A DNA stretch of 64,000 bases from an uncultured Alphaproteobacteria bacterium (GCA_934254925.1 CAKQMD010000001.1:13266-77265), one strand, 5' to 3'; numbered from the stretch's first letter, positions 1-64,000 are shown. Made by a program: numbers and translations. Notes: a model not told the origin generated them from the sequence alone.

Positions 1-588
1 CATCACCTTCAGCTGACGGGCAATCACTTCGTCATAACTGATTTCTTCAAAGCGCTTTGCCGCGGGGTCCTTTTTGGGGTCTCGATCATAGACACCGTCG
101 ACCTGGGTCGCCTTGAGCAAAACGTCGCATTGCATTTCGGAAGCCCGCAGCGCGGCGCCGGTGTCCGTCGTAAAATAAGGATTTCCCGTTCCGCCGGCAA
201 AAATCACAACGCGTCCCTTTTCCAAATGGCGCAAGGCACGACGGTAAATGTAATTTTCACAAACCGAAGGGATGTGCAATCCCGACATCACCCGGGCAGA
301 AACTCCGTTTTTTTCCAAAGCGTCCTGAAGGTAAAGCGCATTCATCACCGTGCCCATCATGCCGACCTGGTCGGCGACGGTCCGGTTCATGCCTTTCGAG
401 GCTTCTTTGGCGCCGCGGAACAAATTGCCGCTGCCGACGGTGACGCAAATCTCCACGCCGGCGGCATGAACTTTTTTGATCTGCGCGGCCAGAGAGGCTA
501 CCACTTCGGGAGATATTCCGAAAGGCTGCCCGCCGAGCAAACCCTCGCCGGAAAGTTTCAACAGAATGCGTTTATATAGCGGTTTCAT
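1..588 (-). CDS. pyrH: UMP kinase (uridylate kinase), 3' end truncated by window start
   Basis: Minus-strand translation starting at ATG 586-588 reads MKPLYKRILLKLSGE...GSGNLFRG...FAGGTGNPYFTTDTGAALRA. These are the classic amino-acid kinase / UMP kinase motifs. The + strand ORF 130..579 is its antisense shadow. Confidence 0.9.
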   Translation of the reverse strand, partial: MKPLYKRILLKLSGEGLLGGQPFGISPEVVASLAAQIKKVHAAGVEICVTVGSGNLFRGAKEASKGMNRTVADQVGMMGTVMNALYLQDALEKNGVSARVMSGLHIPSVCENYIYRRALRHLEKGRVVIFAGGTGNPYFTTDTGAALRASEMQCDVLLKATQVDGVYDRDPKKDPAAKRFEEISYDEVIARQLKVM

Positions 589-771
589 CTGAATGATCCT
601 TCAGTTATTTTTTTCAATATTAGCCATTTTATCGGGTTTGTCACCTAATATTTTAGCTTTTTTACATAAAAATTAATCACATGCTGCGGACGGAAAAGAA
701 ATTAAGGTTGAAAAATTGCCCCGTTTTGTATATTAAGGAAGAAGTTTTCAACTTTAGACGAGGGAAAATCC

Positions 772-1419
772 ATGGTCTCGACAAGCGTTATTCTTCTTCT
801 GGCTGCCGCCGGCGGCTATCTTTTGGGAGCTGTTCCTTTCGGGCTGGTGCTGACCCGTTTGGCCGGCCTCGGCGACATTCGCAAGATCGGTTCCGGCAAC
901 ATCGGCGCTACCAACGTCTTGCGCACCGGTCGCAAGGATCTGGCTCTGCTGACCGTCCTGCTGGATGCTCTTAAGGCCGGTATCGCTGCTCAGATCGCCT
1001 ATTGGCTGCTGCCGGCGACGCCGATTGATTTTTTCGGCTTTGCCACGGCCGAAAACGTTGCCGCTTCTCTGGTCGCAGGTGCTATGGGCGTCATCGGGCA
1101 TAATTTTCCGATTTGGCTGAAATTTAAAGGCGGCAAGGGCGTGGCTTCGACTTTCGGCTTTATTTTGTTTACCGACTGGCCTTTGGCGGCAGCGGCGCTG
1201 CTCATTTGGCTTTTCGTCGCCTTTACGACACGCTACTCTTCTTTGTCGGCCATTACGGCGGCGGTGGCGGTTCCCGTCTTGGCCTTTTTTACCGCGGCGC
1301 CGGTTTACGTCCTGGTTTACAGCCTGATCGCGCTTTTGGTCTTGGTACGTCACCATGGTAATATCCGCCGGCTTTTAAACGGAAGCGAAAGCAAAATCTC
1401 TTTCAAGAAAAACGGCTAG
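772..1419 (+). CDS. plsY: glycerol-3-phosphate acyltransferase PlsY
   Basis: 215-aa polytopic membrane protein with the GSGNIGATN and FKGGKGVA motifs typical of PlsY. Confidence 0.85.
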   Translation: MVSTSVILLLAAAGGYLLGAVPFGLVLTRLAGLGDIRKIGSGNIGATNVLRTGRKDLALLTVLLDALKAGIAAQIAYWLLPATPIDFFGFATAENVAASLVAGAMGVIGHNFPIWLKFKGGKGVASTFGFILFTDWPLAAAALLIWLFVAFTTRYSSLSAITAAVAVPVLAFFTAAPVYVLVYSLIALLVLVRHHGNIRRLLNGSESKISFKKNG

Positions 1420-1422
1420 GTA

Positions 1423-2538
1423 ATGGAACAGAACGTTAAAATACTCGATTATTTGCAACTGATCAATGCTGAAAACGTCGGGCCGATCACTTTTTACAAG
1501 CTGCTGGAGATTTACGGTTCGGCGGAAGCGGCACTCGCAGAACTGCCGAAAATGAAAAAATATCGTCCTTGGGACAGGCGTCGGGCAGAATTGGAGTTGG
1601 CCCGTGCCAGACAGCTGGGGATTGAGATCTTATGTTTTGACGACGCGGACTACCCTGCCGAACTGGCCGCCATGGAAGATCGGCCGCCACTGCTTTACCT
1701 TAAAGGTCGGTGCAAGGTTTTGGCCAATCCCTGCCGGGTTGCCGTCGTCGGCGCCCGCAACGCCTCGATCAACGGACGCAAAAACGCTTCGCGCATCGCC
1801 TATGATTTGACCAACGCCGGGGTGATCACCGTCTCGGGAATGGCACGCGGCATTGACAGCGCCGTGCACAAAGGCGCCATGTATGCCCAAGACCAGCAAG
1901 GCGCAACGATTGCCGTCCTCGGAACCGGTGCAGACGTGCCTTACCCTAAGGAAAATCAGGCCTTATACGAACAAATCGCCCAAAACGGCGTCATTATTTC
2001 CGAATTTCCGCTCGGCAGCGAACCACAGGCCAACAATTTTCCGCGACGCAACCGACTGGTGGCCGGCTTGTCCCTCGGAACTCTGGTGGTGGAAGCCACA
2101 TTGCATTCGGGATCGCTGATTACGGCGCGTTTGGCTTTGGAACAAGGTAAAGAGGTCTTTGCCCTGCCCGGATCTCCCAGCGACGCCCGTTCCCTCGGGC
2201 CGAACCGACTGATCAAAGACGGTGCCAACCTGATCGAAAACGCTGAGGACATTTTGGAAATTATCCGCACCGTCTCAGCCCGCGAAATTTCGCCGCTCCC
2301 GGCGGTTTCGCTCCCTCAAAGGAAAAAAATTTCAAAAGAAACCCCTTGCTTTAATGAAATAAAAACTGTAGATAAGACAAGAATCATTGATTATCTTGAC
2401 CATGACGGCGTTTACGTCGACGAGATTATCCGCCTGAGCGGCAAAGATCCCGCCGAAGTTTCCTTGGAGCTTCTGGAACTGGAGCTCAGCGGCAAAATCG
2501 AGCGGCAAGTCGGAAACAAGGTGGCGCTAAAAGGATAA
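1423..2538 (+). CDS. dprA: DNA-processing protein DprA (Smf)
   Basis: 371 aa with a Rossmann-like DprA core (VVGARNAS...GMARGIDSAVHKGA...ALPGSP) and a C-terminal winged-helix extension. Sits between plsY and topA as in many alphaproteobacteria. Confidence 0.85.
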   Translation: MEQNVKILDYLQLINAENVGPITFYKLLEIYGSAEAALAELPKMKKYRPWDRRRAELELARARQLGIEILCFDDADYPAELAAMEDRPPLLYLKGRCKVLANPCRVAVVGARNASINGRKNASRIAYDLTNAGVITVSGMARGIDSAVHKGAMYAQDQQGATIAVLGTGADVPYPKENQALYEQIAQNGVIISEFPLGSEPQANNFPRRNRLVAGLSLGTLVVEATLHSGSLITARLALEQGKEVFALPGSPSDARSLGPNRLIKDGANLIENAEDILEIIRTVSAREISPLPAVSLPQRKKISKETPCFNEIKTVDKTRIIDYLDHDGVYVDEIIRLSGKDPAEVSLELLELELSGKIERQVGNKVALKG

Positions 2539-2545
2539 AACTGAT

Positions 2546-4999
2546 ATGAAGTTAGTAATTGTAGAATCTCCGGCCAAAGCCAAAACCATTAACAAGTATC
2601 TGGGCAGCGACTATAAGGTGCTGGCCAGTTTTGGCCATATCCGGGATTTACCGAGCAAAGACGGATCCGTTCTGCCCGACGAAGATTTCCGCATGAGCTG
2701 GGAGCTCAGCCCCGGCGGCAAAAAACGCCTGCAAGATATTATTAACGCACTCAAAGACTGCGACACGATCGTCCTGGCCTCCGACCCGGATAGAGAAGGA
2801 GAAGCCATTGCCTGGCATATTTTGGAAGAGCTGACTCAACGCAAAAAAATCAAAGACAAGAAAATTGAACGTGTGGTTTTTCATGAAATCACCAAATCAG
2901 CCGTGACCGAAGCCATTAAGAATCCGCGCGAAATCGATGCTAATCTGGTTTCGGCCTATTTGGCCCGGCGGGCGCTGGACTATTTGGTCGGCTTTACCTT
3001 GTCGCCGGTCCTGTGGCGGAAACTGCCAGGCTCCAAATCGGCGGGACGCGTGCAATCCGTGGCATTACGCTTGATTTGCGAACGCGAAGCGGAAATTGAA
3101 AAATTCAAAGCCGAAGAATATTGGAGTATTGACGTTGATCTGATCACCAAGACGCAGGCACTGATCCGCTCGCATCTGATGGTGCTTGACGGCAAGAAAC
3201 TCGACAAGATGGACCTAAAAAACGAAGCGGCGGCATTGGAAGCCAAAGCCAAGATCGAGGCGCAGGAATTCTCTATCTCCAACGTGGAACGCAAAAAGGC
3301 CAACCGGTATCCGGCACCGCCGTTTACCACTTCCACCCTGCAGCAGGAAGCGGCTCGCAAGCTGCGTTTTTCGGCCAAGAGAACCATGCAGGTGGCACAA
3401 AAACTTTATGAAGACGGTTTGATCACTTATATGCGTACCGATGCGGTCAACCTTTCCAAAGAAGCTTTGGAAAACGCCCGGGAAGTGATCAAAAAATATT
3501 TCGGCGACGCTTATTTGCCCAAGGCTGCCAAAGAATACAAGACAAAATCCAAAAATGCGCAAGAGGCGCACGAAGCCATTCGTCCTTCGGACCTGATGAA
3601 CACGCCGAAAAAAATGGAGACCAAACTCGACAGCGAAGCACATAAACTTTATGAACTGATCTGGAAGCGCACAATCGCCTGTCAGATGAATCCGGCGGTC
3701 TTGGACAAGGTTGCCATTGACGCTACTTCCGCTGACGGGCAGATTATGTTGCGGGCCAACGGCCAAGTCATCGAGTTTGACGGCTTTCTCAAACTCTATC
3801 AGGAAAGTCGGGACGATGCCGACGACGATGATGAAAACCGTATTTTGCCTAACGTGGAAAACGGCGAGAAAGTCGACAAAGGCGATATCTATCCCGAACA
3901 GCATTTTACAACTCCGCCTCCGCGCTTTACCGAAGCCAGCCTGGTCAAAAAACTGGAAGAATTGGGAATCGGTCGACCGTCGACTTATGCTTCGATTATC
4001 GCCGTTTTGCAGGAAAGAAAATACGTGCGGGTGGAAAAGCTGCGCTTTATTCCCGAAGACCGCGGCCGAATTGTCACCGTCTTTTTGGAAAACTATTTCA
4101 AAAAATACGTCGAATATGACTTTACCGCGCAATTGGAAGAATTCCTGGACGACGTTTCCGCCGGTGAAATGGATTGGAAAAAGCTGCTGACCGGCTTTTG
4201 GGTTAAGTTCAGCAAAAACATCGACGCCGTTCAGCCTTTGCAAATCAGCAACGTGATTGACACGATTGACGAGGTTTTGTCTTTCCACCTCTTCCCGCCC
4301 AGAGAAGACGGCAGTGATCCTCGGCTTTGTCCGGAATGCGGCAAAGGACGCCTGAGCATCAAACTCGGAAAGTTCGGCGCGTTTATCGGTTGCTCCAATT
4401 ATCCTGAATGCAAGTATACCAAGCCTCTGATCGACACCAGCGATGAAGAAGTCAGCGACAAACCGCGGCAACCTTCGCCGGAAGACAAGGTTTTGGGCGA
4501 AATGCAGGGAATGAAAATTTACCTCAAAAAGGGCCCCTACGGTTTTTATCTGCAACTGGGCGAAGACGCGACGGCTACGACAGAAAAGCCCAAGCGCTCA
4601 GCTTTGCCGAAAAACATCAGTCCTGAAGAAGTAACCCTCGAGCAGGCGGAAGTTTTGTTGTCATTGCCGAGGGACCTTGGCGACGGCATTTTGGTAAATG
4701 TCGGTAAGTTCGGCCCTTATATCAAGCAAGGCGGTAAGTCCAAGTCTTTGACCGGAGGCGACAATATTTTCAACATTACTTTGGAAAGGGCCAAGCAGAT
4801 TTTGGCCAACGTGGCCGAACGACCGGCCGGAAAAGTTTTGGGAAAAAATCCCAAAGACAAGAATGATATTGTTTTAAGCAGCGGCCGCTACGGTCCTTAT
4901 CTGAAATGCGGCAAAAACAACTATGCCCTTCCTCGGGATCTCAAAGACCGAGAGCCGACGTTGGAAGAAGCCATAAAAATTATTGAAGCAAAAAAATAG
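2546..4999 (+). CDS. topA: DNA topoisomerase I
   Basis: 817 aa with an N-terminal TOPRIM (MKLVIVESPAKAKTI...), the topoisomerase IA core (TYMRTD, GIGRPSTYA) and C-terminal Zn-ribbon repeats (CPECG..., GCSNYPECKY). Confidence 0.95.
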   Translation: MKLVIVESPAKAKTINKYLGSDYKVLASFGHIRDLPSKDGSVLPDEDFRMSWELSPGGKKRLQDIINALKDCDTIVLASDPDREGEAIAWHILEELTQRKKIKDKKIERVVFHEITKSAVTEAIKNPREIDANLVSAYLARRALDYLVGFTLSPVLWRKLPGSKSAGRVQSVALRLICEREAEIEKFKAEEYWSIDVDLITKTQALIRSHLMVLDGKKLDKMDLKNEAAALEAKAKIEAQEFSISNVERKKANRYPAPPFTTSTLQQEAARKLRFSAKRTMQVAQKLYEDGLITYMRTDAVNLSKEALENAREVIKKYFGDAYLPKAAKEYKTKSKNAQEAHEAIRPSDLMNTPKKMETKLDSEAHKLYELIWKRTIACQMNPAVLDKVAIDATSADGQIMLRANGQVIEFDGFLKLYQESRDDADDDDENRILPNVENGEKVDKGDIYPEQHFTTPPPRFTEASLVKKLEELGIGRPSTYASIIAVLQERKYVRVEKLRFIPEDRGRIVTVFLENYFKKYVEYDFTAQLEEFLDDVSAGEMDWKKLLTGFWVKFSKNIDAVQPLQISNVIDTIDEVLSFHLFPPREDGSDPRLCPECGKGRLSIKLGKFGAFIGCSNYPECKYTKPLIDTSDEEVSDKPRQPSPEDKVLGEMQGMKIYLKKGPYGFYLQLGEDATATTEKPKRSALPKNISPEEVTLEQAEVLLSLPRDLGDGILVNVGKFGPYIKQGGKSKSLTGGDNIFNITLERAKQILANVAERPAGKVLGKNPKDKNDIVLSSGRYGPYLKCGKNNYALPRDLKDREPTLEEAIKIIEAKK

Positions 5000-5024
5000 G
5001 CGTTAACCAGCTTTGACATTTAAA

Positions 5025-5052
5025 CCCGGCACAAAAGTGCCGGGTTTTTTAT
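5025..5052 (+). terminator. rho-independent terminator after topA
   Basis: Hairpin cccggcac-aaaa-gtgccggg followed by a T-run (ttttttatttt). Confidence 0.6.
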
Positions 5053-5189
5053 TTTCTTTCTGTCTATATAGACGGATTCGAGGTCAATAGATTATATACA
5101 AAACGCTGATAGGCTGAGGAAAAGTTTTGCAAGTTTTTTGAGGCAAGTTCTCGTCTCCTTTATACTTCAAATATTAAAAAGGAGAAGAA

Positions 5190-7274
5190 GTGAGCAATGC
5201 TATCAGTTTAACCGCGTCAATGCGATCGAATTTGCTGAGCCTGCAACACATTGCGGGACAAGTTGACTTAACCCAAAATCGTCTCTCCACCGGCTTAAAA
5301 ATCAACTCGGCGATCGACAATCCTTCTTCTTATTACATGGCGGTATCCTTGAACAACCGGGCCAGTGATTTGTCGGCTTTGTTAGATTCCATGGTGCAGG
5401 GGATTCAAACAATTAAGGCGGCGACCGAGGGGCTGGAGGCCGGCGCCAATTTGTTGGAACAAGCGGCGGCCACAGCAACGCAGGCCTTAGAAAATGCCTA
5501 TTTCCGCCATAAGTCCTTGGATTATTATCTGACACAAGGCTATCGCGTCATTAATTCCGAAATGAGCAGTGCCGAAATTGAAGCTTTGATGGTTGACGGT
5601 GCTAAACTGGTCTTGGCCGACGATATGGTTTTGGACGCCGGATTGCTCCTGGCCGCTGACAATATCACCATTAACGGCAACGGTCATCGCCTGAGTTATG
5701 GAGGCACGGATGATTTGTTGTCCGTTTCTGGACAGAACACGACAATTACCAATATTAAACTGGATTATATTAACGCTTCCGGAGGAGCGGCAATTGACGT
5801 CACGGGATCGGCAGACGTTTCTTTGATTGAGATTGAAGCCCAGGGTAATAAAGTTTACGGAGTCCATTGCGGCAAAGGCGGCAAAATAACTCTGGACAAC
5901 AGTCTGGGGATTAAGGCCAGCGGTATCGGATCGCATAACTTGGTTAACGGCGACGTTGAACTTTATGACGGCAAAGGCAATACCCAAGCGATTATTGACC
6001 AGATCGGCGAGAATGGTTTGGCGGCGACGGCGGCGCATCAGTTTTATGCCCCGGGAGTTGCCAAAGACGACGCCAATTTCGGTCAGGGCCAATGGTATCT
6101 TCCTTCCATTGGCGAGCTGATGGAGCTTTACGGCACGGATGCCGATGCCATTACCGAAGGTAGCGGAACTTCCGGCGCAATCGGCAACAATAAAAACAAA
6201 ATTAACGAGGCGTTGAGTATTTTAAAAAGACACGCTGCGGCGGAAACACTGCAAAACGAATGGTATTGGTCGTCTTCCGAACATAAGGACGACACTTCTT
6301 TTATCCTTAATATGAGTAACGGTTTCCGCAGTCCCAATACAAAGTCGACCGAAAACGGCAGCGGTCTTCATGTTCGCTGTTTTCAGCTTCTGGAAAATCG
6401 TTTTGATCCGGCTAAAGGCAGTCCGAAAATCGGCGACGTGATGTACTCTGACCTGAGTTATGGCCCCGCCGACGCCTATGACAGCAGCAAAACCGCCGTG
6501 GGAGTGGTGACTTGGATTTCGGAAGACAGAAGATCGGCCAAAATCGTCAATTTAAAAGACCTGCGTTTCAGTTCTCATGATCAGGCGGGAAACTTTAATT
6601 CCGACAAGCCTTATGACGCCTCAGGAAGCATGGTTTCCACCAGCCGCTGGACAACGGCCAACGCCGGAAACACCAATATTACAAACATAACGGATTACGG
6701 TTATTCGCAACTGATGTCTGCCGCGCAATCGGGCGGAAAAATTACGGTCAGCAACACTAATTTGACAATGAATAAGAACGAGGCTTATCTTGTCGGTGCA
6801 ATTTCTTCCTACAATGAAATCCTTGCACAATACGATCTCCTGATCAAAGACAGTTCTTACAAGGGCATTAACCTGTTGCAAGAGCAGGACCTGACCGTGG
6901 TCTTTAACGAAAAACGTTCGGCAAAATTGTCGGTGCAAGGCAAAGACGCCTCCTCTCAAACCTTAGGCTTGACAACGAATGATTGGCAAAATCAAGGCGA
7001 CGTTGCACAGTCTTTAAGCGAGATTGCCGCCGCTCTCAATCAAATCAGCCAAATGTCATCAGAACTTGGAAACTGTTATTCGCTCATCACCACGCGTGAG
7101 GATTTTACGCAGAATTTGATCAATATTTTAACCGAGGGTTCCGATAAGTTGACTCTTGCCGATATGAACGAGGAATCGGCCAATATGCTGGCCCTGCAAA
7201 CACGGCAACAGCTGGCAGTCAATTCGCTGTCCCTCGCCTCGCAGGCCAGCCAGTCGATTTTGAAACTGTTTTGA
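5190..7274 (+). CDS. flagellin-domain protein with large non-canonical central insert (beta-helix-like segment + DUF1566/Lcl-like domain)
   Basis: GTG start with RBS aaaaggag 6 nt upstream. The N-terminus (LQHIAGQVDLTQNRLSTGLKINSAIDNPSSYY...) and C-terminus (ANMLALQTRQQLAVNSLSLASQASQSILKLF) match flagellin D0/D1 helices. The middle ~450 aa carry repeated NITINGNG, TITNIKLDYINASGG and VTGSADVSLIEIEAQGN turns, then the WYLPSIGEL, WYWSSS and VRC motifs of DUF1566. Confidence 0.75.
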   Translation: MSNAISLTASMRSNLLSLQHIAGQVDLTQNRLSTGLKINSAIDNPSSYYMAVSLNNRASDLSALLDSMVQGIQTIKAATEGLEAGANLLEQAAATATQALENAYFRHKSLDYYLTQGYRVINSEMSSAEIEALMVDGAKLVLADDMVLDAGLLLAADNITINGNGHRLSYGGTDDLLSVSGQNTTITNIKLDYINASGGAAIDVTGSADVSLIEIEAQGNKVYGVHCGKGGKITLDNSLGIKASGIGSHNLVNGDVELYDGKGNTQAIIDQIGENGLAATAAHQFYAPGVAKDDANFGQGQWYLPSIGELMELYGTDADAITEGSGTSGAIGNNKNKINEALSILKRHAAAETLQNEWYWSSSEHKDDTSFILNMSNGFRSPNTKSTENGSGLHVRCFQLLENRFDPAKGSPKIGDVMYSDLSYGPADAYDSSKTAVGVVTWISEDRRSAKIVNLKDLRFSSHDQAGNFNSDKPYDASGSMVSTSRWTTANAGNTNITNITDYGYSQLMSAAQSGGKITVSNTNLTMNKNEAYLVGAISSYNEILAQYDLLIKDSSYKGINLLQEQDLTVVFNEKRSAKLSVQGKDASSQTLGLTTNDWQNQGDVAQSLSEIAAALNQISQMSSELGNCYSLITTREDFTQNLINILTEGSDKLTLADMNEESANMLALQTRQQLAVNSLSLASQASQSILKLF

Positions 7275-7279
7275 TGAAA

Positions 7280-7305
7280 AAGCCCCGGAAAATCGGGGCT
7301 TTTGA
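7280..7305. terminator. bidirectional rho-independent terminator between flagellin gene and META lipoprotein gene
   Basis: gccccggaaaatcggggc hairpin followed by ttttg. A-run on the other side. Confidence 0.55.
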
Positions 7306-7312
7306 GTAGAAG

Positions 7313-7705
7313 TTATTGGGCTTCTTTGATAACGCCGACTTCTTCAAAAAACAGTTCTTCGTTTTTATCATTGCTCAGCGTCAACTTTTTGCCGTCTAAT
7401 TTTATTTTGCTCATGGTCGGCAAAATTTTCAAATATTCATTTTCCGCCACCATCTGGTCTTCCGGGCCCATCATCATGGTGGAAGCCGCCGGACCAAATT
7501 TGATCTCCGTTCCGTTCAATTCATAAGTGCCGAAATAGCGGTTGACGACGGCGCCGAAATAGCGATTGTCGTCCGCACCGAAAGCCAGGCTGATCTCCGC
7601 ATTGTTGGGGCTGTTGGTCAGCTTGTATTCCTTGCCTTTGATACTGTCTTTGTTACAACCGGCCAAAGCGGCGGCCATGGCCAAAATGGTCAAAAGTTTT
7701 TTCAT
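7313..7705 (-). CDS. META-domain (HslJ-like) lipoprotein
   Basis: Lipobox LAGC after the signal peptide. Small beta-rich periplasmic protein resembling META/DUF306. Contains an internal 7-codon tandem duplication (DDNRYFGAVVNRYFG). Confidence 0.55.
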   Translation of the reverse strand: MKKLLTILAMAAALAGCNKDSIKGKEYKLTNSPNNAEISLAFGADDNRYFGAVVNRYFGTYELNGTEIKFGPAASTMMMGPEDQMVAENEYLKILPTMSKIKLDGKKLTLSNDKNEELFFEEVGVIKEAQ

Positions 7706-10293
7706 GCGGCTTCTCCCAAAACAATTTCAATGTTAAAGCTTTTGCCTTCAACGTTCTTTTCTTCCACGAGTTCGATTTTCTCGGCAGCAATCGACGAAGC
7801 TGCCGCAATATCCTTAATCATCGCCCGGGCTTTCTTTAAATTAGCCTCGCGGCCGGCAATTTTCAAGGTTTCCAACGGCCAACGCATGTTTTTCTGCGCC
7901 TGGGACTTTGCTCCCCGCACTTCCGAAAGAATTTCAATCATGACATTGATGGCGTCTTCCAGCTGATTGTTTTTGAGAACGCTTTCAAAATCCGCAACTC
8001 TCGGCCATGCCGTCCGATGAACGGAACCGGCACCGGGATAAAAGACCGACCACATCTCCTCAGTGACATAGGGCATGAACGGCGCAAACAACAGCAAAAA
8101 GCTGCGGAAAGAATAAAGCAGGCCGGCCAGGGCCGAACGGCGTTCAGCAGTATCTTCCTCACCATAAGCGCGGGATTTTACCAACTCAATGTAATAATCG
8201 CAGAACTTCCAGAACAAATCTTCGGTATTTTGCAGCGCCGAAGAATAATCATAGTCTTCAAAAGCTTTGGTAGAGCGCTCGATCACCTTGGCAATCTGCT
8301 CTAGCATCGCGATGTCGGCGGCTTCGGTAATGTCTGAAACCTGCAAGGCAGAGGCCTCAGCCCCGGCGCGATCCAAAATGGTTTTTACAAAATTTCCGGC
8401 ATTGAAAATTTTGGTAACCAGTTTTTTGCCGATCGTAAACAACGACGGGTCATAAATCGTATCGGCGCCCAATTTGGCCTTGCCCGCCCAATAACGGACG
8501 GCATCAGCGGAATATTCGACGATCAGATTTTCCGGGGTAACCACATTGCCCTTGGACTTGCTCATTTTTTTGCGGTCGGGATCAACGATAAAACCGCTGA
8601 CGGCAATATGTTTCCAGGGAATTTCCTGTTCATGGAACCAAGCTTTCACAATGGTATAAAAAGCCCAAGTTCTGATAATGTCATGCGACTGCGGCCGCAA
8701 ATCCGCCGGGAAAAGGGCCTTGTGTCGTTTGTTGTCAATGCCCCAGTGCGAGCTCAGCTGCGGCGTGAGCGACGAAGTGGCCCAAGTGTCCATCACGTCG
8801 GGTTCGCCGATAAAACCGTTTGGCTGGCCGCGCTGATCTTCCCGATACCCCTTGGGCGCGGTGATCATCGGATCAACCGGCAACTGGCTTTCGTCAGCAT
8901 AAAGCGGATTTTCATAATCGGGATTTCCTTTGGCATCAAGCTTATACCAGACCGGGAAAGGCACGCCGAAGAAACGCTGGCGGCTGATGCACCAATCCTG
9001 ATTCAGGCCTTCAACCCAATGTTCGTAACGCGACAGCATATAAGCCGGGTGCCACTGAATTTTACGGCCCTGGGCCAAAAATTCTTCTTTATGGTTCAAA
9101 ATGTCGATAAACCATTGACGGGAGGGAACAAACTCTATGGGATAGTCCCCTTTTTCATAAAACTTCACATCATGGACAATGTCTTTGAAGCCTTTGACGG
9201 CGCCCTCGGCCTCCAAAATCTCAATCGTTTGCTTGCGAGCGGCGGGAATGCTTAACCCGACCAGTTTGGCATAATTGGCACAACCTTTCTCCGGATCAAC
9301 GCAGGCAAAGGCGCCCTTGCCGTAATCGACATCCAAAATCTTCCCTTGTTTGGAGATGATCTGCTTCATCGGCAGGCCGGACTTTTTCCACCATTCCACG
9401 TCTTGAATATCGCCGAAAGTACAAACCATCATAATACCGGTTCCTTTGTCCGGTACGGCATGTTCGGACGGGCAGATCGGCACCGGGGCATAAAAACCGG
9501 GCGTAATGGCAGTCTTGCCGAAAAGATGCTGATAGTGCTTGTCATCCGGATGTGCCACTACGGCAATGCAAGCAGCAACAAATTCGGGACGCGTAGTGGA
9601 AATGACAAAAGGCGTTCCGTCTTCGACCTTAAATTCCAGATCATAAAACTTGGAAGCCATCTCGCGGTCTTCAACCTCCGCCTGAGCAATGGCCGAATTA
9701 AAGGTAATGTCCCACATTCCGGGCATTTCGCGGTTATAAACCACGCCTTTTTTCACCAAATCCAAAAACGACAACTGCGAGGTACGGCGAGAATTGTCGT
9801 CTATCGTGGCATATTTATACCGCCAGTCATAGGAATGCCCCACGGATTTGAACAGGTCTTCAAATACTTTTTCATCATTGCCGGCCAAAAGATTGCAGGC
9901 CTCAATGAAGTTTTCCCGAGAGACTTCTTTTTGCGGTCCCTGGTCTTTTTTAGTATCATCATGAAAAGGTTTCCACCCTTCAACGTAAGGAACGTTGGAA
10001 TCGCATTTGATGGCATAGTAGTTTTGTACCCGACGCTCCGTCGGCAGACCGTTGTCATCCCAACCGATGGGATAAAAAATGTTTTTGCCAAGCATACGAT
10101 TATAGCGTACCTGAATGTCCGTCTGCGTATAGCTGAACACATGCCCGATATGCAAAGAACCAGATACCGTCGGCGGCGGTGTATCTACCACGAAGCTATT
10201 GTCACGGGATGCCGTTTCGTCATAAAGGTAGGTTCCGTTGTCCTGCCAGTTCTTATTCCACTTTTGTTCAATTGCTTTATGATCGTATGCCAT
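7702..10293 (-). CDS. valS: valine--tRNA ligase
   Basis: 863 aa with class-I HIGH (PPPTVSGSLHIGH) and KMSKS (KMSKSKGN) motifs. Has an editing domain and the C-terminal coiled coil typical of ValRS. Confidence 0.95.
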   Translation of the reverse strand: MAYDHKAIEQKWNKNWQDNGTYLYDETASRDNSFVVDTPPPTVSGSLHIGHVFSYTQTDIQVRYNRMLGKNIFYPIGWDDNGLPTERRVQNYYAIKCDSNVPYVEGWKPFHDDTKKDQGPQKEVSRENFIEACNLLAGNDEKVFEDLFKSVGHSYDWRYKYATIDDNSRRTSQLSFLDLVKKGVVYNREMPGMWDITFNSAIAQAEVEDREMASKFYDLEFKVEDGTPFVISTTRPEFVAACIAVVAHPDDKHYQHLFGKTAITPGFYAPVPICPSEHAVPDKGTGIMMVCTFGDIQDVEWWKKSGLPMKQIISKQGKILDVDYGKGAFACVDPEKGCANYAKLVGLSIPAARKQTIEILEAEGAVKGFKDIVHDVKFYEKGDYPIEFVPSRQWFIDILNHKEEFLAQGRKIQWHPAYMLSRYEHWVEGLNQDWCISRQRFFGVPFPVWYKLDAKGNPDYENPLYADESQLPVDPMITAPKGYREDQRGQPNGFIGEPDVMDTWATSSLTPQLSSHWGIDNKRHKALFPADLRPQSHDIIRTWAFYTIVKAWFHEQEIPWKHIAVSGFIVDPDRKKMSKSKGNVVTPENLIVEYSADAVRYWAGKAKLGADTIYDPSLFTIGKKLVTKIFNAGNFVKTILDRAGAEASALQVSDITEAADIAMLEQIAKVIERSTKAFEDYDYSSALQNTEDLFWKFCDYYIELVKSRAYGEEDTAERRSALAGLLYSFRSFLLLFAPFMPYVTEEMWSVFYPGAGSVHRTAWPRVADFESVLKNNQLEDAINVMIEILSEVRGAKSQAQKNMRWPLETLKIAGREANLKKARAMIKDIAAASSIAAEKIELVEEKNVEGKSFNIEIVLGEAA

Positions 10294-10486
10294 GTCTTAA
10301 GTACCTCTTCAAATTAACTGACAATTTATAGCTTATGCAAAGAAGATTGTCAATAATCAATGCGGGAACACCGCCATTTTCCGGCTTTCAGGACGAAGAC
10401 GGCGCATAAAAAAAAGAATAATTCACTTTTTGTAAAAAAATTACTTGATTTTTAAAACAATTGTCTGTATGTTCGGTTTCGGTAAC

Positions 10487-10561
10487 GCCGCTGTAGCTCA
10501 GTGGTAGAGCACGTCATTGGTAATGACGGGGTCGCAAGTCCGATTCTTGCCAGCGGCACCA
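10487..10561 (+). tRNA. tRNA-Thr (anticodon GGT)
   Basis: Cloverleaf folded by eye: acceptor gccgctg/cagcggc, D-arm gctc/gagc, anticodon stem cgtca/tgacg with loop ttGGTaa, T-arm gcaag-tccgatt-cttgc, encoded CCA. Confidence 0.85.
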
Positions 10562-10680
10562 TTTTTGATAACGCACCGTTAAAGGTGCTTTTTTTGTATG
10601 TATTCAAGGCTTTCAATCAGTCCGATTTTGAGAATTTTTAATTTGGCGATTTTTGATGATTTATCGGACTTTTATGTTTT
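10556..10680. repeat. att-like repeat copy A (overlaps tRNA-Thr 3' end) of the tRNA-Thr cassette array
   Basis: gcaccatttttgataacgcaccgttaaaggtgcttttttt ... agtccgattttga ... ttatcggact. Terminator hairpin GCACC-N6-GGTGC plus T-run, and an 8-9 bp inverted repeat agtccgat / atcggact. Confidence 0.75.
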
Positions 10681-10683
10681 TAA

Positions 10684-11241
10684 CTATTTCAAATTATATG
10701 GTGCATCTGATTTATTTTGGACTTCTATTCCTGTCTCAAAACTTTCAACAAACTCCCAATGACCGTTCTCCAATATAAAATGAAAGCAGTGACAATTTTT
10801 TATCCCTTCTACTTTATATCCAGCACACCAACATAATGCGCGGGTAATTCCTCCATGAGAGGCTATAGCAATATTATTAAAAGTGGATGATTTAACTATA
10901 CTTTCAAGAAAAGTTTTGACTCTTTCAAAGGTCTCATTGATACGTTTTTGCGTTTCAGAAGTATCATTATACCAAAAGCCGAAAGCAGCTTCGCACAAAG
11001 CATCATCTGTAATTATATCTATATTACTATATTTTTTAGCAATAATATGAGCTGTATCAACAGCACGTTTTAATGGACTTGAATAAATGACTTCTAAAGA
11101 TTTATCTGACAGAAATTCAGATAATTTTTGAGCTTGTTTTTTCCCTATAGTTGTCAAATTGGCACTAGGCTTTCTTCCTGCAATACCTAGCTTATTACCG
11201 ACGCTTTGTCCATGTCTAAAAAAATAAAAATGTTTTTTCAT
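10684..11241 (-). CDS. histidine phosphatase superfamily (phosphoglycerate-mutase-like) protein, cassette 1
   Basis: The RHGQS catalytic motif (FYFFRHGQSVGN) is near the N-terminus. I prefer the internal start 11241, which has a GGAG RBS. AT-rich (~35% GC) compared with flanking valS. Confidence 0.65.
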   Translation of the reverse strand: MKKHFYFFRHGQSVGNKLGIAGRKPSANLTTIGKKQAQKLSEFLSDKSLEVIYSSPLKRAVDTAHIIAKKYSNIDIITDDALCEAAFGFWYNDTSETQKRINETFERVKTFLESIVKSSTFNNIAIASHGGITRALCWCAGYKVEGIKNCHCFHFILENGHWEFVESFETGIEVQNKSDAPYNLK

Positions 11242-11344
11242 ATTGGTCTCCATATTAAGCATTTATGTTATTGGTTAATTCGTATATTTTTAGTAAATGC
11301 TTTTATTCTAAGGCCTAAATTTACAAACTTATCATTATTTTCAT

Positions 11345-11490
11345 TCCGATAATTGCATAGTATCGCGCACCATTTTTTAGAATGCACCTTTTGAGGTGCT
11401 TTTTTTGTATGTATTTCAAGCTTTTCAGAGAGTCCGATTTTGAGGATTTGGGAATTTGACTATTTGAAATAATTATCGGACTTTTTATGC
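11345..11490. repeat. att-like repeat copy B of the tRNA-Thr cassette array
   Basis: tccgataattgcatagtatcgcgcaccattttttagaatgcaccttttgaggtgcttttttt ... agtccgattttga ... ttatcggact. Mimics the tRNA-Thr T-arm and acceptor 3' half plus the downstream flank. Confidence 0.75.
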
Positions 11491-11504
11491 TATAAGTGCT
11501 ACAA

Positions 11505-11540
11505 TAAAAAACGACCTTAGATGCAAATCCAAGGTCGTTT
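11505..11540 (-). terminator. rho-independent terminator of cassette-2 gene (minus strand)
   Basis: aacgacctt-N12-aaggtcgtt 9-bp stem, followed on the minus strand by tttttt. Confidence 0.5.
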
Positions 11541-11555
11541 CTATGACATATTTCT

Positions 11556-12206
11556 TTACAAATCTCTGAGTAGTTTCTCATAGATTTCTTGTATGCCCTT
11601 CTTCCAGTCACCATATTTTTTGCTGACGACATGTTCACCGGGAAAATTCTGAATCGATATTTTCTCAACATTTGTGGGTCTCCACTCTGCTCTTCTTTCT
11701 TCAAAATCAACTTTGAAGTACAAGAAACAAGCTTTGATATATGCAAGAGTCTTTTTACCACATTGCCGCGTTCTAAGATATTCTTTTTCTGTATGGCAAG
11801 CCATATCTCCTAAATATAGAGGCTGTTTGTGCGCCCAATCATCTACTACGGCAATCAAGGTATTTTGCACTCTGGCTGGCAGATTCAACATCGATAATGG
11901 CAAATAATAAGCCAAAGGATTACCACATTCATCCCTTTCATCATATTTCACCGCAGGCTGAGGAATGCTTTCTCCCTCATGGAAATTAATATCCATTTCC
12001 AACCATAATTCAGATATTTTATCCTTAAATACCTCTTCTTTATACTTGTTGGATGTAACAGATAAAATGATGGTGTTTTTCTGATTTTCCAGAATTACTG
12101 ACGCATTTTTATCGACCTCATGCACAATTTCTTTAATAACACCACACCAAAGTGATTGGCTGTTGCGAGACCACTTTTTAACATAAAATGTAATTTTTGT
12201 TGTCAT
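11556..12206 (-). CDS. hypothetical protein, cassette 2; C-terminal half resembles RNA polymerase alpha-CTD-like helix-hairpin-helix DNA-binding fold
   Basis: 216-aa ORF, AT-rich. The segment LSMLNLPARVQNTLIAVVDD...EKEYLRTRQCGKKTLAYIKA matches the alpha-CTD pattern L.LSVR..N.L......DL....E.L...N.G.KSL.EI by eye. No other recognisable domain. Confidence 0.45.
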   Translation of the reverse strand: MTTKITFYVKKWSRNSQSLWCGVIKEIVHEVDKNASVILENQKNTIILSVTSNKYKEEVFKDKISELWLEMDINFHEGESIPQPAVKYDERDECGNPLAYYLPLSMLNLPARVQNTLIAVVDDWAHKQPLYLGDMACHTEKEYLRTRQCGKKTLAYIKACFLYFKVDFEERRAEWRPTNVEKISIQNFPGEHVVSKKYGDWKKGIQEIYEKLLRDL

Positions 12207-12397
12207 AATTTTTTATTTTTATTGTTAATATTTCAAAAATAAAAAGCACTACTGAAACAAAGATTGATTACTCAATAATTGGACAAAATAATACTTTTTG
12301 ATGATAATGATATATCATATTTTTATAGTCACCGCAAGCACTATTTTGGACGAAATATTGTTATTTTCACTATAAACTTAAATTCTTCTTGAGAAAT

Positions 12398-12590
12398 TCA
12401 ATTTTCCTACTCAAAAGCTTAAACTCATCATGGTTTTTAGTCCGATAATTGCATAGCATCTCGCACCATTTTTGATAATGCACCCGTTGAGGTGCTTTTT
12501 TTGTATATATTCCAAGGCTTGCAAAGAGTCCGATTTTAGATGTTTTTAATTTGAAGATTTTTGTAACCTTATCGGACTTTTTATTTTTTT
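12398..12590. repeat. att-like repeat copy C (full-length unit with 5' module) of the tRNA-Thr cassette array
   Basis: caattttcctactcaaaagcttaaactcatcatggtttttagtccgataattgcatagcatctcgcaccatttttgataatgcacccgttgaggtgcttttttt ... agtccgattttaga ... ttatcggact. Confidence 0.75.
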
Positions 12591-12662
12591 TATTTACTTT
12601 ATTTTCATTTGAATATATAAGATTGAGTGTGAATTTATAATTTTGTTTAACAATATAAAAGT

Positions 12663-13259
12663 ATGATTATGGAGATAAATTTTATTACTTCCAATAAAGG
12701 AAAGATAGCGGCTTTGAAGCGTTTTTTAGCTAATGACGGGCGTTTGGATATTAAAGTTAATCAAGTTCAGGTGGAAATTATTGAACCTCAACTCAATAAT
12801 ATTGCGGATGTTTCAAAATATAAAGCCTTGGAGGCTTTTAAAATATTAAAAAAGCCCGTACTTGTTGAAGACGGAGGCCTGGTTATTGAGGCTTTAGATG
12901 GTTTTCCCGGACCATATACTAAATATGTTTTATCAACAATTGGGGTTGATGGCATACTTAGATTAATGCACGGAGAAAATAATCGAGGCGCAAAATTTGT
13001 TAGCTTTGCAACTTTTGTCGAACAAGACGGAACCATACGCCAATTTGAAAGATTTGGTGATAATTTTGAAATTTCCAATGAGCGAAAACCTATCATTCAT
13101 CCTGAAGCATGGTCTGATTTGTGGCAAGTGATGTATATGAAAAATTATGGAAAAATGCTTTGCGAGTTTTCAAAACAAGAAATTATTGACCATACTGAAA
13201 AATCGCAAACTTCAGGAAGTTTGCAACAATTTGCAAAGTGGTTTATGGAAAAATATTAA
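12663..13259 (+). CDS. Ham1/RdgB-family non-canonical purine NTP pyrophosphatase-like protein, cassette 3
   Basis: The N-terminal ITSNKGKIAALK and the VEDGGLVIEALDGFPGPYTKY segment match the ITPase motifs (SN.GK..E ... EDSGL.vdAL.G.PG.YS). 198 aa, AT-rich. Confidence 0.65.
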   Translation: MIMEINFITSNKGKIAALKRFLANDGRLDIKVNQVQVEIIEPQLNNIADVSKYKALEAFKILKKPVLVEDGGLVIEALDGFPGPYTKYVLSTIGVDGILRLMHGENNRGAKFVSFATFVEQDGTIRQFERFGDNFEISNERKPIIHPEAWSDLWQVMYMKNYGKMLCEFSKQEIIDHTEKSQTSGSLQQFAKWFMEKY

Positions 13260-13316
13260 GGATTATCTTTTATAGGCTGGGTATAAACGCTCAGCCTTAA
13301 TTTATTTTAGATATTT

Positions 13317-13595
13317 TTTCAATTTTCCTACTTAAAAGCTTAAAATTATCATAGTTTTTAGTCCGATAACTGCACAGTATGTAAATTCCCATTGCTTTGC
13401 AATGGGCCCCTTTCGTCCCGTAAGGTTCAAACTTCGCTTACCGCTCGTTTTCACCAACTATCGACTCCGCGCACCATTTTTAAAAAAGCACCTTTCAAGG
13501 TGCTTTTTTGTTATGTAAACCAAACCTTTCAGTCAGTCCGCTTTTGAGTTTTTTTATAAATGCACTTTTTCGCTGATTTATCGGACTATTGACCA
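13317..13595. repeat. att-like repeat copy D (with an 88-bp hairpin-containing insertion) of the tRNA-Thr cassette array
   Basis: Same 5' module and core as copy C. The extra segment 13381-13468 (cccattgctttgcaatggg palindrome) is inserted between ...gcacagtat and cgcgcaccattttt. Confidence 0.7.
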
Positions 13596-13703
13596 AAACG
13601 TTGTAGACCTTAGACCTCATATCCCTGTCCAATAATTGTACCCCAAGAAAATTGACGGGAACGGCTTTGTGAAATCATTCAAAGGACCGATCAAGCCCGA
13701 ATG

Positions 13704-14597
13704 TCATAATTCGTTTTTGTTCGGCATTGCGGGGGCGGCGCCTTTGCGCGTGACACAGATTGAAGCAGCCTTATTGGCCTTTCGGACGCTTTCCCGCAGC
13801 GTTTTGCCCTGCACGAGTTCGGAGGCAATGACACCGGCAAAACAATCCCCGGCACCTACCGTATCAATGGCACAGACTTTGCAGGCTTTTTCAAAATATA
13901 CGTTATCGGCAGCGACTAAAGCGCCTTTGCTTCCCAAGGTCACAATGACGGCTTGGGAAGGACGAAGCTTTATTTGCTCAGCAGCAGCGGCGACCTCTGC
14001 CAAGGGAGTCTCAGCGGTTATACCCTTGCCTTTGATGAAAGCAAGTTCGGCCTCATTTACGATCAAAACATCCACCACGGACAAAAGTTCGTCCGGAATC
14101 GGCTGAATTGGCGAAGGATTGAGTATTGTCCTTGCGCCGACGGCTTTGGCTTTTGTAAACAACGCCAAAATCGTTGCTATGGGGATTTCAAACTGACTTA
14201 TGACAACATCGTCTTGCCCGAGGCTTATGGCCGAAACGTCATCACTTTTTAAATCGCTATTGCTTCCGGCTACCACGACTATCGTATTTTGGCCATTATC
14301 GGCCACATTAACAAATGCCGTTCCGGATTCTTTGTCGCTTCTTTTAATATAATCCGTTCCAATATTGTGGCGTTTTATAAAATCTTGCAAAATATCGGCG
14401 AAGCTGTCATTGCCCAATCTGCCGACCAAAATCGTTTCAACGCCCATTTTGGCCGCGGCGACAGCTTGATTCAGCCCTTTTCCCCCGGGCAGGTATTCCA
14501 CCGATTTGCCGTGAATTGTCGCGCCCGTCTCCGGCAGATTTTCCACCCTGGCAATCACGTCCATATTAATGCTCCCTGCCACCACAACTTTGCCCAT
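13704..14597 (-). CDS. rbsK: ribokinase (PfkB family)
   Basis: GGKGLNQAVAA and the DTVGAGDCFAG ribokinase signature. I prefer the start at 14597 (MGKVVVAGSINMDV), which has a GAGGAG RBS. The longer track ORF to 14660 is probably an upstream extension. Confidence 0.85.
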   Translation of the reverse strand: MGKVVVAGSINMDVIARVENLPETGATIHGKSVEYLPGGKGLNQAVAAAKMGVETILVGRLGNDSFADILQDFIKRHNIGTDYIKRSDKESGTAFVNVADNGQNTIVVVAGSNSDLKSDDVSAISLGQDDVVISQFEIPIATILALFTKAKAVGARTILNPSPIQPIPDELLSVVDVLIVNEAELAFIKGKGITAETPLAEVAAAAEQIKLRPSQAVIVTLGSKGALVAADNVYFEKACKVCAIDTVGAGDCFAGVIASELVQGKTLRESVRKANKAASICVTRKGAAPAMPNKNEL

Positions 14598-14703
14598 CGC
14601 CCTTCTCCTCAATATTGACATTATTTTAAGATTTTTTCTTAAAATTTCAATCTTTCTCATAAGTCAGACAAGCCGCATTCATTATGGCGGCTCAGCAACG
14701 AAG

Positions 14704-15081
14704 CTATTTGTAGACCCAAAACTTTTGCAAAGGAAAAGAAAACAGCGGAATTGTCAGGACAATGACCAAAACCGTCGCCCAATAGGGCCAGAGCATTTTG
14801 ACGCCGGCCCAGGTCAGAGCTTCGCTGTACAAAAACATCAGCAGGCTCAACAGTAGATATTTGCCAAACATGCCCGTATTGCCGCGTCTCAAACAAAAGG
14901 TGACGCGCATTTGCCCAAAATATCCGGCGACAATGCTGCAACCATATCCCACCAATGTCGAACTTAAGGCCTCACCGCTGAAAAAATAAGCTAGGTTTGC
15001 CGCCAACAAATACACCAGACTGGCCAGGCCGCCGATTATCAGATATTTTACGATTTGTCGTTTAAACAAGCCGTTCATCAT
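14704..15081 (-). CDS. GtrA-family small polytopic membrane protein (lipid-linked sugar translocation)
   Basis: 125 aa with 4 TM helices and a KYLIIGGLASLVYLL-type N-terminus typical of GtrA. Its start overlaps the upstream gene (ATGA). Confidence 0.55.
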   Translation of the reverse strand: MMNGLFKRQIVKYLIIGGLASLVYLLAANLAYFFSGEALSSTLVGYGCSIVAGYFGQMRVTFCLRRGNTGMFGKYLLLSLLMFLYSEALTWAGVKMLWPYWATVLVIVLTIPLFSFPLQKFWVYK

Positions 15082-17669
15082 TTCTTGAACTCTTGCAGAT
15101 AAAAGAACAAGGCAAAGTCGTGCCAGGCATGCGGCCGGTTATGATCCCCCCAAGTCAGAGGATATACCTGCGACGAAATGTCGGGAATGCGATAACTCGG
15201 AGCATTAAGGGCGTCATAATGGGCCATGTCCACCTTAAGGTAGGGATAAAAATCACTCTTGGGCGCAAAAGGCATAAAGTTCGGCGCGCGAGAAGCCTTA
15301 AACAGTTTTCGGGCCTGTCTGGCATATTCTACCCGCGAGGCAAAGCGGGGCTCGGACAGTTCCGCATTCTTGGGCTTGTCGGCAAACCACAACAACCGGT
15401 AATAATCCAGCCTGTCAGAAGGACAATTGCCAAACTGCGCGGCCAGGTCTTCGCGTCCGTATTCCTTCAGGGCAAACTGCAACCATCGGGTCTGATACAG
15501 ATTTTGCGGCTGACCGTCCGTCAGTCCTTGCAGGCAACCGTCAACGGCAATGCGTTTGGCTTCGGCCACGGCACGGTTGACTGTCATTCGGTTCGGCGTT
15601 TCGAGCAGACTGTTGAGATAGACGATTTGCCCCAGGTTGTCGGGTTCATGAGGATTTCTGATTCCGTCATAAACGGCGGTGCGCGTTTTGATCCAATCGG
15701 AAATCAGATCGACCTGCCCCGTTTGTTTTAAGAAATAGCCGATCAAAGCGCTGTCGCGATACCAGACATCGTTCGGACGGGAATGATATTCGTGCAAACG
15801 CGAGTACACCTTGCCGTCAATAACGGAAAACATAATTTCCTGATACAAGATTTTCAGAAGGTCGGGGTATTCATATTCGCTGAAATCAGGCAGGTTCATC
15901 GGCAAAGAGGTACCGGGAACATATTTCTTGTTTTGTTCCTCATCGGTGTACCATACGCCGGTTTCGTCTTCGACGATTTCCGTCCGGTCGCCGTTTTCAA
16001 AAACCAGGCGAACCTTGTAGAGATGAGGCAGAACGGTTGCGTATTTTATGTCGGCGAATTTTTTAACGACTTCTCCGGTCTTGAAATCCTCCAGCCGATC
16101 ATTTCTGAAAACGATTTTCCGGCGGTTGCCGAGCCCGAAATAGTAAAGGTTGTCTGTCAGTTTTTCCAGGTTAGCGTTTTGAAAAACCATCAGATTGAGA
16201 TGCCGATTACGGTGTGCTCGCAGCAACGTCTTTTTCAAGTTGATCAGGTCGGGATCTTCCATTTGGCTGCGGGAGGCATGGCGGTTGTCAAAGACAAAAT
16301 TGTCCGCAACTTTGAGTTCCGAGGCAACCAAAAAGGTTAAATATCCGGTCAAAACCACGAGCAAAAGCAAAATCCCCCAGTAAAGCTTTTGCCACACGCC
16401 TTTAAGACTGTCCGCGCTCAGGACGAACAACGAAGCGATGAAGAGGTTGTAAGACGGCGAATATAATTCCTGTTCATGGGCGCCATAAAGGCTGTGAAGA
16501 ATAAACAAAAAGGCCAGGCCGCCGAAAAGAGCATAAACATCGGCCAATTTGAACCATTTGGAAAGGGAAAACAGCAAAGGCAGCAACAAAAGATAGGCCC
16601 ACAAGACTTGTTTGGGCAAATCGGACAAATGAGTGTCTTCTCCCCAAAGCTGCAGGAAAAAGTTTCGTACATAAAGCAGAATGCCGTTTTGATTCGGAAC
16701 GTTAACGGAATGAGGTTCCTCGACCATGATTTCCCTTATCATCCAAGCGAGGTCCGCTTGTGTGTATCCCGGGTACATGTGGTGCTGCCAAGACAAAAGC
16801 AGGCTGATCGACAGCAAAAACAGCAGTCCGAGCTTTAGGCAAAAAACGGCGGCCTGTCCAAAAGTCAGTTTATTTTGCCGATACAGCAGCACAAACAAAA
16901 TAAACAGGCAAATACCGTACAAGACGATATTGGTAATCGTGGTGGAAAAAGCCACAAGAGCCAGCAGCAGCTGTGGCAACAGATTCAGACGAGGATTTCG
17001 ATATAAGCGGGAAAAACAAAGCAAGGTTATCAGAATCGTCGTTTGCGAAAAGATGAACGTTTCGATAATCAGTGCCGCATGCAAAACTTCGGAAAAACTG
17101 ACGGTAAGAAGCAAAGTTCCCAACAAGACGGTCGTTCGGGAAGCAACAAACTCCCGCAGCCAGAGATAAAACAGGCTCATGTTAAAAGCGGCAACAAAGA
17201 CGGTAAAGACATGCAGATGGCCATAATCGGCATTGAGAGGCATGGTCAGATGAACCAGCGACTGCCACAAGATTATGAAAAAGGGATGCACCTTGATGCG
17301 GTAATGGTTGGCATCGGGCATCAAGAGGTCATCGGCGACGCGGAGCTGGTCCGTTCCGTAATAAAAATCCATGACCGGCGCCACACTAAACCTGGTGCTG
17401 CAAAGGTTGAAAACAAACAAAGACAGTAGGAAAACAGCTGCGGCAATCAGAGCATCCCACCGGTTGAAACGGTTGACAAGCTTGCCCCCCAAACCACTCT
17501 GGTACAACCAGTAAAGAAATAAAAAAGGCAGAGGATTCAAAATCAGGCCGCTGATTTTATAAACCAAGCAGCCGGCAGCCAAAAACAAAAAAACAAGCAA
17601 GACTTTAAGATCAGGCAAAGCCGGCCAATTAAAAGAAGGCAAATTTTTCAGACGGGGCAAAAGGGACAT
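15078..17669 (-). CDS. large polytopic membrane protein with C-terminal soluble domain; candidate GT-C-type glycosyltransferase
   Basis: 863 aa. The N-terminal ~480 aa is very hydrophobic with at least 12 predicted TM helices. The C-terminal ~380 aa is a globular domain. The only basis for the call is its position between the UbiA-type phosphoribosyltransferase and GtrA genes. Confidence 0.4.
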   Translation of the reverse strand: MSLLPRLKNLPSFNWPALPDLKVLLVFLFLAAGCLVYKISGLILNPLPFLFLYWLYQSGLGGKLVNRFNRWDALIAAAVFLLSLFVFNLCSTRFSVAPVMDFYYGTDQLRVADDLLMPDANHYRIKVHPFFIILWQSLVHLTMPLNADYGHLHVFTVFVAAFNMSLFYLWLREFVASRTTVLLGTLLLTVSFSEVLHAALIIETFIFSQTTILITLLCFSRLYRNPRLNLLPQLLLALVAFSTTITNIVLYGICLFILFVLLYRQNKLTFGQAAVFCLKLGLLFLLSISLLLSWQHHMYPGYTQADLAWMIREIMVEEPHSVNVPNQNGILLYVRNFFLQLWGEDTHLSDLPKQVLWAYLLLLPLLFSLSKWFKLADVYALFGGLAFLFILHSLYGAHEQELYSPSYNLFIASLFVLSADSLKGVWQKLYWGILLLLVVLTGYLTFLVASELKVADNFVFDNRHASRSQMEDPDLINLKKTLLRAHRNRHLNLMVFQNANLEKLTDNLYYFGLGNRRKIVFRNDRLEDFKTGEVVKKFADIKYATVLPHLYKVRLVFENGDRTEIVEDETGVWYTDEEQNKKYVPGTSLPMNLPDFSEYEYPDLLKILYQEIMFSVIDGKVYSRLHEYHSRPNDVWYRDSALIGYFLKQTGQVDLISDWIKTRTAVYDGIRNPHEPDNLGQIVYLNSLLETPNRMTVNRAVAEAKRIAVDGCLQGLTDGQPQNLYQTRWLQFALKEYGREDLAAQFGNCPSDRLDYYRLLWFADKPKNAELSEPRFASRVEYARQARKLFKASRAPNFMPFAPKSDFYPYLKVDMAHYDALNAPSYRIPDISSQVYPLTWGDHNRPHAWHDFALFFYLQEFKK

Positions 17670-17682
17670 GACGAACTCCGGA

Positions 17683-18558
17683 TTAAATTATTTTTACAAA
17701 AATCAAAAAGACATAGATCAAATAAGCTAGGCAGGTCAAAAACAGCGGCTTGTCGCGGTACAGGTTTTCCGTCGGGTCTTCTTCCGACGAAGGGGCGGTA
17801 ATGATATTCAGATAATGAAAAATTCCGTAGACGACAAAAACAACGCTATAGATCATCCGGTTGGTCTCAAAACGTTCCAACGTCGCCGCCTCCAAGGTAT
17901 AAAGCGCATAACTCATAATCGTGAGAGCAGCGGTAATCAGCGCATAGGCTTTCAGCCCTTCCAGCGAATAAAGCTGCAGGACTTGTCTGGTCTCCTTGTG
18001 CTTGGCGGCTTCCGACAAGCGTTTGGAAAAACCGAGGAACAAGCTTAGAAACAGCGTCGTCATGAAGATATAGCTCGAGACGGGAACACCGATGGCATAA
18101 GCCCCGGCATAAACCCGCAGAATAAAACCGGCGGCGATGACAAAGACATCCAAAATCGCAATATGTTTCAGCCGCCAGGAATATAAAATATTGACCGCGA
18201 CATAGGCCGCCAAGACCAACAACAACTTAAAACGCTGATCCACCGGAGCAAAACAAGAGACGGCCAAAGCCAAAAGCAACAACAAAAAAGCGACCAAACG
18301 AGCGGAAAGAACCGAAATTCGTCCGGCGGGCAAAGGCCGCAGCCTTTTGCGCGGATGCGCCTTGTCGGCCTCCATGTCGGCAATGTCATTGTTGATATAA
18401 ATGAAAGACGCGGCCAGACAAAACGCAACAAAGGCCGAAACCGCCTGCAAGACGGCTGCGGCCTCCAAAAACTTAAAAGAGAAAAACAACGGCGCCAGCA
18501 CAAAAACGTTTTTTACATATTGTTTGACGCGCAGTAGGCGAAGTAAATCTTTAACCAT
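17683..18558 (-). CDS. UbiA-family polyprenyl-phosphate 5-phosphoribosyltransferase (DPPR-synthase-like)
   Basis: 291-aa membrane protein with YINNDIADMEADKAHPRKRLRPLPAG, i.e. the NDxxDxxxD motif followed by the basic P-loop-like stretch characteristic of decaprenyl-phosphate phosphoribosyltransferase (Rv3806c family). Confidence 0.65.
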   Translation of the reverse strand: MVKDLLRLLRVKQYVKNVFVLAPLFFSFKFLEAAAVLQAVSAFVAFCLAASFIYINNDIADMEADKAHPRKRLRPLPAGRISVLSARLVAFLLLLLALAVSCFAPVDQRFKLLLVLAAYVAVNILYSWRLKHIAILDVFVIAAGFILRVYAGAYAIGVPVSSYIFMTTLFLSLFLGFSKRLSEAAKHKETRQVLQLYSLEGLKAYALITAALTIMSYALYTLEAATLERFETNRMIYSVVFVVYGIFHYLNIITAPSSEEDPTENLYRDKPLFLTCLAYLIYVFLIFVKII

Positions 18559-19039
18559 GAAAATATCCTAAAAAGGAGATGAAATACAACACGACAGCGG
18601 CATAAACGCCGGCGAAAACGTCATCAAGCATGACGCCCCAAGCATTGGTCAGCTTGCTGTCTGCCCATTTGGCCGGGCCAAGTTTGAAGATATCAAAAAA
18701 ACGAAAAAGAAAAAAGCCGATCAGATAAAGTTCCCAATGCGTCATCTGACCGACCAAAAGAGGTGTCACCAGGCTAAACGTCAAAAGCTGCCCGACGGCC
18801 TCGTCAATCACAACGATTGAAGGATCCTTGTTTTTAGAGGCGTCAATCACCTGAGCCGTGGCCCAAACGCCGACAAAAAATACACCGACGGCCAAAAGCA
18901 GCAGTCCCGGCAAGCCGTAAAAATAAATGACGGCCGCGGCAAAAGGCAACGTTCCGAAAGAGCCGGCCGTCCCCGAAGCGAAGGGAAAATAACCAACGCC
19001 GAGGCAAGAAGCCAAAATATATCCCAATTTTCTTTTCAT
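18551..19039 (-). CDS. phosphatidylglycerophosphatase A family (PgpA-like) lipid phosphatase
   Basis: 162 aa, MKRKLGYILASCLGVGYFPFASGTAGSFGTLPF... PgpA N-terminal signature. Overlaps the UbiA-like gene by 8 nt (operon). Confidence 0.65.
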   Translation of the reverse strand: MKRKLGYILASCLGVGYFPFASGTAGSFGTLPFAAAVIYFYGLPGLLLLAVGVFFVGVWATAQVIDASKNKDPSIVVIDEAVGQLLTFSLVTPLLVGQMTHWELYLIGFFLFRFFDIFKLGPAKWADSKLTNAWGVMLDDVFAGVYAAVVLYFISFLGYFHG

Positions 19040-19363
19040 TTGTTTCCCTCAGATCTCAAAACAAGCTTATGTGAGGTATAACAAATGTCTTTGTTTTGTC
19101 AACAATTCCTTACAGAAGGCGCTGTTAATTTTGTCTTATTTTCGCATTTATCATAAGAAAAAACAACGATAAGGCCATGAACAATTTCCTGTTTTGGTTG
19201 TGTATAAATTCTCGTTCTCTTTTGGCGTCGTTCGGACATCTCCGTCAGATATAAGCTTACATTTTGGCTTTTGTCGTTTAGAATAGTTTTATGTTTCATC
19301 TTTAATTACAAACGCTAGTTTGGCAACGTACAACAGGCGTCATGACCATAAGAGGAGGTTTCC

Positions 19364-19927
19364 ATGTCTAACAAAGCAAAAATTCTCGCCTTGGCCGGTG
19401 TTCTCCCACTCGGCATACCTAACGCTCCGGCCTCTTCGGGGGAAAATGATGCCGCTCAGGCCTTGGTCTCCCCTTCTGCACAAAAAGTAACGACCAATTG
19501 TGGTTCCCTAAGTTACAGCTTCGGAAAAAACGGGGTGGCGTATGAGGGCGGCCTTTCGGGCGTACGAACTTCCCAGCTGATGCCGAAAATGTATGACAAC
19601 TCCGACGGCAGCATTGGCTGCGGACCTTTGTCTTCCTATGACGAGGGGGCGTTGCTGCAATGGTCCGAAGGTCAACTGCAGCAGGTTGTCACAGAAGAGG
19701 TGATTGCCCGTCACCTAAAGCAAAGTAAGGTCAAACTCTCTCAAGAAGAGCAAGCATTTTTGTCGGCTCACCAACAGGACATGAAAGCCTGGGGACTGCG
19801 TTCGACCGTTTCGCCGGAGGGCAATATGACCCTCTCGCAGGATGATCCGATGAATAGCGGAAAAATCAGCATAACACTCAATAATTATGCCCATCCTCTG
19901 ACTTTCCAACGGGGGACTTCCCGCTAG
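19364..19927 (+). CDS. secreted hypothetical protein
   Basis: N-terminal signal peptide (MSNKAKILALAGVLPLGIPNAPASS). Two Cys pairs. No recognisable domain. Confidence 0.45.
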   Translation: MSNKAKILALAGVLPLGIPNAPASSGENDAAQALVSPSAQKVTTNCGSLSYSFGKNGVAYEGGLSGVRTSQLMPKMYDNSDGSIGCGPLSSYDEGALLQWSEGQLQQVVTEEVIARHLKQSKVKLSQEEQAFLSAHQQDMKAWGLRSTVSPEGNMTLSQDDPMNSGKISITLNNYAHPLTFQRGTSR

Positions 19928-20022
19928 AAGGAAGCGTTTGACCGCAAGCCGGTTTGTGCTTTTTCTTAAGACAGCCTTTATTATCGGCCTTATGACATAA
20001 GCTTCAGAGCCGGCAATGTTTT

Positions 20023-21150
20023 TTATTTTTCCTTCTCGACCAAAATCAGCGGGATCAACATTTCCTGTTCGCTGATGCCGGCATGTTCGGCTTTCAAAAC
20101 AGGAAAAACTTTTTCTCCTGTCGAATAGCGCAGAGACTTGTCCGTGAGCGCCACCGCCACAAAATCTCCCAGAAATTCAGAAACCAAAGGATGCCTTTCG
20201 CCGCTGCCCAGCAAACCGCTTTCCATAAATTCGCGGCGTGTATACAAACGGAAATCCGAAGCCAAAACTTTATTGAACTCGGCGACAAAATTTTCATGAC
20301 AGCCTTCTTTTACCCAAAAAGTCGTGAAACGTGCCTCCAAAGCCGGCGGACGCAGCAGACAGCCGCACAGTCCGGGGTAATCGTTCAGATAGATTTCCTC
20401 TATGTCAAGCTCGCCGTGATCAGCGGAGACAATCAGCAAAGTATCCTGCATTCCGTCGCAGAGCCTTTGCAGATTGGCATCAATGTCGTTGAGAATCTCT
20501 TTGATCAGCGGCGCCGTCGTTCCTTGACGATGCACGGAATGATCCGGTTCGGTCCAATAAGCACAAAACAATTTTTCCCGGTTATTTCTCCGGGAAAGGG
20601 AAAGGATTTTATCGCACATTTCGGCAAAACTGCCGACACCGTTCTTTTCAAAAGGCGGAAACACTTTGTGAAATTCCACTTCGGGACAATGGGCCACAAT
20701 TTTTTCATAAATTGTTTCATATTTCAAAACATCCGTCGCCGGCGGCGGGGTCGACAGCGCCTTGCCGCTGTAAAAAGCGGTGTTTCTGAAAGTTTCGATG
20801 ATTTCATCATATTGTTTGTAATAGCTGGTCCAGCCCAACCAACCGCTCTCCCAGGGAGATTTGCCCGAATGGTAAGCCGTGGTCGCAGCCGTGGTTGTCG
20901 GCGGAAAGACGGAGAAGATCGGCATGGCAACATGTTGCCGAATGAAACTTGACGACGGAAGATTTTTGGCAATCAGGTCCATCCCCATACCGTCCAAAAT
21001 CAGCAAAACGACGTTCTGACGGCGGCGGCTCAATTTTTCATCCAGAAACGGCAAGCTCGGATGCAGTGTCGGGAGCCCATAGTATCGCAGTAAGGAATTG
21101 CTCACCGACAAGATGCTGCGATCATAGTCGAAGTCAAACAGATTTTTCAT
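20023..21150 (-). CDS. alkaline-phosphatase superfamily protein (type I phosphodiesterase / nucleotide pyrophosphatase-like)
   Basis: VVLLILDGMGMD metal-ligand motif near the N-terminus and a SADHGE-type motif (LLIVSADHGELD). Confidence 0.6.
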   Translation of the reverse strand: MKNLFDFDYDRSILSVSNSLLRYYGLPTLHPSLPFLDEKLSRRRQNVVLLILDGMGMDLIAKNLPSSSFIRQHVAMPIFSVFPPTTTAATTAYHSGKSPWESGWLGWTSYYKQYDEIIETFRNTAFYSGKALSTPPPATDVLKYETIYEKIVAHCPEVEFHKVFPPFEKNGVGSFAEMCDKILSLSRRNNREKLFCAYWTEPDHSVHRQGTTAPLIKEILNDIDANLQRLCDGMQDTLLIVSADHGELDIEEIYLNDYPGLCGCLLRPPALEARFTTFWVKEGCHENFVAEFNKVLASDFRLYTRREFMESGLLGSGERHPLVSEFLGDFVAVALTDKSLRYSTGEKVFPVLKAEHAGISEQEMLIPLILVEKEK

Positions 21151-21231
21151 AGGCTTTCCCTTTTGCCGGTTAAATTTTTGCTGTCGTTACTTTAAATGTT
21201 TTTCCGCGGCAAGTCAAATTTTTAATATCTC

Positions 21232-21672
21232 TTACTTTCCCTGCGGAAAAACCTTCTCGGCAAACTCGGCCTTGGGCATTTGATTGATCGTTGTGACGGC
21301 AGCGTTGGCCAACAATTCGGGCAACTCGCGACTGAGAAAAACGCTGCGAGGATCTGCCCCTTCGACAAAAGCGGTGACGTTTCCCTTAGCAGCGCGAATC
21401 AGCCGACGAGAGGCCTCTTTCCAAACCAAAGACAAATCATCTGGCTTGAGACCGCTGTCGGAACTTTCCAGTCCCATCTCCACCAATTTGGCACCGCAGG
21501 GCGTGTGCTCAATCATCATGGCGCCGGGATGAGCCTTTACATAAGCAAAGGCCCGGTCCCGATTGATTTTGCTCGGCAGATAGCTGACGCTGTATAATAC
21601 CAAAGAATCTGCCGGCGTGGCAACGTCATAAGTTTTGGCCACGTGCAGAGCTTGCGTGAACAGATCCGACAT
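21232..21672 (-). CDS. hypothetical protein, translationally coupled to clpB
   Basis: 146-aa ORF. Its start codon overlaps the clpB stop by 1 nt. No recognisable motif. Confidence 0.45.
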   Translation of the reverse strand: MSDLFTQALHVAKTYDVATPADSLVLYSVSYLPSKINRDRAFAYVKAHPGAMMIEHTPCGAKLVEMGLESSDSGLKPDDLSLVWKEASRRLIRAAKGNVTAFVEGADPRSVFLSRELPELLANAAVTTINQMPKAEFAEKVFPQGK

Positions 21673-24260
21673 TACTTTTTCTTACTCTTTACAATTTCCA
21701 GGGCACCGTTGCTGACGATGACGTCCGCCGTATCGTTGTCACCGATCTCACCGTCCAAAATCTTCAACGCCAGCTTGTTTTCAATCTGGTTCTTAAGCAG
21801 ACGCTTCAACGGACGGGCGCCGTAAACCGGATCATAACCGTTGTTGACGATCCAGACGAAGGCTGCCTCGTTCACATTGAGCGATATATGGCGGTCGGCC
21901 AGACGTTTCTCGATATTGGCAATCTGAATTTTAGCAATATCCTTGATGATAGACTTATCCAACTTATGAAAGAGGATAATCTCATCAATCCGGTTGATGA
22001 ACTCCGGACGAAAAGAGGCCTTGACCAAATCCATCACCCGAGCTTTGACTTTTTTGGGATCATCCGCGCCGGTGGCATTGGCCAGAATATCCGACCCCAA
22101 GTTGGAGGTCATGATGATTATGGTGTTTTTGAAATCCACAGTGCGACCTTTGCCATCCGTTAAACGACCGTCGTCCAGCACCTGCAGCAAAATGTTGAAG
22201 ACGTCGGGATGGGCTTTTTCCACTTCGTCAAACAAAATCACCTGATAAGGTCTGCGGCGGACGGCTTCGGTCAATGCGCCGCCTTCTTCATATCCGACAT
22301 ATCCCGGAGGAGAACCGATCAAACGTGCGACGGCATGCTTTTCCATATATTCAGACATGTCAATACGAATCATCGCCGAAGGATCGTTAAAAAGAAATTC
22401 GGCCAAAGCCTTGCTCAGTTCGGTCTTGCCGACGCCCGTCGGCCCCAGAAACAGGAAAGAACCGATCGGCTGATTGGGATCGCTAATGCCGGCGCGCGAC
22501 CGACGAACGGAGTTGGCCACCGCGGCAATGGCGTCTTTTTGGCCAATGACGCGTTTGGCGATGTATTCTTCCATATGGACCAGTTTCTCCCTCTCGCCTT
22601 CCAACATTTTATCGACCGGAACGCCGGTCCATTTGGAAACAACGTTGGCAACGTCTTCCGCCGTTACCGTCTCATATTGGTCGCTCTTGTGGTTTTGAGC
22701 CGTTTCTTCGGCGGCTTTCAGCTTGCTTTCCAACTCGGGAATAATGCTGTATTGCAACTCGCCGGCACGCTCGAATTTTCCTTCGCGTTTGGCAATTTCC
22801 ACTTCAATGCGGGCTTTGTCCAGACGATCCTTCAAACCGGTATAGTCGGCCAGTCCCTGTTTTTCTTCCTTCCATTTCTCCTCCAGGGTTTTGGCTTTGG
22901 CTTCCAGCCCGGAGATTTCGTAGCCGATCAGTTCCAGACGTTCTTTGGACTTGTCGTCATTTTCTTTTTTCAGCGCTTCTCGTTCGATTTTCAGCTGCAG
23001 AATCCGACGATCCAATTCATCTAACTCCTCAGGTTTGGAATCAATTACCATGCGCAGCGAGCTGGCAGCTTCGTCCATCAGGTCAATGGCCTTGTCGGGC
23101 AAAAAACGGTCCGTAATATAACGGTTGGACAAAGTCGCGGCGGCAATCAGCGCGTTATCGGAAATCCGAACGCCATGATGGAGTTCAAATTTTTCCTTAA
23201 TACCGCGTAAAATGGAAATTGTTTCCTCCACGTCGGGTTCCGAAATATAAACCGGCTGAAAACGACGGGCCAAAGCGGCATCTTTCTCGACATATTTTTT
23301 ATATTCGGCCAAAGTCGTCGCGCCGAGGCAATGCAGCTCACCGCGAGCCAGAGCCGGCTTCAACAAGTTTGAAGCATCCATTGAACCTTCGGACGCACCG
23401 GCACCGACCACCGTGTGCATTTCATCAATAAACAAGATGACCGTTCCGTTTGAAGCTTCTACCTCTTTCAAAACCGCTTTCAAACGCTCCTCAAATTCGC
23501 CGCGAAATTTGGCGCCGGCAATCAACGCACCGAGATCCAACGCCAGCAGACGCTGATGCCGCAGGCTTTCGGGAACATCATCATTTACGATGCGAATCGC
23601 CAAACCTTCAACAATGGCGGTTTTTCCGACCCCGGGCTCACCGATCAGCACCGGATTGTTTTTAGTCCGGCGTGACAAGACCTGAATGGCGCGGCGAATT
23701 TCGTGTTCTCGGCCAATGACCGGATCCAGTTTGCCCTCGGCCGCTTTTTGGGTAATGTCAACGGTATAGCGCTTTAAGGCTTCAAAATTGGCTTCCGAAC
23801 TTTCGGAATCGGCCACGCGGCCTTTGCGATAATCATTAATGACTTGGTTTAACTTTACGGCATTGACGCCGGAATCACGCAGGATCTCATAAGCCTCTGT
23901 GCCGGAAGTTATGGCCAAGGCCTGAAAAATGCGCTCGACGGTCACAAATTTGTCATTCGCTTTGTCGGCCAGTTTCTCGGCCTCCATCATCACCGAGGTA
24001 AAATCTTGCGACATCACGCTCTGCACCGAAGCCCCGCCGACCTGCGGCAGTTTGGACAGGCTCAGGTCCAGACGGCGGCGAATTTCTCCCATGGAACCGC
24101 CTGATTTTAAGACCAGATCCATAATCAGGCCGTCTCGGTCGTCAAGCAAAACTTTCAACAGATGCAGAGGAGTAATATATTGGTTTTTGGAAGTCGCGGC
24201 CAATTTGATGACGTCTTCCAAAACCTCTTTTGACTTAGTCGTCAGTTTTTCAAAATCCAT
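21672..24260 (-). CDS. clpB: ATP-dependent chaperone ClpB
   Basis: 862 aa with two AAA+ modules (GEPGVGKT and GPTGVGKT Walker A), a long coiled-coil middle domain, and a Clp_N N-terminus. Confidence 0.95.
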
Positions 24261-24332
24261 TCGTTTTCCTCCTTGGTTTCATTCTTTCTATAATATAGTG
24301 ACGGAAGAAAAGCAAAATCAAGAATATTCGGA

Positions 24333-25496
24333 TTATTTTTTAGGCGTTCCGTTTTCGGGATAAAGGGTAATCAACGTTATTTCCGAAGGAGCCAGCAGGC
24401 GCATGGCCGGCCCCCAATAGCCGGCACCGCGAGACACGTAAAGATCGGCCTCGTTGGCGCGATAGGTTCCCGCCAAATAATTTCCGGACATCCAAACCAG
24501 GTAATGGAAAGGGAAAATTTGCCCGCCGTGGGTATGCGCCGACAACTGAAGATCATAAGTATGCGGCGGCACATAATCGATAAATTCGGGATTATGGGAC
24601 AGCAAGATCCGATAGTCAAAATCGTCCGAACCTTTGAAAGCCTTAACCAAATCCGCCGTCAGTCCGGGATTGGACATAGCGGTTTGCAAATCGGGGATCC
24701 CGGCGAGGAAAAGCCCTGTTCCCGGCAAGGCCTTGCCGTGGTTAAATAGAACCGTAAAGCCCATTTCGCGGAATTTTTGCAGCCAGGGATTGATCCCGCT
24801 GTAGAATTCATGGTTGCCGATGGAGGCATAAACGCCGTATTTGGCCCGCAACCCGCCCAAAGCATGCAACTGTTCCTCAATTTTTCCGACCTTGTCATCC
24901 AGAATATCACCGGGCATGACAATAACATCGGGCTCCAAGGCGTTCACCTTCTCGACAATGCGGGCGATCCTTTCCGCGGAAACGGCCCGGGTGATATGAA
25001 GGTCACTCAATAAAACAATGCGATAAGGGCTGCTGATTTTCGGCGTATAAAAGTTGACCTCCCGAACAGAAGGCAGCTTCAATCCCTCATAGAGAGCATA
25101 AAAAGAAATCGCCAGGCTCAGCGCCAAAGTGATCAGGTTGGCATGATTCAACACGTTGATGTTTTTGGGGTTGATGTTCCAACTGGCCAGATGCAACAGT
25201 TTGGCACCGCCGTAAAAAAGATACCACAAGACGTCGCGCAGCATCAACATGCAGAACAATATAAACGCCAGGCCAAAAAGGTAATAACCGACATTTGACA
25301 ACAAGACGTACAAGCCGTCATTGATTTTAAGGCAGCGCAATGCACCGATCCATACCGGGGCAAACCAGCTCAAGGTTACCCCAAGGGTGATCGCCGCCTT
25401 GTAAGAAAAGCGAAGATCGCTGTAGCCAACCAACGTCCGCACAGTAATGACCGTACAGGCTGTTGCGATGATGAAAGCGGCAATCATAAAATACAA
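24333..25496 (-). CDS. membrane-anchored metallophosphoesterase (calcineurin-like)
   Basis: N-terminal ~4 TM helices, then GDILDD, GNHE and a GH-containing metallophosphatase motif. Confidence 0.7.
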   Translation of the reverse strand: MYFMIAAFIIATACTVITVRTLVGYSDLRFSYKAAITLGVTLSWFAPVWIGALRCLKINDGLYVLLSNVGYYLFGLAFILFCMLMLRDVLWYLFYGGAKLLHLASWNINPKNINVLNHANLITLALSLAISFYALYEGLKLPSVREVNFYTPKISSPYRIVLLSDLHITRAVSAERIARIVEKVNALEPDVIVMPGDILDDKVGKIEEQLHALGGLRAKYGVYASIGNHEFYSGINPWLQKFREMGFTVLFNHGKALPGTGLFLAGIPDLQTAMSNPGLTADLVKAFKGSDDFDYRILLSHNPEFIDYVPPHTYDLQLSAHTHGGQIFPFHYLVWMSGNYLAGTYRANEADLYVSRGAGYWGPAMRLLAPSEITLITLYPENGTPKK

Positions 25497-25525
25497 GGTT
25501 TTGCTCCTTATCGTCCTTTATCGAG

Positions 25526-26077
25526 TTATACCGCCGCGTTGACTTCTCCTTCCGAAGTTTCGGCGGTTTCCGTCGCAGTGTTTTTAAGGTTGCGGCGACG
25601 CGGGCCGCGACGTCCCGGCTGCTTGTTTTCCAAATGGTTTTCAATCAGTTCGGCGCGAGAATCGGCGGCGTTGATCTCAATAATCTTAAACTCTTTTTTT
25701 TCAGAAGTAAATTCCGGTTTGATGATTTCCGCAACGCGGAGATCGGCCGTCTGTTCCGCAGGCTGTTCACCCGCAGGCGCTTCCGCTTCCGGGCGGGTTT
25801 CGGTGTCACGAGCTTGTGCGGCAGCCTGGCGTTGGTTTTTCTTTTCATTGATCTCGGTAACGATTTTGCGATAATGCTCCGCATATTGACGGAAGGTCTC
25901 GGCAGCGACGTAATCGCCGTTGTTCAGGGCTTCTTTGGCCAACTCGTTGTATTTTTTTATCAGGTCAAGCGCCGTTCCGCAAACCTTTCCGGCCGGACTA
26001 ACGCTGTCAAATTTATAATTAAGGGAATAAATCGGATTATAATTGTTGTTACGAAATTTGTTATTCTGTTTTTTCAT
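25526..26077 (-). CDS. DUF4167-domain protein
   Basis: N-terminal NYKFDSVSPAGKVCGTALDLIKKYNELA... followed by a basic, low-complexity Ala/Glu/Arg-rich tail. This pattern is typical of the alphaproteobacterial DUF4167 family. Confidence 0.5.
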   Translation of the reverse strand: MKKQNNKFRNNNYNPIYSLNYKFDSVSPAGKVCGTALDLIKKYNELAKEALNNGDYVAAETFRQYAEHYRKIVTEINEKKNQRQAAAQARDTETRPEAEAPAGEQPAEQTADLRVAEIIKPEFTSEKKEFKIIEINAADSRAELIENHLENKQPGRRGPRRRNLKNTATETAETSEGEVNAAV

Positions 26078-26232
26078 ATATTCTATACCATAAATTCAGC
26101 CTCCGGAACTGCCGAAAGCGTGTGATTAAAATCAAAAGAAAGTTTTTAAGAAAAAAATCGGCCGCAGTTAACCTTAATTTGCCTCCGGCACCAAACTTTC
26201 GCCATATTAGCCATAATAATTATAAATGCAAA

Positions 26233-27090
26233 TCATTTTTGCAAAATTACACAACGGTCTATGCCGCCCAGATCTTTCAGGGTTTGCAGGTAGTATAGAC
26301 CGCAAGCGGTAAATATTTCCCTAACATCTTCGGCCTGACCAATCCCGACTTCCAGAAAAACCCTTCCGCCCGGACGAAGCACCTGCGGCACCACCACCGC
26401 CAGCCGACGATAATGCTCCAGGCCGTCAGCGCCGCCGTCCAGCGCGCCCAGAGGATCATGTTCCCTCACCTCCCGCGCCAAAGCGGCAATGTCCGCCGAA
26501 GGGATGTAAGGGGGGTTGGCAACGACCAAATCCACACCGCCCGGCGGCAAAAAGCTCCAATCCGTCGAAAACCAGCTGACACGATGGAACACAACTCGGT
26601 CTTCCACGCCTAAGCGCCGGCCGTTTTCCGTTGCAACACACAAGGCTGCCGCAGAAACGTCTATCCCGATGCCGTGCAATTGGGGGCAATCGGCCAGCAG
26701 AGACAACAAGATACACCCTGAACCGGTACCGAAATCCAACACCCATTCGGCTTCGGCCTCCGCGGCAAAAGCTGCGGCCGCTTCGACTAAAACCTCAGTG
26801 TCTGACCGCGGCGACAAAACGTCTTCATTGACTTTGAAATCATATTTATAAAAAGCCTTTTCCCCCAACAGCTTGTCCAACGGACAACCCTGCAGACGTG
26901 CGGCGGCCAAGGCCTCTGTCCGTTTTTCCTGTTCGGGCGACAAGTCGCGGGAAGAAAACGGCAATTCGCCGGGTTCACACTCCAAAACATGGGCCAACAG
27001 CAATTTGGCTTCCCAACGCGGGGAATCCAAATTATGATCCGCAAATAGCCGGCCCAAATCGTCTAACCGGCGTTTAAGTTCATTATTCAT
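26233..27090 (-). CDS. prmC: release-factor glutamine N5-methyltransferase
   Basis: SAM-binding LDFGTGSGC and the catalytic VVANPPY (NPPY) motif. Confidence 0.8.
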   Translation of the reverse strand: MNNELKRRLDDLGRLFADHNLDSPRWEAKLLLAHVLECEPGELPFSSRDLSPEQEKRTEALAAARLQGCPLDKLLGEKAFYKYDFKVNEDVLSPRSDTEVLVEAAAAFAAEAEAEWVLDFGTGSGCILLSLLADCPQLHGIGIDVSAAALCVATENGRRLGVEDRVVFHRVSWFSTDWSFLPPGGVDLVVANPPYIPSADIAALAREVREHDPLGALDGGADGLEHYRRLAVVVPQVLRPGGRVFLEVGIGQAEDVREIFTACGLYYLQTLKDLGGIDRCVILQK

Positions 27091-27096
27091 AAAAAA

Positions 27097-27303
27097 TTAC
27101 TGTTTCAACGAAATGTTTTGCCGCCGGGTCGCCTCAGAATAACGCAAGGTCAAATCATCTTTGTCGTCGCCGCGGATTTTCTTCAGCCGCATATCCATAC
27201 GCTGACGGAAGGAATCCATGCTCCAATAACCGTAAGGAACTGCCTTGACGGCTTCTTTTTCAGAGAGTGACAAAGTCGGTTGAGATGTCTTTTCCATCTT
27301 CAA
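27097..27303 (-). CDS. small hypothetical protein between rpoH and prmC
   Basis: 68-aa ORF co-oriented and tightly packed between rpoH and prmC. No motif. Confidence 0.3.
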   Translation of the reverse strand: MKMEKTSQPTLSLSEKEAVKAVPYGYWSMDSFRQRMDMRLKKIRGDDKDDLTLRYSEATRRQNISLKQ

Positions 27304-27347
27304 TTCCTTATGTTACGGGTTGTGTTTGTCTTTATATGATTAATATA

Positions 27348-28253
27348 TCATATTTCGGGTTTTAGTTCAAGCATCACCAAACTTTTCAATTTATCAAAAG
27401 CTTTTTTTTCAATTTGGCGGACACGTTCCCGGCTGATTTTAAATTTTGCTCCGATTTCTTCCAAAGTAACCGGATTTTCTACAAGCATACGATGACGAAT
27501 AATATACTGTTCACGGTCATCAAGAGCGGCAATGCATTTTTGCAGAATCTGATTCTTCAGACTCAACTCCTGCTTGCGAGAAAGATTTTCCTCTATATTT
27601 TGCTTTTTGTCAACAATAAAATCAATTTTTTCGTTTTCATCCTCATCCGAAACCGTGACATTCAAAGACTTGTCGCCGTTCAGACGATCGTTCATTTCCA
27701 CGACTTCTTTTTCGTCCACAACCAGCTCACGGGCAATTTCCTTGACGACGGAGGGCTCCAATGCCTTATTTTCATACAATCCCAGGCGGGCCTTGATGCG
27801 GTTCAAATTGTAGAACAGTTTTTTCTGCGCCGCGCGGGTTCCGATTTTGACCAAAGACCAGGAGCGCAGGATAAAGTCGTTAATGGCGGCGCGAATCCAC
27901 CAAATGGCATAAGTGGACAGACGCACTTTCTTGGCCAAGTCAAATTTTTTGACCGCCTGCATCAACCCGATATTGGCTTCGGAAACAAGGTCGGCCATCG
28001 GCAAGCCGTAACGTTTGTAGGTAAAGGCAATTTTAGCGGCCAGACGCAAATGCGAGGTAATGAGCTTTTGAGCGGCCTGCAAGTCTCCCTTTTGTTTAAA
28101 GGCTACGACCAGGCTGGTCTCTTCCTCTTCGCTCAAAACCGGAAATTTTTTGATTTTTTCAACATAAGAAACCAGGCTGTTATCATCTATAAGCGCCGGT
28201 AAATTTGATGTTTTTCTGACGACAAGTTCTGATCCGACCGCCATCTTTCTCAC
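27348..28253 (-). CDS. rpoH: RNA polymerase sigma-32 (heat-shock sigma factor RpoH)
   Basis: Sigma-70 regions 2-4 are present, including the RpoH-box-like QRKLFYNL segment and the region 4 HTH (TLEEIGAKFKISRERVRQIE). Confidence 0.9.
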   Translation of the reverse strand: MRKMAVGSELVVRKTSNLPALIDDNSLVSYVEKIKKFPVLSEEEETSLVVAFKQKGDLQAAQKLITSHLRLAAKIAFTYKRYGLPMADLVSEANIGLMQAVKKFDLAKKVRLSTYAIWWIRAAINDFILRSWSLVKIGTRAAQKKLFYNLNRIKARLGLYENKALEPSVVKEIARELVVDEKEVVEMNDRLNGDKSLNVTVSDEDENEKIDFIVDKKQNIEENLSRKQELSLKNQILQKCIAALDDREQYIIRHRMLVENPVTLEEIGAKFKISRERVRQIEKKAFDKLKSLVMLELKPEI

Positions 28254-28332
28254 GACCTTTCAGTTTTTTTCAAACAGGTAATAATGTAATGATTCTATAG
28301 TTAAAAATCAATAGTTTTATGCACAGTTTTTT

Positions 28333-28773
28333 TTAAAAAGAAACGCCGAAATCGTTGCCGCCGTCCAAAGGCGAGATGAAGTTGATAATATCGGCGTACC
28401 AACCGTCCTTTTGTTTGAAAATCAGCAAATATACCGGGATTTTCAAAGACGAAGTGACGCTGCGGCACAGGCGCAGTTCCTGATCCGTCAGCCCGTCATT
28501 GATTTTGCGGGCCGTCAGCCGGTCGGCGACGGCATAGCTTTCCTGCGGCAAAAAGCCGGCAATATCCTCTTCTTCAAACGAATGAAGATTCTTGCGCAGG
28601 AGTATCCGGCGCCGGCGCGTGATCAGGTTTGACGCCGGATGTTCCTCATAATAGGCGGAAATTTTGTTTTCAACCGCCGCCATCAGGGCCGAATCATCAC
28701 AAGACGGCAGCTCTGCCGCCTTCAACGGCAGGCTCCAACAACACAACCCCAACAGCAGCAGTATTTTTTTCAT
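28333..28773 (-). CDS. secreted hypothetical protein
   Basis: Signal peptide MKKILLLLGLCCWSLPLKA. 146 aa. No recognisable domain. Confidence 0.45.
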   Translation of the reverse strand: MKKILLLLGLCCWSLPLKAAELPSCDDSALMAAVENKISAYYEEHPASNLITRRRRILLRKNLHSFEEEDIAGFLPQESYAVADRLTARKINDGLTDQELRLCRSVTSSLKIPVYLLIFKQKDGWYADIINFISPLDGGNDFGVSF

Positions 28774-28783
28774 GGCAAATTCC

Positions 28784-30187
28784 TTAAAAATTAATGGAAT
28801 TGGGTGTTCTTGGGAAAGGAATCACGTCTCTGATGTTGCCGATGCCGGTCACCAACATCATCATCCGCTCAAACCCCAGACCGAAACCGGCATGGGGCAC
28901 CGAACCGTAACGGCGCGAATCGAGATACCATTCGTAGTCTTCCTCGCGCATGCCGCATTCTTTGATTTTGGCCAACAAAACGTCCAGACGTTCCTCACGC
29001 TGGGAACCGCCGATCAACTCACCGATCCGCGGGACCAAAACATCCATGGCGGCGACGGTTTTGCCGTCATCGTTCAGGCGCATGTAAAAAGCCTTGATCT
29101 CTTTCGGATAATCGCGGACAATCACCGGTCGGCGGAAATGCTCTTCGGCCAGATAACGTTCATGCTCGGTCTGCAGGTCAATACCGTATTCCGGCGCATA
29201 TTCGAACTTATGGCCCGATTTTTTCATGATCTCGATCGCTTCGGTATAAGTGATGCGGGCAAAGCCGTTGTTGATAATATTGTTCAGCGTCTCTTTGAGA
29301 GTCGGGTCGACAAATTTTTCAAACAGCTCGATGTCGTCCGGGCATTTTTCCATCACATGTCTGACGCAATAGCGCACCATGTCTTCGGCCAGATCCATAT
29401 CGTCATAAATGTCGGCGAAGGCCATTTCGGGCTCAATCATCCAAAATTCGGCGGCATGACGGGTAGTATTGGAGTTTTCGGCGCGAAAAGTCGGGCCGAA
29501 AGTGTAAATATCACCAAGCCCCATGGCGTACATTTCGCCGTTTAACTGTCCGGAAACCGTTAAATGCGCCTCTTTTCCGAAGAAATCCCGGCTATAGTCG
29601 ACCTTGCCGTCTTTGGTCAGGGGCAGGTTTTCAAGATCCAGCGTCGTCACGCGAAACATTTCGCCGGCGCCTTCGCAATCGGAACCGGTAATCAGCGGCG
29701 TATGGACATAGCGAAAACCACGATCGTTGAAAAACTTATGAATGGCAAAGGACAGTTCCGAACGAATCCGAAAAGCGGCGCCGTATTTATTGGTCCGCGG
29801 CCGCAAATGCGCGATGCTGCGCAGGTATTCGTCGGTATGTTTTTTCTTTTGCAGCGGGTAGCTTTCATCGGCGATTTGATAAATCTCGATCTTGCGGGCA
29901 ACAATTTCATATTTTTGAGCGCCGCCTTTGGACTCCACCAAAGCGCCCGTCACCGCCAGAGAGGAACCGGTGGTGAGTTTTTTGACGTCTTCATAGTTGG
30001 AGAGATTGTTATTGGCAATGACCTGGATATTTTTCAAACCGGAACCGTCGTTCACTTCTATGAACGAAAAATCTTTTGAATCGCGCCGAGTTCTGACCCA
30101 GCCTTTTACTAAAACCTCTTCCAGCGGATGTTCCGCTTTCAGAAGCGCAGCAACTTTAGTTCTCTTCAACATTATTAACTTCCTCAA
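28784..30187 (-). CDS. asnS: asparagine--tRNA ligase
   Basis: 467 aa. Class-II aaRS motifs (FRAE, GLGFERM), an N-terminal OB anticodon-binding domain, and a length typical of AsnRS. Confidence 0.85.
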
Positions 30188-30322
30188 TTTATTATTTTAT
30201 CCAAGGATTATTACCAATAATCCGAGAGATCATACATCACGAATCTTTAATTGTCCAGCATTGACAATTGATAATCAACGTATTAATTTAAGCATAATAA
30301 TTGTTTTAACCGGAGATTTTGA

Positions 30323-30787
30323 TTGATGAAAAAACTTGCCCTTTTATTAGCTTTTCCCCTTGCTTTGATGCTGAATGCCTGTACGTCCAACATCGGCGCC
30401 AACCAGTATTCCACCTCGGCAACCGGAGAAGTCAACCGTGCGCTTAAAGGAACGGTCGTCAGCGTTCGGGCCGTGACGGTGCAAAGCAACAACAACGCCG
30501 GTATGTTAATCGGCGGCGCAGCCGGCGGTGTGGCCGGATCAACCATCGGCGGCGGCGACACGGCTCACATTCTCGGAGCCATCGGCGGAGCCGTCCTTGG
30601 CGGAATTGCCGGTGACGCGGCTCAAAACCAACTTTCCAAACAAGGTGGTTATGAATATGTGATTGAACTGGACAACGGTTCCATGGTCACCATTACGCAG
30701 GGAACGGATGTTTTGCTCAGCCCGGGGCAGAGATGTCTGGTTCTTTACGGTAAACAGGCCCGCGTTGTTCCCTACAACGGAATTTAG
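30323..30787 (+). CDS. glycine-zipper (17-kDa-antigen-like) outer-membrane lipoprotein
   Basis: Lipobox LNAC. Long Gly/Ala zipper (GGAAGGVAGSTIGGGDTAHILGAIGGAVLGGIAGD). Confidence 0.65.
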   Translation: MMKKLALLLAFPLALMLNACTSNIGANQYSTSATGEVNRALKGTVVSVRAVTVQSNNNAGMLIGGAAGGVAGSTIGGGDTAHILGAIGGAVLGGIAGDAAQNQLSKQGGYEYVIELDNGSMVTITQGTDVLLSPGQRCLVLYGKQARVVPYNGI

Positions 30788-30795
30788 AAGACAGA

Positions 30796-30819
30796 CCTCC
30801 CTTCGGGGAGGTTTTTTTG
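30796..30819 (+). terminator. rho-independent terminator
   Basis: cctcccttcggggagg hairpin plus ttttttt. Confidence 0.6.
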
Positions 30820-30884
30820 GGGCTTGATTCCACAGAACAAATCCGCTAAAATTGGAAACAATAAAAAATTAAAAAGATATAATT

Positions 30885-31316
30885 ATGAGCACAACACTTT
30901 ATTTTTTGCCCCGGCCGGACGCCTCTTTGTCTTTGCTTCCCGCTTTTGTTCTTCGGGACGGACAAGCAACGGAAGGATTTGTTTGCAACAATCCCAAGGC
31001 GGCCCGCTCTGCGCTTTTGATGATGCCCTCGCTTAACAGCGGCCACGGGGATTGTCTGTGTCGGTTACATCTTTTCGGTTATGAACTGAAAGAAGCCGTT
31101 CAGCTTTTCACCAGGACTTTTCTTTTGTTGAAAAACGAGGGAACGAAAATTTTCGATCTTTTGTTTTATAAAGAATCGCCCCAAAGCGTCATCGTTGAAT
31201 TTATGATGGAAAAAGACATTGCCAAATGGCTATATGCCTATAATGAGCTGATTTGGCTTTTGCGACGACAAACCAGCGAAAGCAAACACTGCCGCGAGGA
31301 AATTGTCAAATTATAA
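30885..31316 (+). CDS. hypothetical protein
   Basis: 143-aa ORF ending at the bidirectional hairpin at 31320. No motif. Confidence 0.35.
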   Translation: MSTTLYFLPRPDASLSLLPAFVLRDGQATEGFVCNNPKAARSALLMMPSLNSGHGDCLCRLHLFGYELKEAVQLFTRTFLLLKNEGTKIFDLLFYKESPQSVIVEFMMEKDIAKWLYAYNELIWLLRRQTSESKHCREEIVKL

Positions 31317-31319
31317 AAA

Positions 31320-31338
31320 AGGCCGGAAATTCCGGCCT
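31320..31338. terminator. bidirectional terminator hairpin
   Basis: aggccggaaattccggcct flanked by an A-run and a T-run. Confidence 0.55.
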
Positions 31339-31344
31339 TTTGTT

Positions 31345-31968
31345 TTAGATCAGCCCCATTTTTTGGGCAATAATCACTGCTTGCGTTCGATTGGTGGCGC
31401 CGACGGAACGCAGAAGCGCGTTGATGTGCAGCTTGACTGTGGCCTCTGAAACGCCCATTTTGAAAGCAATCTGCTTGTTGGACATTCCCTCGGCCACAAA
31501 GCCCAAGACTTCCGCCTGACGATTGGTCAGGGTTTTGCCGCGGGTTTTGTTCTCGTTGCCGCTGGAAGAATTTCCCTCCAGCAGTGCGGGCGGCAAATAG
31601 GTTCCGCCGTCCAAAATCAGCTTGAGGGCACCGTTTAAGATCTTGGTCTCAATTCTTTTGGGAATGTAGCCGGCGATCCCCTTGTCCAACACTTTGCGGA
31701 TGCTTTTGATATCTTCCGTTGCAGAAACAACGACAAAACGAGCACCGGTAGCGTTTTTCTGAATCGCATCCAGGCCTTCTTCCCATTTCATGTCCGGCAT
31801 ATCCAGATCCAAAATGGCCAGATCGACCTTGTTTTCTTCCAAAATCTTCAAGGCCTGAGAATAAGTTCCGGCCTGAAGAATGACGGCATCGGGCACTATT
31901 TTTTCAAGCTGCAGGCTTAAACCGTCGCGAAACAAGGCGTGATCGTCAGCAATCAGAATTTTCATCAT
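31345..31968 (-). CDS. two-component response regulator, NarL/FixJ (LuxR-HTH) family
   Basis: REC domain (ILIADDHALFRDGL; phospho-acceptor D in LAILDLDMPD) and a C-terminal LuxR HTH (LTNRQAEVLGFVAEGMSNKQIA). Confidence 0.85.
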   Translation of the reverse strand: MMKILIADDHALFRDGLSLQLEKIVPDAVILQAGTYSQALKILEENKVDLAILDLDMPDMKWEEGLDAIQKNATGARFVVVSATEDIKSIRKVLDKGIAGYIPKRIETKILNGALKLILDGGTYLPPALLEGNSSSGNENKTRGKTLTNRQAEVLGFVAEGMSNKQIAFKMGVSEATVKLHINALLRSVGATNRTQAVIIAQKMGLI

Positions 31969-32057
31969 TATCTCCTGTAAACCGGTAAAATACTCAAATT
32001 TCCCCGCATGATCTCTGCGGAGACTTAGCTTTAAGTTCTATATAATACCTGTTTTTT

Positions 32058-32519
32058 TTATTTTAAAGGTAAGATTTTATATTCTATGCCTGCTTCTTTG
32101 AACATCTGTTCGGAATAGGCCAGTTTGTCGCGCCAGGTGGGATCTTTGATGTCCGGCCGAGGCTCGACGGCATGGGTCACCACCATTTTTATGCCCGATT
32201 GGATGATGGCGCGGGCGCAATCGGTACAGGGCGCATGCGTGGCATAAAGCACGCAGCCTTTCAAGGAGGTTCCGGTCAGGCAGGCGTTATAAATCGCGTT
32301 ACGCTCAGCATGTTCAAAAAAATCATATTTCGTCGGGCGTTCCATACGTTCGGGCTTGTCGTCGTCCACGCCGCGAACCAGGCCGTTGTATCCGGTGGCG
32401 CGAATTTCCCTGTCCGGACCGACAACCACGGCGCCGGTTTTCGTCGACGGGTCCTTGGACCAACCGGCCACCAGTTCCGCCACTTCCATAAAGCGCTGAT
32501 GCCATTTATCCGAAAACAT
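32058..32519 (-). CDS. dCMP deaminase (cytidine/deoxycytidylate deaminase family)
   Basis: HAE...PCTDCA zinc-binding motifs. I prefer the start at 32519, which has an AAGGAGG RBS, over the longer track ORF. Confidence 0.7.
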   Translation of the reverse strand: MFSDKWHQRFMEVAELVAGWSKDPSTKTGAVVVGPDREIRATGYNGLVRGVDDDKPERMERPTKYDFFEHAERNAIYNACLTGTSLKGCVLYATHAPCTDCARAIIQSGIKMVVTHAVEPRPDIKDPTWRDKLAYSEQMFKEAGIEYKILPLK

Positions 32520-32689
32520 GCTTTTTCTCCTTCCTTGGTTTGACTTTTTCAAATTTAGACCCGTTTCAAAAATCTGACAAGAGCTTTTCTAACCAGTCCT
32601 GCATTTTTATTAGAAAAATAAGTTAGTAAGACTTGACATTATCTTAAATATGAACGATTTTAGGAGCAGTGCTTTTTATAATTTATTAG

Positions 32690-34009
<1,320 letters not shown>

Positions 34010-34028
34010 ACGCTGCTGTTTTCTAAAA

Positions 34029-34056
34029 AAGAACTCCGCATAAAATGCGGAGTTCT
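34029..34056. terminator. bidirectional terminator between eno and glyA
   Basis: aagaactccgcat-aaa-atgcggagttctt hairpin, A-run / T-run on both sides. Confidence 0.6.
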
Positions 34057-34080
34057 TTTTTGTCATCTGACATTAATTTT

Positions 34081-35343
34081 TTACAAATCTCCATAGATGG
34101 GAAAACGCCGACACAAGGCGATGGCTTTTTCCTTAACTTCGGCAATCACGGAATCGGCATTCCCCGCAGCCAAAGCGTCAACAACGTCACCGATCCATTG
34201 GCCGATCATCTCAAATTCCGCCTCTTTAAAACCGCGCGTTGTGCCGGCCGGCGTTCCCAGCCGAATGCCGGAAGTGATTTTCGGCGGCATCGGATCAAAA
34301 GGAATGGCATTTTTATTGCCGGTCATATTCGCCCGCTCCAAAGCCTGAGCCACGACGTCTCCGGTCAGGTTCTTCGGCCGCAGATCGACCAAAAGCAAAT
34401 GCGTATCCGTTCCGCCGGAAACCAAATCCAGTCCCCGCTTTTTTAACGTTTCTCCCAAGATTTTGGCATTTTTCACCACTTGCGCCGCATAATTTTTAAA
34501 TTCCGGCGTCAGATCTTCGCCAAAGCAGACGGCTTTTCCGGCAATCACATGCATCAGAGGCCCGCCCTGGGTTCCGGGAAAGATAGCGGAATCTATCTTT
34601 TTAGCAATTTCGCCGTTGTTGGTTAAAATCATGCCGCCGCGAGGGCCGCGCAGCGTCTTGTGCGTCGTGGTGGTCACCACGTCGGCATAAGGCAATGGAT
34701 TGGGATGGACGCCGCCGGCAACCAAACCGGCAAAATGAGCCATATCGACCATCAGATAAGCACCGCAGGCATCTGCAATCTGCCGAAAACGGGCAAAATC
34801 AATTTGACGAGGATAAGCCGATCCACCGGCAATGATCAATTTGGGCTGATGCTCTTCAGCCAAGCGTTCGACCTCTTCATAATCAATCAGGCCGTCTTCT
34901 TTTCGCACTCCGTATTGCACGGACTTCAGCCATTTTCCCGAGACGGAAACTTTAGAGCCGTGAGTCAAGTGTCCCCCCGCATCCAAAGACATACCGAGAA
35001 TTGTGTCACAAGGCTGCAAAAGCGCAACATAGACCGCGGTATTGGCCTGACTTCCGGAATGCGGCTGCACATTTACATAAGCAGCGTTAAAAAGTTTTTT
35101 TGCCCGTTCGATGGCCAAGATTTCCACTTTGTCGACAAACTCGCATCCGCCATAATAGCGCTTGGCAGGATAACCTTCGGCGTATTTGTTGGTCAGAATC
35201 GACCCCTGCGCCTGCAAAACGGCTTTGGAAACAATATTTTCGGAAGCAATCAGTTCAATCTGATTTTGCTGCCGTTCCAATTCCTGAGCAATTGCCGAAA
35301 AAACAGCCTCATCTTCATCTTTCAAATTTTTGGTAAAATCCAT
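34081..35343 (-). CDS. glyA: serine hydroxymethyltransferase
   Basis: 420 aa. The PLP-lysine region [14 protein letters not shown] is canonical SHMT. Confidence 0.95.
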
Positions 35344-35361
35344 CTGTTTCAGTCCTTTCCA

Positions 35362-35790
35362 TCATAGGTCAAGCTTTTCGATTCGGCGGAGATGCCTGCC
35401 GCCCTCAAATTCTGTTTTTAAAAAGATATCCACATATCGTGCGGCATCTTCCGGCGAAATCACGCGGCCGCCCAAGGCAATGATATTGGCATCATTGTGT
35501 TTGCGGGACATTTCCGCCGTATAGTCGTTATAAACCAAAGCGGCTCGAATCCCCTTATAACGATTAGCAGCCATTGAAATTCCGATTCCGGTACCGCAGA
35601 TCAGAATCCCCCTGTCGGCAGCGCCGGACTTGATTTTATCCACCATAATTTTGGCAATGTCGGGATAATCGCAAGACTCCCCGCAGAAAGCCCCCAAATC
35701 CTGCAAAACAAGACCTTGTTTTTCATAGTGTTTTTTCAGATTTTCCTTAAGCTCGTATCCGCCGTGATCCGAAGCGATGGCAACTTTCAT
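35362..35790 (-). CDS. rpiB: ribose-5-phosphate isomerase B
   Basis: 142 aa. MKVAIASDHGG ... LICGTGIG motifs of the RpiB/LacAB family. Confidence 0.85.
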   Translation of the reverse strand: MKVAIASDHGGYELKENLKKHYEKQGLVLQDLGAFCGESCDYPDIAKIMVDKIKSGAADRGILICGTGIGISMAANRYKGIRAALVYNDYTAEMSRKHNDANIIALGGRVISPEDAARYVDIFLKTEFEGGRHLRRIEKLDL

Positions 35791-35949
35791 AATCGGGTCC
35801 TCCTTCTAAAATTCTTCAGCCTCGGCTATGATATAACATCAGACGGATAAAAAAAGAAGTTTTTTTGCATTTTCATAAAAAAAGTTATTGACGGCGGAGA
35901 AAAAATTTGTATATATATGGAACTACCGAATGAGAGCGGTATTGTGAAC

Positions 35950-36024
35950 GGCCGGTTGGCAGAGTGGCTCATGCAGAGGACTGCAAATCCTTGTACATCG
36001 GTTCAATTCCGGTACCGGCCTCCA
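35950..36024 (+). tRNA. tRNA-Cys (anticodon GCA)
   Basis: Acceptor ggccggt/accggcc, anticodon stem gagga/tcctt with loop ctGCAaa, T-arm ggttcaattcc, CCA encoded. Confidence 0.85.
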
Positions 36025-36032
36025 AAATATAT

Positions 36033-36107
36033 TCCGGCTTAGCTCAGCGGTAGAGCAATCGGCTGTTAACCGATTGGTCGCCTGTTCGAATCAGGCAGCC
36101 GGAGCCA
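36033..36107 (+). tRNA. tRNA-Asn (anticodon GTT)
   Basis: Acceptor tccggct/agccgga, anticodon stem atcgg/ccgat with loop ctGTTaa, T-arm cctgttcgaatcagg, CCA encoded. Confidence 0.85.
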
Positions 36108-36115
36108 ATAAAAAA

Positions 36116-36139
36116 AGCACCTGTCAAGGTGCTTTTTTT
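36116..36139 (+). terminator. rho-independent terminator of the tRNA-Cys/tRNA-Asn transcription unit
   Basis: agcacct-gtca-aggtgct hairpin followed by ttttttt. Confidence 0.6.
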
Positions 36140-36530
36140 ATTGGCTTTGACTTTCTGGGCGAGCGGCGACCAAGGGAGCCTGTTTGAACTATGGGGCGCA
36201 AGCGCGCCTTCGGCCGTGCGATGCGCCGGAACAGTCGGCAACGAGCAAACCCATTGTTTGCGAGTTGTCAATCAGGCAGCCGGTTTCCTTATCTCACGCA
36301 CCTTAATAGGTGCTTTTTTTTTATTGGTTTTGGCTTTCTGGGCAAGCGGCGACCAAGGGAGCCTGTTTGAACTGTGGGGCGCAAGCGCGCCTTTGACCGG
36401 GCGATGCGCCGGAACAGTCGGCAACGAGCAAACCCGTTGTTTGCGAGTTGTCAATCAGGCAGCCGGTCTCCTTATCTCACACACCTTGATAGGTTCTTTT
36501 TTATTGCCTTTGACTTTCTGGGCGAGCGGC
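36140..36530. repeat. tandem direct repeat (~183-bp period, ~2.1 copies) duplicating the tRNA-Asn 3'-flank
   Basis: Unit 1 at 36140-36322 and unit 2 at 36323-36503 are ~90% identical. A third truncated copy follows. Each unit carries tcaatcaggcagccgg (15/19 match to the tRNA-Asn 3' end) followed by a gcacctt-aat-aggtgc plus T-run hairpin. Confidence 0.8.
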
Positions 36531-36555
36531 GCGGCCTTCATACTTGGGCGGCAGT

Positions 36556-37785
36556 CTACTCATAACGCAGCGCGTTAATCGGGTTTAGCAGAGACGCTTT
36601 ATAAGCCGGATAAAAACCAAAAAACAGCCCGACAAAACCGGCAAAAGAAAACGGCAACAAAACATATGTCAAAGTCACTTGCGGCGTCAGCGAGCTGAAG
36701 GCCCGCACCATTTCGATTCCGAGCAATCCGAGGATAATCCCCACCACGCCGCCGATAAGGGAAAGTACCAGGGCTTCGGTCAAAAACTGCCAACGGATAT
36801 CCCAAGTTTTGGCACCGATGGCCATCCGAATACCAATCTCTCGCGTTCTTTCCGTCACGGACACCAGCATGATGTTCATAATGCCGATACCTCCGACAAT
36901 TAAGGAAATCCCTGCAATAGAACCCAGTAAGATCGTCATGATCTTGGTTGAATTTTCCATCATTTCCATCATCTGTGTCAGATTTCTGATGACAAAATCG
37001 TCCTCCTTATGCGTGCCGAGGTTATGCCTTTGGCGCAACAATTGACGAATTTCTTCTTGGGAAGAATAAGTGCTTTCGGCATCAACGGCCTGCAGAATGA
37101 TAAACTTCACTTGATCAGGAAAAGAAACGCCCATGACTTTTTTTTGTGCCGTCGTAATGGGAATAAACACACTGTCGTCCTGATCCTGCCCCATACCGCT
37201 CTGCCCGCGCGTTTTCAAGACGCCGATAACCTGAAAGGGGATCCCTTTAATTCGGATTGTCTTATTGATCGGATCGACGTCGCCAAACAATTCGTTTACA
37301 ACCGTTTGCCCAAGAATGGCAACCTTAGCGGCGGTACGGACGTCGCTTTCGGAGAAAAAACGCCCGTAAGCCAAGGGCCATTCTTTGATCTCGAAATTGC
37401 GGTTGTCGGTTCCGGTAATGCCGGTAGACCAGTTGGCATTACCATAGACTATTTGGGCGGTTTCCTCAAGAATGGGCGCGGCCAAACGAATGCTGCTAAT
37501 TTTTTGCTGAATAGCGTTTCCATCAGACAATTTCATCGTCGGCTGCGATCCATGACCGCCGCGGGCACCGCTGGAAGTAGCCGTGCCTGAGCGAACGATG
37601 ATCAGATTAGAGCCCATGGTCTTCATTTCATTTTGAATCGAGATTTGAGCGCCGTGCCCGATAGCCAGCATGACGATAACCGCGGCCACGCCGATGATAA
37701 TGCCCAGGCTGGTTAAGATTGAGCGCATTTTATTAGCTTTAATCGCTCGAATGGCAATACTGAATATCGTTTTCAGCTCAATCAT
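36556..37785 (-). CDS. ABC transporter permease, MacB/FtsX-like
   Basis: 409 aa. N-terminal TM, large periplasmic MacB-PCD-like domain, C-terminal FtsX 3-TM bundle. Confidence 0.8.
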   Translation of the reverse strand: MIELKTIFSIAIRAIKANKMRSILTSLGIIIGVAAVIVMLAIGHGAQISIQNEMKTMGSNLIIVRSGTATSSGARGGHGSQPTMKLSDGNAIQQKISSIRLAAPILEETAQIVYGNANWSTGITGTDNRNFEIKEWPLAYGRFFSESDVRTAAKVAILGQTVVNELFGDVDPINKTIRIKGIPFQVIGVLKTRGQSGMGQDQDDSVFIPITTAQKKVMGVSFPDQVKFIILQAVDAESTYSSQEEIRQLLRQRHNLGTHKEDDFVIRNLTQMMEMMENSTKIMTILLGSIAGISLIVGGIGIMNIMLVSVTERTREIGIRMAIGAKTWDIRWQFLTEALVLSLIGGVVGIILGLLGIEMVRAFSSLTPQVTLTYVLLPFSFAGFVGLFFGFYPAYKASLLNPINALRYE

Positions 37786-38468
37786 TTAATCCTCTCGTCG
37801 GAACTGATTTCACCATCCACAATTTTGATAATTCGGCCGGAATAACGCGCGACGTCTTCCTCATGCGTCACCAGAATAATCGTCCGCCCCATTTCCCGGT
37901 TAAGCCGCGTAAACAGTTCCATAATTTCTACGCTCATTTTGCTGTCCAAATTTCCGGTCGGTTCGTCGGCAAAAATGATCGGAGCATTGTTGACGATGGC
38001 CCGGGCAATGGCCACGCGCTGCTGTTGACCGCCGGAAAGTTGGTTGGGCTGATGATCCATCCTTTTTTCCAACCCTACCTGCTTAAGAGCGTCGATTGCC
38101 CGTTGACGGCGGGAAGCTTCGGGAACGCCGGCATAGACCATCGGCAGTTCGACGTTTTCAATGGCCGACGTTCGCGACAAGAGGTTAAAACCTTGGAAAA
38201 CAAAGCCGATTTTCTGATTACGGATTTCTGCCAACCGATCTACGGACAGGTTTTCCACCTTTTGGCCGTCGAGCCAATAATGGCCGGAAGTAGGCTTGTC
38301 CAAACAGCCGAGAATATTCATTAAAGTCGACTTTCCCGAGCCGGAAGGCCCCATGATCGCAACAAACTCCCCCTCCTCTATTTCCAAAGAAATACGTTTG
38401 AGAATATTGAGGGTAAAACCTTCAAGCGGATAACTCTTACAAATGTTTTGCAGCTTGATCAACGGCAT
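37782..38468 (-). CDS. ABC transporter ATP-binding protein (MacB/LolD-type)
   Basis: Walker A GPSGSGKST, signature LSGGQQQRVAIARA, Walker B IIFADEPTGNLD. Start overlaps the permease gene (ATGA). Confidence 0.85.
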   Translation of the reverse strand: MPLIKLQNICKSYPLEGFTLNILKRISLEIEEGEFVAIMGPSGSGKSTLMNILGCLDKPTSGHYWLDGQKVENLSVDRLAEIRNQKIGFVFQGFNLLSRTSAIENVELPMVYAGVPEASRRQRAIDALKQVGLEKRMDHQPNQLSGGQQQRVAIARAIVNNAPIIFADEPTGNLDSKMSVEIMELFTRLNREMGRTIILVTHEEDVARYSGRIIKIVDGEISSDERIK

Positions 38469-39628
38469 TAATGCGGCATCCTCATACGCATGGCCCGAGC
38501 GGCGTCATCATTACCGTTTTTCTCGACAATAACTTCTTCTCCGGCTTTCAAATCCTGACTTTTCACCTCGGTAACGTCTTCATTGCTTACCCCGGTGGTC
38601 ACGCTCACTCTTTCGGGCACGCCGCGGCGCAAAACCCAAATTCCCTTGTCTTTGTATCTTTTAGCCGTGCCGCCGTTCTCGTCTTCCATATAAAAGCGCA
38701 AAGCCTTGTTGGGCACCAATAGGACATCTTGCTTTTCGGCGGTAATGATCTCGACATTGGCGGTCATGCCCGGTTTGAGCTTCAGATCCTTATTGTCGAT
38801 CTCAATAATAACCTCATAAGTAACGACATTGGAAACCGTTACCGGATTGTTGCGCACCTGAGTCACAATGCCGTAAAAAATCTCGTCGGGAAAGCTGTCG
38901 ACGCTGAATTCGACGGTCTGTCCGTCTTTGACCTTGGCAATATCGGCTTCGACAATCGAGGCCTCAATCTGCATTTTGGTCAAATCCTCCGCCACATTAA
39001 ACAATGTCGGCGTCTGAAAACTTGCCGCCACGGTTTGTCCGACTTCCACTTCTTTGGAAACAACAATGCCGTCTACCGGCGAAACGATCTTGGTATAACG
39101 CAAATCGATTTCTGCCGTCTGCAAAGCCGCTTCCGCTTGTTTGACCTGGGCTTCCTGCAAAGCCAGCTGCACCACGGCGTTGTCATATTCGCGCTGCGCG
39201 GCTTCCAAATCCTTGTCCGTCGAATATTGCGATTTGTTCAGTTTGGAAATACGGGCCAAATTCTTCTTATAATAAACAATATCGTTTTTGCTGACGTCAA
39301 CCTGCGCCTTGGCAATATCCAGAGCTGCCCGGCGCTGTGCCACCGTCGCCTCGAACAGGGAGGGATCAATCTGTGCCAACAATTGGCCTTTTTTTACTTC
39401 GGAATTATAATCCACAAAAATCTCGGCAATCGTTCCGGAGACCTGGGTTCCTATGTTGACCGTCGAAATCGGATTGATGATGCCGGAAGCGGTGATCTTT
39501 TCGGTAATGTCCCCTTGCTTAAGCTTATTGGTCACATAATCGGGCAGTTTCGGCCCTTCCCGATTATACCAAATGCCGATTCCCGCGATAACCGCGACAA
39601 TTCCCGCCATTTTCAAATATTTGTTCAT
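38468..39628 (-). CDS. HlyD/MacA-family periplasmic adaptor subunit
   Basis: 386 aa. N-terminal TM anchor, long coiled-coil hairpin, beta-barrel and membrane-proximal domains typical of membrane fusion proteins. Confidence 0.8.
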   Translation of the reverse strand: MNKYLKMAGIVAVIAGIGIWYNREGPKLPDYVTNKLKQGDITEKITASGIINPISTVNIGTQVSGTIAEIFVDYNSEVKKGQLLAQIDPSLFEATVAQRRAALDIAKAQVDVSKNDIVYYKKNLARISKLNKSQYSTDKDLEAAQREYDNAVVQLALQEAQVKQAEAALQTAEIDLRYTKIVSPVDGIVVSKEVEVGQTVAASFQTPTLFNVAEDLTKMQIEASIVEADIAKVKDGQTVEFSVDSFPDEIFYGIVTQVRNNPVTVSNVVTYEVIIEIDNKDLKLKPGMTANVEIITAEKQDVLLVPNKALRFYMEDENGGTAKRYKDKGIWVLRRGVPERVSVTTGVSNEDVTEVKSQDLKAGEEVIVEKNGNDDAARAMRMRMPH

Positions 39629-39785
39629 TTTTGTAACCCAAAATAAAATAAACGCCCAATTTTGATTTATATATAATGATAAAAGTTTAAAATTTAATAA
39701 AAAAGACTTGTCAAATCTTTTTCTTTTGTCTAAATTGAAAGATACGTGATTATTATTTTGTTTTTATTAACCAAATTAAAAAAAA

Positions 39786-40160
39786 ATGAGTAAAGAAGAA
39801 AGACACCAAAAGGCTCAAAAATTCAGAAATGAATTATCCTGCTCTGCAGGCATTAACGCCAGTCTTATGGAAATTACCGCAAAGTTGCAGCATGCAAACA
39901 AAATTTGTCTCAGCGCCGAAACCCCGGAAGCCAAAGTGATCGCCGAAAATGATCTGGCTGCACTTTTTTCCCGGCTTCGTTACAAAATCGTTGAGCTTTT
40001 AAGCAAAACGCAATATTGCACACCCCAAACTTACGATAATTTCCCAAAGATGCTGAACGTTCTGAGCTTTTGCGCCGACGAGACTGTCAGTAACAAAGCT
40101 CACAGCTATGCCGTCAAAAACAAATTGAAATACACCAAGCAATTTGTTACGGCGGAATAA
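39786..40160 (+). CDS. hypothetical protein (AT-rich islet)
   Basis: 124-aa ORF in a ~35-40% GC region between the two efflux operons. No motif. Confidence 0.4.
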   Translation: MSKEERHQKAQKFRNELSCSAGINASLMEITAKLQHANKICLSAETPEAKVIAENDLAALFSRLRYKIVELLSKTQYCTPQTYDNFPKMLNVLSFCADETVSNKAHSYAVKNKLKYTKQFVTAE

Positions 40161-40202
40161 CCCAGCAGCTATTTTTTTAATCCTATTAAATTTTTTATTA
40201 TT

Positions 40203-40805
40203 ATGAAAAAAGAAAAGAGAAGAGAAATTTTTGACGTTGACACCGAAGAAAGAAAAAGAATTAATCAAATTAAAGAAAAGTTATTTCTTGAGATTTTCTC
40301 CAAAGACAACAGAGAAAACATCAAGCGCTTCCTTGAAGAATTCCAAAGAGAAATGCGGGCCAAAAGAAAAAACGCCTTGGTCAGCGGCAAAGAAAGCGAC
40401 GCTTTTTTCTCTTTTGACGAACTGGCCAAATTTGAACTTTGCGTTCAATATTGCCCTTATCAGAAATTTCCGCTCCAAGTGGGTGATCTGCTTATCGAAG
40501 GGCTGAAATATCAGCAAAAGTGTATTAAAAACTACACCTACGAATACACCGACAAATTGCTGAAAAGCGACGAAACCCCAAATTTGGCAGGTTTTCTCAT
40601 GCGAATGTTGGCACGTAATTACGTTTCCAAATATGGCTGGAAACTCATACGCACCAATTATGAAATCATAAGCTCAACTTTTCCTCCGTTTATCTTGAAA
40701 GACTTTATAAACAATTGGGCGGAAGACGAACTGACCAGAAAAAAATGGGAAGAACTCGACAAAGAGTTTGGAACAAAATTTAACTTCGTTGAAAAATTCA
40801 GTTAA
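40203..40805 (+). CDS. hypothetical protein (AT-rich islet)
   Basis: 200-aa Lys/Glu-rich ORF. ~30-35% GC. No motif. Confidence 0.4.
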   Translation: MKKEKRREIFDVDTEERKRINQIKEKLFLEIFSKDNRENIKRFLEEFQREMRAKRKNALVSGKESDAFFSFDELAKFELCVQYCPYQKFPLQVGDLLIEGLKYQQKCIKNYTYEYTDKLLKSDETPNLAGFLMRMLARNYVSKYGWKLIRTNYEIISSTFPPFILKDFINNWAEDELTRKKWEELDKEFGTKFNFVEKFS

Positions 40806-40936
40806 ATTCATAATTAATTTTTTTGGTTATTCTAAGAGAAAAACCCGGCTGCCGCAAGGCACCCGGGTTTTTGTTTACCTTGTTTTCCCCTCCGGCCCGC
40901 CGTTTTTTCCGCGGGCTTTCAGAGGAAAGAGACGTC

Positions 40937-43900
40937 TCACTGCAGGCTTTTGAGCAACGGACGTCCCTTTTTGACCGCACGTTTTTTTATTTTGCGCTTG
41001 AGGATCTGTTCTTCATCAAACAGTTCTCCGATAATTGCAAACATCATCGGCACAAACAAAGTCGCGACGAACGTGGACGCGATCATGCCGCCGACCATGC
41101 CGGTTCCGATGGCATGACGACTGCCGGCACCGGCGCCGCTACTGACGACCAGAGGCAAAATGCCGAAAGTAAACGCCAGAGAAGTCATCACAATCGGGCG
41201 GAAGCGCAGTTTGGCCGCCGACAGGGCCGCCTCAGCATAGTTCTTTCCGCTTTGCACCTCCATCACGGCAAATTCCACAATCAGAATGGCATTTTTAGCG
41301 GCCAAACCAATCAGCGTTACCAGACCGATTTGGAAATAAAGATCATTTTCCAACCCGCGCAGCCAGGTGGCCAGCAAAGCACCGAAAACGGCAAACGGCA
41401 CAGACAAAATCACCACAAACGGCAGCGACCATTTTTCATACTGCGCCGAAAGGATCAGAAAGATCATGATCAGACCAAAGATAAAAGCCTGGGTAGAGGC
41501 GCCGCCGGTCAGTTTTTCCTGATAAGCCGAACCGACCCAAGACAAGTCATAATCCGGTCCGAGGACTTGCGCAGCTGTTTCTTCCATAGCGGCAATCGCT
41601 TGTCCCGAGCTGTATCCCGGCGCCGGATCTCCCGTCACCTTCGCCGCGGGGAAAATGTTAAAGCGATTGATCAGCTCCGGCCCGATGATCCGTTTGACGT
41701 CGATTAACGTAGACAAGGGAATCAACTTGCCATCGTTGGATTTGGCATAAACATAGCGCAAATCATCCGGCGTGCGGCGGAAACGCGCCTCCGACTGAAC
41801 CGTTACGCGGAAGTTGCGGCCAAAATAAGTAAAGTCGTTGACATACAGGCTGCCGAAGGTGGCCTGCATCACCGCATAGATTTGGTTGATCGGCACATTA
41901 AGCGCCCGCGCCTTCTCGCGGTCCAGCTCAATCGAATATTGCGGCGTGCTGACGGAAAAAGTTGTCCGCACGTTGCTCAGAGCCGGATTTTTATTGGCCG
42001 CATTCACCAATTCCTGCGTTTTTTCCATCAGCTGCGCCGAGGTATGGCCGCCCTTGTTCTGAACATAACCTTCAAATCCTCCGGTCATGCTCAGTCCCAT
42101 AATCGGCGGCATGTTAAAGGCATAAGAAAGTCCTTCGGCCTGGCGCATGCCCATTCCGGTCATCAAAGCGGCGATTTCATCGGCACTTTGGCCTTTTCCC
42201 TCGCGTTTGGCCCAATCTTCGAGCACCACGAAGCTGATTCCCGAATAGGTGTTTTGCGAGGAGGACAAGATGTCATAACCGTTAATGGTAATCATGTCCT
42301 TGACCAGCGGATTTTCCTTGACCTGTGCCGTCAATTTATCGGTATATTTGGTGGTTCGGCCCAAAGAGGAAGCCGCCGGCATCGAATGCGCCATCAGCAG
42401 GGTTCCCTGGTCTTCCATCGGCACCAAACCGCCGGGAATGACCTTGAACAGGCCCAAGATCAGCACGATCATGCCGGCAAAGGCCAGAAGCGTCAGCTTG
42501 CGGAAATGCAAACAAAAGCGCACGCCGGCCAAATACCAGTCGGTCAGTTTTTCAAAAAACCGGTTAAACAATCTAAAGAACAGAGCCGGTTCACGGTGGG
42601 TCGGTTTCAAGAGAATGGCGCACAGCGCCGGAGTCAAAGTCAGTGCCACAAAGGCTGAAATAAGCACCGAAATAGCGATGGTTACGGCAAACTGCTTATA
42701 CATCATTCCGGTCATGCCGCCCAAAAAGGCAATCGGCAAAAAGACGGAAGACAAAACCAAGGCCACCGCGACCACCGGTCCGGAGACCTCCTTCATCGCC
42801 TTGAAGCAGGCTTCTTTGACCGAAAGCTTTTCTTCGCTTATCAGACGTTCGACGTTCTCAATCACGATAATGGCGTCGTCCACCACGATACCGATGGCCA
42901 GAATCAGACCAAACAGGGTCAACAGGTTGATGGAAAAGCCTAACAGATACATGCCGGCAAAAGCACCGATGATGGAAACCGGCACCGCCAAAATCGGAAT
43001 AATCGTGGCACGCCAGTTTTGCAAGAACAGATAAACCACCAAGACCACCAAAAACACGGCTTCAAAAAAGGTATGAATCACTTCTTCAATCGAGATGTTC
43101 ACAAAAATCGTCGTATCATAAGGGATGGAATAAGAGATGCCTTCGGGAAACTTTTTCGACAGCTCCGCCATTTTGGCCTTTACCGCCGCCGAGGTTTCCA
43201 AGGCATTGGCGCCGGACTGCAGGTAAACGGCAAAAGCCACGGCTTTTTCGTTGTTCTGCTGAGAAGAAACGCTGTAATCCTGAGCACCGAGTTCTATTCG
43301 GGCCACGTCTTTCAGCCGCAGCATGGCGCCGCTGCTGTCGCTCTTGAGAATAATGTTGCCGAACTCCTCCTCGGAAGTCAGCCGCCCTTTGGTGTTTACG
43401 CTGTAAGTATAAGGCAAATATTCATCCATCGGTTCCTGCCCGAAGCGGCCGGCCGCAAACTGGGAATTCTGTTCCTGAATGGCCGTGGTCACGTCCAGCG
43501 GCGTCAGGTTATAATCCGCCAGCTTGTCAGGGCTGAGCCAGATGCGCATCGAATAGTCCTGACTGGCGAATAAAGACGCTGATCCGACGCCCTTAATACG
43601 TTTGATTTCGTCCAAAACGTTCAGCAGCGCATAGTTGGAAACATAAACCGTGTCATATTTGTCAGAATCGGACTTCATGGTCACCACCTGCAAAATGGCG
43701 TTGGACTTTTGCTCCACGGTTACGCCTTGTTTGGTGACTTCGCTCGGCAACTTGGCCGTTGCGGCCTGAACTTTGTTGTTAACGTCAATCGTTGCCTGAT
43801 CGGGATCGGTACCGATCTCAAAAACCACGCCGATGGTCAGATAACCGCTGGAAGTGGCGGTGGAATACATGTAAATCATGTTGTTGACACCGTTGAGCTC

Positions 43901-44104
43901 CTGTTCGATCGGCGCCGCCACAGTATCGGCCAAGACTTCGGCCGTTGCGCCCGGATAAACCGCGGAGATCTGAATTTCCGGCGGCACGATGTTCGGATAT
44001 TGCTCAATCGGCAGCACCTTCATGGAGACCAAACCGGCCAAGACGATAATCAATGACAAGACCGTTGCAAAAATCGGCCTTTTAATAAAGAACTCTGAGA
44101 ACAT
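40937..44104 (-). CDS. RND multidrug efflux transporter, AcrB/HAE1 family
   Basis: 1055 aa. 12-TM / two-large-periplasmic-loop architecture with the conserved AcrB N-terminus (MFSEFFIKRPIFATVLSLIIVLAG...). Confidence 0.95.
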   Translation of the reverse strand: MFSEFFIKRPIFATVLSLIIVLAGLVSMKVLPIEQYPNIVPPEIQISAVYPGATAEVLADTVAAPIEQELNGVNNMIYMYSTATSSGYLTIGVVFEIGTDPDQATIDVNNKVQAATAKLPSEVTKQGVTVEQKSNAILQVVTMKSDSDKYDTVYVSNYALLNVLDEIKRIKGVGSASLFASQDYSMRIWLSPDKLADYNLTPLDVTTAIQEQNSQFAAGRFGQEPMDEYLPYTYSVNTKGRLTSEEEFGNIILKSDSSGAMLRLKDVARIELGAQDYSVSSQQNNEKAVAFAVYLQSGANALETSAAVKAKMAELSKKFPEGISYSIPYDTTIFVNISIEEVIHTFFEAVFLVVLVVYLFLQNWRATIIPILAVPVSIIGAFAGMYLLGFSINLLTLFGLILAIGIVVDDAIIVIENVERLISEEKLSVKEACFKAMKEVSGPVVAVALVLSSVFLPIAFLGGMTGMMYKQFAVTIAISVLISAFVALTLTPALCAILLKPTHREPALFFRLFNRFFEKLTDWYLAGVRFCLHFRKLTLLAFAGMIVLILGLFKVIPGGLVPMEDQGTLLMAHSMPAASSLGRTTKYTDKLTAQVKENPLVKDMITINGYDILSSSQNTYSGISFVVLEDWAKREGKGQSADEIAALMTGMGMRQAEGLSYAFNMPPIMGLSMTGGFEGYVQNKGGHTSAQLMEKTQELVNAANKNPALSNVRTTFSVSTPQYSIELDREKARALNVPINQIYAVMQATFGSLYVNDFTYFGRNFRVTVQSEARFRRTPDDLRYVYAKSNDGKLIPLSTLIDVKRIIGPELINRFNIFPAAKVTGDPAPGYSSGQAIAAMEETAAQVLGPDYDLSWVGSAYQEKLTGGASTQAFIFGLIMIFLILSAQYEKWSLPFVVILSVPFAVFGALLATWLRGLENDLYFQIGLVTLIGLAAKNAILIVEFAVMEVQSGKNYAEAALSAAKLRFRPIVMTSLAFTFGILPLVVSSGAGAGSRHAIGTGMVGGMIASTFVATLFVPMMFAIIGELFDEEQILKRKIKKRAVKKGRPLLKSLQ

Positions 44105-44126
44105 CTCTCTTCCCTTTTCTTAAAAA

Positions 44127-45335
44127 TTATTCCGCCGGAGTTGTCACTTCCGCTGCGGCATTGTCAGCGGCGGGGTTTGTTTCTTCCAGTGTGGTCGTTT
44201 GGCGGTCGATTTCCTTTTCAACCGCTTTTACCGGCATTCCTGGACGCAGTTTCATCAGGCTGCTGACGGCAACCAGTTCGCCCGGCTGCAACCCTTGGTC
44301 GATAATCCATTCACCTTCCTGCGTGGTCAGGCCGATTTTTACCTGGCGAGATTCGATTTTGCCTTCTTCACCCACCACATAGACATAAGATCCGTCGGCT
44401 CCCTGCATGACGGCTTCCTGCGGCAGGACCACCGCGTCTTTGCGCACCAGACCTTCCAAAACCAAGCGCATAAACTGGCCGGGCATCAGTTTTCTTTCGG
44501 GATTGGGGAAAACGGCTCGCAGCTTGATTGTTCCGGTATTCTCGTCAATCGTCGGGTTAACGAAGTTGATCTCGCCTTCCCGCTCGTAGACTTTGCCGTT
44601 GCTGGACTTGATCTTGGCCTTGATGTCTTTTTTGTATTGCGGCTGGATGATCAGTCCCTGTTCAATCATGGCGCCGAGTTTGAACATATCCGAATCCGCC
44701 GCCGAGAAGACCACATAAATCGGATCCAATTGCGTAATCGTGGTCAGTTGACCGTTTGCCGCGATCAAACTGCCTTCGGACTGGGTTTCCATGCTGGTGA
44801 TGCCGCTGATCGGCGCCCGCACGGTGGTATAGTCCAAATTCAGCTGCGCGGCATCGACGTCAGCCTGAGCGGCCGCCAGATTGGCCTTCAAACCGTCATA
44901 ATTTGCCCGGGCTTCGTCACGGGCCTTTTCGCTGACGATGCGATCCTTAAACAGCTTTTCAATCCGTTTCCATTGGGTTTCTGCCGCTTTCAGCTGAGCT
45001 TCAACCTGCAGCAAACGGGCCTTAGCCTGGGAAAGAGCCACCTTGTAGGGTTCGGGGTCAATCTCAAACAGCACGCTGCCTTCCTCTACCGTGGAACCTT
45101 CGACATAGTTGCGTTTGAGCAAAATGCCGCCAACCCTGGCGCGAACCTCGGTTTCCTTTGAACCTTGAGCTCGTGCGGCAAACTCAAAAGACAACGGAAT
45201 ATTTTGCGCCTGAGTTTTGACGGCTACGACTTCCGGCACCTGCTGTGCGGCGGTTTGGGCGCCGTTTTCCTCTTTACAGGCCGTCATGGCAAGCAGTGCC
45301 GCCGTCAACATCATTGCTTTATTCTTAAAAAACAT
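44127..45335 (-). CDS. RND efflux periplasmic adaptor (AcrA/MexA family) lipoprotein
   Basis: Lipobox MTAC, RLLQVEAQL coiled coil, beta-barrel domain. Immediately upstream of the RND pump gene. Confidence 0.85.
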   Translation of the reverse strand: MFFKNKAMMLTAALLAMTACKEENGAQTAAQQVPEVVAVKTQAQNIPLSFEFAARAQGSKETEVRARVGGILLKRNYVEGSTVEEGSVLFEIDPEPYKVALSQAKARLLQVEAQLKAAETQWKRIEKLFKDRIVSEKARDEARANYDGLKANLAAAQADVDAAQLNLDYTTVRAPISGITSMETQSEGSLIAANGQLTTITQLDPIYVVFSAADSDMFKLGAMIEQGLIIQPQYKKDIKAKIKSSNGKVYEREGEINFVNPTIDENTGTIKLRAVFPNPERKLMPGQFMRLVLEGLVRKDAVVLPQEAVMQGADGSYVYVVGEEGKIESRQVKIGLTTQEGEWIIDQGLQPGELVAVSSLMKLRPGMPVKAVEKEIDRQTTTLEETNPAADNAAAEVTTPAE

Positions 45336-45559
45336 TTCTCTTTCCTTTGCAAAAAATAACGATTGTCTATCAGGTTACTATAAACGTAATAAAAAACAAT
45401 ATTTTTCATTCATAGCCGAAGGTTGTGGATATTTATATATGTATATTTGCATTCTTGAAAATCCATTCATGACGATTAGGTATTTAAGCAGCTGATGAAA
45501 ATGAGCAAACTATCCCTTTCATACAAAACAGATTTATTAATTTTACAAGGAGAATTAAG

Positions 45560-46144
45560 ATGACTGAAGGTGTACGTTTTCCGACTTTCGCATTCATTAC
45601 CGGCGGCGCCGGCCAGGCCGACGACGGTATTCCGCCGCAACCTTTTGAAACCTTCTGCTATGATTCCGCTTTGATGCAGGCAAAAATCGAAAACTTTAAC
45701 GTCGTTCCTTATACCTCGGTTCTGCCGAAGGAGCTTTACGGGAAAATTCTTCCCATTAACGACAAGATTGTCAGCCAGTTCAAACACGGCGCCGTTTTGG
45801 AAGTCATTATGGCCGGACACGGTGCCAGCCGCGACCAGCACAAGGCCATTGCAACCGGTTTGGGCGTCTGCTGGGGCAAGGATAAAAACGGTGAGCTGAT
45901 CGGCGGCTGGGCGGCAGAATACGTTGAGTTCTTCGACACCCAGATTGACGACGACATTGCCAAAGGCCATGCCGAAATGTGGCTTACCAAGTCTTTGAAC
46001 CACGAATTGTCGATCCGCGGCGTAGAAAAACACTCCGAATTCCAGATGTGGCACAACTACGTCAATATCACCCAACAGTTTGGTTACAGCTTGACTGCAA
46101 TGGGTTTCCTGAACTTTGAGCATGCAGCTCCGGCTCAGGCATAA
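45560..46144 (+). CDS. pyruvoyl-dependent arginine decarboxylase (AaxB-like)
   Basis: 194 aa. N-terminal [13 protein letters not shown] and a candidate Thr-Ser self-cleavage site in VVPYTSVLP. The size and neighbouring APC antiporter match the aaxB-aaxC arrangement. Confidence 0.65.
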
Positions 46145-46217
46145 TCTTTTCCGCCACCCTTGACGCAATCAAGGGTGGCGCATTGTTTTTTTAACTGATT
46201 TTTCAAGGAATAACCTC

Positions 46218-47705
46218 ATGGCAGAACATAAAACTTCTTCCGCGTCCGCTGCCGCAAAACCAACCGGTAATCCCAACGGTTTGGGCGTTTTGGCTCTGGC
46301 GGGCATTGTCGTCAGCTCCATGATCGGCGGCGGCATCTATTCCCTGCCGCAAAACATGGCGGCTGGAGCTTCCGCCGGCGCCGTGCTCCTGGCATGGATC
46401 ATCACCGGCATCGGCATTTATTTCATTGCCAACACTTTTCGCATCTTATCCACCGCCAAACCGGACCTAACCTCCGGAATTTACATGTATTCCCGCGCAG
46501 GCTTCGGTCCCTACATCGGCTTTACCATCGGCTGGTCTTACTGGCTGTGTCAGGTTTGCGGTAACGTCGGTTATGCCGTCATCACCATGGACGCCCTAAA
46601 CTATTTCTTTCCGCCATATTTCGCGGGCGGTAATAATTTAGCTTCCATCATCGGCGGCTCCATTATCATCTGGGGCTTTAACTTTTTGGTGTTAAAAGGC
46701 ATCAAACAAGCCACCATCGTCAACCTCATCGGCACCGTCGTCAAGATCGTACCGCTGGTACTGTTTATCCTCATTATGGCCTTTGCCTTCAGTGACAGCC
46801 GCTTTAGTTTCGACTTCTGGGGCGAAAACGTCGCCACCCGCATGAAACTCGGCGGTCTCGGCACGCAGATCAAGAGCACCATGCTGGTGACGCTTTGGGC
46901 TTTTATCGGCATTGAAGGCGCCGTGGTGATGTCTAACCGTGCCAAAACGCCTCATGACGTCGGCAAAGCAACAATTTTGGGCTTCATCGGCTGTTTGGCC
47001 ATTTATATTCTGTTGTCCCTGCTGCCTTATGGCTACATGTCTCAGGCCGAATTAGCCACCGTTCCCAATCCCTCCACGGCCGGAATCTTGGAAAAGTTGG
47101 TTGGTCCCTGGGGCGCCTGGCTGATGAACATCGGCTTGTTGGTTTCGGTTTTGACCAGCTGGCTGGCCTGGACCATGGTTACGGCCGAAGTGCCGCACGC
47201 CGCCGCCAAAAACGGAACTTTCCCCAAAGAGTTTGCCATTGAAAACAAATATGGCTCACCGGCGGTTTCTTTGTGGATCACCAGCGCCATGATGCAGATT
47301 TTCATTCTGCTGGTGTATTTTTCAAATAATGCCTGGAACACCATGCTCAGCATTACCGGCGTGATGGTTTTGCCGGCTTATTTCGCCTCCTGCGCTTATT
47401 TGTGGAAAATCTGCGAAGACGGTGAATATCCCGCCAATGCCTTGGTTAAAAGATCTGCGGCGCTGATTACCGGCATTCTCGGAGCGCTTTACGCCCTCTG
47501 GCTGATTTATGCCGCCGGCCTGAATTATCTTCTGATGGCCGTCGTCATTGTGGCATTGGGAATTCCGGTGTTTATCTGGGCACGTCGTCAGAATGCTCCC
47601 GGCGAAAAAGCCTTCACCAAAGGAGAATGCGCTTTTGCCGTCATTTTGGTGCTGTTGGCGTTGTGGGCGATTTTTGCCTTTGCCGAAGGCATTGTCAAAA
47701 TCTAA
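46218..47705 (+). CDS. APC-family amino-acid antiporter (arginine:agmatine exchanger-like)
   Basis: 495 aa. 12-13 TM helices. N-terminal [22 protein letters not shown] motif typical of APC/AdiC-like exchangers. Confidence 0.8.
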
Positions 47706-47723
47706 CCGCTTCGTTTAAACTTA

Positions 47724-47758
47724 AAAGCAGCAGTTTGGTCAAACTGCTGCTTTTTTTT
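47724..47758 (+). terminator. rho-independent terminator after the antiporter gene
   Basis: aaagcagcagtttggtcaaactgctgcttt hairpin plus tttttttt. Confidence 0.65.
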
Positions 47759-47762
47759 GAGC

Positions 47763-48146
47763 TTAAGCTCCGTCTTTTCCTTCGTCCAAACGGTGCAACG
47801 GCGTTTCACAGCCTTCCTCGTCGATGATTTGGAAATAAAAATTTTCTTTGATCCGAATGCCAAACGGCAGTTTTTGCAATTCGCCAAAAACAAAACGATT
47901 GACCAAAACCAGCACTTTTCCCCAACAATATCTGTCTTCCAACAAATCTAGAAGCTGCTCTTCGCTGATTGCGGCGGTTTGGCAATGAAAATCGTCGATC
48001 ATTTCGATCCGATGGCCGTATTTCCGGCGTATTTTTCGGTTCCAACACTCGGCACGGACGGCGGTAACCCGACTCCGCGCATCATACAAAATTTTTCTGA
48101 CATCGGGAACCGAAAGGGAACAATCCTTTATGGCTTTTGTTTCCAT
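47763..48146 (-). CDS. hypothetical protein
   Basis: 127-aa ORF, low GC. Separated from the phage-like operon by a strong hairpin. Confidence 0.35.
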   Translation of the reverse strand: METKAIKDCSLSVPDVRKILYDARSRVTAVRAECWNRKIRRKYGHRIEMIDDFHCQTAAISEEQLLDLLEDRYCWGKVLVLVNRFVFGELQKLPFGIRIKENFYFQIIDEEGCETPLHRLDEGKDGA

Positions 48147-48238
48147 AACTTTTATAAATTATAAGATTAATAATATTTCATTGTCGGCAAGATAACATAA
48201 AGCGCTTCAAGAATCAAGCCGACAAAAATGAAAAAAAA

Positions 48239-48277
48239 CTTCCCCCGGTTAATGCAAAAGACAATAACCGGGGGAAG
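48239..48277. terminator. strong bidirectional terminator hairpin at distal end of phage-like late operon
   Basis: cttcccccggtta-N13-taaccgggggaag (13-bp stem) flanked by aaaaaaaa and tttt. Confidence 0.6.
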
Positions 48278-48279
48278 TT

Positions 48280-48471
48280 TTAACGCGGGCATTTGAGTTT
48301 GATGTCCTGCCATTTGCGGATCACCGTTACCAAATCCGGCGGCAGTTCGGCGCCTTCTGCCAATACCATGGCAAAAGCCTTTAAAATTGCATCCAGCTGA
48401 TCGCCGACGGGCAGTTTCTTGGCATATTCCCGAGCACGCCGCTGTTTATATGTTAATCTCGGTCTGGGCAT
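48280..48471 (-). CDS. small hypothetical protein (phage-like module)
   Basis: 63-aa ORF at the distal end of the operon. Confidence 0.3.
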   Translation of the reverse strand: MPRPRLTYKQRRAREYAKKLPVGDQLDAILKAFAMVLAEGAELPPDLVTVIRKWQDIKLKCPR

Positions 48472-48483
48472 GATCTGTTCCTT

Positions 48484-48942
48484 TTACCTAACTTGCTTTT
48501 CACTGTTTATGGTATCCAAAGCGCCTGAAAAACCGCTGATAATCTGCTGATCTGCCTTAAATTTGGCTTTTTTCCTGAGATTATTGTTTTCCAGATAATT
48601 GGTCTTCATCATATGGTCCATATCATCATAGCCTTCTTTAATCAGACGGTTTTGTGCCGCCAGGGCCGAACCGCTGCCGACAATCCCCATGCCGCCGAAA
48701 GCAGCCCGACGCGACGCCAGTTGCTGATCCAACAGGTTATTGCGCTTCTTCATATTATAAGCCGTTTGGGCATTGTTCATGCTCATCTGCCGGCGTGCGG
48801 CCTTTTTGGTTTGGTTGGCCTTATAGAAGCTGTTAAACAGATCTATTCCCATGCCGGCTTGTTTTCCGGTAGCCATTCCCATAACTGTCGAACCTATACC
48901 TCCCATTTTATTTCTCCTTTCAATTTTTAATTTTAACTTCAC
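48484..48942 (-). CDS. phage-like hypothetical protein (Gly/Met/Asn-rich; possible gp13-like virion protein)
   Basis: 152 aa. Immediately downstream of the gp12-like gene, as gp13 is in T7. No motif. Confidence 0.4.
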   Translation of the reverse strand: MKLKLKIERRNKMGGIGSTVMGMATGKQAGMGIDLFNSFYKANQTKKAARRQMSMNNAQTAYNMKKRNNLLDQQLASRRAAFGGMGIVGSGSALAAQNRLIKEGYDDMDHMMKTNYLENNNLRKKAKFKADQQIISGFSGALDTINSEKQVR

Positions 48943-50827
48943 TCGTCGTCGCCAATAAGGTAAACGACGCCGGAATATCGCTGCGGATGCTCCATAGCGG
49001 TTTGTTCAGCTCCCGAACCCAGCCCAATGCATGCAGCTCAAGATCGCCGCTGTAATTGAGGGCCGGAGCATCGAGTATTTTGTCCCGATACAGACGTTTC
49101 ATCGGCACTTCAAAGTAACCGTTACCGATATCCAACCGCAAAGATTTGGTATCCAGAACGCGGAAAATCGCCCGAATGATTCGTGCAGCCTTCGGCGGAA
49201 ACGGTTTGGCAGCGTCAACCATAAAAGGAAGAGGCTCAACAATATGCTCATAAGGATAACCGATGATAATTTCTTTGACCGGATCGCTCAAAACCAAAGT
49301 TCCGTCAGTGATTTTGAAGTTTCCCAAAGTATAACCGTCGCCGATGACGGCCACGAGTTTGTCCTCCAAATAATCCAGTCCGGTCCAGGTATCTTTGGGG
49401 GTTTCCGAGGTAAACTTCTTTCCGCAGTCAACATAATAATCAGGGACAAGCTTCTCAATATAGTATGAACCGTCGCGTTCTACAAAAAAGTACATTTCAT
49501 CATTGACGACGGCAGCGGAAAGAAACTTGCCTTCGGTTTTCAGCACACTCCAGGCATTGACCTGTTCTGAGCGATAAGTCGTCAGACAGGCTGCCGTCCC
49601 GTCCCCACACAGAATATACAAAATGCATTCGTCCTGATGATAGATCATCTCCTGCGGATTATTGACAAGCTCCGGCGCCAAGAGAGACAGGTCTTTAGCC
49701 TGATAGGCCTGCTCAACGTCCGCAAACAAGAATTCGCGAAGCTGTCGACCGTTTTGCGACATAAACAGCGTCGCTCCGTCAACATTCGGCGGCGTCAACG
49801 ATCGCTTGTTATAGCTGCCGATATTGGTCTGGCGGTTCAATTTGAGGCTTTCAGGCGTCAGAGGTTCTCCGCTCACCATCCACTCGGCGCCGGTGGTAAA
49901 CACCAACAGGTGACGAGAAGAGACGACGTTCAAAATCGCATTGACCTGATCGGAGAGAATGGCGAAATCAATTGCCTCGTCATCCAGCCCGGTGCCAACA
50001 TCAAAGTTAAACAAATCTGACGATTTGGAAAGCCAAAGGTGGTTCGGCAGAGACTTTGATCCGCCGATCACCATGCGATCCTGATGGAAGGTAACCGAGG
50101 CAGGATAGCCGCGTTTGGGCGAAAACGCCGCTTCTTCCCAATCCGTCGTCGGCTCGTAGTCATCAAGAATGTGGCTGAGCGTCATCTGAATATTTTTCGC
50201 ATCAATAAAAGAATTGACCACTCCTTCTCCGTTTCTGAGACGGATGCGCGTACCAAGGTATGATTCGTCAAAAATCGGATTATCGGCGGTCAGAACAATC
50301 GTTCCGACATTGTTGCTGGGAGAGATGCGTTCCTTCTTTTTGAAAAAATTGTAATACGGGCACTGCGTATAGCCGTTGTCCGTATAAAAAGTCCACTCCT
50401 TGATGCTCCAAACGTCATTGTCCGTCCGGCTGATTTCACGCGGGGGAACGTCGGGATGAACGACCAAAAGCGTATCGGCACTTTGAGTCCAGTTGATCTT
50501 TTGGACCTGCTCCAACGTCCAAGGACTTTCCAGCGTGGTAATACATTCGTCGTCACGATAGACTTTTACTGTTTTTTCACCGAAATACAGCAGATAGACT
50601 TGTTCGGTATTAAACTCAAAAGAAATCAGGCGGCCATTGCCGGAGAGTTCGTCAACATATTTCAGTCCTTGTCGCCGTGAAACACCGCCCGTCGGATAAA
50701 TAATCACGTTTTGCAAAGTACGGGCGCCATTGGCATAGACGTTCAGATCCCCCCGGCCAAAGATTTTTGAAGAAACTTGACCGGAGGTAAAGTTTGTTTT
50801 TACCGAAATCGGGTTGTTGCTGCTCAT
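48920..50827 (-). CDS. tail tubular protein B-like (T7 gp12-like) nozzle protein
   Basis: 635-aa beta-rich protein directly downstream of the gp11-like gene. Start overlaps by 4 nt. Assignment rests on synteny and size. Confidence 0.45.
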   Translation of the reverse strand: MSSNNPISVKTNFTSGQVSSKIFGRGDLNVYANGARTLQNVIIYPTGGVSRRQGLKYVDELSGNGRLISFEFNTEQVYLLYFGEKTVKVYRDDECITTLESPWTLEQVQKINWTQSADTLLVVHPDVPPREISRTDNDVWSIKEWTFYTDNGYTQCPYYNFFKKKERISPSNNVGTIVLTADNPIFDESYLGTRIRLRNGEGVVNSFIDAKNIQMTLSHILDDYEPTTDWEEAAFSPKRGYPASVTFHQDRMVIGGSKSLPNHLWLSKSSDLFNFDVGTGLDDEAIDFAILSDQVNAILNVVSSRHLLVFTTGAEWMVSGEPLTPESLKLNRQTNIGSYNKRSLTPPNVDGATLFMSQNGRQLREFLFADVEQAYQAKDLSLLAPELVNNPQEMIYHQDECILYILCGDGTAACLTTYRSEQVNAWSVLKTEGKFLSAAVVNDEMYFFVERDGSYYIEKLVPDYYVDCGKKFTSETPKDTWTGLDYLEDKLVAVIGDGYTLGNFKITDGTLVLSDPVKEIIIGYPYEHIVEPLPFMVDAAKPFPPKAARIIRAIFRVLDTKSLRLDIGNGYFEVPMKRLYRDKILDAPALNYSGDLELHALGWVRELNKPLWSIRSDIPASFTLLATTSEVKIKN

Positions 50828-51444
50828 TGTCTCGCCTCCACCAGGGTAAAGTCTTCAAACTTGCGCGGCGTGGCCTGCTGGGCATCAATCAAACGAGCCT
50901 GAGTGATGGCATCTTCCGCCAAACGCGACAGAAAATCCGCCCGCGTCGTGCTTTCGGTCAGAGGAATGCAGAACTCTGCGGCCAATCGTGCCATCAGTGC
51001 CTCAACGAAAAATGCGGGAAAAGTGTCTACATGCGGCCGAAAGATATAAGTGATGGTTACATGTTCGGCATTGGTATGCATTTTGTTTTCAAAAATGCGG
51101 TATTCCAGACCGCTGCCGCGTCCGGCATTGCCTGCCGAGATGATCCGCAAAAAATCATATGGCAGAGCATAAGCGTATTTGAAATCCGCCAAAGGCCTGC
51201 TTTCCAATCTGGCCAAAGTTTTTTGACCGACGGCAAAACTCCAGGGATAAGAAGAAAGCAACGCATCCCTAATCTGGGGATAGAGGTTCGCCGCCACTTC
51301 GGCTTCGGCCGTTCCGTCTTCAAAAGACGTCAGGGGCGAAGCGCCGATTTTGATTAAAGCGTTTGAACATAAATTCACATCTGTTATTGTCATTATTTTT
51401 CTCCATTTAAAAAGGATGGCGGCAACCGCCGGGGCTGCCGCCAT
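50824..51444 (-). CDS. tail tubular protein A-like (T7 gp11-like) adaptor/gatekeeper
   Basis: The N-terminus ALIKIGASPLTSFEDGTAEAEVAANLYPQIRDALLSSYPWSF aligns by eye with T7 gp11 [42 protein letters not shown]. 206 aa vs 196 aa. Confidence 0.6.
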   Translation of the reverse strand: MAAAPAVAAILFKWRKIMTITDVNLCSNALIKIGASPLTSFEDGTAEAEVAANLYPQIRDALLSSYPWSFAVGQKTLARLESRPLADFKYAYALPYDFLRIISAGNAGRGSGLEYRIFENKMHTNAEHVTITYIFRPHVDTFPAFFVEALMARLAAEFCIPLTESTTRADFLSRLAEDAITQARLIDAQQATPRKFEDFTLVEARQ

Positions 51445-51487
51445 ATCACTTTTGCTAATAGGTATTTAAAATTTATATTCGGGAAGG

Positions 51488-51754
51488 TTATTCAGTATCC
51501 GCAGCCGGACCTGCCACCTGGGAAACACTCACCGTACCTTCGGCATTGGCAGAAACTACCAAAATGGCCGTTTCCAACGTGCTGGAAGTGGAGGCGTTGA
51601 CCAAAATCATGTCACCGACACGGACAAAGGGCGCCGTCTCGTTGAAATATTTAGCGGTCTTGACCGTTTCCAAAGTATCGGTCGTTGAATAGTTCCACAG
51701 CGTGAAGCCGTTGGCATAGGCCAGAACACTGAAAGATTTGGTATCGTAAGACAT
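51488..51754 (-). CDS. hypothetical small protein between capsid and gp11-like genes
   Basis: 88-aa ORF, Thr/Ser/Ala-rich. No motif. Confidence 0.3.
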   Translation of the reverse strand: MSYDTKSFSVLAYANGFTLWNYSTTDTLETVKTAKYFNETAPFVRVGDMILVNASTSSTLETAILVVSANAEGTVSVSQVAGPAADTE

Positions 51755-51785
51755 ATTCTTATCCTTTCATAATATAAATTAAAAA

Positions 51786-52625
51786 TTAAGCTTCTTTGCA
51801 TTTGATGCGGACGACGCCGTCTTCATCAATCAGGCAGGACCCCTGGCTCATCATGTTATTGATGAAGTGGGCGGCATGGTCGCCGTGCCAGGTGATGTCG
51901 GATTTGACGTCTTGTCCCGAGGCATGGCCGATGGCCGTCTTGTGGAAAAGGAAGCAGTCGCGGGCTGTGCCGTTGAGCGGCAAACCGGTGTGCATGATCC
52001 AGTTGATGCCCAACCAACGGCGGCTTTCCGTCCCTTTCAGGAAGGGCATGTTGTCGCCGGCATATTCCGAGCTTGAAAACTCGGGAATGCTCAGCAAGGC
52101 ATTCCATTGAAGCGGCCCGAGAATGGCAAAACGCTGGCCGTCATCAGGAACATTGTTGCCGTTCAGCTTGGCAAAGGCGTTCAAAATGGTAGCTTTGTCC
52201 AAAACCTTGGTTCCGTCACCGACATCGTTTTTGGCAGAGGCCGAGGCCAAGGCGCTGATGATCAATTCATCGGTCTTGCGGCCGAGGGCATAAGCGCCGG
52301 CATTGACGATAACCTGACGTTCGTCAATGCTCAACTTGATTTCGTCCAAAGCATCAACCCAATCGCCGGCATAGTAATCCTGCAATTCGCATTCGATCGG
52401 CGTGTGATCAATGCTCATCACCGGTACCAGGCCGTGACGGGCTTTGTTGGAGGCAACGCCTTTGCCTACCTTCTGAAAAACGGTCGAAGACCCTTTGACG
52501 TTGTTTTTGTAACGAACACAGTTCTTCAGTTTAGAACCGGTCTGCTGATAAGACAGGTGAACGTCCGCCTGAAATTGTTTGACAAAAGAATCGCTTACTT
52601 GAATAGACATATTTTTATTCTCCAT
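51786..52625 (-). CDS. major capsid protein, T7 gp10-like
   Basis: 279 aa. Positioned after the scaffold gene. Segmental similarity to T7 gp10A by eye (IDERQVIVNAGAYALGRKTDELIISALAS vs DVRSEYTSQLGESLAMAADGAVLAEIAGL; NNVPDDGQRF vs KNYVPAADRVF). Confidence 0.5.
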   Translation of the reverse strand: MENKNMSIQVSDSFVKQFQADVHLSYQQTGSKLKNCVRYKNNVKGSSTVFQKVGKGVASNKARHGLVPVMSIDHTPIECELQDYYAGDWVDALDEIKLSIDERQVIVNAGAYALGRKTDELIISALASASAKNDVGDGTKVLDKATILNAFAKLNGNNVPDDGQRFAILGPLQWNALLSIPEFSSSEYAGDNMPFLKGTESRRWLGINWIMHTGLPLNGTARDCFLFHKTAIGHASGQDVKSDITWHGDHAAHFINNMMSQGSCLIDEDGVVRIKCKEA

Positions 52626-52651
52626 TTAAAGTTTTGAGTTAAAATTTTTTA

Positions 52652-53341
52652 TTATTTATCCGGGTAAAGGCTTTGGAAGCCTCTGGTAATTTTGTTAACG
52701 TAGGCTTTATCGTGATCGCGCCAATAACGGGGATCTTCCATCATTTTGCGCAGATTCTCTTCGGTCAGTCCGCCTTCGATCGAGCCTTCGCGGGAAAGTC
52801 CCGGTTCGTTGGAAGACATCATTTTATAAAGGGTGATAACGCCTTCTGCAGTGGTGGCCAGAGCGTCATAAATATCAGAGTTGATATTCTGACGGGCCCA
52901 GGTCGAGATCTGCCGGGAGACCTCGGTGAATTTATCCTGGCCGCCAAAATAGCGAGCCAGTTTCTCCATCTGCTTTTCGGCTTCAAAATCAACCGCCAAC
53001 TGGTCCAATACCGGAATAACCCGCTCGTTGGCCAGATCATAAACCAGCTGGGCCTGGTCATTGGTGAAGCCTTTTTCATAAAAACGCTTCAAGACTTCAT
53101 CATCTTTAGCCAGAAAAGGATGGTTGATATTCAGATCATACTGATCATAGCTGGCCGGCACCCGACGAAGATTTCCCTCCACCAGGTTTTCGTCCCGGGA
53201 AGCCATGTAGTTGTAATCTTGAATCAATTCATCCAGTTTGACGCTGCCGGTTGCGGCATCCCAAAATTTTTCGGGAAGTCCCATGGGTTTGCCTGACGAA
53301 GCAGCGGCAAGCAACGAGTCCATTTTTCTGTTGTCGTTCAT
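52652..53341 (-). CDS. scaffolding protein, T7 gp9-like
   Basis: Acidic 229-aa protein between the portal and capsid genes. The C-terminus LRKMMEDPRYWRDHDKAYVNKI resembles the T7 gp9 C-terminus MIKAMSDPRYRTDANYRRQVEQKVI. Confidence 0.5.
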   Translation of the reverse strand: MNDNRKMDSLLAAASSGKPMGLPEKFWDAATGSVKLDELIQDYNYMASRDENLVEGNLRRVPASYDQYDLNINHPFLAKDDEVLKRFYEKGFTNDQAQLVYDLANERVIPVLDQLAVDFEAEKQMEKLARYFGGQDKFTEVSRQISTWARQNINSDIYDALATTAEGVITLYKMMSSNEPGLSREGSIEGGLTEENLRKMMEDPRYWRDHDKAYVNKITRGFQSLYPDK

Positions 53342-53355
53342 TTATTTCTTTCCTT

Positions 53356-53583
53356 TCATTCAATATCCGGATTCCGGAGCGTTATGATTTTGCTTACTAA
53401 ATGCCGCTGTCCTTCCAGGTGACGTAATTCATCCGCCGAACAATCCGGCCCGAGGTAACGCTCGAGAGTCATTCTTTTTAAAAAAGAGAGGACAATTTTG
53501 CCCTCTCTGGTTGAAAAACACTTGACAAACGCCTGTCGAATCTCTTCTTCAGACATTTTCTTGGTGTCATATGTTTCCTGCAT
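53356..53583 (-). CDS. small hypothetical protein
   Basis: 75-aa ORF between the portal and scaffold genes. Overlaps the portal end. Confidence 0.3.
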   Translation of the reverse strand: MQETYDTKKMSEEEIRQAFVKCFSTREGKIVLSFLKRMTLERYLGPDCSADELRHLEGQRHLVSKIITLRNPDIE

Positions 53584-55165
53584 TGAGCGCCTCCTCTTCC
53601 GTCAACGCTTGCGGCGTAAAGCCGGCCGCAGCGTCTTCCGGAACAACCGGAAGCGTTTCAACAATCAGGTTGGACGGCACGTTTAATGTGCGTCCCAGCC
53701 ATTTGGCGGTTTCAAAAGCATTGACCGCCGCCAAGGCTTCGCCGCCGAAAGAAGCCAGCTGGCTTACCCATTCGACGACATTGCCGACGTCTTTGCGCGA
53801 TTGCAAAAGCGCCAGCGGAGATTTGTACTGCAGATCCACCACTTTGCCGTCAAGGTCAAAGTTTAAGACATCACCGCGCCGCCGCAGGATGAAGAATGCC
53901 CTTTTCAGCAAGGGAGTCAGCAGTTCCGTCTGCAGGCGTCCGAAAGTTGCCCCCAAAAGGCGCGCCATCTCGGACGAACGTTCCAAAACCTCAGTCGCCG
54001 TCATTGAGGGAACGGCAACCTGGGCCAGACGGTCAGCCAGCAAGGCATGATTGATGCGCGCCCGCAAATCCTCCAAAACCAGCTGCGAAATATCAAATTT
54101 TCCCGGCGCTTCCAGCGGCGTCAGTCCTTTTGAACCAACGGCCTTGGGAATAATGGCCCCGGGTACGAGCTTGATGTTTGACGGATTCAATACGCCGTCG
54201 TCATCCGCCTGCCAAATGCCGGTGACGGCAATCGAGGCGTTTTTCAAAATCAGCTCAACGACTTTGTTGGCGGTTTTGATGTCCGGCAGGGCCTTCATCA
54301 CCGGTGAGCGTCCGTAAACTTCTCCCGGCGCCTTGAGCCAGCGGAAGTTGATAAACGGCGAGGTTTCAAAAATGCCCTCACGCAAAACGACATGGCTGTC
54401 GGTACCGGTGTTTTCATCCCAGGCAAATGCCGTGTATTCATAGCCGCAGGTGCCGCAAATGCCGTTTTGGGGAATGACCGCCTCAATGACCTTGACACGG
54501 TAATCGCTGTCGTCATGGTAGCGTTCTTGCCATTCCGAAGGAATTGCCGCTTCAGGAAAGCGGACTTGCAGTTCGTCAACGGAAGCTGAAAAACTGCGAA
54601 AAGTAGTGTCGATTTTTCCCGTTCCGCTTTCCTCCAGGGCGATTTCCCTTAAAGGAACGGCATAAAAACGAAAAGCCGAAGCTTCCCCCAAAGGCGCCTC
54701 TTCAAACATCAGACAAGCCGTTCCCGCCGTAACCAGATCCAAGTAACATTGGTGGATTTCCACAGCAAAATTGGAGTGCTCAAAGTTTTGTAACAAAACA
54801 TCGGCCGTATTTTCCAAAATCGGGCCGATTTGTTGCCTTTCCTCCGGACTGAGTTCAGGTCCGGCTTTCAGACCAAACCATTTGGCCCAGGCCGGCGTCA
54901 GTTCCGATAACAAGGAAGAAGCCAATTGGTCAACGGCATCGGCAGCAGTTCCGTCAAAAAGCTTCAGGTTTTTCTTGCCGCCATCATTTAAGACGGCGAG
55001 GTTGCTTCCCGAACCTTCCCGCTGCGGCAGAGCATATTCGTAACATTCCTGCCAGTGGGAAACCCAATTTTGTTTACGCTGCTCGGCTTTTTGATAACGG
55101 CTGAGCAAGCGTTCAATCTTGTTTTCCATGTTATTCTCCCAACAAATTTTTACGATTGAGTCCAT
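53567..55165 (-). CDS. portal (head-tail connector) protein, podovirus/T7 gp8-like
   Basis: 532 aa vs 536 aa for T7 gp8. Collinear similarity by eye (ERLLSRYQKAEQRKQNWVSHWQECYEYALP vs ERLKNDRAPYETRAQNCAQYTIP; LDLVTAGTACLMF vs LKQLVVAGNVLLY). Its position before the scaffold and capsid genes is diagnostic. Confidence 0.6.
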   Translation of the reverse strand: MDSIVKICWENNMENKIERLLSRYQKAEQRKQNWVSHWQECYEYALPQREGSGSNLAVLNDGGKKNLKLFDGTAADAVDQLASSLLSELTPAWAKWFGLKAGPELSPEERQQIGPILENTADVLLQNFEHSNFAVEIHQCYLDLVTAGTACLMFEEAPLGEASAFRFYAVPLREIALEESGTGKIDTTFRSFSASVDELQVRFPEAAIPSEWQERYHDDSDYRVKVIEAVIPQNGICGTCGYEYTAFAWDENTGTDSHVVLREGIFETSPFINFRWLKAPGEVYGRSPVMKALPDIKTANKVVELILKNASIAVTGIWQADDDGVLNPSNIKLVPGAIIPKAVGSKGLTPLEAPGKFDISQLVLEDLRARINHALLADRLAQVAVPSMTATEVLERSSEMARLLGATFGRLQTELLTPLLKRAFFILRRRGDVLNFDLDGKVVDLQYKSPLALLQSRKDVGNVVEWVSQLASFGGEALAAVNAFETAKWLGRTLNVPSNLIVETLPVVPEDAAAGFTPQALTEEEALNAGNI

Positions 55166-55331
55166 CTCCGCTGTTGGTCGGCTGCAAAACGCCTTTATAG
55201 GACGTCTTAATGGTGCTTTCCATGCCGCGACGCCGGCGTTCCATTGCCTTTTTGCGTTCTTCTTCCTCGGTGTCGATTACCGGCTCCGGAGCCGGCGCCT
55301 CGATTTTAGGCGCACTAAATATTCCTCCCAT
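55131..55331 (-). CDS. small hypothetical protein
   Basis: 66-aa ORF overlapping the portal start. Charged and Pro-rich. Confidence 0.2.
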   Translation of the reverse strand: MGGIFSAPKIEAPAPEPVIDTEEEERKKAMERRRRGMESTIKTSYKGVLQPTNSGDGLNRKNLLGE

Positions 55332-55354
55332 TTTCTTTTCCTTTCTTGTTTAGG

Positions 55355-55891
55355 TTATGACAATTTTTTGACGACCCGCGTCAACAGGCCGGCAGATTTT
55401 GTTTTTTTCGTCCTTTTTTCGGGGGTGCTTTTGACCACCGAAACGCCCAGCACTCCGAGGGCCAATCCCCAAAGCGAGGCCGTTTCCATCAAAGCCGAAA
55501 TGATTTCGGCCGCTTCGCCGCCGTCGACAATAGCCACATAGCAAACGGTCAATATGGTCAACAGCCACGCAAGAGCAACCGAATAACCGAAGGCCGGGCG
55601 CCAAAAACGCACGAACTTATCTTCAGCCAGAATTTCCTGTCGGAGATCACGGTTAATCTGTTCTCGAGCTTTGCGATCAAGTCCAAGGTCGATATTTCGG
55701 CCACGAACAAGGTGACGATCGGCTTCGGCAATTTGTTCGGGCGAAATTTCCTCCCGGACAATTTCTTTCCCAACGTCGTCCAAAGCCTGACCGGCTTTTT
55801 GAGCCGTTTCAGTGTTCAAACGCAGCAGCGAAAGGCTCAAAACCTTTATTAAAACAGGCAATCCGATTTTGCCCAGCAATCTGGTAATCAT
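55355..55891 (-). CDS. membrane protein, candidate holin
   Basis: 178 aa with two C-terminal TM helices (FGYSVALAWLLTILTVCYVAIV and LWGLALGVLGVSVV). Sits next to the lysin gene. Confidence 0.3.
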   Translation of the reverse strand: MITRLLGKIGLPVLIKVLSLSLLRLNTETAQKAGQALDDVGKEIVREEISPEQIAEADRHLVRGRNIDLGLDRKAREQINRDLRQEILAEDKFVRFWRPAFGYSVALAWLLTILTVCYVAIVDGGEAAEIISALMETASLWGLALGVLGVSVVKSTPEKRTKKTKSAGLLTRVVKKLS

Positions 55892-55895
55892 CGTT

Positions 55896-56321
55896 TTACT
55901 CCTCTATATCATTGTAAAAAACATGGCGGCCGATCTCCGCGCAGGGGATCTTGCCGACAGACCAGGCCGGACGAAGATTCCTGGCATGATAATGCGTTGC
56001 ATTCATGGTTTTGTCTTCCAAGACATCGGCAATCGCCCGCAAGGCAATCCGTTTGCAAATACAATAGTTGACGTCAGTCTCAGAAACGTTAAGCAGTTTT
56101 TCGTAGTTGGGATCGTTTTTGTTCCAACAGGAAAACTGCCAAGGCGCCTGACAGACTTCCGCAATGGTATTTCCCCACCAATAGCGTCCTTTGCGACGGC
56201 TAAAGCTGACCCGGTTCATAATCACCGAAGCCACAGCCTCCTGCCCGGAAATGCTTTCGCCCCGCGCTTCGCCATAGATGGTTCGCGCCAAGATATCAGC
56301 CTCTTTCAATCTTTCGTTCAT
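55896..56321 (-). CDS. cell-wall hydrolase, SleB/Hydrolase_2 family (phage lysin)
   Basis: ILARTIYGEARGE ... VASVIMNRV ... WQFSCWN motifs of the SleB-like lytic enzyme family. Confidence 0.8.
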   Translation of the reverse strand: MNERLKEADILARTIYGEARGESISGQEAVASVIMNRVSFSRRKGRYWWGNTIAEVCQAPWQFSCWNKNDPNYEKLLNVSETDVNYCICKRIALRAIADVLEDKTMNATHYHARNLRPAWSVGKIPCAEIGRHVFYNDIEE

Positions 56322-56605
56322 CGGTTTCTCCCTACCTGATCCAATTTTTTCTCAATGCGCAGCAAATGGTCCGTCAGCCTGGTTTCGACGTCTTTGAGAT
56401 AGCTTGTCGACACATAGTTGCGGGCCACGTGCAGTTTGAAGTCTGCCAAGGCCTCTTTGGCCATGGCAACCCCGTGTTCGCCGTTTTGCTTGTAGAGCAG
56501 CAGACTGTCCTCCAGCTCTTTCTTGTTTTTCATGACCAAGCGAAAAATGGCCACAAAAATAGGCAGCTCAATCATGGCTGCCCAGGTTAAAATATTGTTC
56601 ATCAT
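56318..56605 (-). CDS. membrane-anchored coiled-coil protein, candidate i-spanin (Rz-like)
   Basis: 95 aa. N-terminal TM helix (ILTWAAMIELPIFVAIFRLV) followed by a predicted coiled coil. Located between TerL and the lysin, overlapping both. Confidence 0.3.
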   Translation of the reverse strand: MMNNILTWAAMIELPIFVAIFRLVMKNKKELEDSLLLYKQNGEHGVAMAKEALADFKLHVARNYVSTSYLKDVETRLTDHLLRIEKKLDQVGRNR

Positions 56606-56617
56606 AAAAATCCTTTT

Positions 56618-58123
56618 CTAAACCTCAAAACTCGCGTCAGCACTAAACTGATCTGCCCCTCCCTGCCAACCGGGCGCTTTGACATCCGCCGCGGAAGAGA
56701 GTGACGGCAATCGAACGGGTTCCGAACTCAGGCAACCGGCGACCGCATCCAAGGCATCATCATGGGCTGATCCCGAAAGGCTCCATTCCCGCATTTCCTC
56801 GATAAAACCGGTCTGCCATATCTTGTGATGAACATGGAGTGCCCGTTCCGCCAAAAGGACTTCAAAAGCCTCCAGAATCCTTTTTTCCTTCGCCGAGGAG
56901 GAAAACATCTCCAAAACGGCCGCCCGAATTGACAAAGCGGCCAGGCGCTGTTTTAGAATTCCGGGCAAAAACCGGCCGATACCGTTGGCTTCCACCCGAA
57001 CGGAAGGCAAATGGTTGCGGCGAATAAATTCCGCCACGGCATCGCATTGCATGGAGGCGGCGTTATCTGCCTTTCCTTCCGCAATGCGGATATATTCCAA
57101 ATCATGCAGCCAGGTCGTCCCGTCTTCAGCCGTAAACACGCAGGCAATTACTGAATGATCGCCTTTGGCTGCGGCAAATGAAGGATCCCACCAACAGGAG
57201 GCCGAAACCATCCGGCGCGGTCCGATTTTCAGGATCTCGCGATTATTGGCATAGCTTATGCTTATTTCCTCGCGATAAGGAACCAAACGAGAGGGATCAA
57301 GCACGGCATCAACGACATTTACCGGCTGTAGCATCATTTGGGAGAGAAACTTGTTTTCTCCCGAACGGCTGCGAATCGAAGCAATCTTGTCTTCCGGAAA
57401 ACGCTCCGGCCAGGCTGACCGGCCTTCGGCATCCAACAGAGGCAGCTTCAGACTATCAAAGTTGAGCAAAAACGGCTCCGTTTCCGGTTTGGCGGGATCA
57501 ACCTCCGTCTGATAGATGGTATAATAATTATGAGGCGTCCCGATATAAAGCTGGAACCCCTCAGGCGTCAGAATATAGTCAAGTTCGTTTAAGCGTTCGC
57601 GGAGATCACGGCGCTTTAAGGCGGTGTCGCAGGTTTTTGGGACTTCAACGTCATCACAGATGATGAGGTCAGCCCGCAGGCCGGTGATGTTGGCGCCGAG
57701 CCCTTTGGCCAGCATGGACGGGTCCCGCAGTTCCATCCGTCGGTTCACCGTGAACTGATCGGAAGCCCATTGGTCCAAACGCGCCGGCTTTAACCTCTTG
57801 GTCAGCGGATGCTGTTCAATAATCCTTTTGACGTTGCGTACCATTTTTTTAGCCAGGGCATGATCCGCCGCCATGACCAAAATCCGGGTTGAACTCCGGC
57901 AGTACAAAACCCAGGCGCAAAATAAACCGACTATCGTTGATTTTCCGGAGTTGCGAAAGGCCATCAGCAAAGCCTGACGGCTTCCCGGTTCCGTCCATAA
58001 CCGATTCAGCCAACGGGCAATACGCTTTTGATGACGAGGAACGGAAAGACCTTGAAGCCGAAACCAGACAAAAACAAATTCATAAAAATTTATTTTCTCT
58101 GTCGACATCATCTTCTTCGTCAT
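56618..58123 (-). CDS. phage terminase large subunit
   Basis: 501 aa. Walker A AFRNSGKST, Walker B LIICDDVE, and a C-terminal RNaseH-like nuclease region with conserved acidic residues. Confidence 0.85.
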   Translation of the reverse strand: MTKKMMSTEKINFYEFVFVWFRLQGLSVPRHQKRIARWLNRLWTEPGSRQALLMAFRNSGKSTIVGLFCAWVLYCRSSTRILVMAADHALAKKMVRNVKRIIEQHPLTKRLKPARLDQWASDQFTVNRRMELRDPSMLAKGLGANITGLRADLIICDDVEVPKTCDTALKRRDLRERLNELDYILTPEGFQLYIGTPHNYYTIYQTEVDPAKPETEPFLLNFDSLKLPLLDAEGRSAWPERFPEDKIASIRSRSGENKFLSQMMLQPVNVVDAVLDPSRLVPYREEISISYANNREILKIGPRRMVSASCWWDPSFAAAKGDHSVIACVFTAEDGTTWLHDLEYIRIAEGKADNAASMQCDAVAEFIRRNHLPSVRVEANGIGRFLPGILKQRLAALSIRAAVLEMFSSSAKEKRILEAFEVLLAERALHVHHKIWQTGFIEEMREWSLSGSAHDDALDAVAGCLSSEPVRLPSLSSAADVKAPGWQGGADQFSADASFEV

Positions 58124-58454
58124 CTTCGTCTCTCGCTTCCCTTAATAAATTCAATACATCCTCTTCCGGACTTTCGGACACGTCGTCAATCGGTTCGTCT
58201 TCGGTCCACTTGGCCAATTTCAGCAAAGTTTCGGCATGCACCACGGCCGACTTGCAGGCCGAATGGTGCGCGCTGAAGCCTTTGGCGTCATCGGGTATGG
58301 GTTGCTCAGAAAAATTTTCGTAGCTGTTAATCACTCTGGAAATTTTCTCCGGCAGCGTTTTTTTGAGCTTGGCTTTTAGTGCTTTGAGAGTTTTTATTTT
58401 TCTTATAATCATGTTATAAAACGTCTCCAAAATAAAAAAATACCTGAAAAACAA
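58080..58454 (-). CDS. candidate terminase small subunit (acidic C-terminus)
   Basis: 124-aa ORF overlapping the TerL start. Basic N-terminal half, poly-acidic C-terminal tail (DEDDEEDDVD). Position suggests TerS but there is no motif. Confidence 0.3.
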   Translation of the reverse strand: MFFRYFFILETFYNMIIRKIKTLKALKAKLKKTLPEKISRVINSYENFSEQPIPDDAKGFSAHHSACKSAVVHAETLLKLAKWTEDEPIDDVSESPEEDVLNLLREARDEDDEEDDVDRENKFL

Positions 58455-58530
58455 CGACTTGTTCTTCAGGCGGTCAGTTTATTTTAGATACACTACTAGC
58501 AAGTGATGTTTTAGGGATAACAAAAAAAAA

Positions 58531-58947
58531 TCACTTTGTCAAGAGTTTTTTCCTACTCTTGTTAATTTTATTATAAAGCTGAAATGGCGTAATAGTAAAA
58601 AAGCTATGAATTCCCAAGGCCCTTTTGACAAACTCCACGCAGGTAAAAATATTCACAGGGGCACATTTCAACGGTGCACAGGCAATGTTAACCTTGCATA
58701 CCCGACAGCCTCGGTACCGCAGACTTTGCAGATAAAGTTGAGGATCCAGCGTCTGGCGAAAGCAAACAAAAAACTGATTGGATAACGGATTGAGCTCCAG
58801 AAAAGTCCGGTTATCCTCCAAAAGATACAAAAGATAACAATGGCGGAATCCGGGCTTAAGCAGACGCAACCACCACAAGCTCGTTTCATCGGCAAAAACA
58901 ACATAAGCCTGGCTAAAACTCTGCCGATCTTCAACAGAAAGCCGCAT
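58531..58947 (-). CDS. hypothetical protein (Cys-rich)
   Basis: 138-aa ORF upstream of the TerS-like gene. CRVCKVNIACAPLKCAPVN cysteine cluster. Confidence 0.3.
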   Translation of the reverse strand: MRLSVEDRQSFSQAYVVFADETSLWWLRLLKPGFRHCYLLYLLEDNRTFLELNPLSNQFFVCFRQTLDPQLYLQSLRYRGCRVCKVNIACAPLKCAPVNIFTCVEFVKRALGIHSFFTITPFQLYNKINKSRKKLLTK

Positions 58948-59301
58948 TTATAAATTTCCCAAAATGTTTTTGGCCCGCAGATAGACGTCAAACCATCGAA
59001 TAGCTTCCTCCCACAGGATGATCTCGCTCTTTTTGGCGCGGCGGTCATAGTAAGGCGTACAAAATAAGCCGCCCCAGCGGTAGAGAACGCGCAGATGGCG
59101 GTTGGTAATGCAGTTGTCGGCTTTCATACGCTTGAGAATCCCCTCAATATCTCCCAGTTCACAATCTCGGGGAAGGCCGGGATAGTCTGACTTGGAACGC
59201 AGGCCGTTTCCTCTTACCAACAGACAGCTGCAATACCAAAACCAAACTTCTTCGGCATTATTAAAAGGTTCATAGCGCAAACTCATACAGCCTCTCCACA
59301 C
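58948..59301 (-). CDS. hypothetical protein
   Basis: 117-aa ORF abutting the previous ORF. First gene of the minus-strand operon, divergent from the repressor. Confidence 0.3.
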   Translation of the reverse strand: MWRGCMSLRYEPFNNAEEVWFWYCSCLLVRGNGLRSKSDYPGLPRDCELGDIEGILKRMKADNCITNRHLRVLYRWGGLFCTPYYDRRAKKSEIILWEEAIRWFDVYLRAKNILGNL

Positions 59302-59340
59302 CTTAACAAATTATTAACAAAAATATTTATACAATAGGTT

Positions 59341-59376
59341 GTAGGAATTTCAATAATAAAAAGACTTGATTCCTAC
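59341..59376. promoter_or_regulatory. candidate operator: 8-bp inverted repeat gtaggaat-N20-attcctac in the divergent promoter region
   Basis: Perfect inverted repeat at 59341-59348 and 59369-59376 in the 134-bp AT-rich intergenic region between the operon start and the repressor gene. Confidence 0.3.
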
Positions 59377-59435
59377 TTTTAATAGTTTATATTATAGTTC
59401 GTATCGGTAAAATTTAAGGATTTTGAGGAATTAGC

Positions 59436-60056
59436 ATGCAATGTGAGAAAATTTGGAAGGCTGTTGATAAGTTAGCCGTGAGCCAGGGACTCTCCGTCTC
59501 TTCTTTGGCAAAAAAATCCGGTTTGGACGCAACAACTTTCAACAAAAGCAAAAGAATGCGCAACAACAAATACCGTTGGCCGTCTTTAGACAGCATCAGT
59601 CGCCTTCTGGATGTCTGTAATCTCAGTTTTGATCAATTTTACGACATGGGATGCGACGGAGCGATGCCGGAAATAAAAACGACCATTCCCTATATTCGTT
59701 ACAGTGGCTTGTCGCGTCAGCAGCACATCAAAGATACGCGTCTGAAAACCGAAAGCTGGCCGCGCAAAAGTTTTATCGACGTTCATTCCGACACATATGC
59801 CGTTTTGCTTGACGAGGGCAATTTCGCCCCGATTTATCGTCCGGGAACAACCCTGATCATCACTCAAACCGTTAACATTCGCAACGGCGATCGCTTAATT
59901 ATGTACCTTAATGACGGGCAAATTATCATCAAAGACTTTGTGCAACGAACGCCGAGTTCAATTATTGTGGCGGATTTGGTGCATCCCGAACAGCAATCTG
60001 ACATTCCCTTAAAGAAAATACGTCTGGTCAATCGTGTCTTATGGGCCAGTCAATAG
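59436..60056 (+). CDS. CI/XRE-like transcriptional regulator with LexA/S24-like C-terminal domain (catalytic Ser not evident)
   Basis: N-terminal HTH (LSVSSLAKKSGLDATTFNKSKR). C-terminal beta-rich domain with GDRLIMYLNDGQIIIKDF resembling the S24 fold. A G-[DS]-SM active-site motif was not found. Confidence 0.45.
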   Translation: MQCEKIWKAVDKLAVSQGLSVSSLAKKSGLDATTFNKSKRMRNNKYRWPSLDSISRLLDVCNLSFDQFYDMGCDGAMPEIKTTIPYIRYSGLSRQQHIKDTRLKTESWPRKSFIDVHSDTYAVLLDEGNFAPIYRPGTTLIITQTVNIRNGDRLIMYLNDGQIIIKDFVQRTPSSIIVADLVHPEQQSDIPLKKIRLVNRVLWASQ

Positions 60057-60269
60057 CCGGAGAAAAAAAATGCCATGCAAAGAGCTTGAACAGGAACTAA
60101 GATACGAGACTTTGCCGCTTTCTCCACAACCGGACGGCGCCAAAGCCTTTGACAAAAACTGCCTGACGCAGACCTTAAACATCGCCCGCTGTCGACATAA
60201 AGGCTTGGCAACCGAAAAGCTGGAAAAAGACTTGCAGCTGACGCGGCGCCATGCCATAAGGTATCATGA

Positions 60270-60755
60270 TTAGAAATATTGCGTGGTTTTAAGCAGTTCC
60301 TCAATCTGATCCAACGCCAGGGAGGGAGAGGTCCGCAAATCTATTTTGTAACTGCTGGGCATAACGCATTCGGAACGCTCGCCGTCATAACGGCAAAAGG
60401 GCGTTTGAAACCAAACGCCGTAAAGGCTGCTGTCGTCAATGTGAAGGTTAATGCCGTTGGCCAGGCAATATTCGGCCTTGGCGCGGTTCCACAATTTGTC
60501 TTCCACCTTAAACTCGCCGTTGGCATAGTGGGTAACTTTGCCGGTTTGTTCATAAAAATCAAGAATGGCAAAAAGTTTGCTGTAGGGCACTTTATATTGC
60601 CGCAGCATTTCGGAAACGACATTTTCCGGCCCGCCGGTCAAAATATGAATTTCATGACCACGGCGCAACGCCTCATTGCAAAAACCGCTAAAAAATTCCG
60701 GGTGACGGTTGATGACGCCATGGAAATCCAAGCCGATTTTCAGCCGCTGCTTCAT
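60270..60755 (-). CDS. HAD-like hydrolase / 5'(3')-deoxyribonucleotidase-like protein
   Basis: 161 aa. N-terminal LDFHGVI resembles a degenerate DxDGT/V HAD motif I. Weak. Confidence 0.35.
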   Translation of the reverse strand: MKQRLKIGLDFHGVINRHPEFFSGFCNEALRRGHEIHILTGGPENVVSEMLRQYKVPYSKLFAILDFYEQTGKVTHYANGEFKVEDKLWNRAKAEYCLANGINLHIDDSSLYGVWFQTPFCRYDGERSECVMPSSYKIDLRTSPSLALDQIEELLKTTQYF

Positions 60756-63700
60756 TTTTTAGAACTCCCAAACAGCGAAGACATCAGCTCTTTCAAAGAA
60801 TTGGGGCTGAGCGCCGACAAGGGGTTAATACTGACAATCGGATCGTCAATATCACCGTTGATTTTATAATTGGCGGCAAAAACCGTGCCGTCCTTGCCGC
60901 TCAGGATAGAGCCGACCAAGGGTATTTTGCCGATAAAGGTATTCAGCCCATAGGCCGGAGCAATGAGACCTTTGATGCGCAGTTCCTGATCGTTGCGGAA
61001 ATAGCTGCCGCTGGCGGTAATGCCCAAGACATTGCCGAAAGCTTTGGCATCATTAACGCTAAAGACCTTGTTCTGGTAGGTAAAGGGTGCGTCAAAATGA
61101 GAGAAAGTCAACCCCTCTCCGGTCAACATATTGACAATTCCGCTAAAAGAAGCAACTGTCAGCAACTTGGCCAAAACCGGCGTGTTATGGATGCTGAAAT
61201 CCCTGATTTGGGCATGGCCGACAATGTTTTTGCCGACATCAACCTTGGCATCTACACGCAGGGTTCCGCCTTCCATATTGTCATACATTCGCAAAAACTT
61301 CAAAGTCGATCCGGCATCGTTGCTCTCAACGCTGATCAGGTATTCCTTGCCCGGCCGCGGCACATAGTCCAGCTTCAGCCGCGCCTCGGCCTTGTTGCCG
61401 TAATTGCCGACGGCATGCATTTCATAAAGCCCGATACCGTTAACCAAACGCGCGGACCCGGCAAAATTTCGAATTGCCAGGTGAGGATTGGTCCATAAAC
61501 TGCTGACCGCAATGTAAATTTCCGTATCCGGCGCTTTGGCCAGTTCGTCTTCGTCATCAGCAGCAGGAGCAATCTTCTTACCTTGTTTTTTCAAAGCTTT
61601 GCGTAAGGCAATTTTTTCTTCGTCACGTGCGAAGAAATCCGACAAGTCATAGCTGCTTCCCGAGACGTTGATCTTTACCTTTTTGGGCTTAAGAGAGGTA
61701 AACTCAATCTTGGCTCGGGCCGAAGTGCGGGGACCGTTGATGTTGGTTATGTCGACCAAACGCACGTTGCCGTCCTTGTCCAAGGTAGCGCGGCCGTTTA
61801 ATTTGAAATCGGTTTTGGAGAGGCTGAAAGAAGGAATCGAGGTCAGCTTGTTTTTGTCAAAAGACAACTTGGCCATAATGTTTCCTTTTTCGCCCAAAGG
61901 CTTTTTCAGGCCAAGGAAAGAATAGTCCACCGCGGCGTTTTTCAAACTGCCCGAAAGATCAATGTCCATCTTTTCGTTATTATAGGTGGTTATGACGGCA
62001 TCGGTTTCAATATAACCTTTAATAAAGGGCGGATTGATGGCCTCAATGTCCAGGCCGAGTTTTTTCTTGGCGTTCTCGTCAAATTTGAAGGCCAGCTTAT
62101 AACGGCTTTTATAATTTTTGGCAACAAAGCTCTCATCCCAAGTCAGCTTAACGGGAATCCCCTCATAAAGCGTGTCTCCGCTGACCAAGAGGCCCTGATT
62201 GTTCACCTCCAGCGCCAGCTTTGCCGCTTCGATGTTTTTGTTGTCAATCACTTTGGGAATCACGACATCGGTCAGCTGCGATTTGACCGACACTTTAACT
62301 TCGTCCGGCGCCAAATTGTTTTTCAATTCAAACTCGAGATTAAGGTCCGTTTCGGCATGCCCTTCGAAATTTTCGGGATCAAGACCCATTTCGCTCGTAT
62401 ATTGCAGCGGCTTATGGTCAATCAGCTTCAAAACATTTTCGATTGATCCTTCCGCATTGACCGAAACCTTGGCAAAATTGTCGTTCTTATTCAAATCATA
62501 CAACAAAACGGAAGCCGAATTGACAATCACGCCGTCAGAAACGCCTTTGTCTATCAGGATATTGATCTTGTCATTAAAGAACTCGGCGCTGCCGTATATA
62601 TTGGTCACGCGCGGCATGCCGGTCAGATAGTCCAAAGCGGCATCCTCAATATCGCCGCGGCCGTTGAGGTTTTGAAAAGCCAATTTTCGGCTCTTGGGAT
62701 CATAAGCGAAATCAAAGTCAAAAACGCCGTTTTTGACCCGGCCGCCGAAAATGCTGTCCTCGCACCATTCCCAAGCGTCGGTGGCAATATATTTCGGCCA
62801 GTATTTATAAAGGTCGTCAAAGTTCAGCGAAGGAATTTCCGCCCGCAGGCGCAGCTTGAGATTCTCATAAGAATTTTTGAGCAGCAAATCCTTAAAACCG
62901 CTGGCAGAAAAGCTTAACAAGGTCTTTTGGCCGCCGAGGTCAAAGGTTGCCTTTTTGATGTCGACCTGATCCAGACCGCCTTTCATCTCACCGGAAAGCA
63001 AAAAAGACGAAACCGCATATTGAAAATCGTCTTCCGGCGCAAACACAATATTTCCGGCGCCGCCTTCAAACTCAAACGCCACCTTCTCCACGGCTTTTTC
63101 AAGACCTGCCGTCAAATCGTTCTTGTGCTTTAGAACTTCGGCAAAATCAATCAAGGCATTGACGCGGCCGTTAAGCGGCAGATTGATTTTGGCCAAATCT
63201 CCCGGTTCGGCGCCGGCCGGCGTCAGAAAAGACTCAGAAAGATCCCGCGGATTGAGGTCTGAAAAATAAAATTCCAACGCCACCTTGTTTCCCGCAGGTC
63301 GATATTCGGCATCAATGCCGACGGAAGCGATTTGATCGCGCAATTTGATCAGGGCGTTAAATTCCGTATCAATATTGGTAAAATTACGCTCAAAACGATA
63401 ATTCAGGTCGGAAAAAGCCCATTTGCGCCCGAGGTCAACCTCATGAAACTCGACTTCGGCGTTTTTGACGACAATGTCATTAATGTAGCTTTCGGGGTAA
63501 GACTTGTCTTCCGAATTAAAACGTTCGACAAACTCTTCAAAACCGTCAAAATAATATTCAAGTTTTTTCTGAGTGATTTCCTCGTGGCTGGGTTGCTTGA
63601 TGCCATAAGAAGTAAAGACGTAAACGCTCGGATTGTTTACTTCGACGGAAGAAGGAGCGATCACACCGCGCAGTAAGGCCTTGATACTGAATGAAACCGA

Positions 63701-63997
63701 TGTTTTCGGCGCATTGACCACCAAAGAACCGTCAGTTTTCTTATAAACAACATTATTGGCAATGATGTGAATGGGCTTGATTGAGCGCACCAGTTCCAAA
63801 TTGACGGAATCCAATGTCACTTGATATTGCGAATCGTCATGGTTCAGCGCCTTAATAATATAGGGCTTGAGAAAAGGCAAAGCGATCGGCGCTCGATAAA
63901 GCTGCCAAATAAACAACAGCAGCATCACCAGCAGAACGACGCCGGTATAGTCAAGGACTTTGCGCAGCCGATATTTTTTGGGGTTAAGCTTTTTCAT
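60752..63997 (-). CDS. AsmA-family / DUF3971 (YhdP-like) large envelope protein
   Basis: 1081 aa. Single N-terminal TM helix (VVLLVMLLLFIWQLY), then a very long beta-rich periplasmic region. C-terminus is Gly/Ser-rich. Architecture typical of the AsmA-like lipid-transport family. Confidence 0.6.
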   Translation of the reverse strand: MKKLNPKKYRLRKVLDYTGVVLLVMLLLFIWQLYRAPIALPFLKPYIIKALNHDDSQYQVTLDSVNLELVRSIKPIHIIANNVVYKKTDGSLVVNAPKTSVSFSIKALLRGVIAPSSVEVNNPSVYVFTSYGIKQPSHEEITQKKLEYYFDGFEEFVERFNSEDKSYPESYINDIVVKNAEVEFHEVDLGRKWAFSDLNYRFERNFTNIDTEFNALIKLRDQIASVGIDAEYRPAGNKVALEFYFSDLNPRDLSESFLTPAGAEPGDLAKINLPLNGRVNALIDFAEVLKHKNDLTAGLEKAVEKVAFEFEGGAGNIVFAPEDDFQYAVSSFLLSGEMKGGLDQVDIKKATFDLGGQKTLLSFSASGFKDLLLKNSYENLKLRLRAEIPSLNFDDLYKYWPKYIATDAWEWCEDSIFGGRVKNGVFDFDFAYDPKSRKLAFQNLNGRGDIEDAALDYLTGMPRVTNIYGSAEFFNDKINILIDKGVSDGVIVNSASVLLYDLNKNDNFAKVSVNAEGSIENVLKLIDHKPLQYTSEMGLDPENFEGHAETDLNLEFELKNNLAPDEVKVSVKSQLTDVVIPKVIDNKNIEAAKLALEVNNQGLLVSGDTLYEGIPVKLTWDESFVAKNYKSRYKLAFKFDENAKKKLGLDIEAINPPFIKGYIETDAVITTYNNEKMDIDLSGSLKNAAVDYSFLGLKKPLGEKGNIMAKLSFDKNKLTSIPSFSLSKTDFKLNGRATLDKDGNVRLVDITNINGPRTSARAKIEFTSLKPKKVKINVSGSSYDLSDFFARDEEKIALRKALKKQGKKIAPAADDEDELAKAPDTEIYIAVSSLWTNPHLAIRNFAGSARLVNGIGLYEMHAVGNYGNKAEARLKLDYVPRPGKEYLISVESNDAGSTLKFLRMYDNMEGGTLRVDAKVDVGKNIVGHAQIRDFSIHNTPVLAKLLTVASFSGIVNMLTGEGLTFSHFDAPFTYQNKVFSVNDAKAFGNVLGITASGSYFRNDQELRIKGLIAPAYGLNTFIGKIPLVGSILSGKDGTVFAANYKINGDIDDPIVSINPLSALSPNSLKELMSSLFGSSKK

Positions 63998-64000
63998 ACC

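Follow-up and report, generated by a model that had tools for sequence, protein, structure and literature searches.

The RcGTA-type gene transfer agents (GTAs) of Alphaproteobacteria (Rhodogtaviriformidae) are encoded by a phage-derived cluster of head, packaging, and tail genes that lacks replication and integration genes, is inherited vertically under purifying selection, and relies on a holin/endolysin pair for particle release; some components, e.g., fibres, may be encoded elsewhere. They are of siphovirus origin, with a tail tube and a tape measure protein, are regulated through CtrA, GafA, and quorum sensing, and package ~4 kb, less than their own cluster, into a T=3 head. A podovirus-like GTA-like element, FpGTA, has been reported in Faecalibacterium, where the packaging of random 8–9-kb host fragments was shown experimentally (PMC12946183); the statement in an earlier note on the DNA studied here that no podoviral GTA had been described is therefore out of date. 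PBSX- and pyocin-type particles and the AlpR–AlpA lysis circuit are chromosomally fixed, silenced by an S24-family or Xre-type repressor, and activated by a small positive factor (PrtN, AlpA) that turns on a long late operon ending in lysis; the tails of the particles are contractile or flexible, and pyocins are headless. Capsid-forming PICI satellites (cf-PICIs) are small, mobile elements with their own capsid, portal, and terminase, an incomplete virion, integrase and replication genes, and no tail parts.

The locus described here lies in a 64 kb window, i.e., the whole stretch of alphaproteobacterial DNA that was analysed. A minus-strand operon at 48.3–60.3 kb encodes TerS/TerL, a lysis cassette, portal, scaffold, capsid, adaptor, and nozzle in intact ORFs, with a regulator gene divergent from it (Table 1). 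All genes named in the earlier note were found at their coordinates and are backed by profile matches. The end of the element shifts to ~60273 if the small ORF 3′ of the regulator is included, and the starts of TerS (ATG at 58412, 110 aa) and of the ORF after the nozzle gene (MGG at 48906) have been corrected. The gene set is complete for four tasks, with portal, scaffold, and capsid serving the procapsid, TerS/TerL the packaging of DNA, adaptor and nozzle the closure of the portal, and holin, SleB, and o95 lysis. Functions for integration, replication, RNA polymerase, and large internal-core proteins are missing from the element, as had been claimed, and the locus is bordered by host genes, with YhdP and a HAD-like gene at one end and an amino-acid permease gene and RND efflux genes at the other. 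Just past the window end come AmiC, PBP1A, RF-2, and a hydrolase.

Table 1. Features of the locus, from the regulator side to the end of the operon (window coordinates)
Feature	Position	Strand	Evidence or remark
Small ORF (~67–79 aa) just 3′ of regulator, coding status uncertain	60034..60273	+	cluster c23 in 22 gut-clade loci
HTH (XRE-type) + S24-fold regulator, presumed repressor	59436..60056	+	Pfam S24 4.6e-5, HTH_26 2.4e-4
Operator, inverted repeat GTAGGAAT (59376-59369)-N20-ATTCCTAC (59348-59341)	59341..59376	.	sequence; overlaps P1 -35
Early promoter P1: -35 TTGAAA (59353-59348), -10 TATAAA(T) (59331-59325)	59325..59353	-	sequence
Direct repeat GTTAATAATTTGTTA, between P1 and first operon gene	59304..59318	-	reads GTTA-N7-GTTA
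o117 (112 aa), first operon gene	58948..59286	-	Q/AlpA-like fold
o138, permuted papain-like (NlpC/P60-type) cysteine hydrolase	58531..58947	-	signature gene of element
Late promoter P2: TAGGAA box (58555-58550), -35 TTGACA (58542-58537), extended -10 TGT-TATCCC (58522-58514)	58514..58555	-	sequence
Conserved box AGTGTATCTAAA in P2 leader	58483..58494	-	conservation
Intrinsic terminator, 13-bp stem + T-run, between early genes and TerS	58433..58471	-	sequence
TerS, putative small terminase subunit, 110 aa	58080..58412	-	assigned by position only; phrog_31793 (function not known) 1.6e-42
TerL, large terminase subunit, T7 gp19 type	56618..58123	-	phrog_38 3.1e-82; PF22530 T7 RNaseH-like domain
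o95, N-terminal TM helix (residues 5-23) + helical domain	56318..56605	-	phrog_29007 1e-30; SleB gene always next
SleB-type cell-wall hydrolase (endolysin)	55896..56321	-	PF07486 5.5e-21; phrog_938 endolysin; 44% identity to Pelagibacter phage Hodr homologue
Three-TM holin	55355..55891	-	PF11351 GTA_holin_3TM 8.6e-6; 3 hydrophobic segments; phrog_3427 holin
o66, small protein, MGG start	55131..55331	-	weak phrog_831 match
Portal, T7 gp8 type	53567..55165	-	PF12236 8.9e-137; phrog_332 5.3e-114
Bbp19-like small protein	53356..53583	-	PF25181 7.8e-14; 49% identity to Hodr homologue
Scaffolding protein, T7 gp9 type	52652..53341	-	PF05396 3.1e-15; DPRY close to C-terminus
Major capsid protein, HK97 fold, Phage_capsid_2	51786..52625	-	PF19821 1.4e-75; phrog_3437 2.9e-77; dN/dS 0.077
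o88, small acidic protein 3′ of capsid gene	51488..51754	-	phrog_18004 1.3e-21; family HMM matches Hodr at 1e-14
Adaptor / tail tubular protein A, T7 gp11 type	50824..51444	-	phrog_394 8.4e-52
Nozzle / tail tubular protein B, T7 gp12 type	48920..50827	-	PF25675 3.8e-10; phrog_376 4.6e-140
o152, ~140 aa from MGG start, fast-evolving helical protein	48484..48906	-	alignment; dN/dS 0.58
o63, small basic protein, final operon gene in gut clade	48280..48471	-	cluster n=19; dN/dS 0.14

While the element resembles RcGTA in gene content, inheritance, selection, and mode of release (both holins are PF11351), and perhaps in having some components, e.g., fibres, encoded elsewhere, its portal, capsid, and TerL come from other families, its control would involve a repressor and a Q-like factor, its head probably holds more than the 12-kb locus, and DNA transfer by it is putative. 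FpGTA is set apart by its phylum (Bacillota); its packaging has been observed, whereas that of the element is predicted. PBSX- and pyocin-type systems differ from the T7-type head and stub tail of the element, whose S24 domain is, moreover, catalytically dead in the lineage of the window. In contrast to cf-PICIs, the element encodes adaptor and nozzle, has neither integrase nor replication genes, and occupies a fixed position.

The closest real phages, Hodr (Pelagibacter phage EXVC031P, OQ414635.1) and Vibrio podophages such as 1.254.O (MG592620.1), share with the element homologous portal, capsid, adaptor, and nozzle proteins and the same T7-like gene order, at just 22–42% identity (33–42% for the capsid). 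Hodr additionally has scaffold, Bbp19, o88, the SleB endolysin, and a c16-type fibre N-terminus in common with the element, and the Vibrio podophages have o138, located in them between TerL and the portal gene. Across cultured phages, identity does not exceed 35% for the portal or 42% for the capsid; the top phage matches of TerL are T7-like podophages (≤33%). Unlike the element, these 32–34-kb viruses possess early/replication regions and two or three huge internal proteins encoded after the nozzle gene (713/1049/917 aa in a Vibrio phage, 783/1247 aa in Hodr). Such large core proteins occur in 0/42 element copies having at least 4 kb of post-nozzle sequence, the sole large ORFs there being c16-type fibres or overlapping stop-free frames. 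By position, o152 matches the small gene that opens the internal-core module of the phages, and any similarity to a 159-aa Hodr protein is weak at best (hhalign E 0.011). Among the other small genes, o66 belongs to a cluster of 59 members, each directly 5′ of the portal gene, o88 is possibly a head accessory protein, and o95 is a candidate lysis accessory protein, spanin- or antiholin-like. The TerS ORF overlaps the TerL start, is also called at 110 aa in loci L164–L168, and shows a dN/dS of 0.09. In two loci (L026/L027), o63 adjoins TerS. Since the nearest phages package 32–34 kb, the head may hold the entire locus, which would be a departure from the classical GTA criterion.

The same gene set is carried by >580 species-level alphaproteobacterial genomes, mostly MAGs, including gut MAGs, Magnetospirillum, Terasakiella, and Caenispirillum; no earlier description of the element was found in the literature. 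Four clade-specific chromosomal contexts exist, that of the gut clade and three more, and both flanks are kept in ~25 gut-clade species. At one same scaffold|capsid junction, host-type genes have been inserted and retained across genera. Neither an integrase nor a replication gene lies beside any inspected copy, and IMG/VR contigs with the element are all ≤25 kb save one of 94 kb. The reported lack of a tail-fibre gene is true of the gut clade and of the window, which has no fibre homologue in its whole 64 kb; relatives beyond this clade carry a variable fibre or spike, implying that their particles adsorb to cells. These data bear on the idea of a helper-dependent satellite that itself supplies heads, packaging machinery, and proximal tail, obtains core proteins, fibres, and replication from a co-infecting Hodr-like podophage, and spreads in hybrid particles. 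The absent functions are exactly those encoded by the related phage, control appears to be repressor-based and SOS-type, some within-species segments look imported through recombination, and homologous fragments occur in viral-labelled collections. However, integrases, att-like boundaries, and replication/primase genes are absent from every inspected copy, the position is stable within clades with host genes inserted inside the cluster, element divergence follows host divergence, and no close helper phage is known (top match 35% portal identity). We regard a satellite as distinctly unlikely.

Strong purifying selection acts on the element, which is passed on together with its host. Ratios of dN/dS for TerL, portal, capsid, adaptor, and nozzle are 0.046–0.077, compared with 0.04 for host YhdP and GltX; synonymous sites between species are saturated, yet no gene of the element, structural or other, is broken in any of 27 gut-clade genomes. 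Among four strains of the same species, pN/pS is 0.087, with neither stop codons nor frameshifts. Measured against linked flanking host genes only, divergence of the element follows that of the host in the gut clade (Mantel r 0.98, reached by 0/5000 permutations) and, more weakly, in two other clades (r ~0.6; 49 and 9 of 5000 permutations). Within the species, divergence is much greater in the SleB–holin (pS 0.25–0.30) and nozzle (0.086) segments than in the flanks (0.002), and recombinational import therefore occurs.

The earlier note had left a choice between a heavily decayed prophage and a host-controlled locus. The former was rejected on intact genes, low dN/dS, syntenic flanks, and co-divergence, and domestication, as part of the latter, is strongly supported by gene integrity, synteny, and co-divergence. 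A defective prophage in slow decay and devoid of present function would account for the many essential phage functions that are absent, for one clearly decayed, truncated copy (L174), and for the loss of catalytic residues from the regulator in the lineage of the window. It is effectively refuted by dN/dS and co-divergence, and conserved non-coding control elements and syntenic persistence over whole families likewise argue against it; its probability is very small. Equally improbable is an active temperate phage of some minimal, hitherto unrecognised kind using host replication, an unlinked recombinase, and fixed-site integration. A head of the 32–34-kb type could take all 12 kb, and the imported segments would suit such a phage; yet the flanks are fixed within clades and different between them, the cluster is interrupted by host genes and shows no evident repeat or att boundary, ejection proteins are absent, and distances of element and host flanks are tightly correlated.

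The regulator gene adjoins the element in nearly all loci. The inverted-repeat operator proposed beside it was located as a perfect repeat; its form AGGAAn-N14-26-nTTCCT occurs in 21/27 gut-clade loci (0.04 expected), and a single AGGAW box precedes TTGAC in 36/41 other loci. The HTH/S24-fold regulator would bind this TAGGAAT...ATTCCTA operator, which covers the -35 of P1, a promoter whose hexamers and position are kept across gut-clade loci. Alignment to LexA reveals that distant lineages keep AQ^AG, GDSM, and the Lys, while the window regulator has SG-LS and GNF, i.e., the catalytic Ser and the Ala-Gly cleavage site are lost. The GTTAATAATTTGTTA repeat corresponds in position to the LexA box of Alphaproteobacteria, GTTC-N7-GTTC (PMC4951493); GTT[CA]-N7-GTT[CA] is found in 39/68 loci (0.7 expected) and the strict box in 22/68 (0.15 expected). 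In most lineages, DNA damage would thus induce the locus, through a LexA/CI-type repressor that cleaves itself and a host-LexA-type box behind P1; in the gut lineage, the regulator has lost its cleavage residues and the box is degenerate. The c23 ORF, kept in position in the gut clade (dN/dS 0.68; 67-aa gene call in L164), has no Pfam match.

P1 would drive o117 and o138. P2 overlaps the o138 end, a layout kept in 44 loci; a strict box GTGTRTCYRAA lies just 3′ of o138 in 25/77 loci (0.006 expected per window), and a hairpin with T-run follows 40–130 nt 3′ of o138 in 57/77 loci compared with 26% of random windows, its structure kept while sequences vary. As modelled, o117 is a candidate Q/AlpA-like antiterminator or sigma-region-4-like regulator, and the AGTGTATCTAAA box a candidate pause or antiterminator-loading element; o117 would let RNA polymerase started at P2 pass the terminator, here 58471-58442, into the ~10-kb late operon. 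DNA would then be packaged in particles that lysis releases. Such a circuit recalls AlpR/AlpA and PrtR/PrtN, and together with the lysis cassette and lineage-variable fibres or spikes, comparable to bacteriocin specificity modules, it lends some plausibility to a stress-induced suicide or killing module, in which lysis (cf. AlpR-AlpA-alpBCDE) or a bacteriocin-like particle (cf. PBSX) is selected rather than DNA transfer. Lysis alone, however, would not keep dN/dS at ~0.05 for TerL, portal, capsid, scaffold, and nozzle, a podoviral stub tail lacks any device for contraction or membrane puncture, and the gut clade is without any fibre, so that this explanation is unlikely.

We therefore favour a domesticated, particle-producing locus, with a probability of roughly 0.7, and read its origin as the ancient domestication of a T7-like (Pelagibacter-phage-Hodr-like) podovirus remnant, now chromosomally fixed and GTA-like in its evolution. 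The retained functions appear to be only those for building a stub-tailed, DNA-filled head and for lysing the producer cell. Actual GTA-type transfer by the locus is a tentative proposal, at somewhat below even odds, and the lack of gp14-16-type core proteins and, in the window, of a fibre makes DNA delivery across the Gram-negative envelope hard to explain. Judged by its genes, the 12-kb locus is a strong candidate for a new, podovirus-derived GTA-like particle system. Because the element can neither replicate nor integrate, any benefit must fall to the host population, and this benefit is most likely GTA-like DNA exchange.

The element, a phage-derived locus of about 12 kb at 48.28–60.27 kb of the window, is best explained as a host-retained locus that, judging from its sequence, would build DNA-filled T7-type particles upon induction. 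It consists of a single co-directional minus-strand operon and a divergent regulator, and its GC content equals that of its flanks. The structural block follows the T7 order gp8-gp9-gp10-gp11-gp12 and is accompanied by a T7-type terminase, an arrangement characteristic of T7-like phages (Autographivirales). Genes for a single-subunit RNA polymerase or for DNA replication were found neither in nor beside the element, in the window or in the examined relatives; as in a gene transfer agent (GTA) or viriform, a caudoviricete-derived structural and packaging cluster thus stands without replication and integration genes of its own. The flanks in the window are chromosomal, with HAD-like and YhdP genes on one side and an amino-acid permease and an RND efflux system on the other, and conspecific contigs continue past the window end with AmiC, PBP1A, RF-2, and a hydrolase. 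The earlier note had described a T7-like module lacking integrase, polymerase, replication, ejection, and fiber genes, and this description, absences included, is borne out by the genes identified in profile searches and by the ordinary chromosomal flanks.

Genes of the element in the window, with supporting matches
Feature	Position	Strand	Evidence
Nozzle, gp12-like	48920-50827	minus	PF25675; phrog_376 4.6e-140
Adaptor, gp11-like	50824-51444	minus	phrog_394 8.4e-52
Major capsid protein	51786-52625	minus	PF19821 1.4e-75
T7-type scaffold	52652-53341	minus	PF05396
Bbp19-like protein	53356-53583	minus	profile search
Portal, T7 type	53567-55165	minus	PF12236 8.9e-137
Three-TM holin	55355-55891	minus	PF11351
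SleB-type hydrolase	55896-56321	minus	profile search
Membrane-anchored accessory protein (o95)	56318-56605	minus	
TerL	56618-58123	minus	phrog_38 3.1e-82
Putative TerS	58080-58412	minus	assigned from position
Regulator, HTH + S24 fold	59436-60056	plus	

The remaining genes of the window are housekeeping genes (TopA, flagellin, a class-I tRNA synthetase, ClpB). The flagellin (5190-7274) is unusually long at 694 aa and carries an Lcl_C-like domain between its conserved N- and C-terminal helices. Genes for a histidine phosphatase and a Ham1-like protein lie in a low-GC stretch at 10000-14000 (0.32-0.37 as against ~0.49 elsewhere) that adjoins tRNA-Thr (10487-10561) and was possibly acquired as an islet. 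At 15078-19039 on the minus strand, extreme AT skew, reaching 0.36 at 17-19 kb, marks the stretch that holds an 863-aa ORF (15078-17669) without a Pfam match and two ORFs downstream of it. An Rfam scan of the element returned chance-level matches only.

The genomic position of the element is fixed within clades, in four clade-specific contexts. About 25 species of the gut clade, the gut-derived genomes sharing the window's lineage, have a common left flank (RF-2, hydrolase, YhdP, HAD) and a common right flank (abhydrolase, SBP, MlaC, GltX, CysS), relative to which the window's own right flank is rearranged. A 127-aa ORF directly past the element (47763-48146), without family match or homologue in related loci, marks this rearranged flank, which is specific to the source genome. 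Telmatospirillum, Thalassospiraceae, and Magnetovibrio share a LysS context, the Magnetospirillum group a FolE-ApaG-SDR context, and three further genomes a context of PurC, NAD kinase, and a phosphoribosyltransferase. No integrase, replication, or polymerase gene lies beside the element in the Pfam-annotated neighborhoods of seven independent lineages, where only host genes occur; integrase and replication genes were likewise found neither within the element, nor past the window end, nor around the relatives' copies inspected. In addition, host genes are lodged inside the cluster and kept across genera: the scaffold/capsid junction holds either an MBL/ODP and MCP pair or a PilZ gene, encoded on the opposite strand, and one Magnetospirillum copy has a radical-SAM gene after o88, the small ORF following the capsid gene. 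Because integrase, replication gene, and att site are missing, the position is fixed, and host genes reside within the cluster, an autonomous temperate phage or a mobile satellite is an unlikely explanation; the hallmarks of PICI or cf-PICI satellites, namely integrase, replication initiator or primase, and att-bounded mobility, are not seen in the Pfam-annotated neighborhoods.

The signaling genes at the scaffold/capsid junction (L163:10890-12487; L081:9467-10156; L172:13396-13770; L173:13723-14112) comprise MBL/ODP-like and MCP-signal genes in one clade group (13-15 loci) and a PilZ-domain gene in another, and may be either passengers of an insertion hot spot or regulators of the element. 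In one clade, a PF00156 phosphoribosyltransferase gene adjoins the regulator (L172:7949-8650; L173:8098-8775; L174:8154-9095). We take this family to include ComF-type competence proteins; the adjacency to the regulator may be coincidental.

A decaying prophage, which the earlier note had offered as an alternative, is excluded by intact genes, dN/dS, and synteny. Synonymous sites are saturated between gut-clade species (pS about 0.75), and all element genes are nonetheless intact. For gut-clade species pairs with dS below 1.5, the structural genes show dN/dS values of about 0.05-0.08 (portal 0.049, adaptor 0.059, nozzle 0.060, capsid 0.077) and TerL a value of 0.046, as compared with 0.041 and 0.040 for the host genes YhdP and GltX. 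Non-synonymous divergence of five element genes and of four flanking host genes is tightly correlated in the gut clade (Mantel r = 0.98, reached by 0/5000 permutations), and a weaker but positive portal-versus-flank correlation is seen in the LysS and FolE clades (r about 0.6; 49/5000 and 9/5000 permutations). This host-concordant evolution, i.e., vertical inheritance and purifying selection as found in GTAs and viriforms, was measured against linked flanking host genes only and includes some recombination within species.

Within the species, the window is matched by contigs of GCA_944392195.1 and GCA_964311575.1 (98.7% identical) and by the Logan contig ERR7745346_27539 (100%), and no stop codons or frameshifts were found at a pN/pS of 0.087. 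Divergence is mosaic at this level (pS 0.002 for YhdP, 0.25-0.30 for SleB/holin, 0.086 for the nozzle), indicating that segments of the element are occasionally replaced through recombination. Compared with L164, L165, L166, and L168, the SleB-holin region (window 55355-56321) differs by 7-9.5% and the nozzle by about 2%, with YhdP 99.9% identical, which looks like recombinational allelic replacement restricted to parts of the element. One decayed copy (L174:9139-15544) has a regulator cut to 82 aa and a capsid gene that is split and fused to a SleB domain; its tail and terminase genes are deleted and its holin is kept beside host genes. A cluster long passed on by vertical inheritance can be expected to have such partial copies.

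Among bona fide viruses, those closest to the element are the Pelagibacter phage EXVC031P (Hodr; 34 kb) and a set of Vibrio podophages of 32 kb. With Hodr, the element shares the portal, Bbp19, scaffold, capsid, o88, adaptor, nozzle, and SleB proteins as well as the N-terminal anchor of the c16 fiber family, while portal, capsid, adaptor, nozzle, and o138, a papain-like (NlpC/P60-type) hydrolase, are common to the element and the Vibrio phages. Downstream of the nozzle gene, both phages have one small gene before a set of genes for very large proteins, which measure 783 and 1247 aa in Hodr and 713, 1049, and 917 aa in the Vibrio phage and occupy the position of the T7 gp14-16 internal-core proteins; fibers and the early/replication region come next. 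In contrast, the element has a small, fast-evolving ORF, o152, after the nozzle and no 700-1250-aa proteins. In the window, only ORFs of 140 and 63 aa follow the nozzle, so that the ejectosome of a T7-like prophage is missing. When compared by hhalign with the small proteins encoded after the nozzle in Hodr and in Vibrio phage 1.254.O, o152 gave weak matches (E 0.011 and 0.1, respectively). Internal-core genes were found in none of the 42 copies with at least 4 kb of post-nozzle sequence, where the only large ORFs are c16-type fibers or overlapping stop-free frames; the loss of the ejectosome is therefore ancient and family-wide rather than a product of recent decay. In most lineages, o152 is directly followed by a c16-type fiber or spike, in which the anchor is conserved and the distal parts, pectate-lyase-like or collagen-like, vary. 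The fiber has additionally been lost in the gut clade and in Telmatospirillum, and no c16 homologue occurs anywhere in the 64-kb window.

The intergenic region between the regulator and o117, the first operon gene and a candidate Q/AlpA-like regulator, is conserved in all lineages. The gut clade has the inverted repeat TAGGAAT-N20-ATTCCTA (window 59376-59341) across the -35 element (TTGAAA) of a promoter with TATAAAT as its -10 element, and behind it the direct repeat GTTA-N7-GTTA (59318-59304). Other lineages have a single AGGAW box ahead of a TTGAC -35 element (36/41 loci), and their direct repeat reads GTTC-N7-GTTC, the strict form being present in 22/68 loci as opposed to 0.15 expected. 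This sequence is the canonical alphaproteobacterial LexA box (PMC4951493). Within the window alone, GTT[CA]-N7-GTT[CA] is not enriched (5 found, 5.9 expected), and its significance thus derives solely from positional conservation across loci. Regulator homologues of Magnetospirillum, Terasakiella, and Thalassospiraceae keep the self-cleavage signature (AQ^AG, GDSM, Lys). The gut clade, including the window, no longer has the Ser and the Ala-Gly site; the window protein reads SG-LS and GNF there and keeps the Lys, which sets this regulator apart from self-cleaving LexA/CI-type S24 proteins. The self-cleavage signature and LexA box of the non-gut lineages give good support to the prediction that the family is SOS-induced, the signal of the gut lineage aside.

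A second conserved promoter (TAGGAA, TTGACA at 58542-58537, extended -10) lies right after o138. The latter is a gene of the morphogenetic module in Vibrio phages, its fold also occurs in uncharacterized phage proteins, and it may encode a protease or a virion-associated wall hydrolase; o138, o117, and o152 profiles retrieved nothing below E 0.4 from PDB sequences. Downstream of the promoter, a conserved box, AGTGTRTCYAAA (58494-58483; 25/77 loci versus 0.006 expected), precedes a strong intrinsic terminator (58471-58442), whose structure, not sequence, recurs in 57/77 loci and always ahead of the first late gene. This promoter-box-terminator arrangement resembles the lambdoid pR'-qut-tR' layout, and by analogy we infer that o117 would act as the antiterminator opening the late operon. 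A conserved RNA hairpin in the leader of this promoter was considered and dropped, as its pairing partners vary by clade and the sequence box alone is conserved.

Portal relatives occur in at least 581 species-representative genomes, and the best 80 of these are nearly all alphaproteobacterial according to record titles. Identity to the window's portal is 65-75% in gut MAGs and 53-62% in Magnetospirillum/Phaeospirillum, Paramagnetospirillum, Telmatospirillum, Terasakiella, Caenispirillum, Thalassospiraceae, Magnetovibrio, and Micavibrio; in cultured phages, sequence identity does not exceed 35% for the portal and 42% for the capsid. Cultured carriers include Phaeospirillum molischianum DSM 120 and P. 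fulvum MGU-K5 (listed under Magnetospirillum names), several Magnetospirillum and Paramagnetospirillum species, Caenispirillum salinarum, and Terasakiella. Distant lineages were analyzed by tblastn and precomputed gene calls because greedy ORF calling produced false antisense frames in high-GC genomes. According to tblastn, all copies share the regulator, o117, o138, o66 (a small ORF before the portal gene), portal, Bbp19, scaffold, capsid, o88, adaptor, nozzle, o152, TerS, TerL, o95, SleB, and holin genes. Gene order is T7-like with terminase and lysis genes last, except in the gut clade, where the TerS-to-holin block has been relocated ahead of the portal gene. IMG/VR contigs with the element are all 25 kb or shorter apart from one of 94 kb, and the two gut-type contigs examined still have the host HAD gene at one end. 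A fecal "Bacteriophage sp." record with a 74% identical portal is unannotated and unverified and thus uninformative on packaging. Three element contigs with typical alphaproteobacterial flanks (L024, L056, L058) carry Lactobacillaceae, Solirubrobacterales, and Bacteroidota MAG labels and are probably mis-binned or mislabeled records.

Upon induction, T7-type heads would be assembled and filled with DNA by the T7-type terminase, adaptor and nozzle would close the filled heads, and cell lysis would release the particles. The variable fibers or spikes of most lineages argue that released particles are meant to bind cells. Stress-induced lysis or a bacteriocin-like particle as the selected function is possible, but accounts poorly for the strong constraint on packaging and head genes. 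A GTA role of the host-retained particle locus would fit the evolutionary signature. Unlike in classical GTAs, the head is probably large enough for the whole 12-kb locus, and a device for DNA passage through the recipient envelope is not recognizable. The too-small head typical of GTAs may not apply here, since the locus spans 12 kb and phages with 33-42% identical capsids package 32-34 kb. Nor is the element homologous to the head-tail cluster of RcGTA (Rhodogtaviriformidae): its portal is of the T7 type (PF12236), its tail consists of a gp11/gp12-type adaptor and nozzle in place of tail tube and tape measure, and only the holin family PF11351 is shared.

Recognized GTA families have other ancestors (PMC9662315), and the only GTA-like element reported as podovirus-like is FpGTA of Faecalibacterium, a member of another phylum (PMC12946183). 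No T7-like or podoviral GTA or domesticated T7-like cluster in Alphaproteobacteria was described in the literature collected, which is incomplete; within this coverage, the element appears to be a previously undescribed domesticated phage-particle locus or viriform. There was no sign that a Sphingomonadales "ancient prophage" corresponds to it, the terms "T7-like" and "podovirus" being absent from that paper. More tentatively, and with a probability of about 0.4, the element may be the first representative of a GTA/viriform lineage that arose from a T7-like podovirus and would be the third independent one in Alphaproteobacteria. Such a lineage would be under SOS/repressor and antiterminator control, would be devoid of ejection proteins and hence dependent on host uptake machinery for entry into a recipient, would be present in hundreds of species from human-gut Alphaproteobacteria to Magnetospirillum, and would actively move host DNA between cells.

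Few phage-particle systems are known to have been domesticated independently, and their discovery is a recognized problem (PMC11841831). The element adds a T7-like podovirus as a new type of ancestor, its carriers comprise, among others, Rhodospirillales genera (Magnetospirillum, Telmatospirillum, Caenispirillum, Terasakiella) and gut Alphaproteobacteria, and its control circuit is legible and manipulable. Since it is present in cultured strains, particle formation and cargo are directly testable. That the ejectosome has been lost consistently while head, packaging, and nozzle genes are kept also bears on podoviral DNA delivery without a trans-envelope channel. If active in gut Alphaproteobacteria, the element would provide a path for genes to move within the human microbiome.
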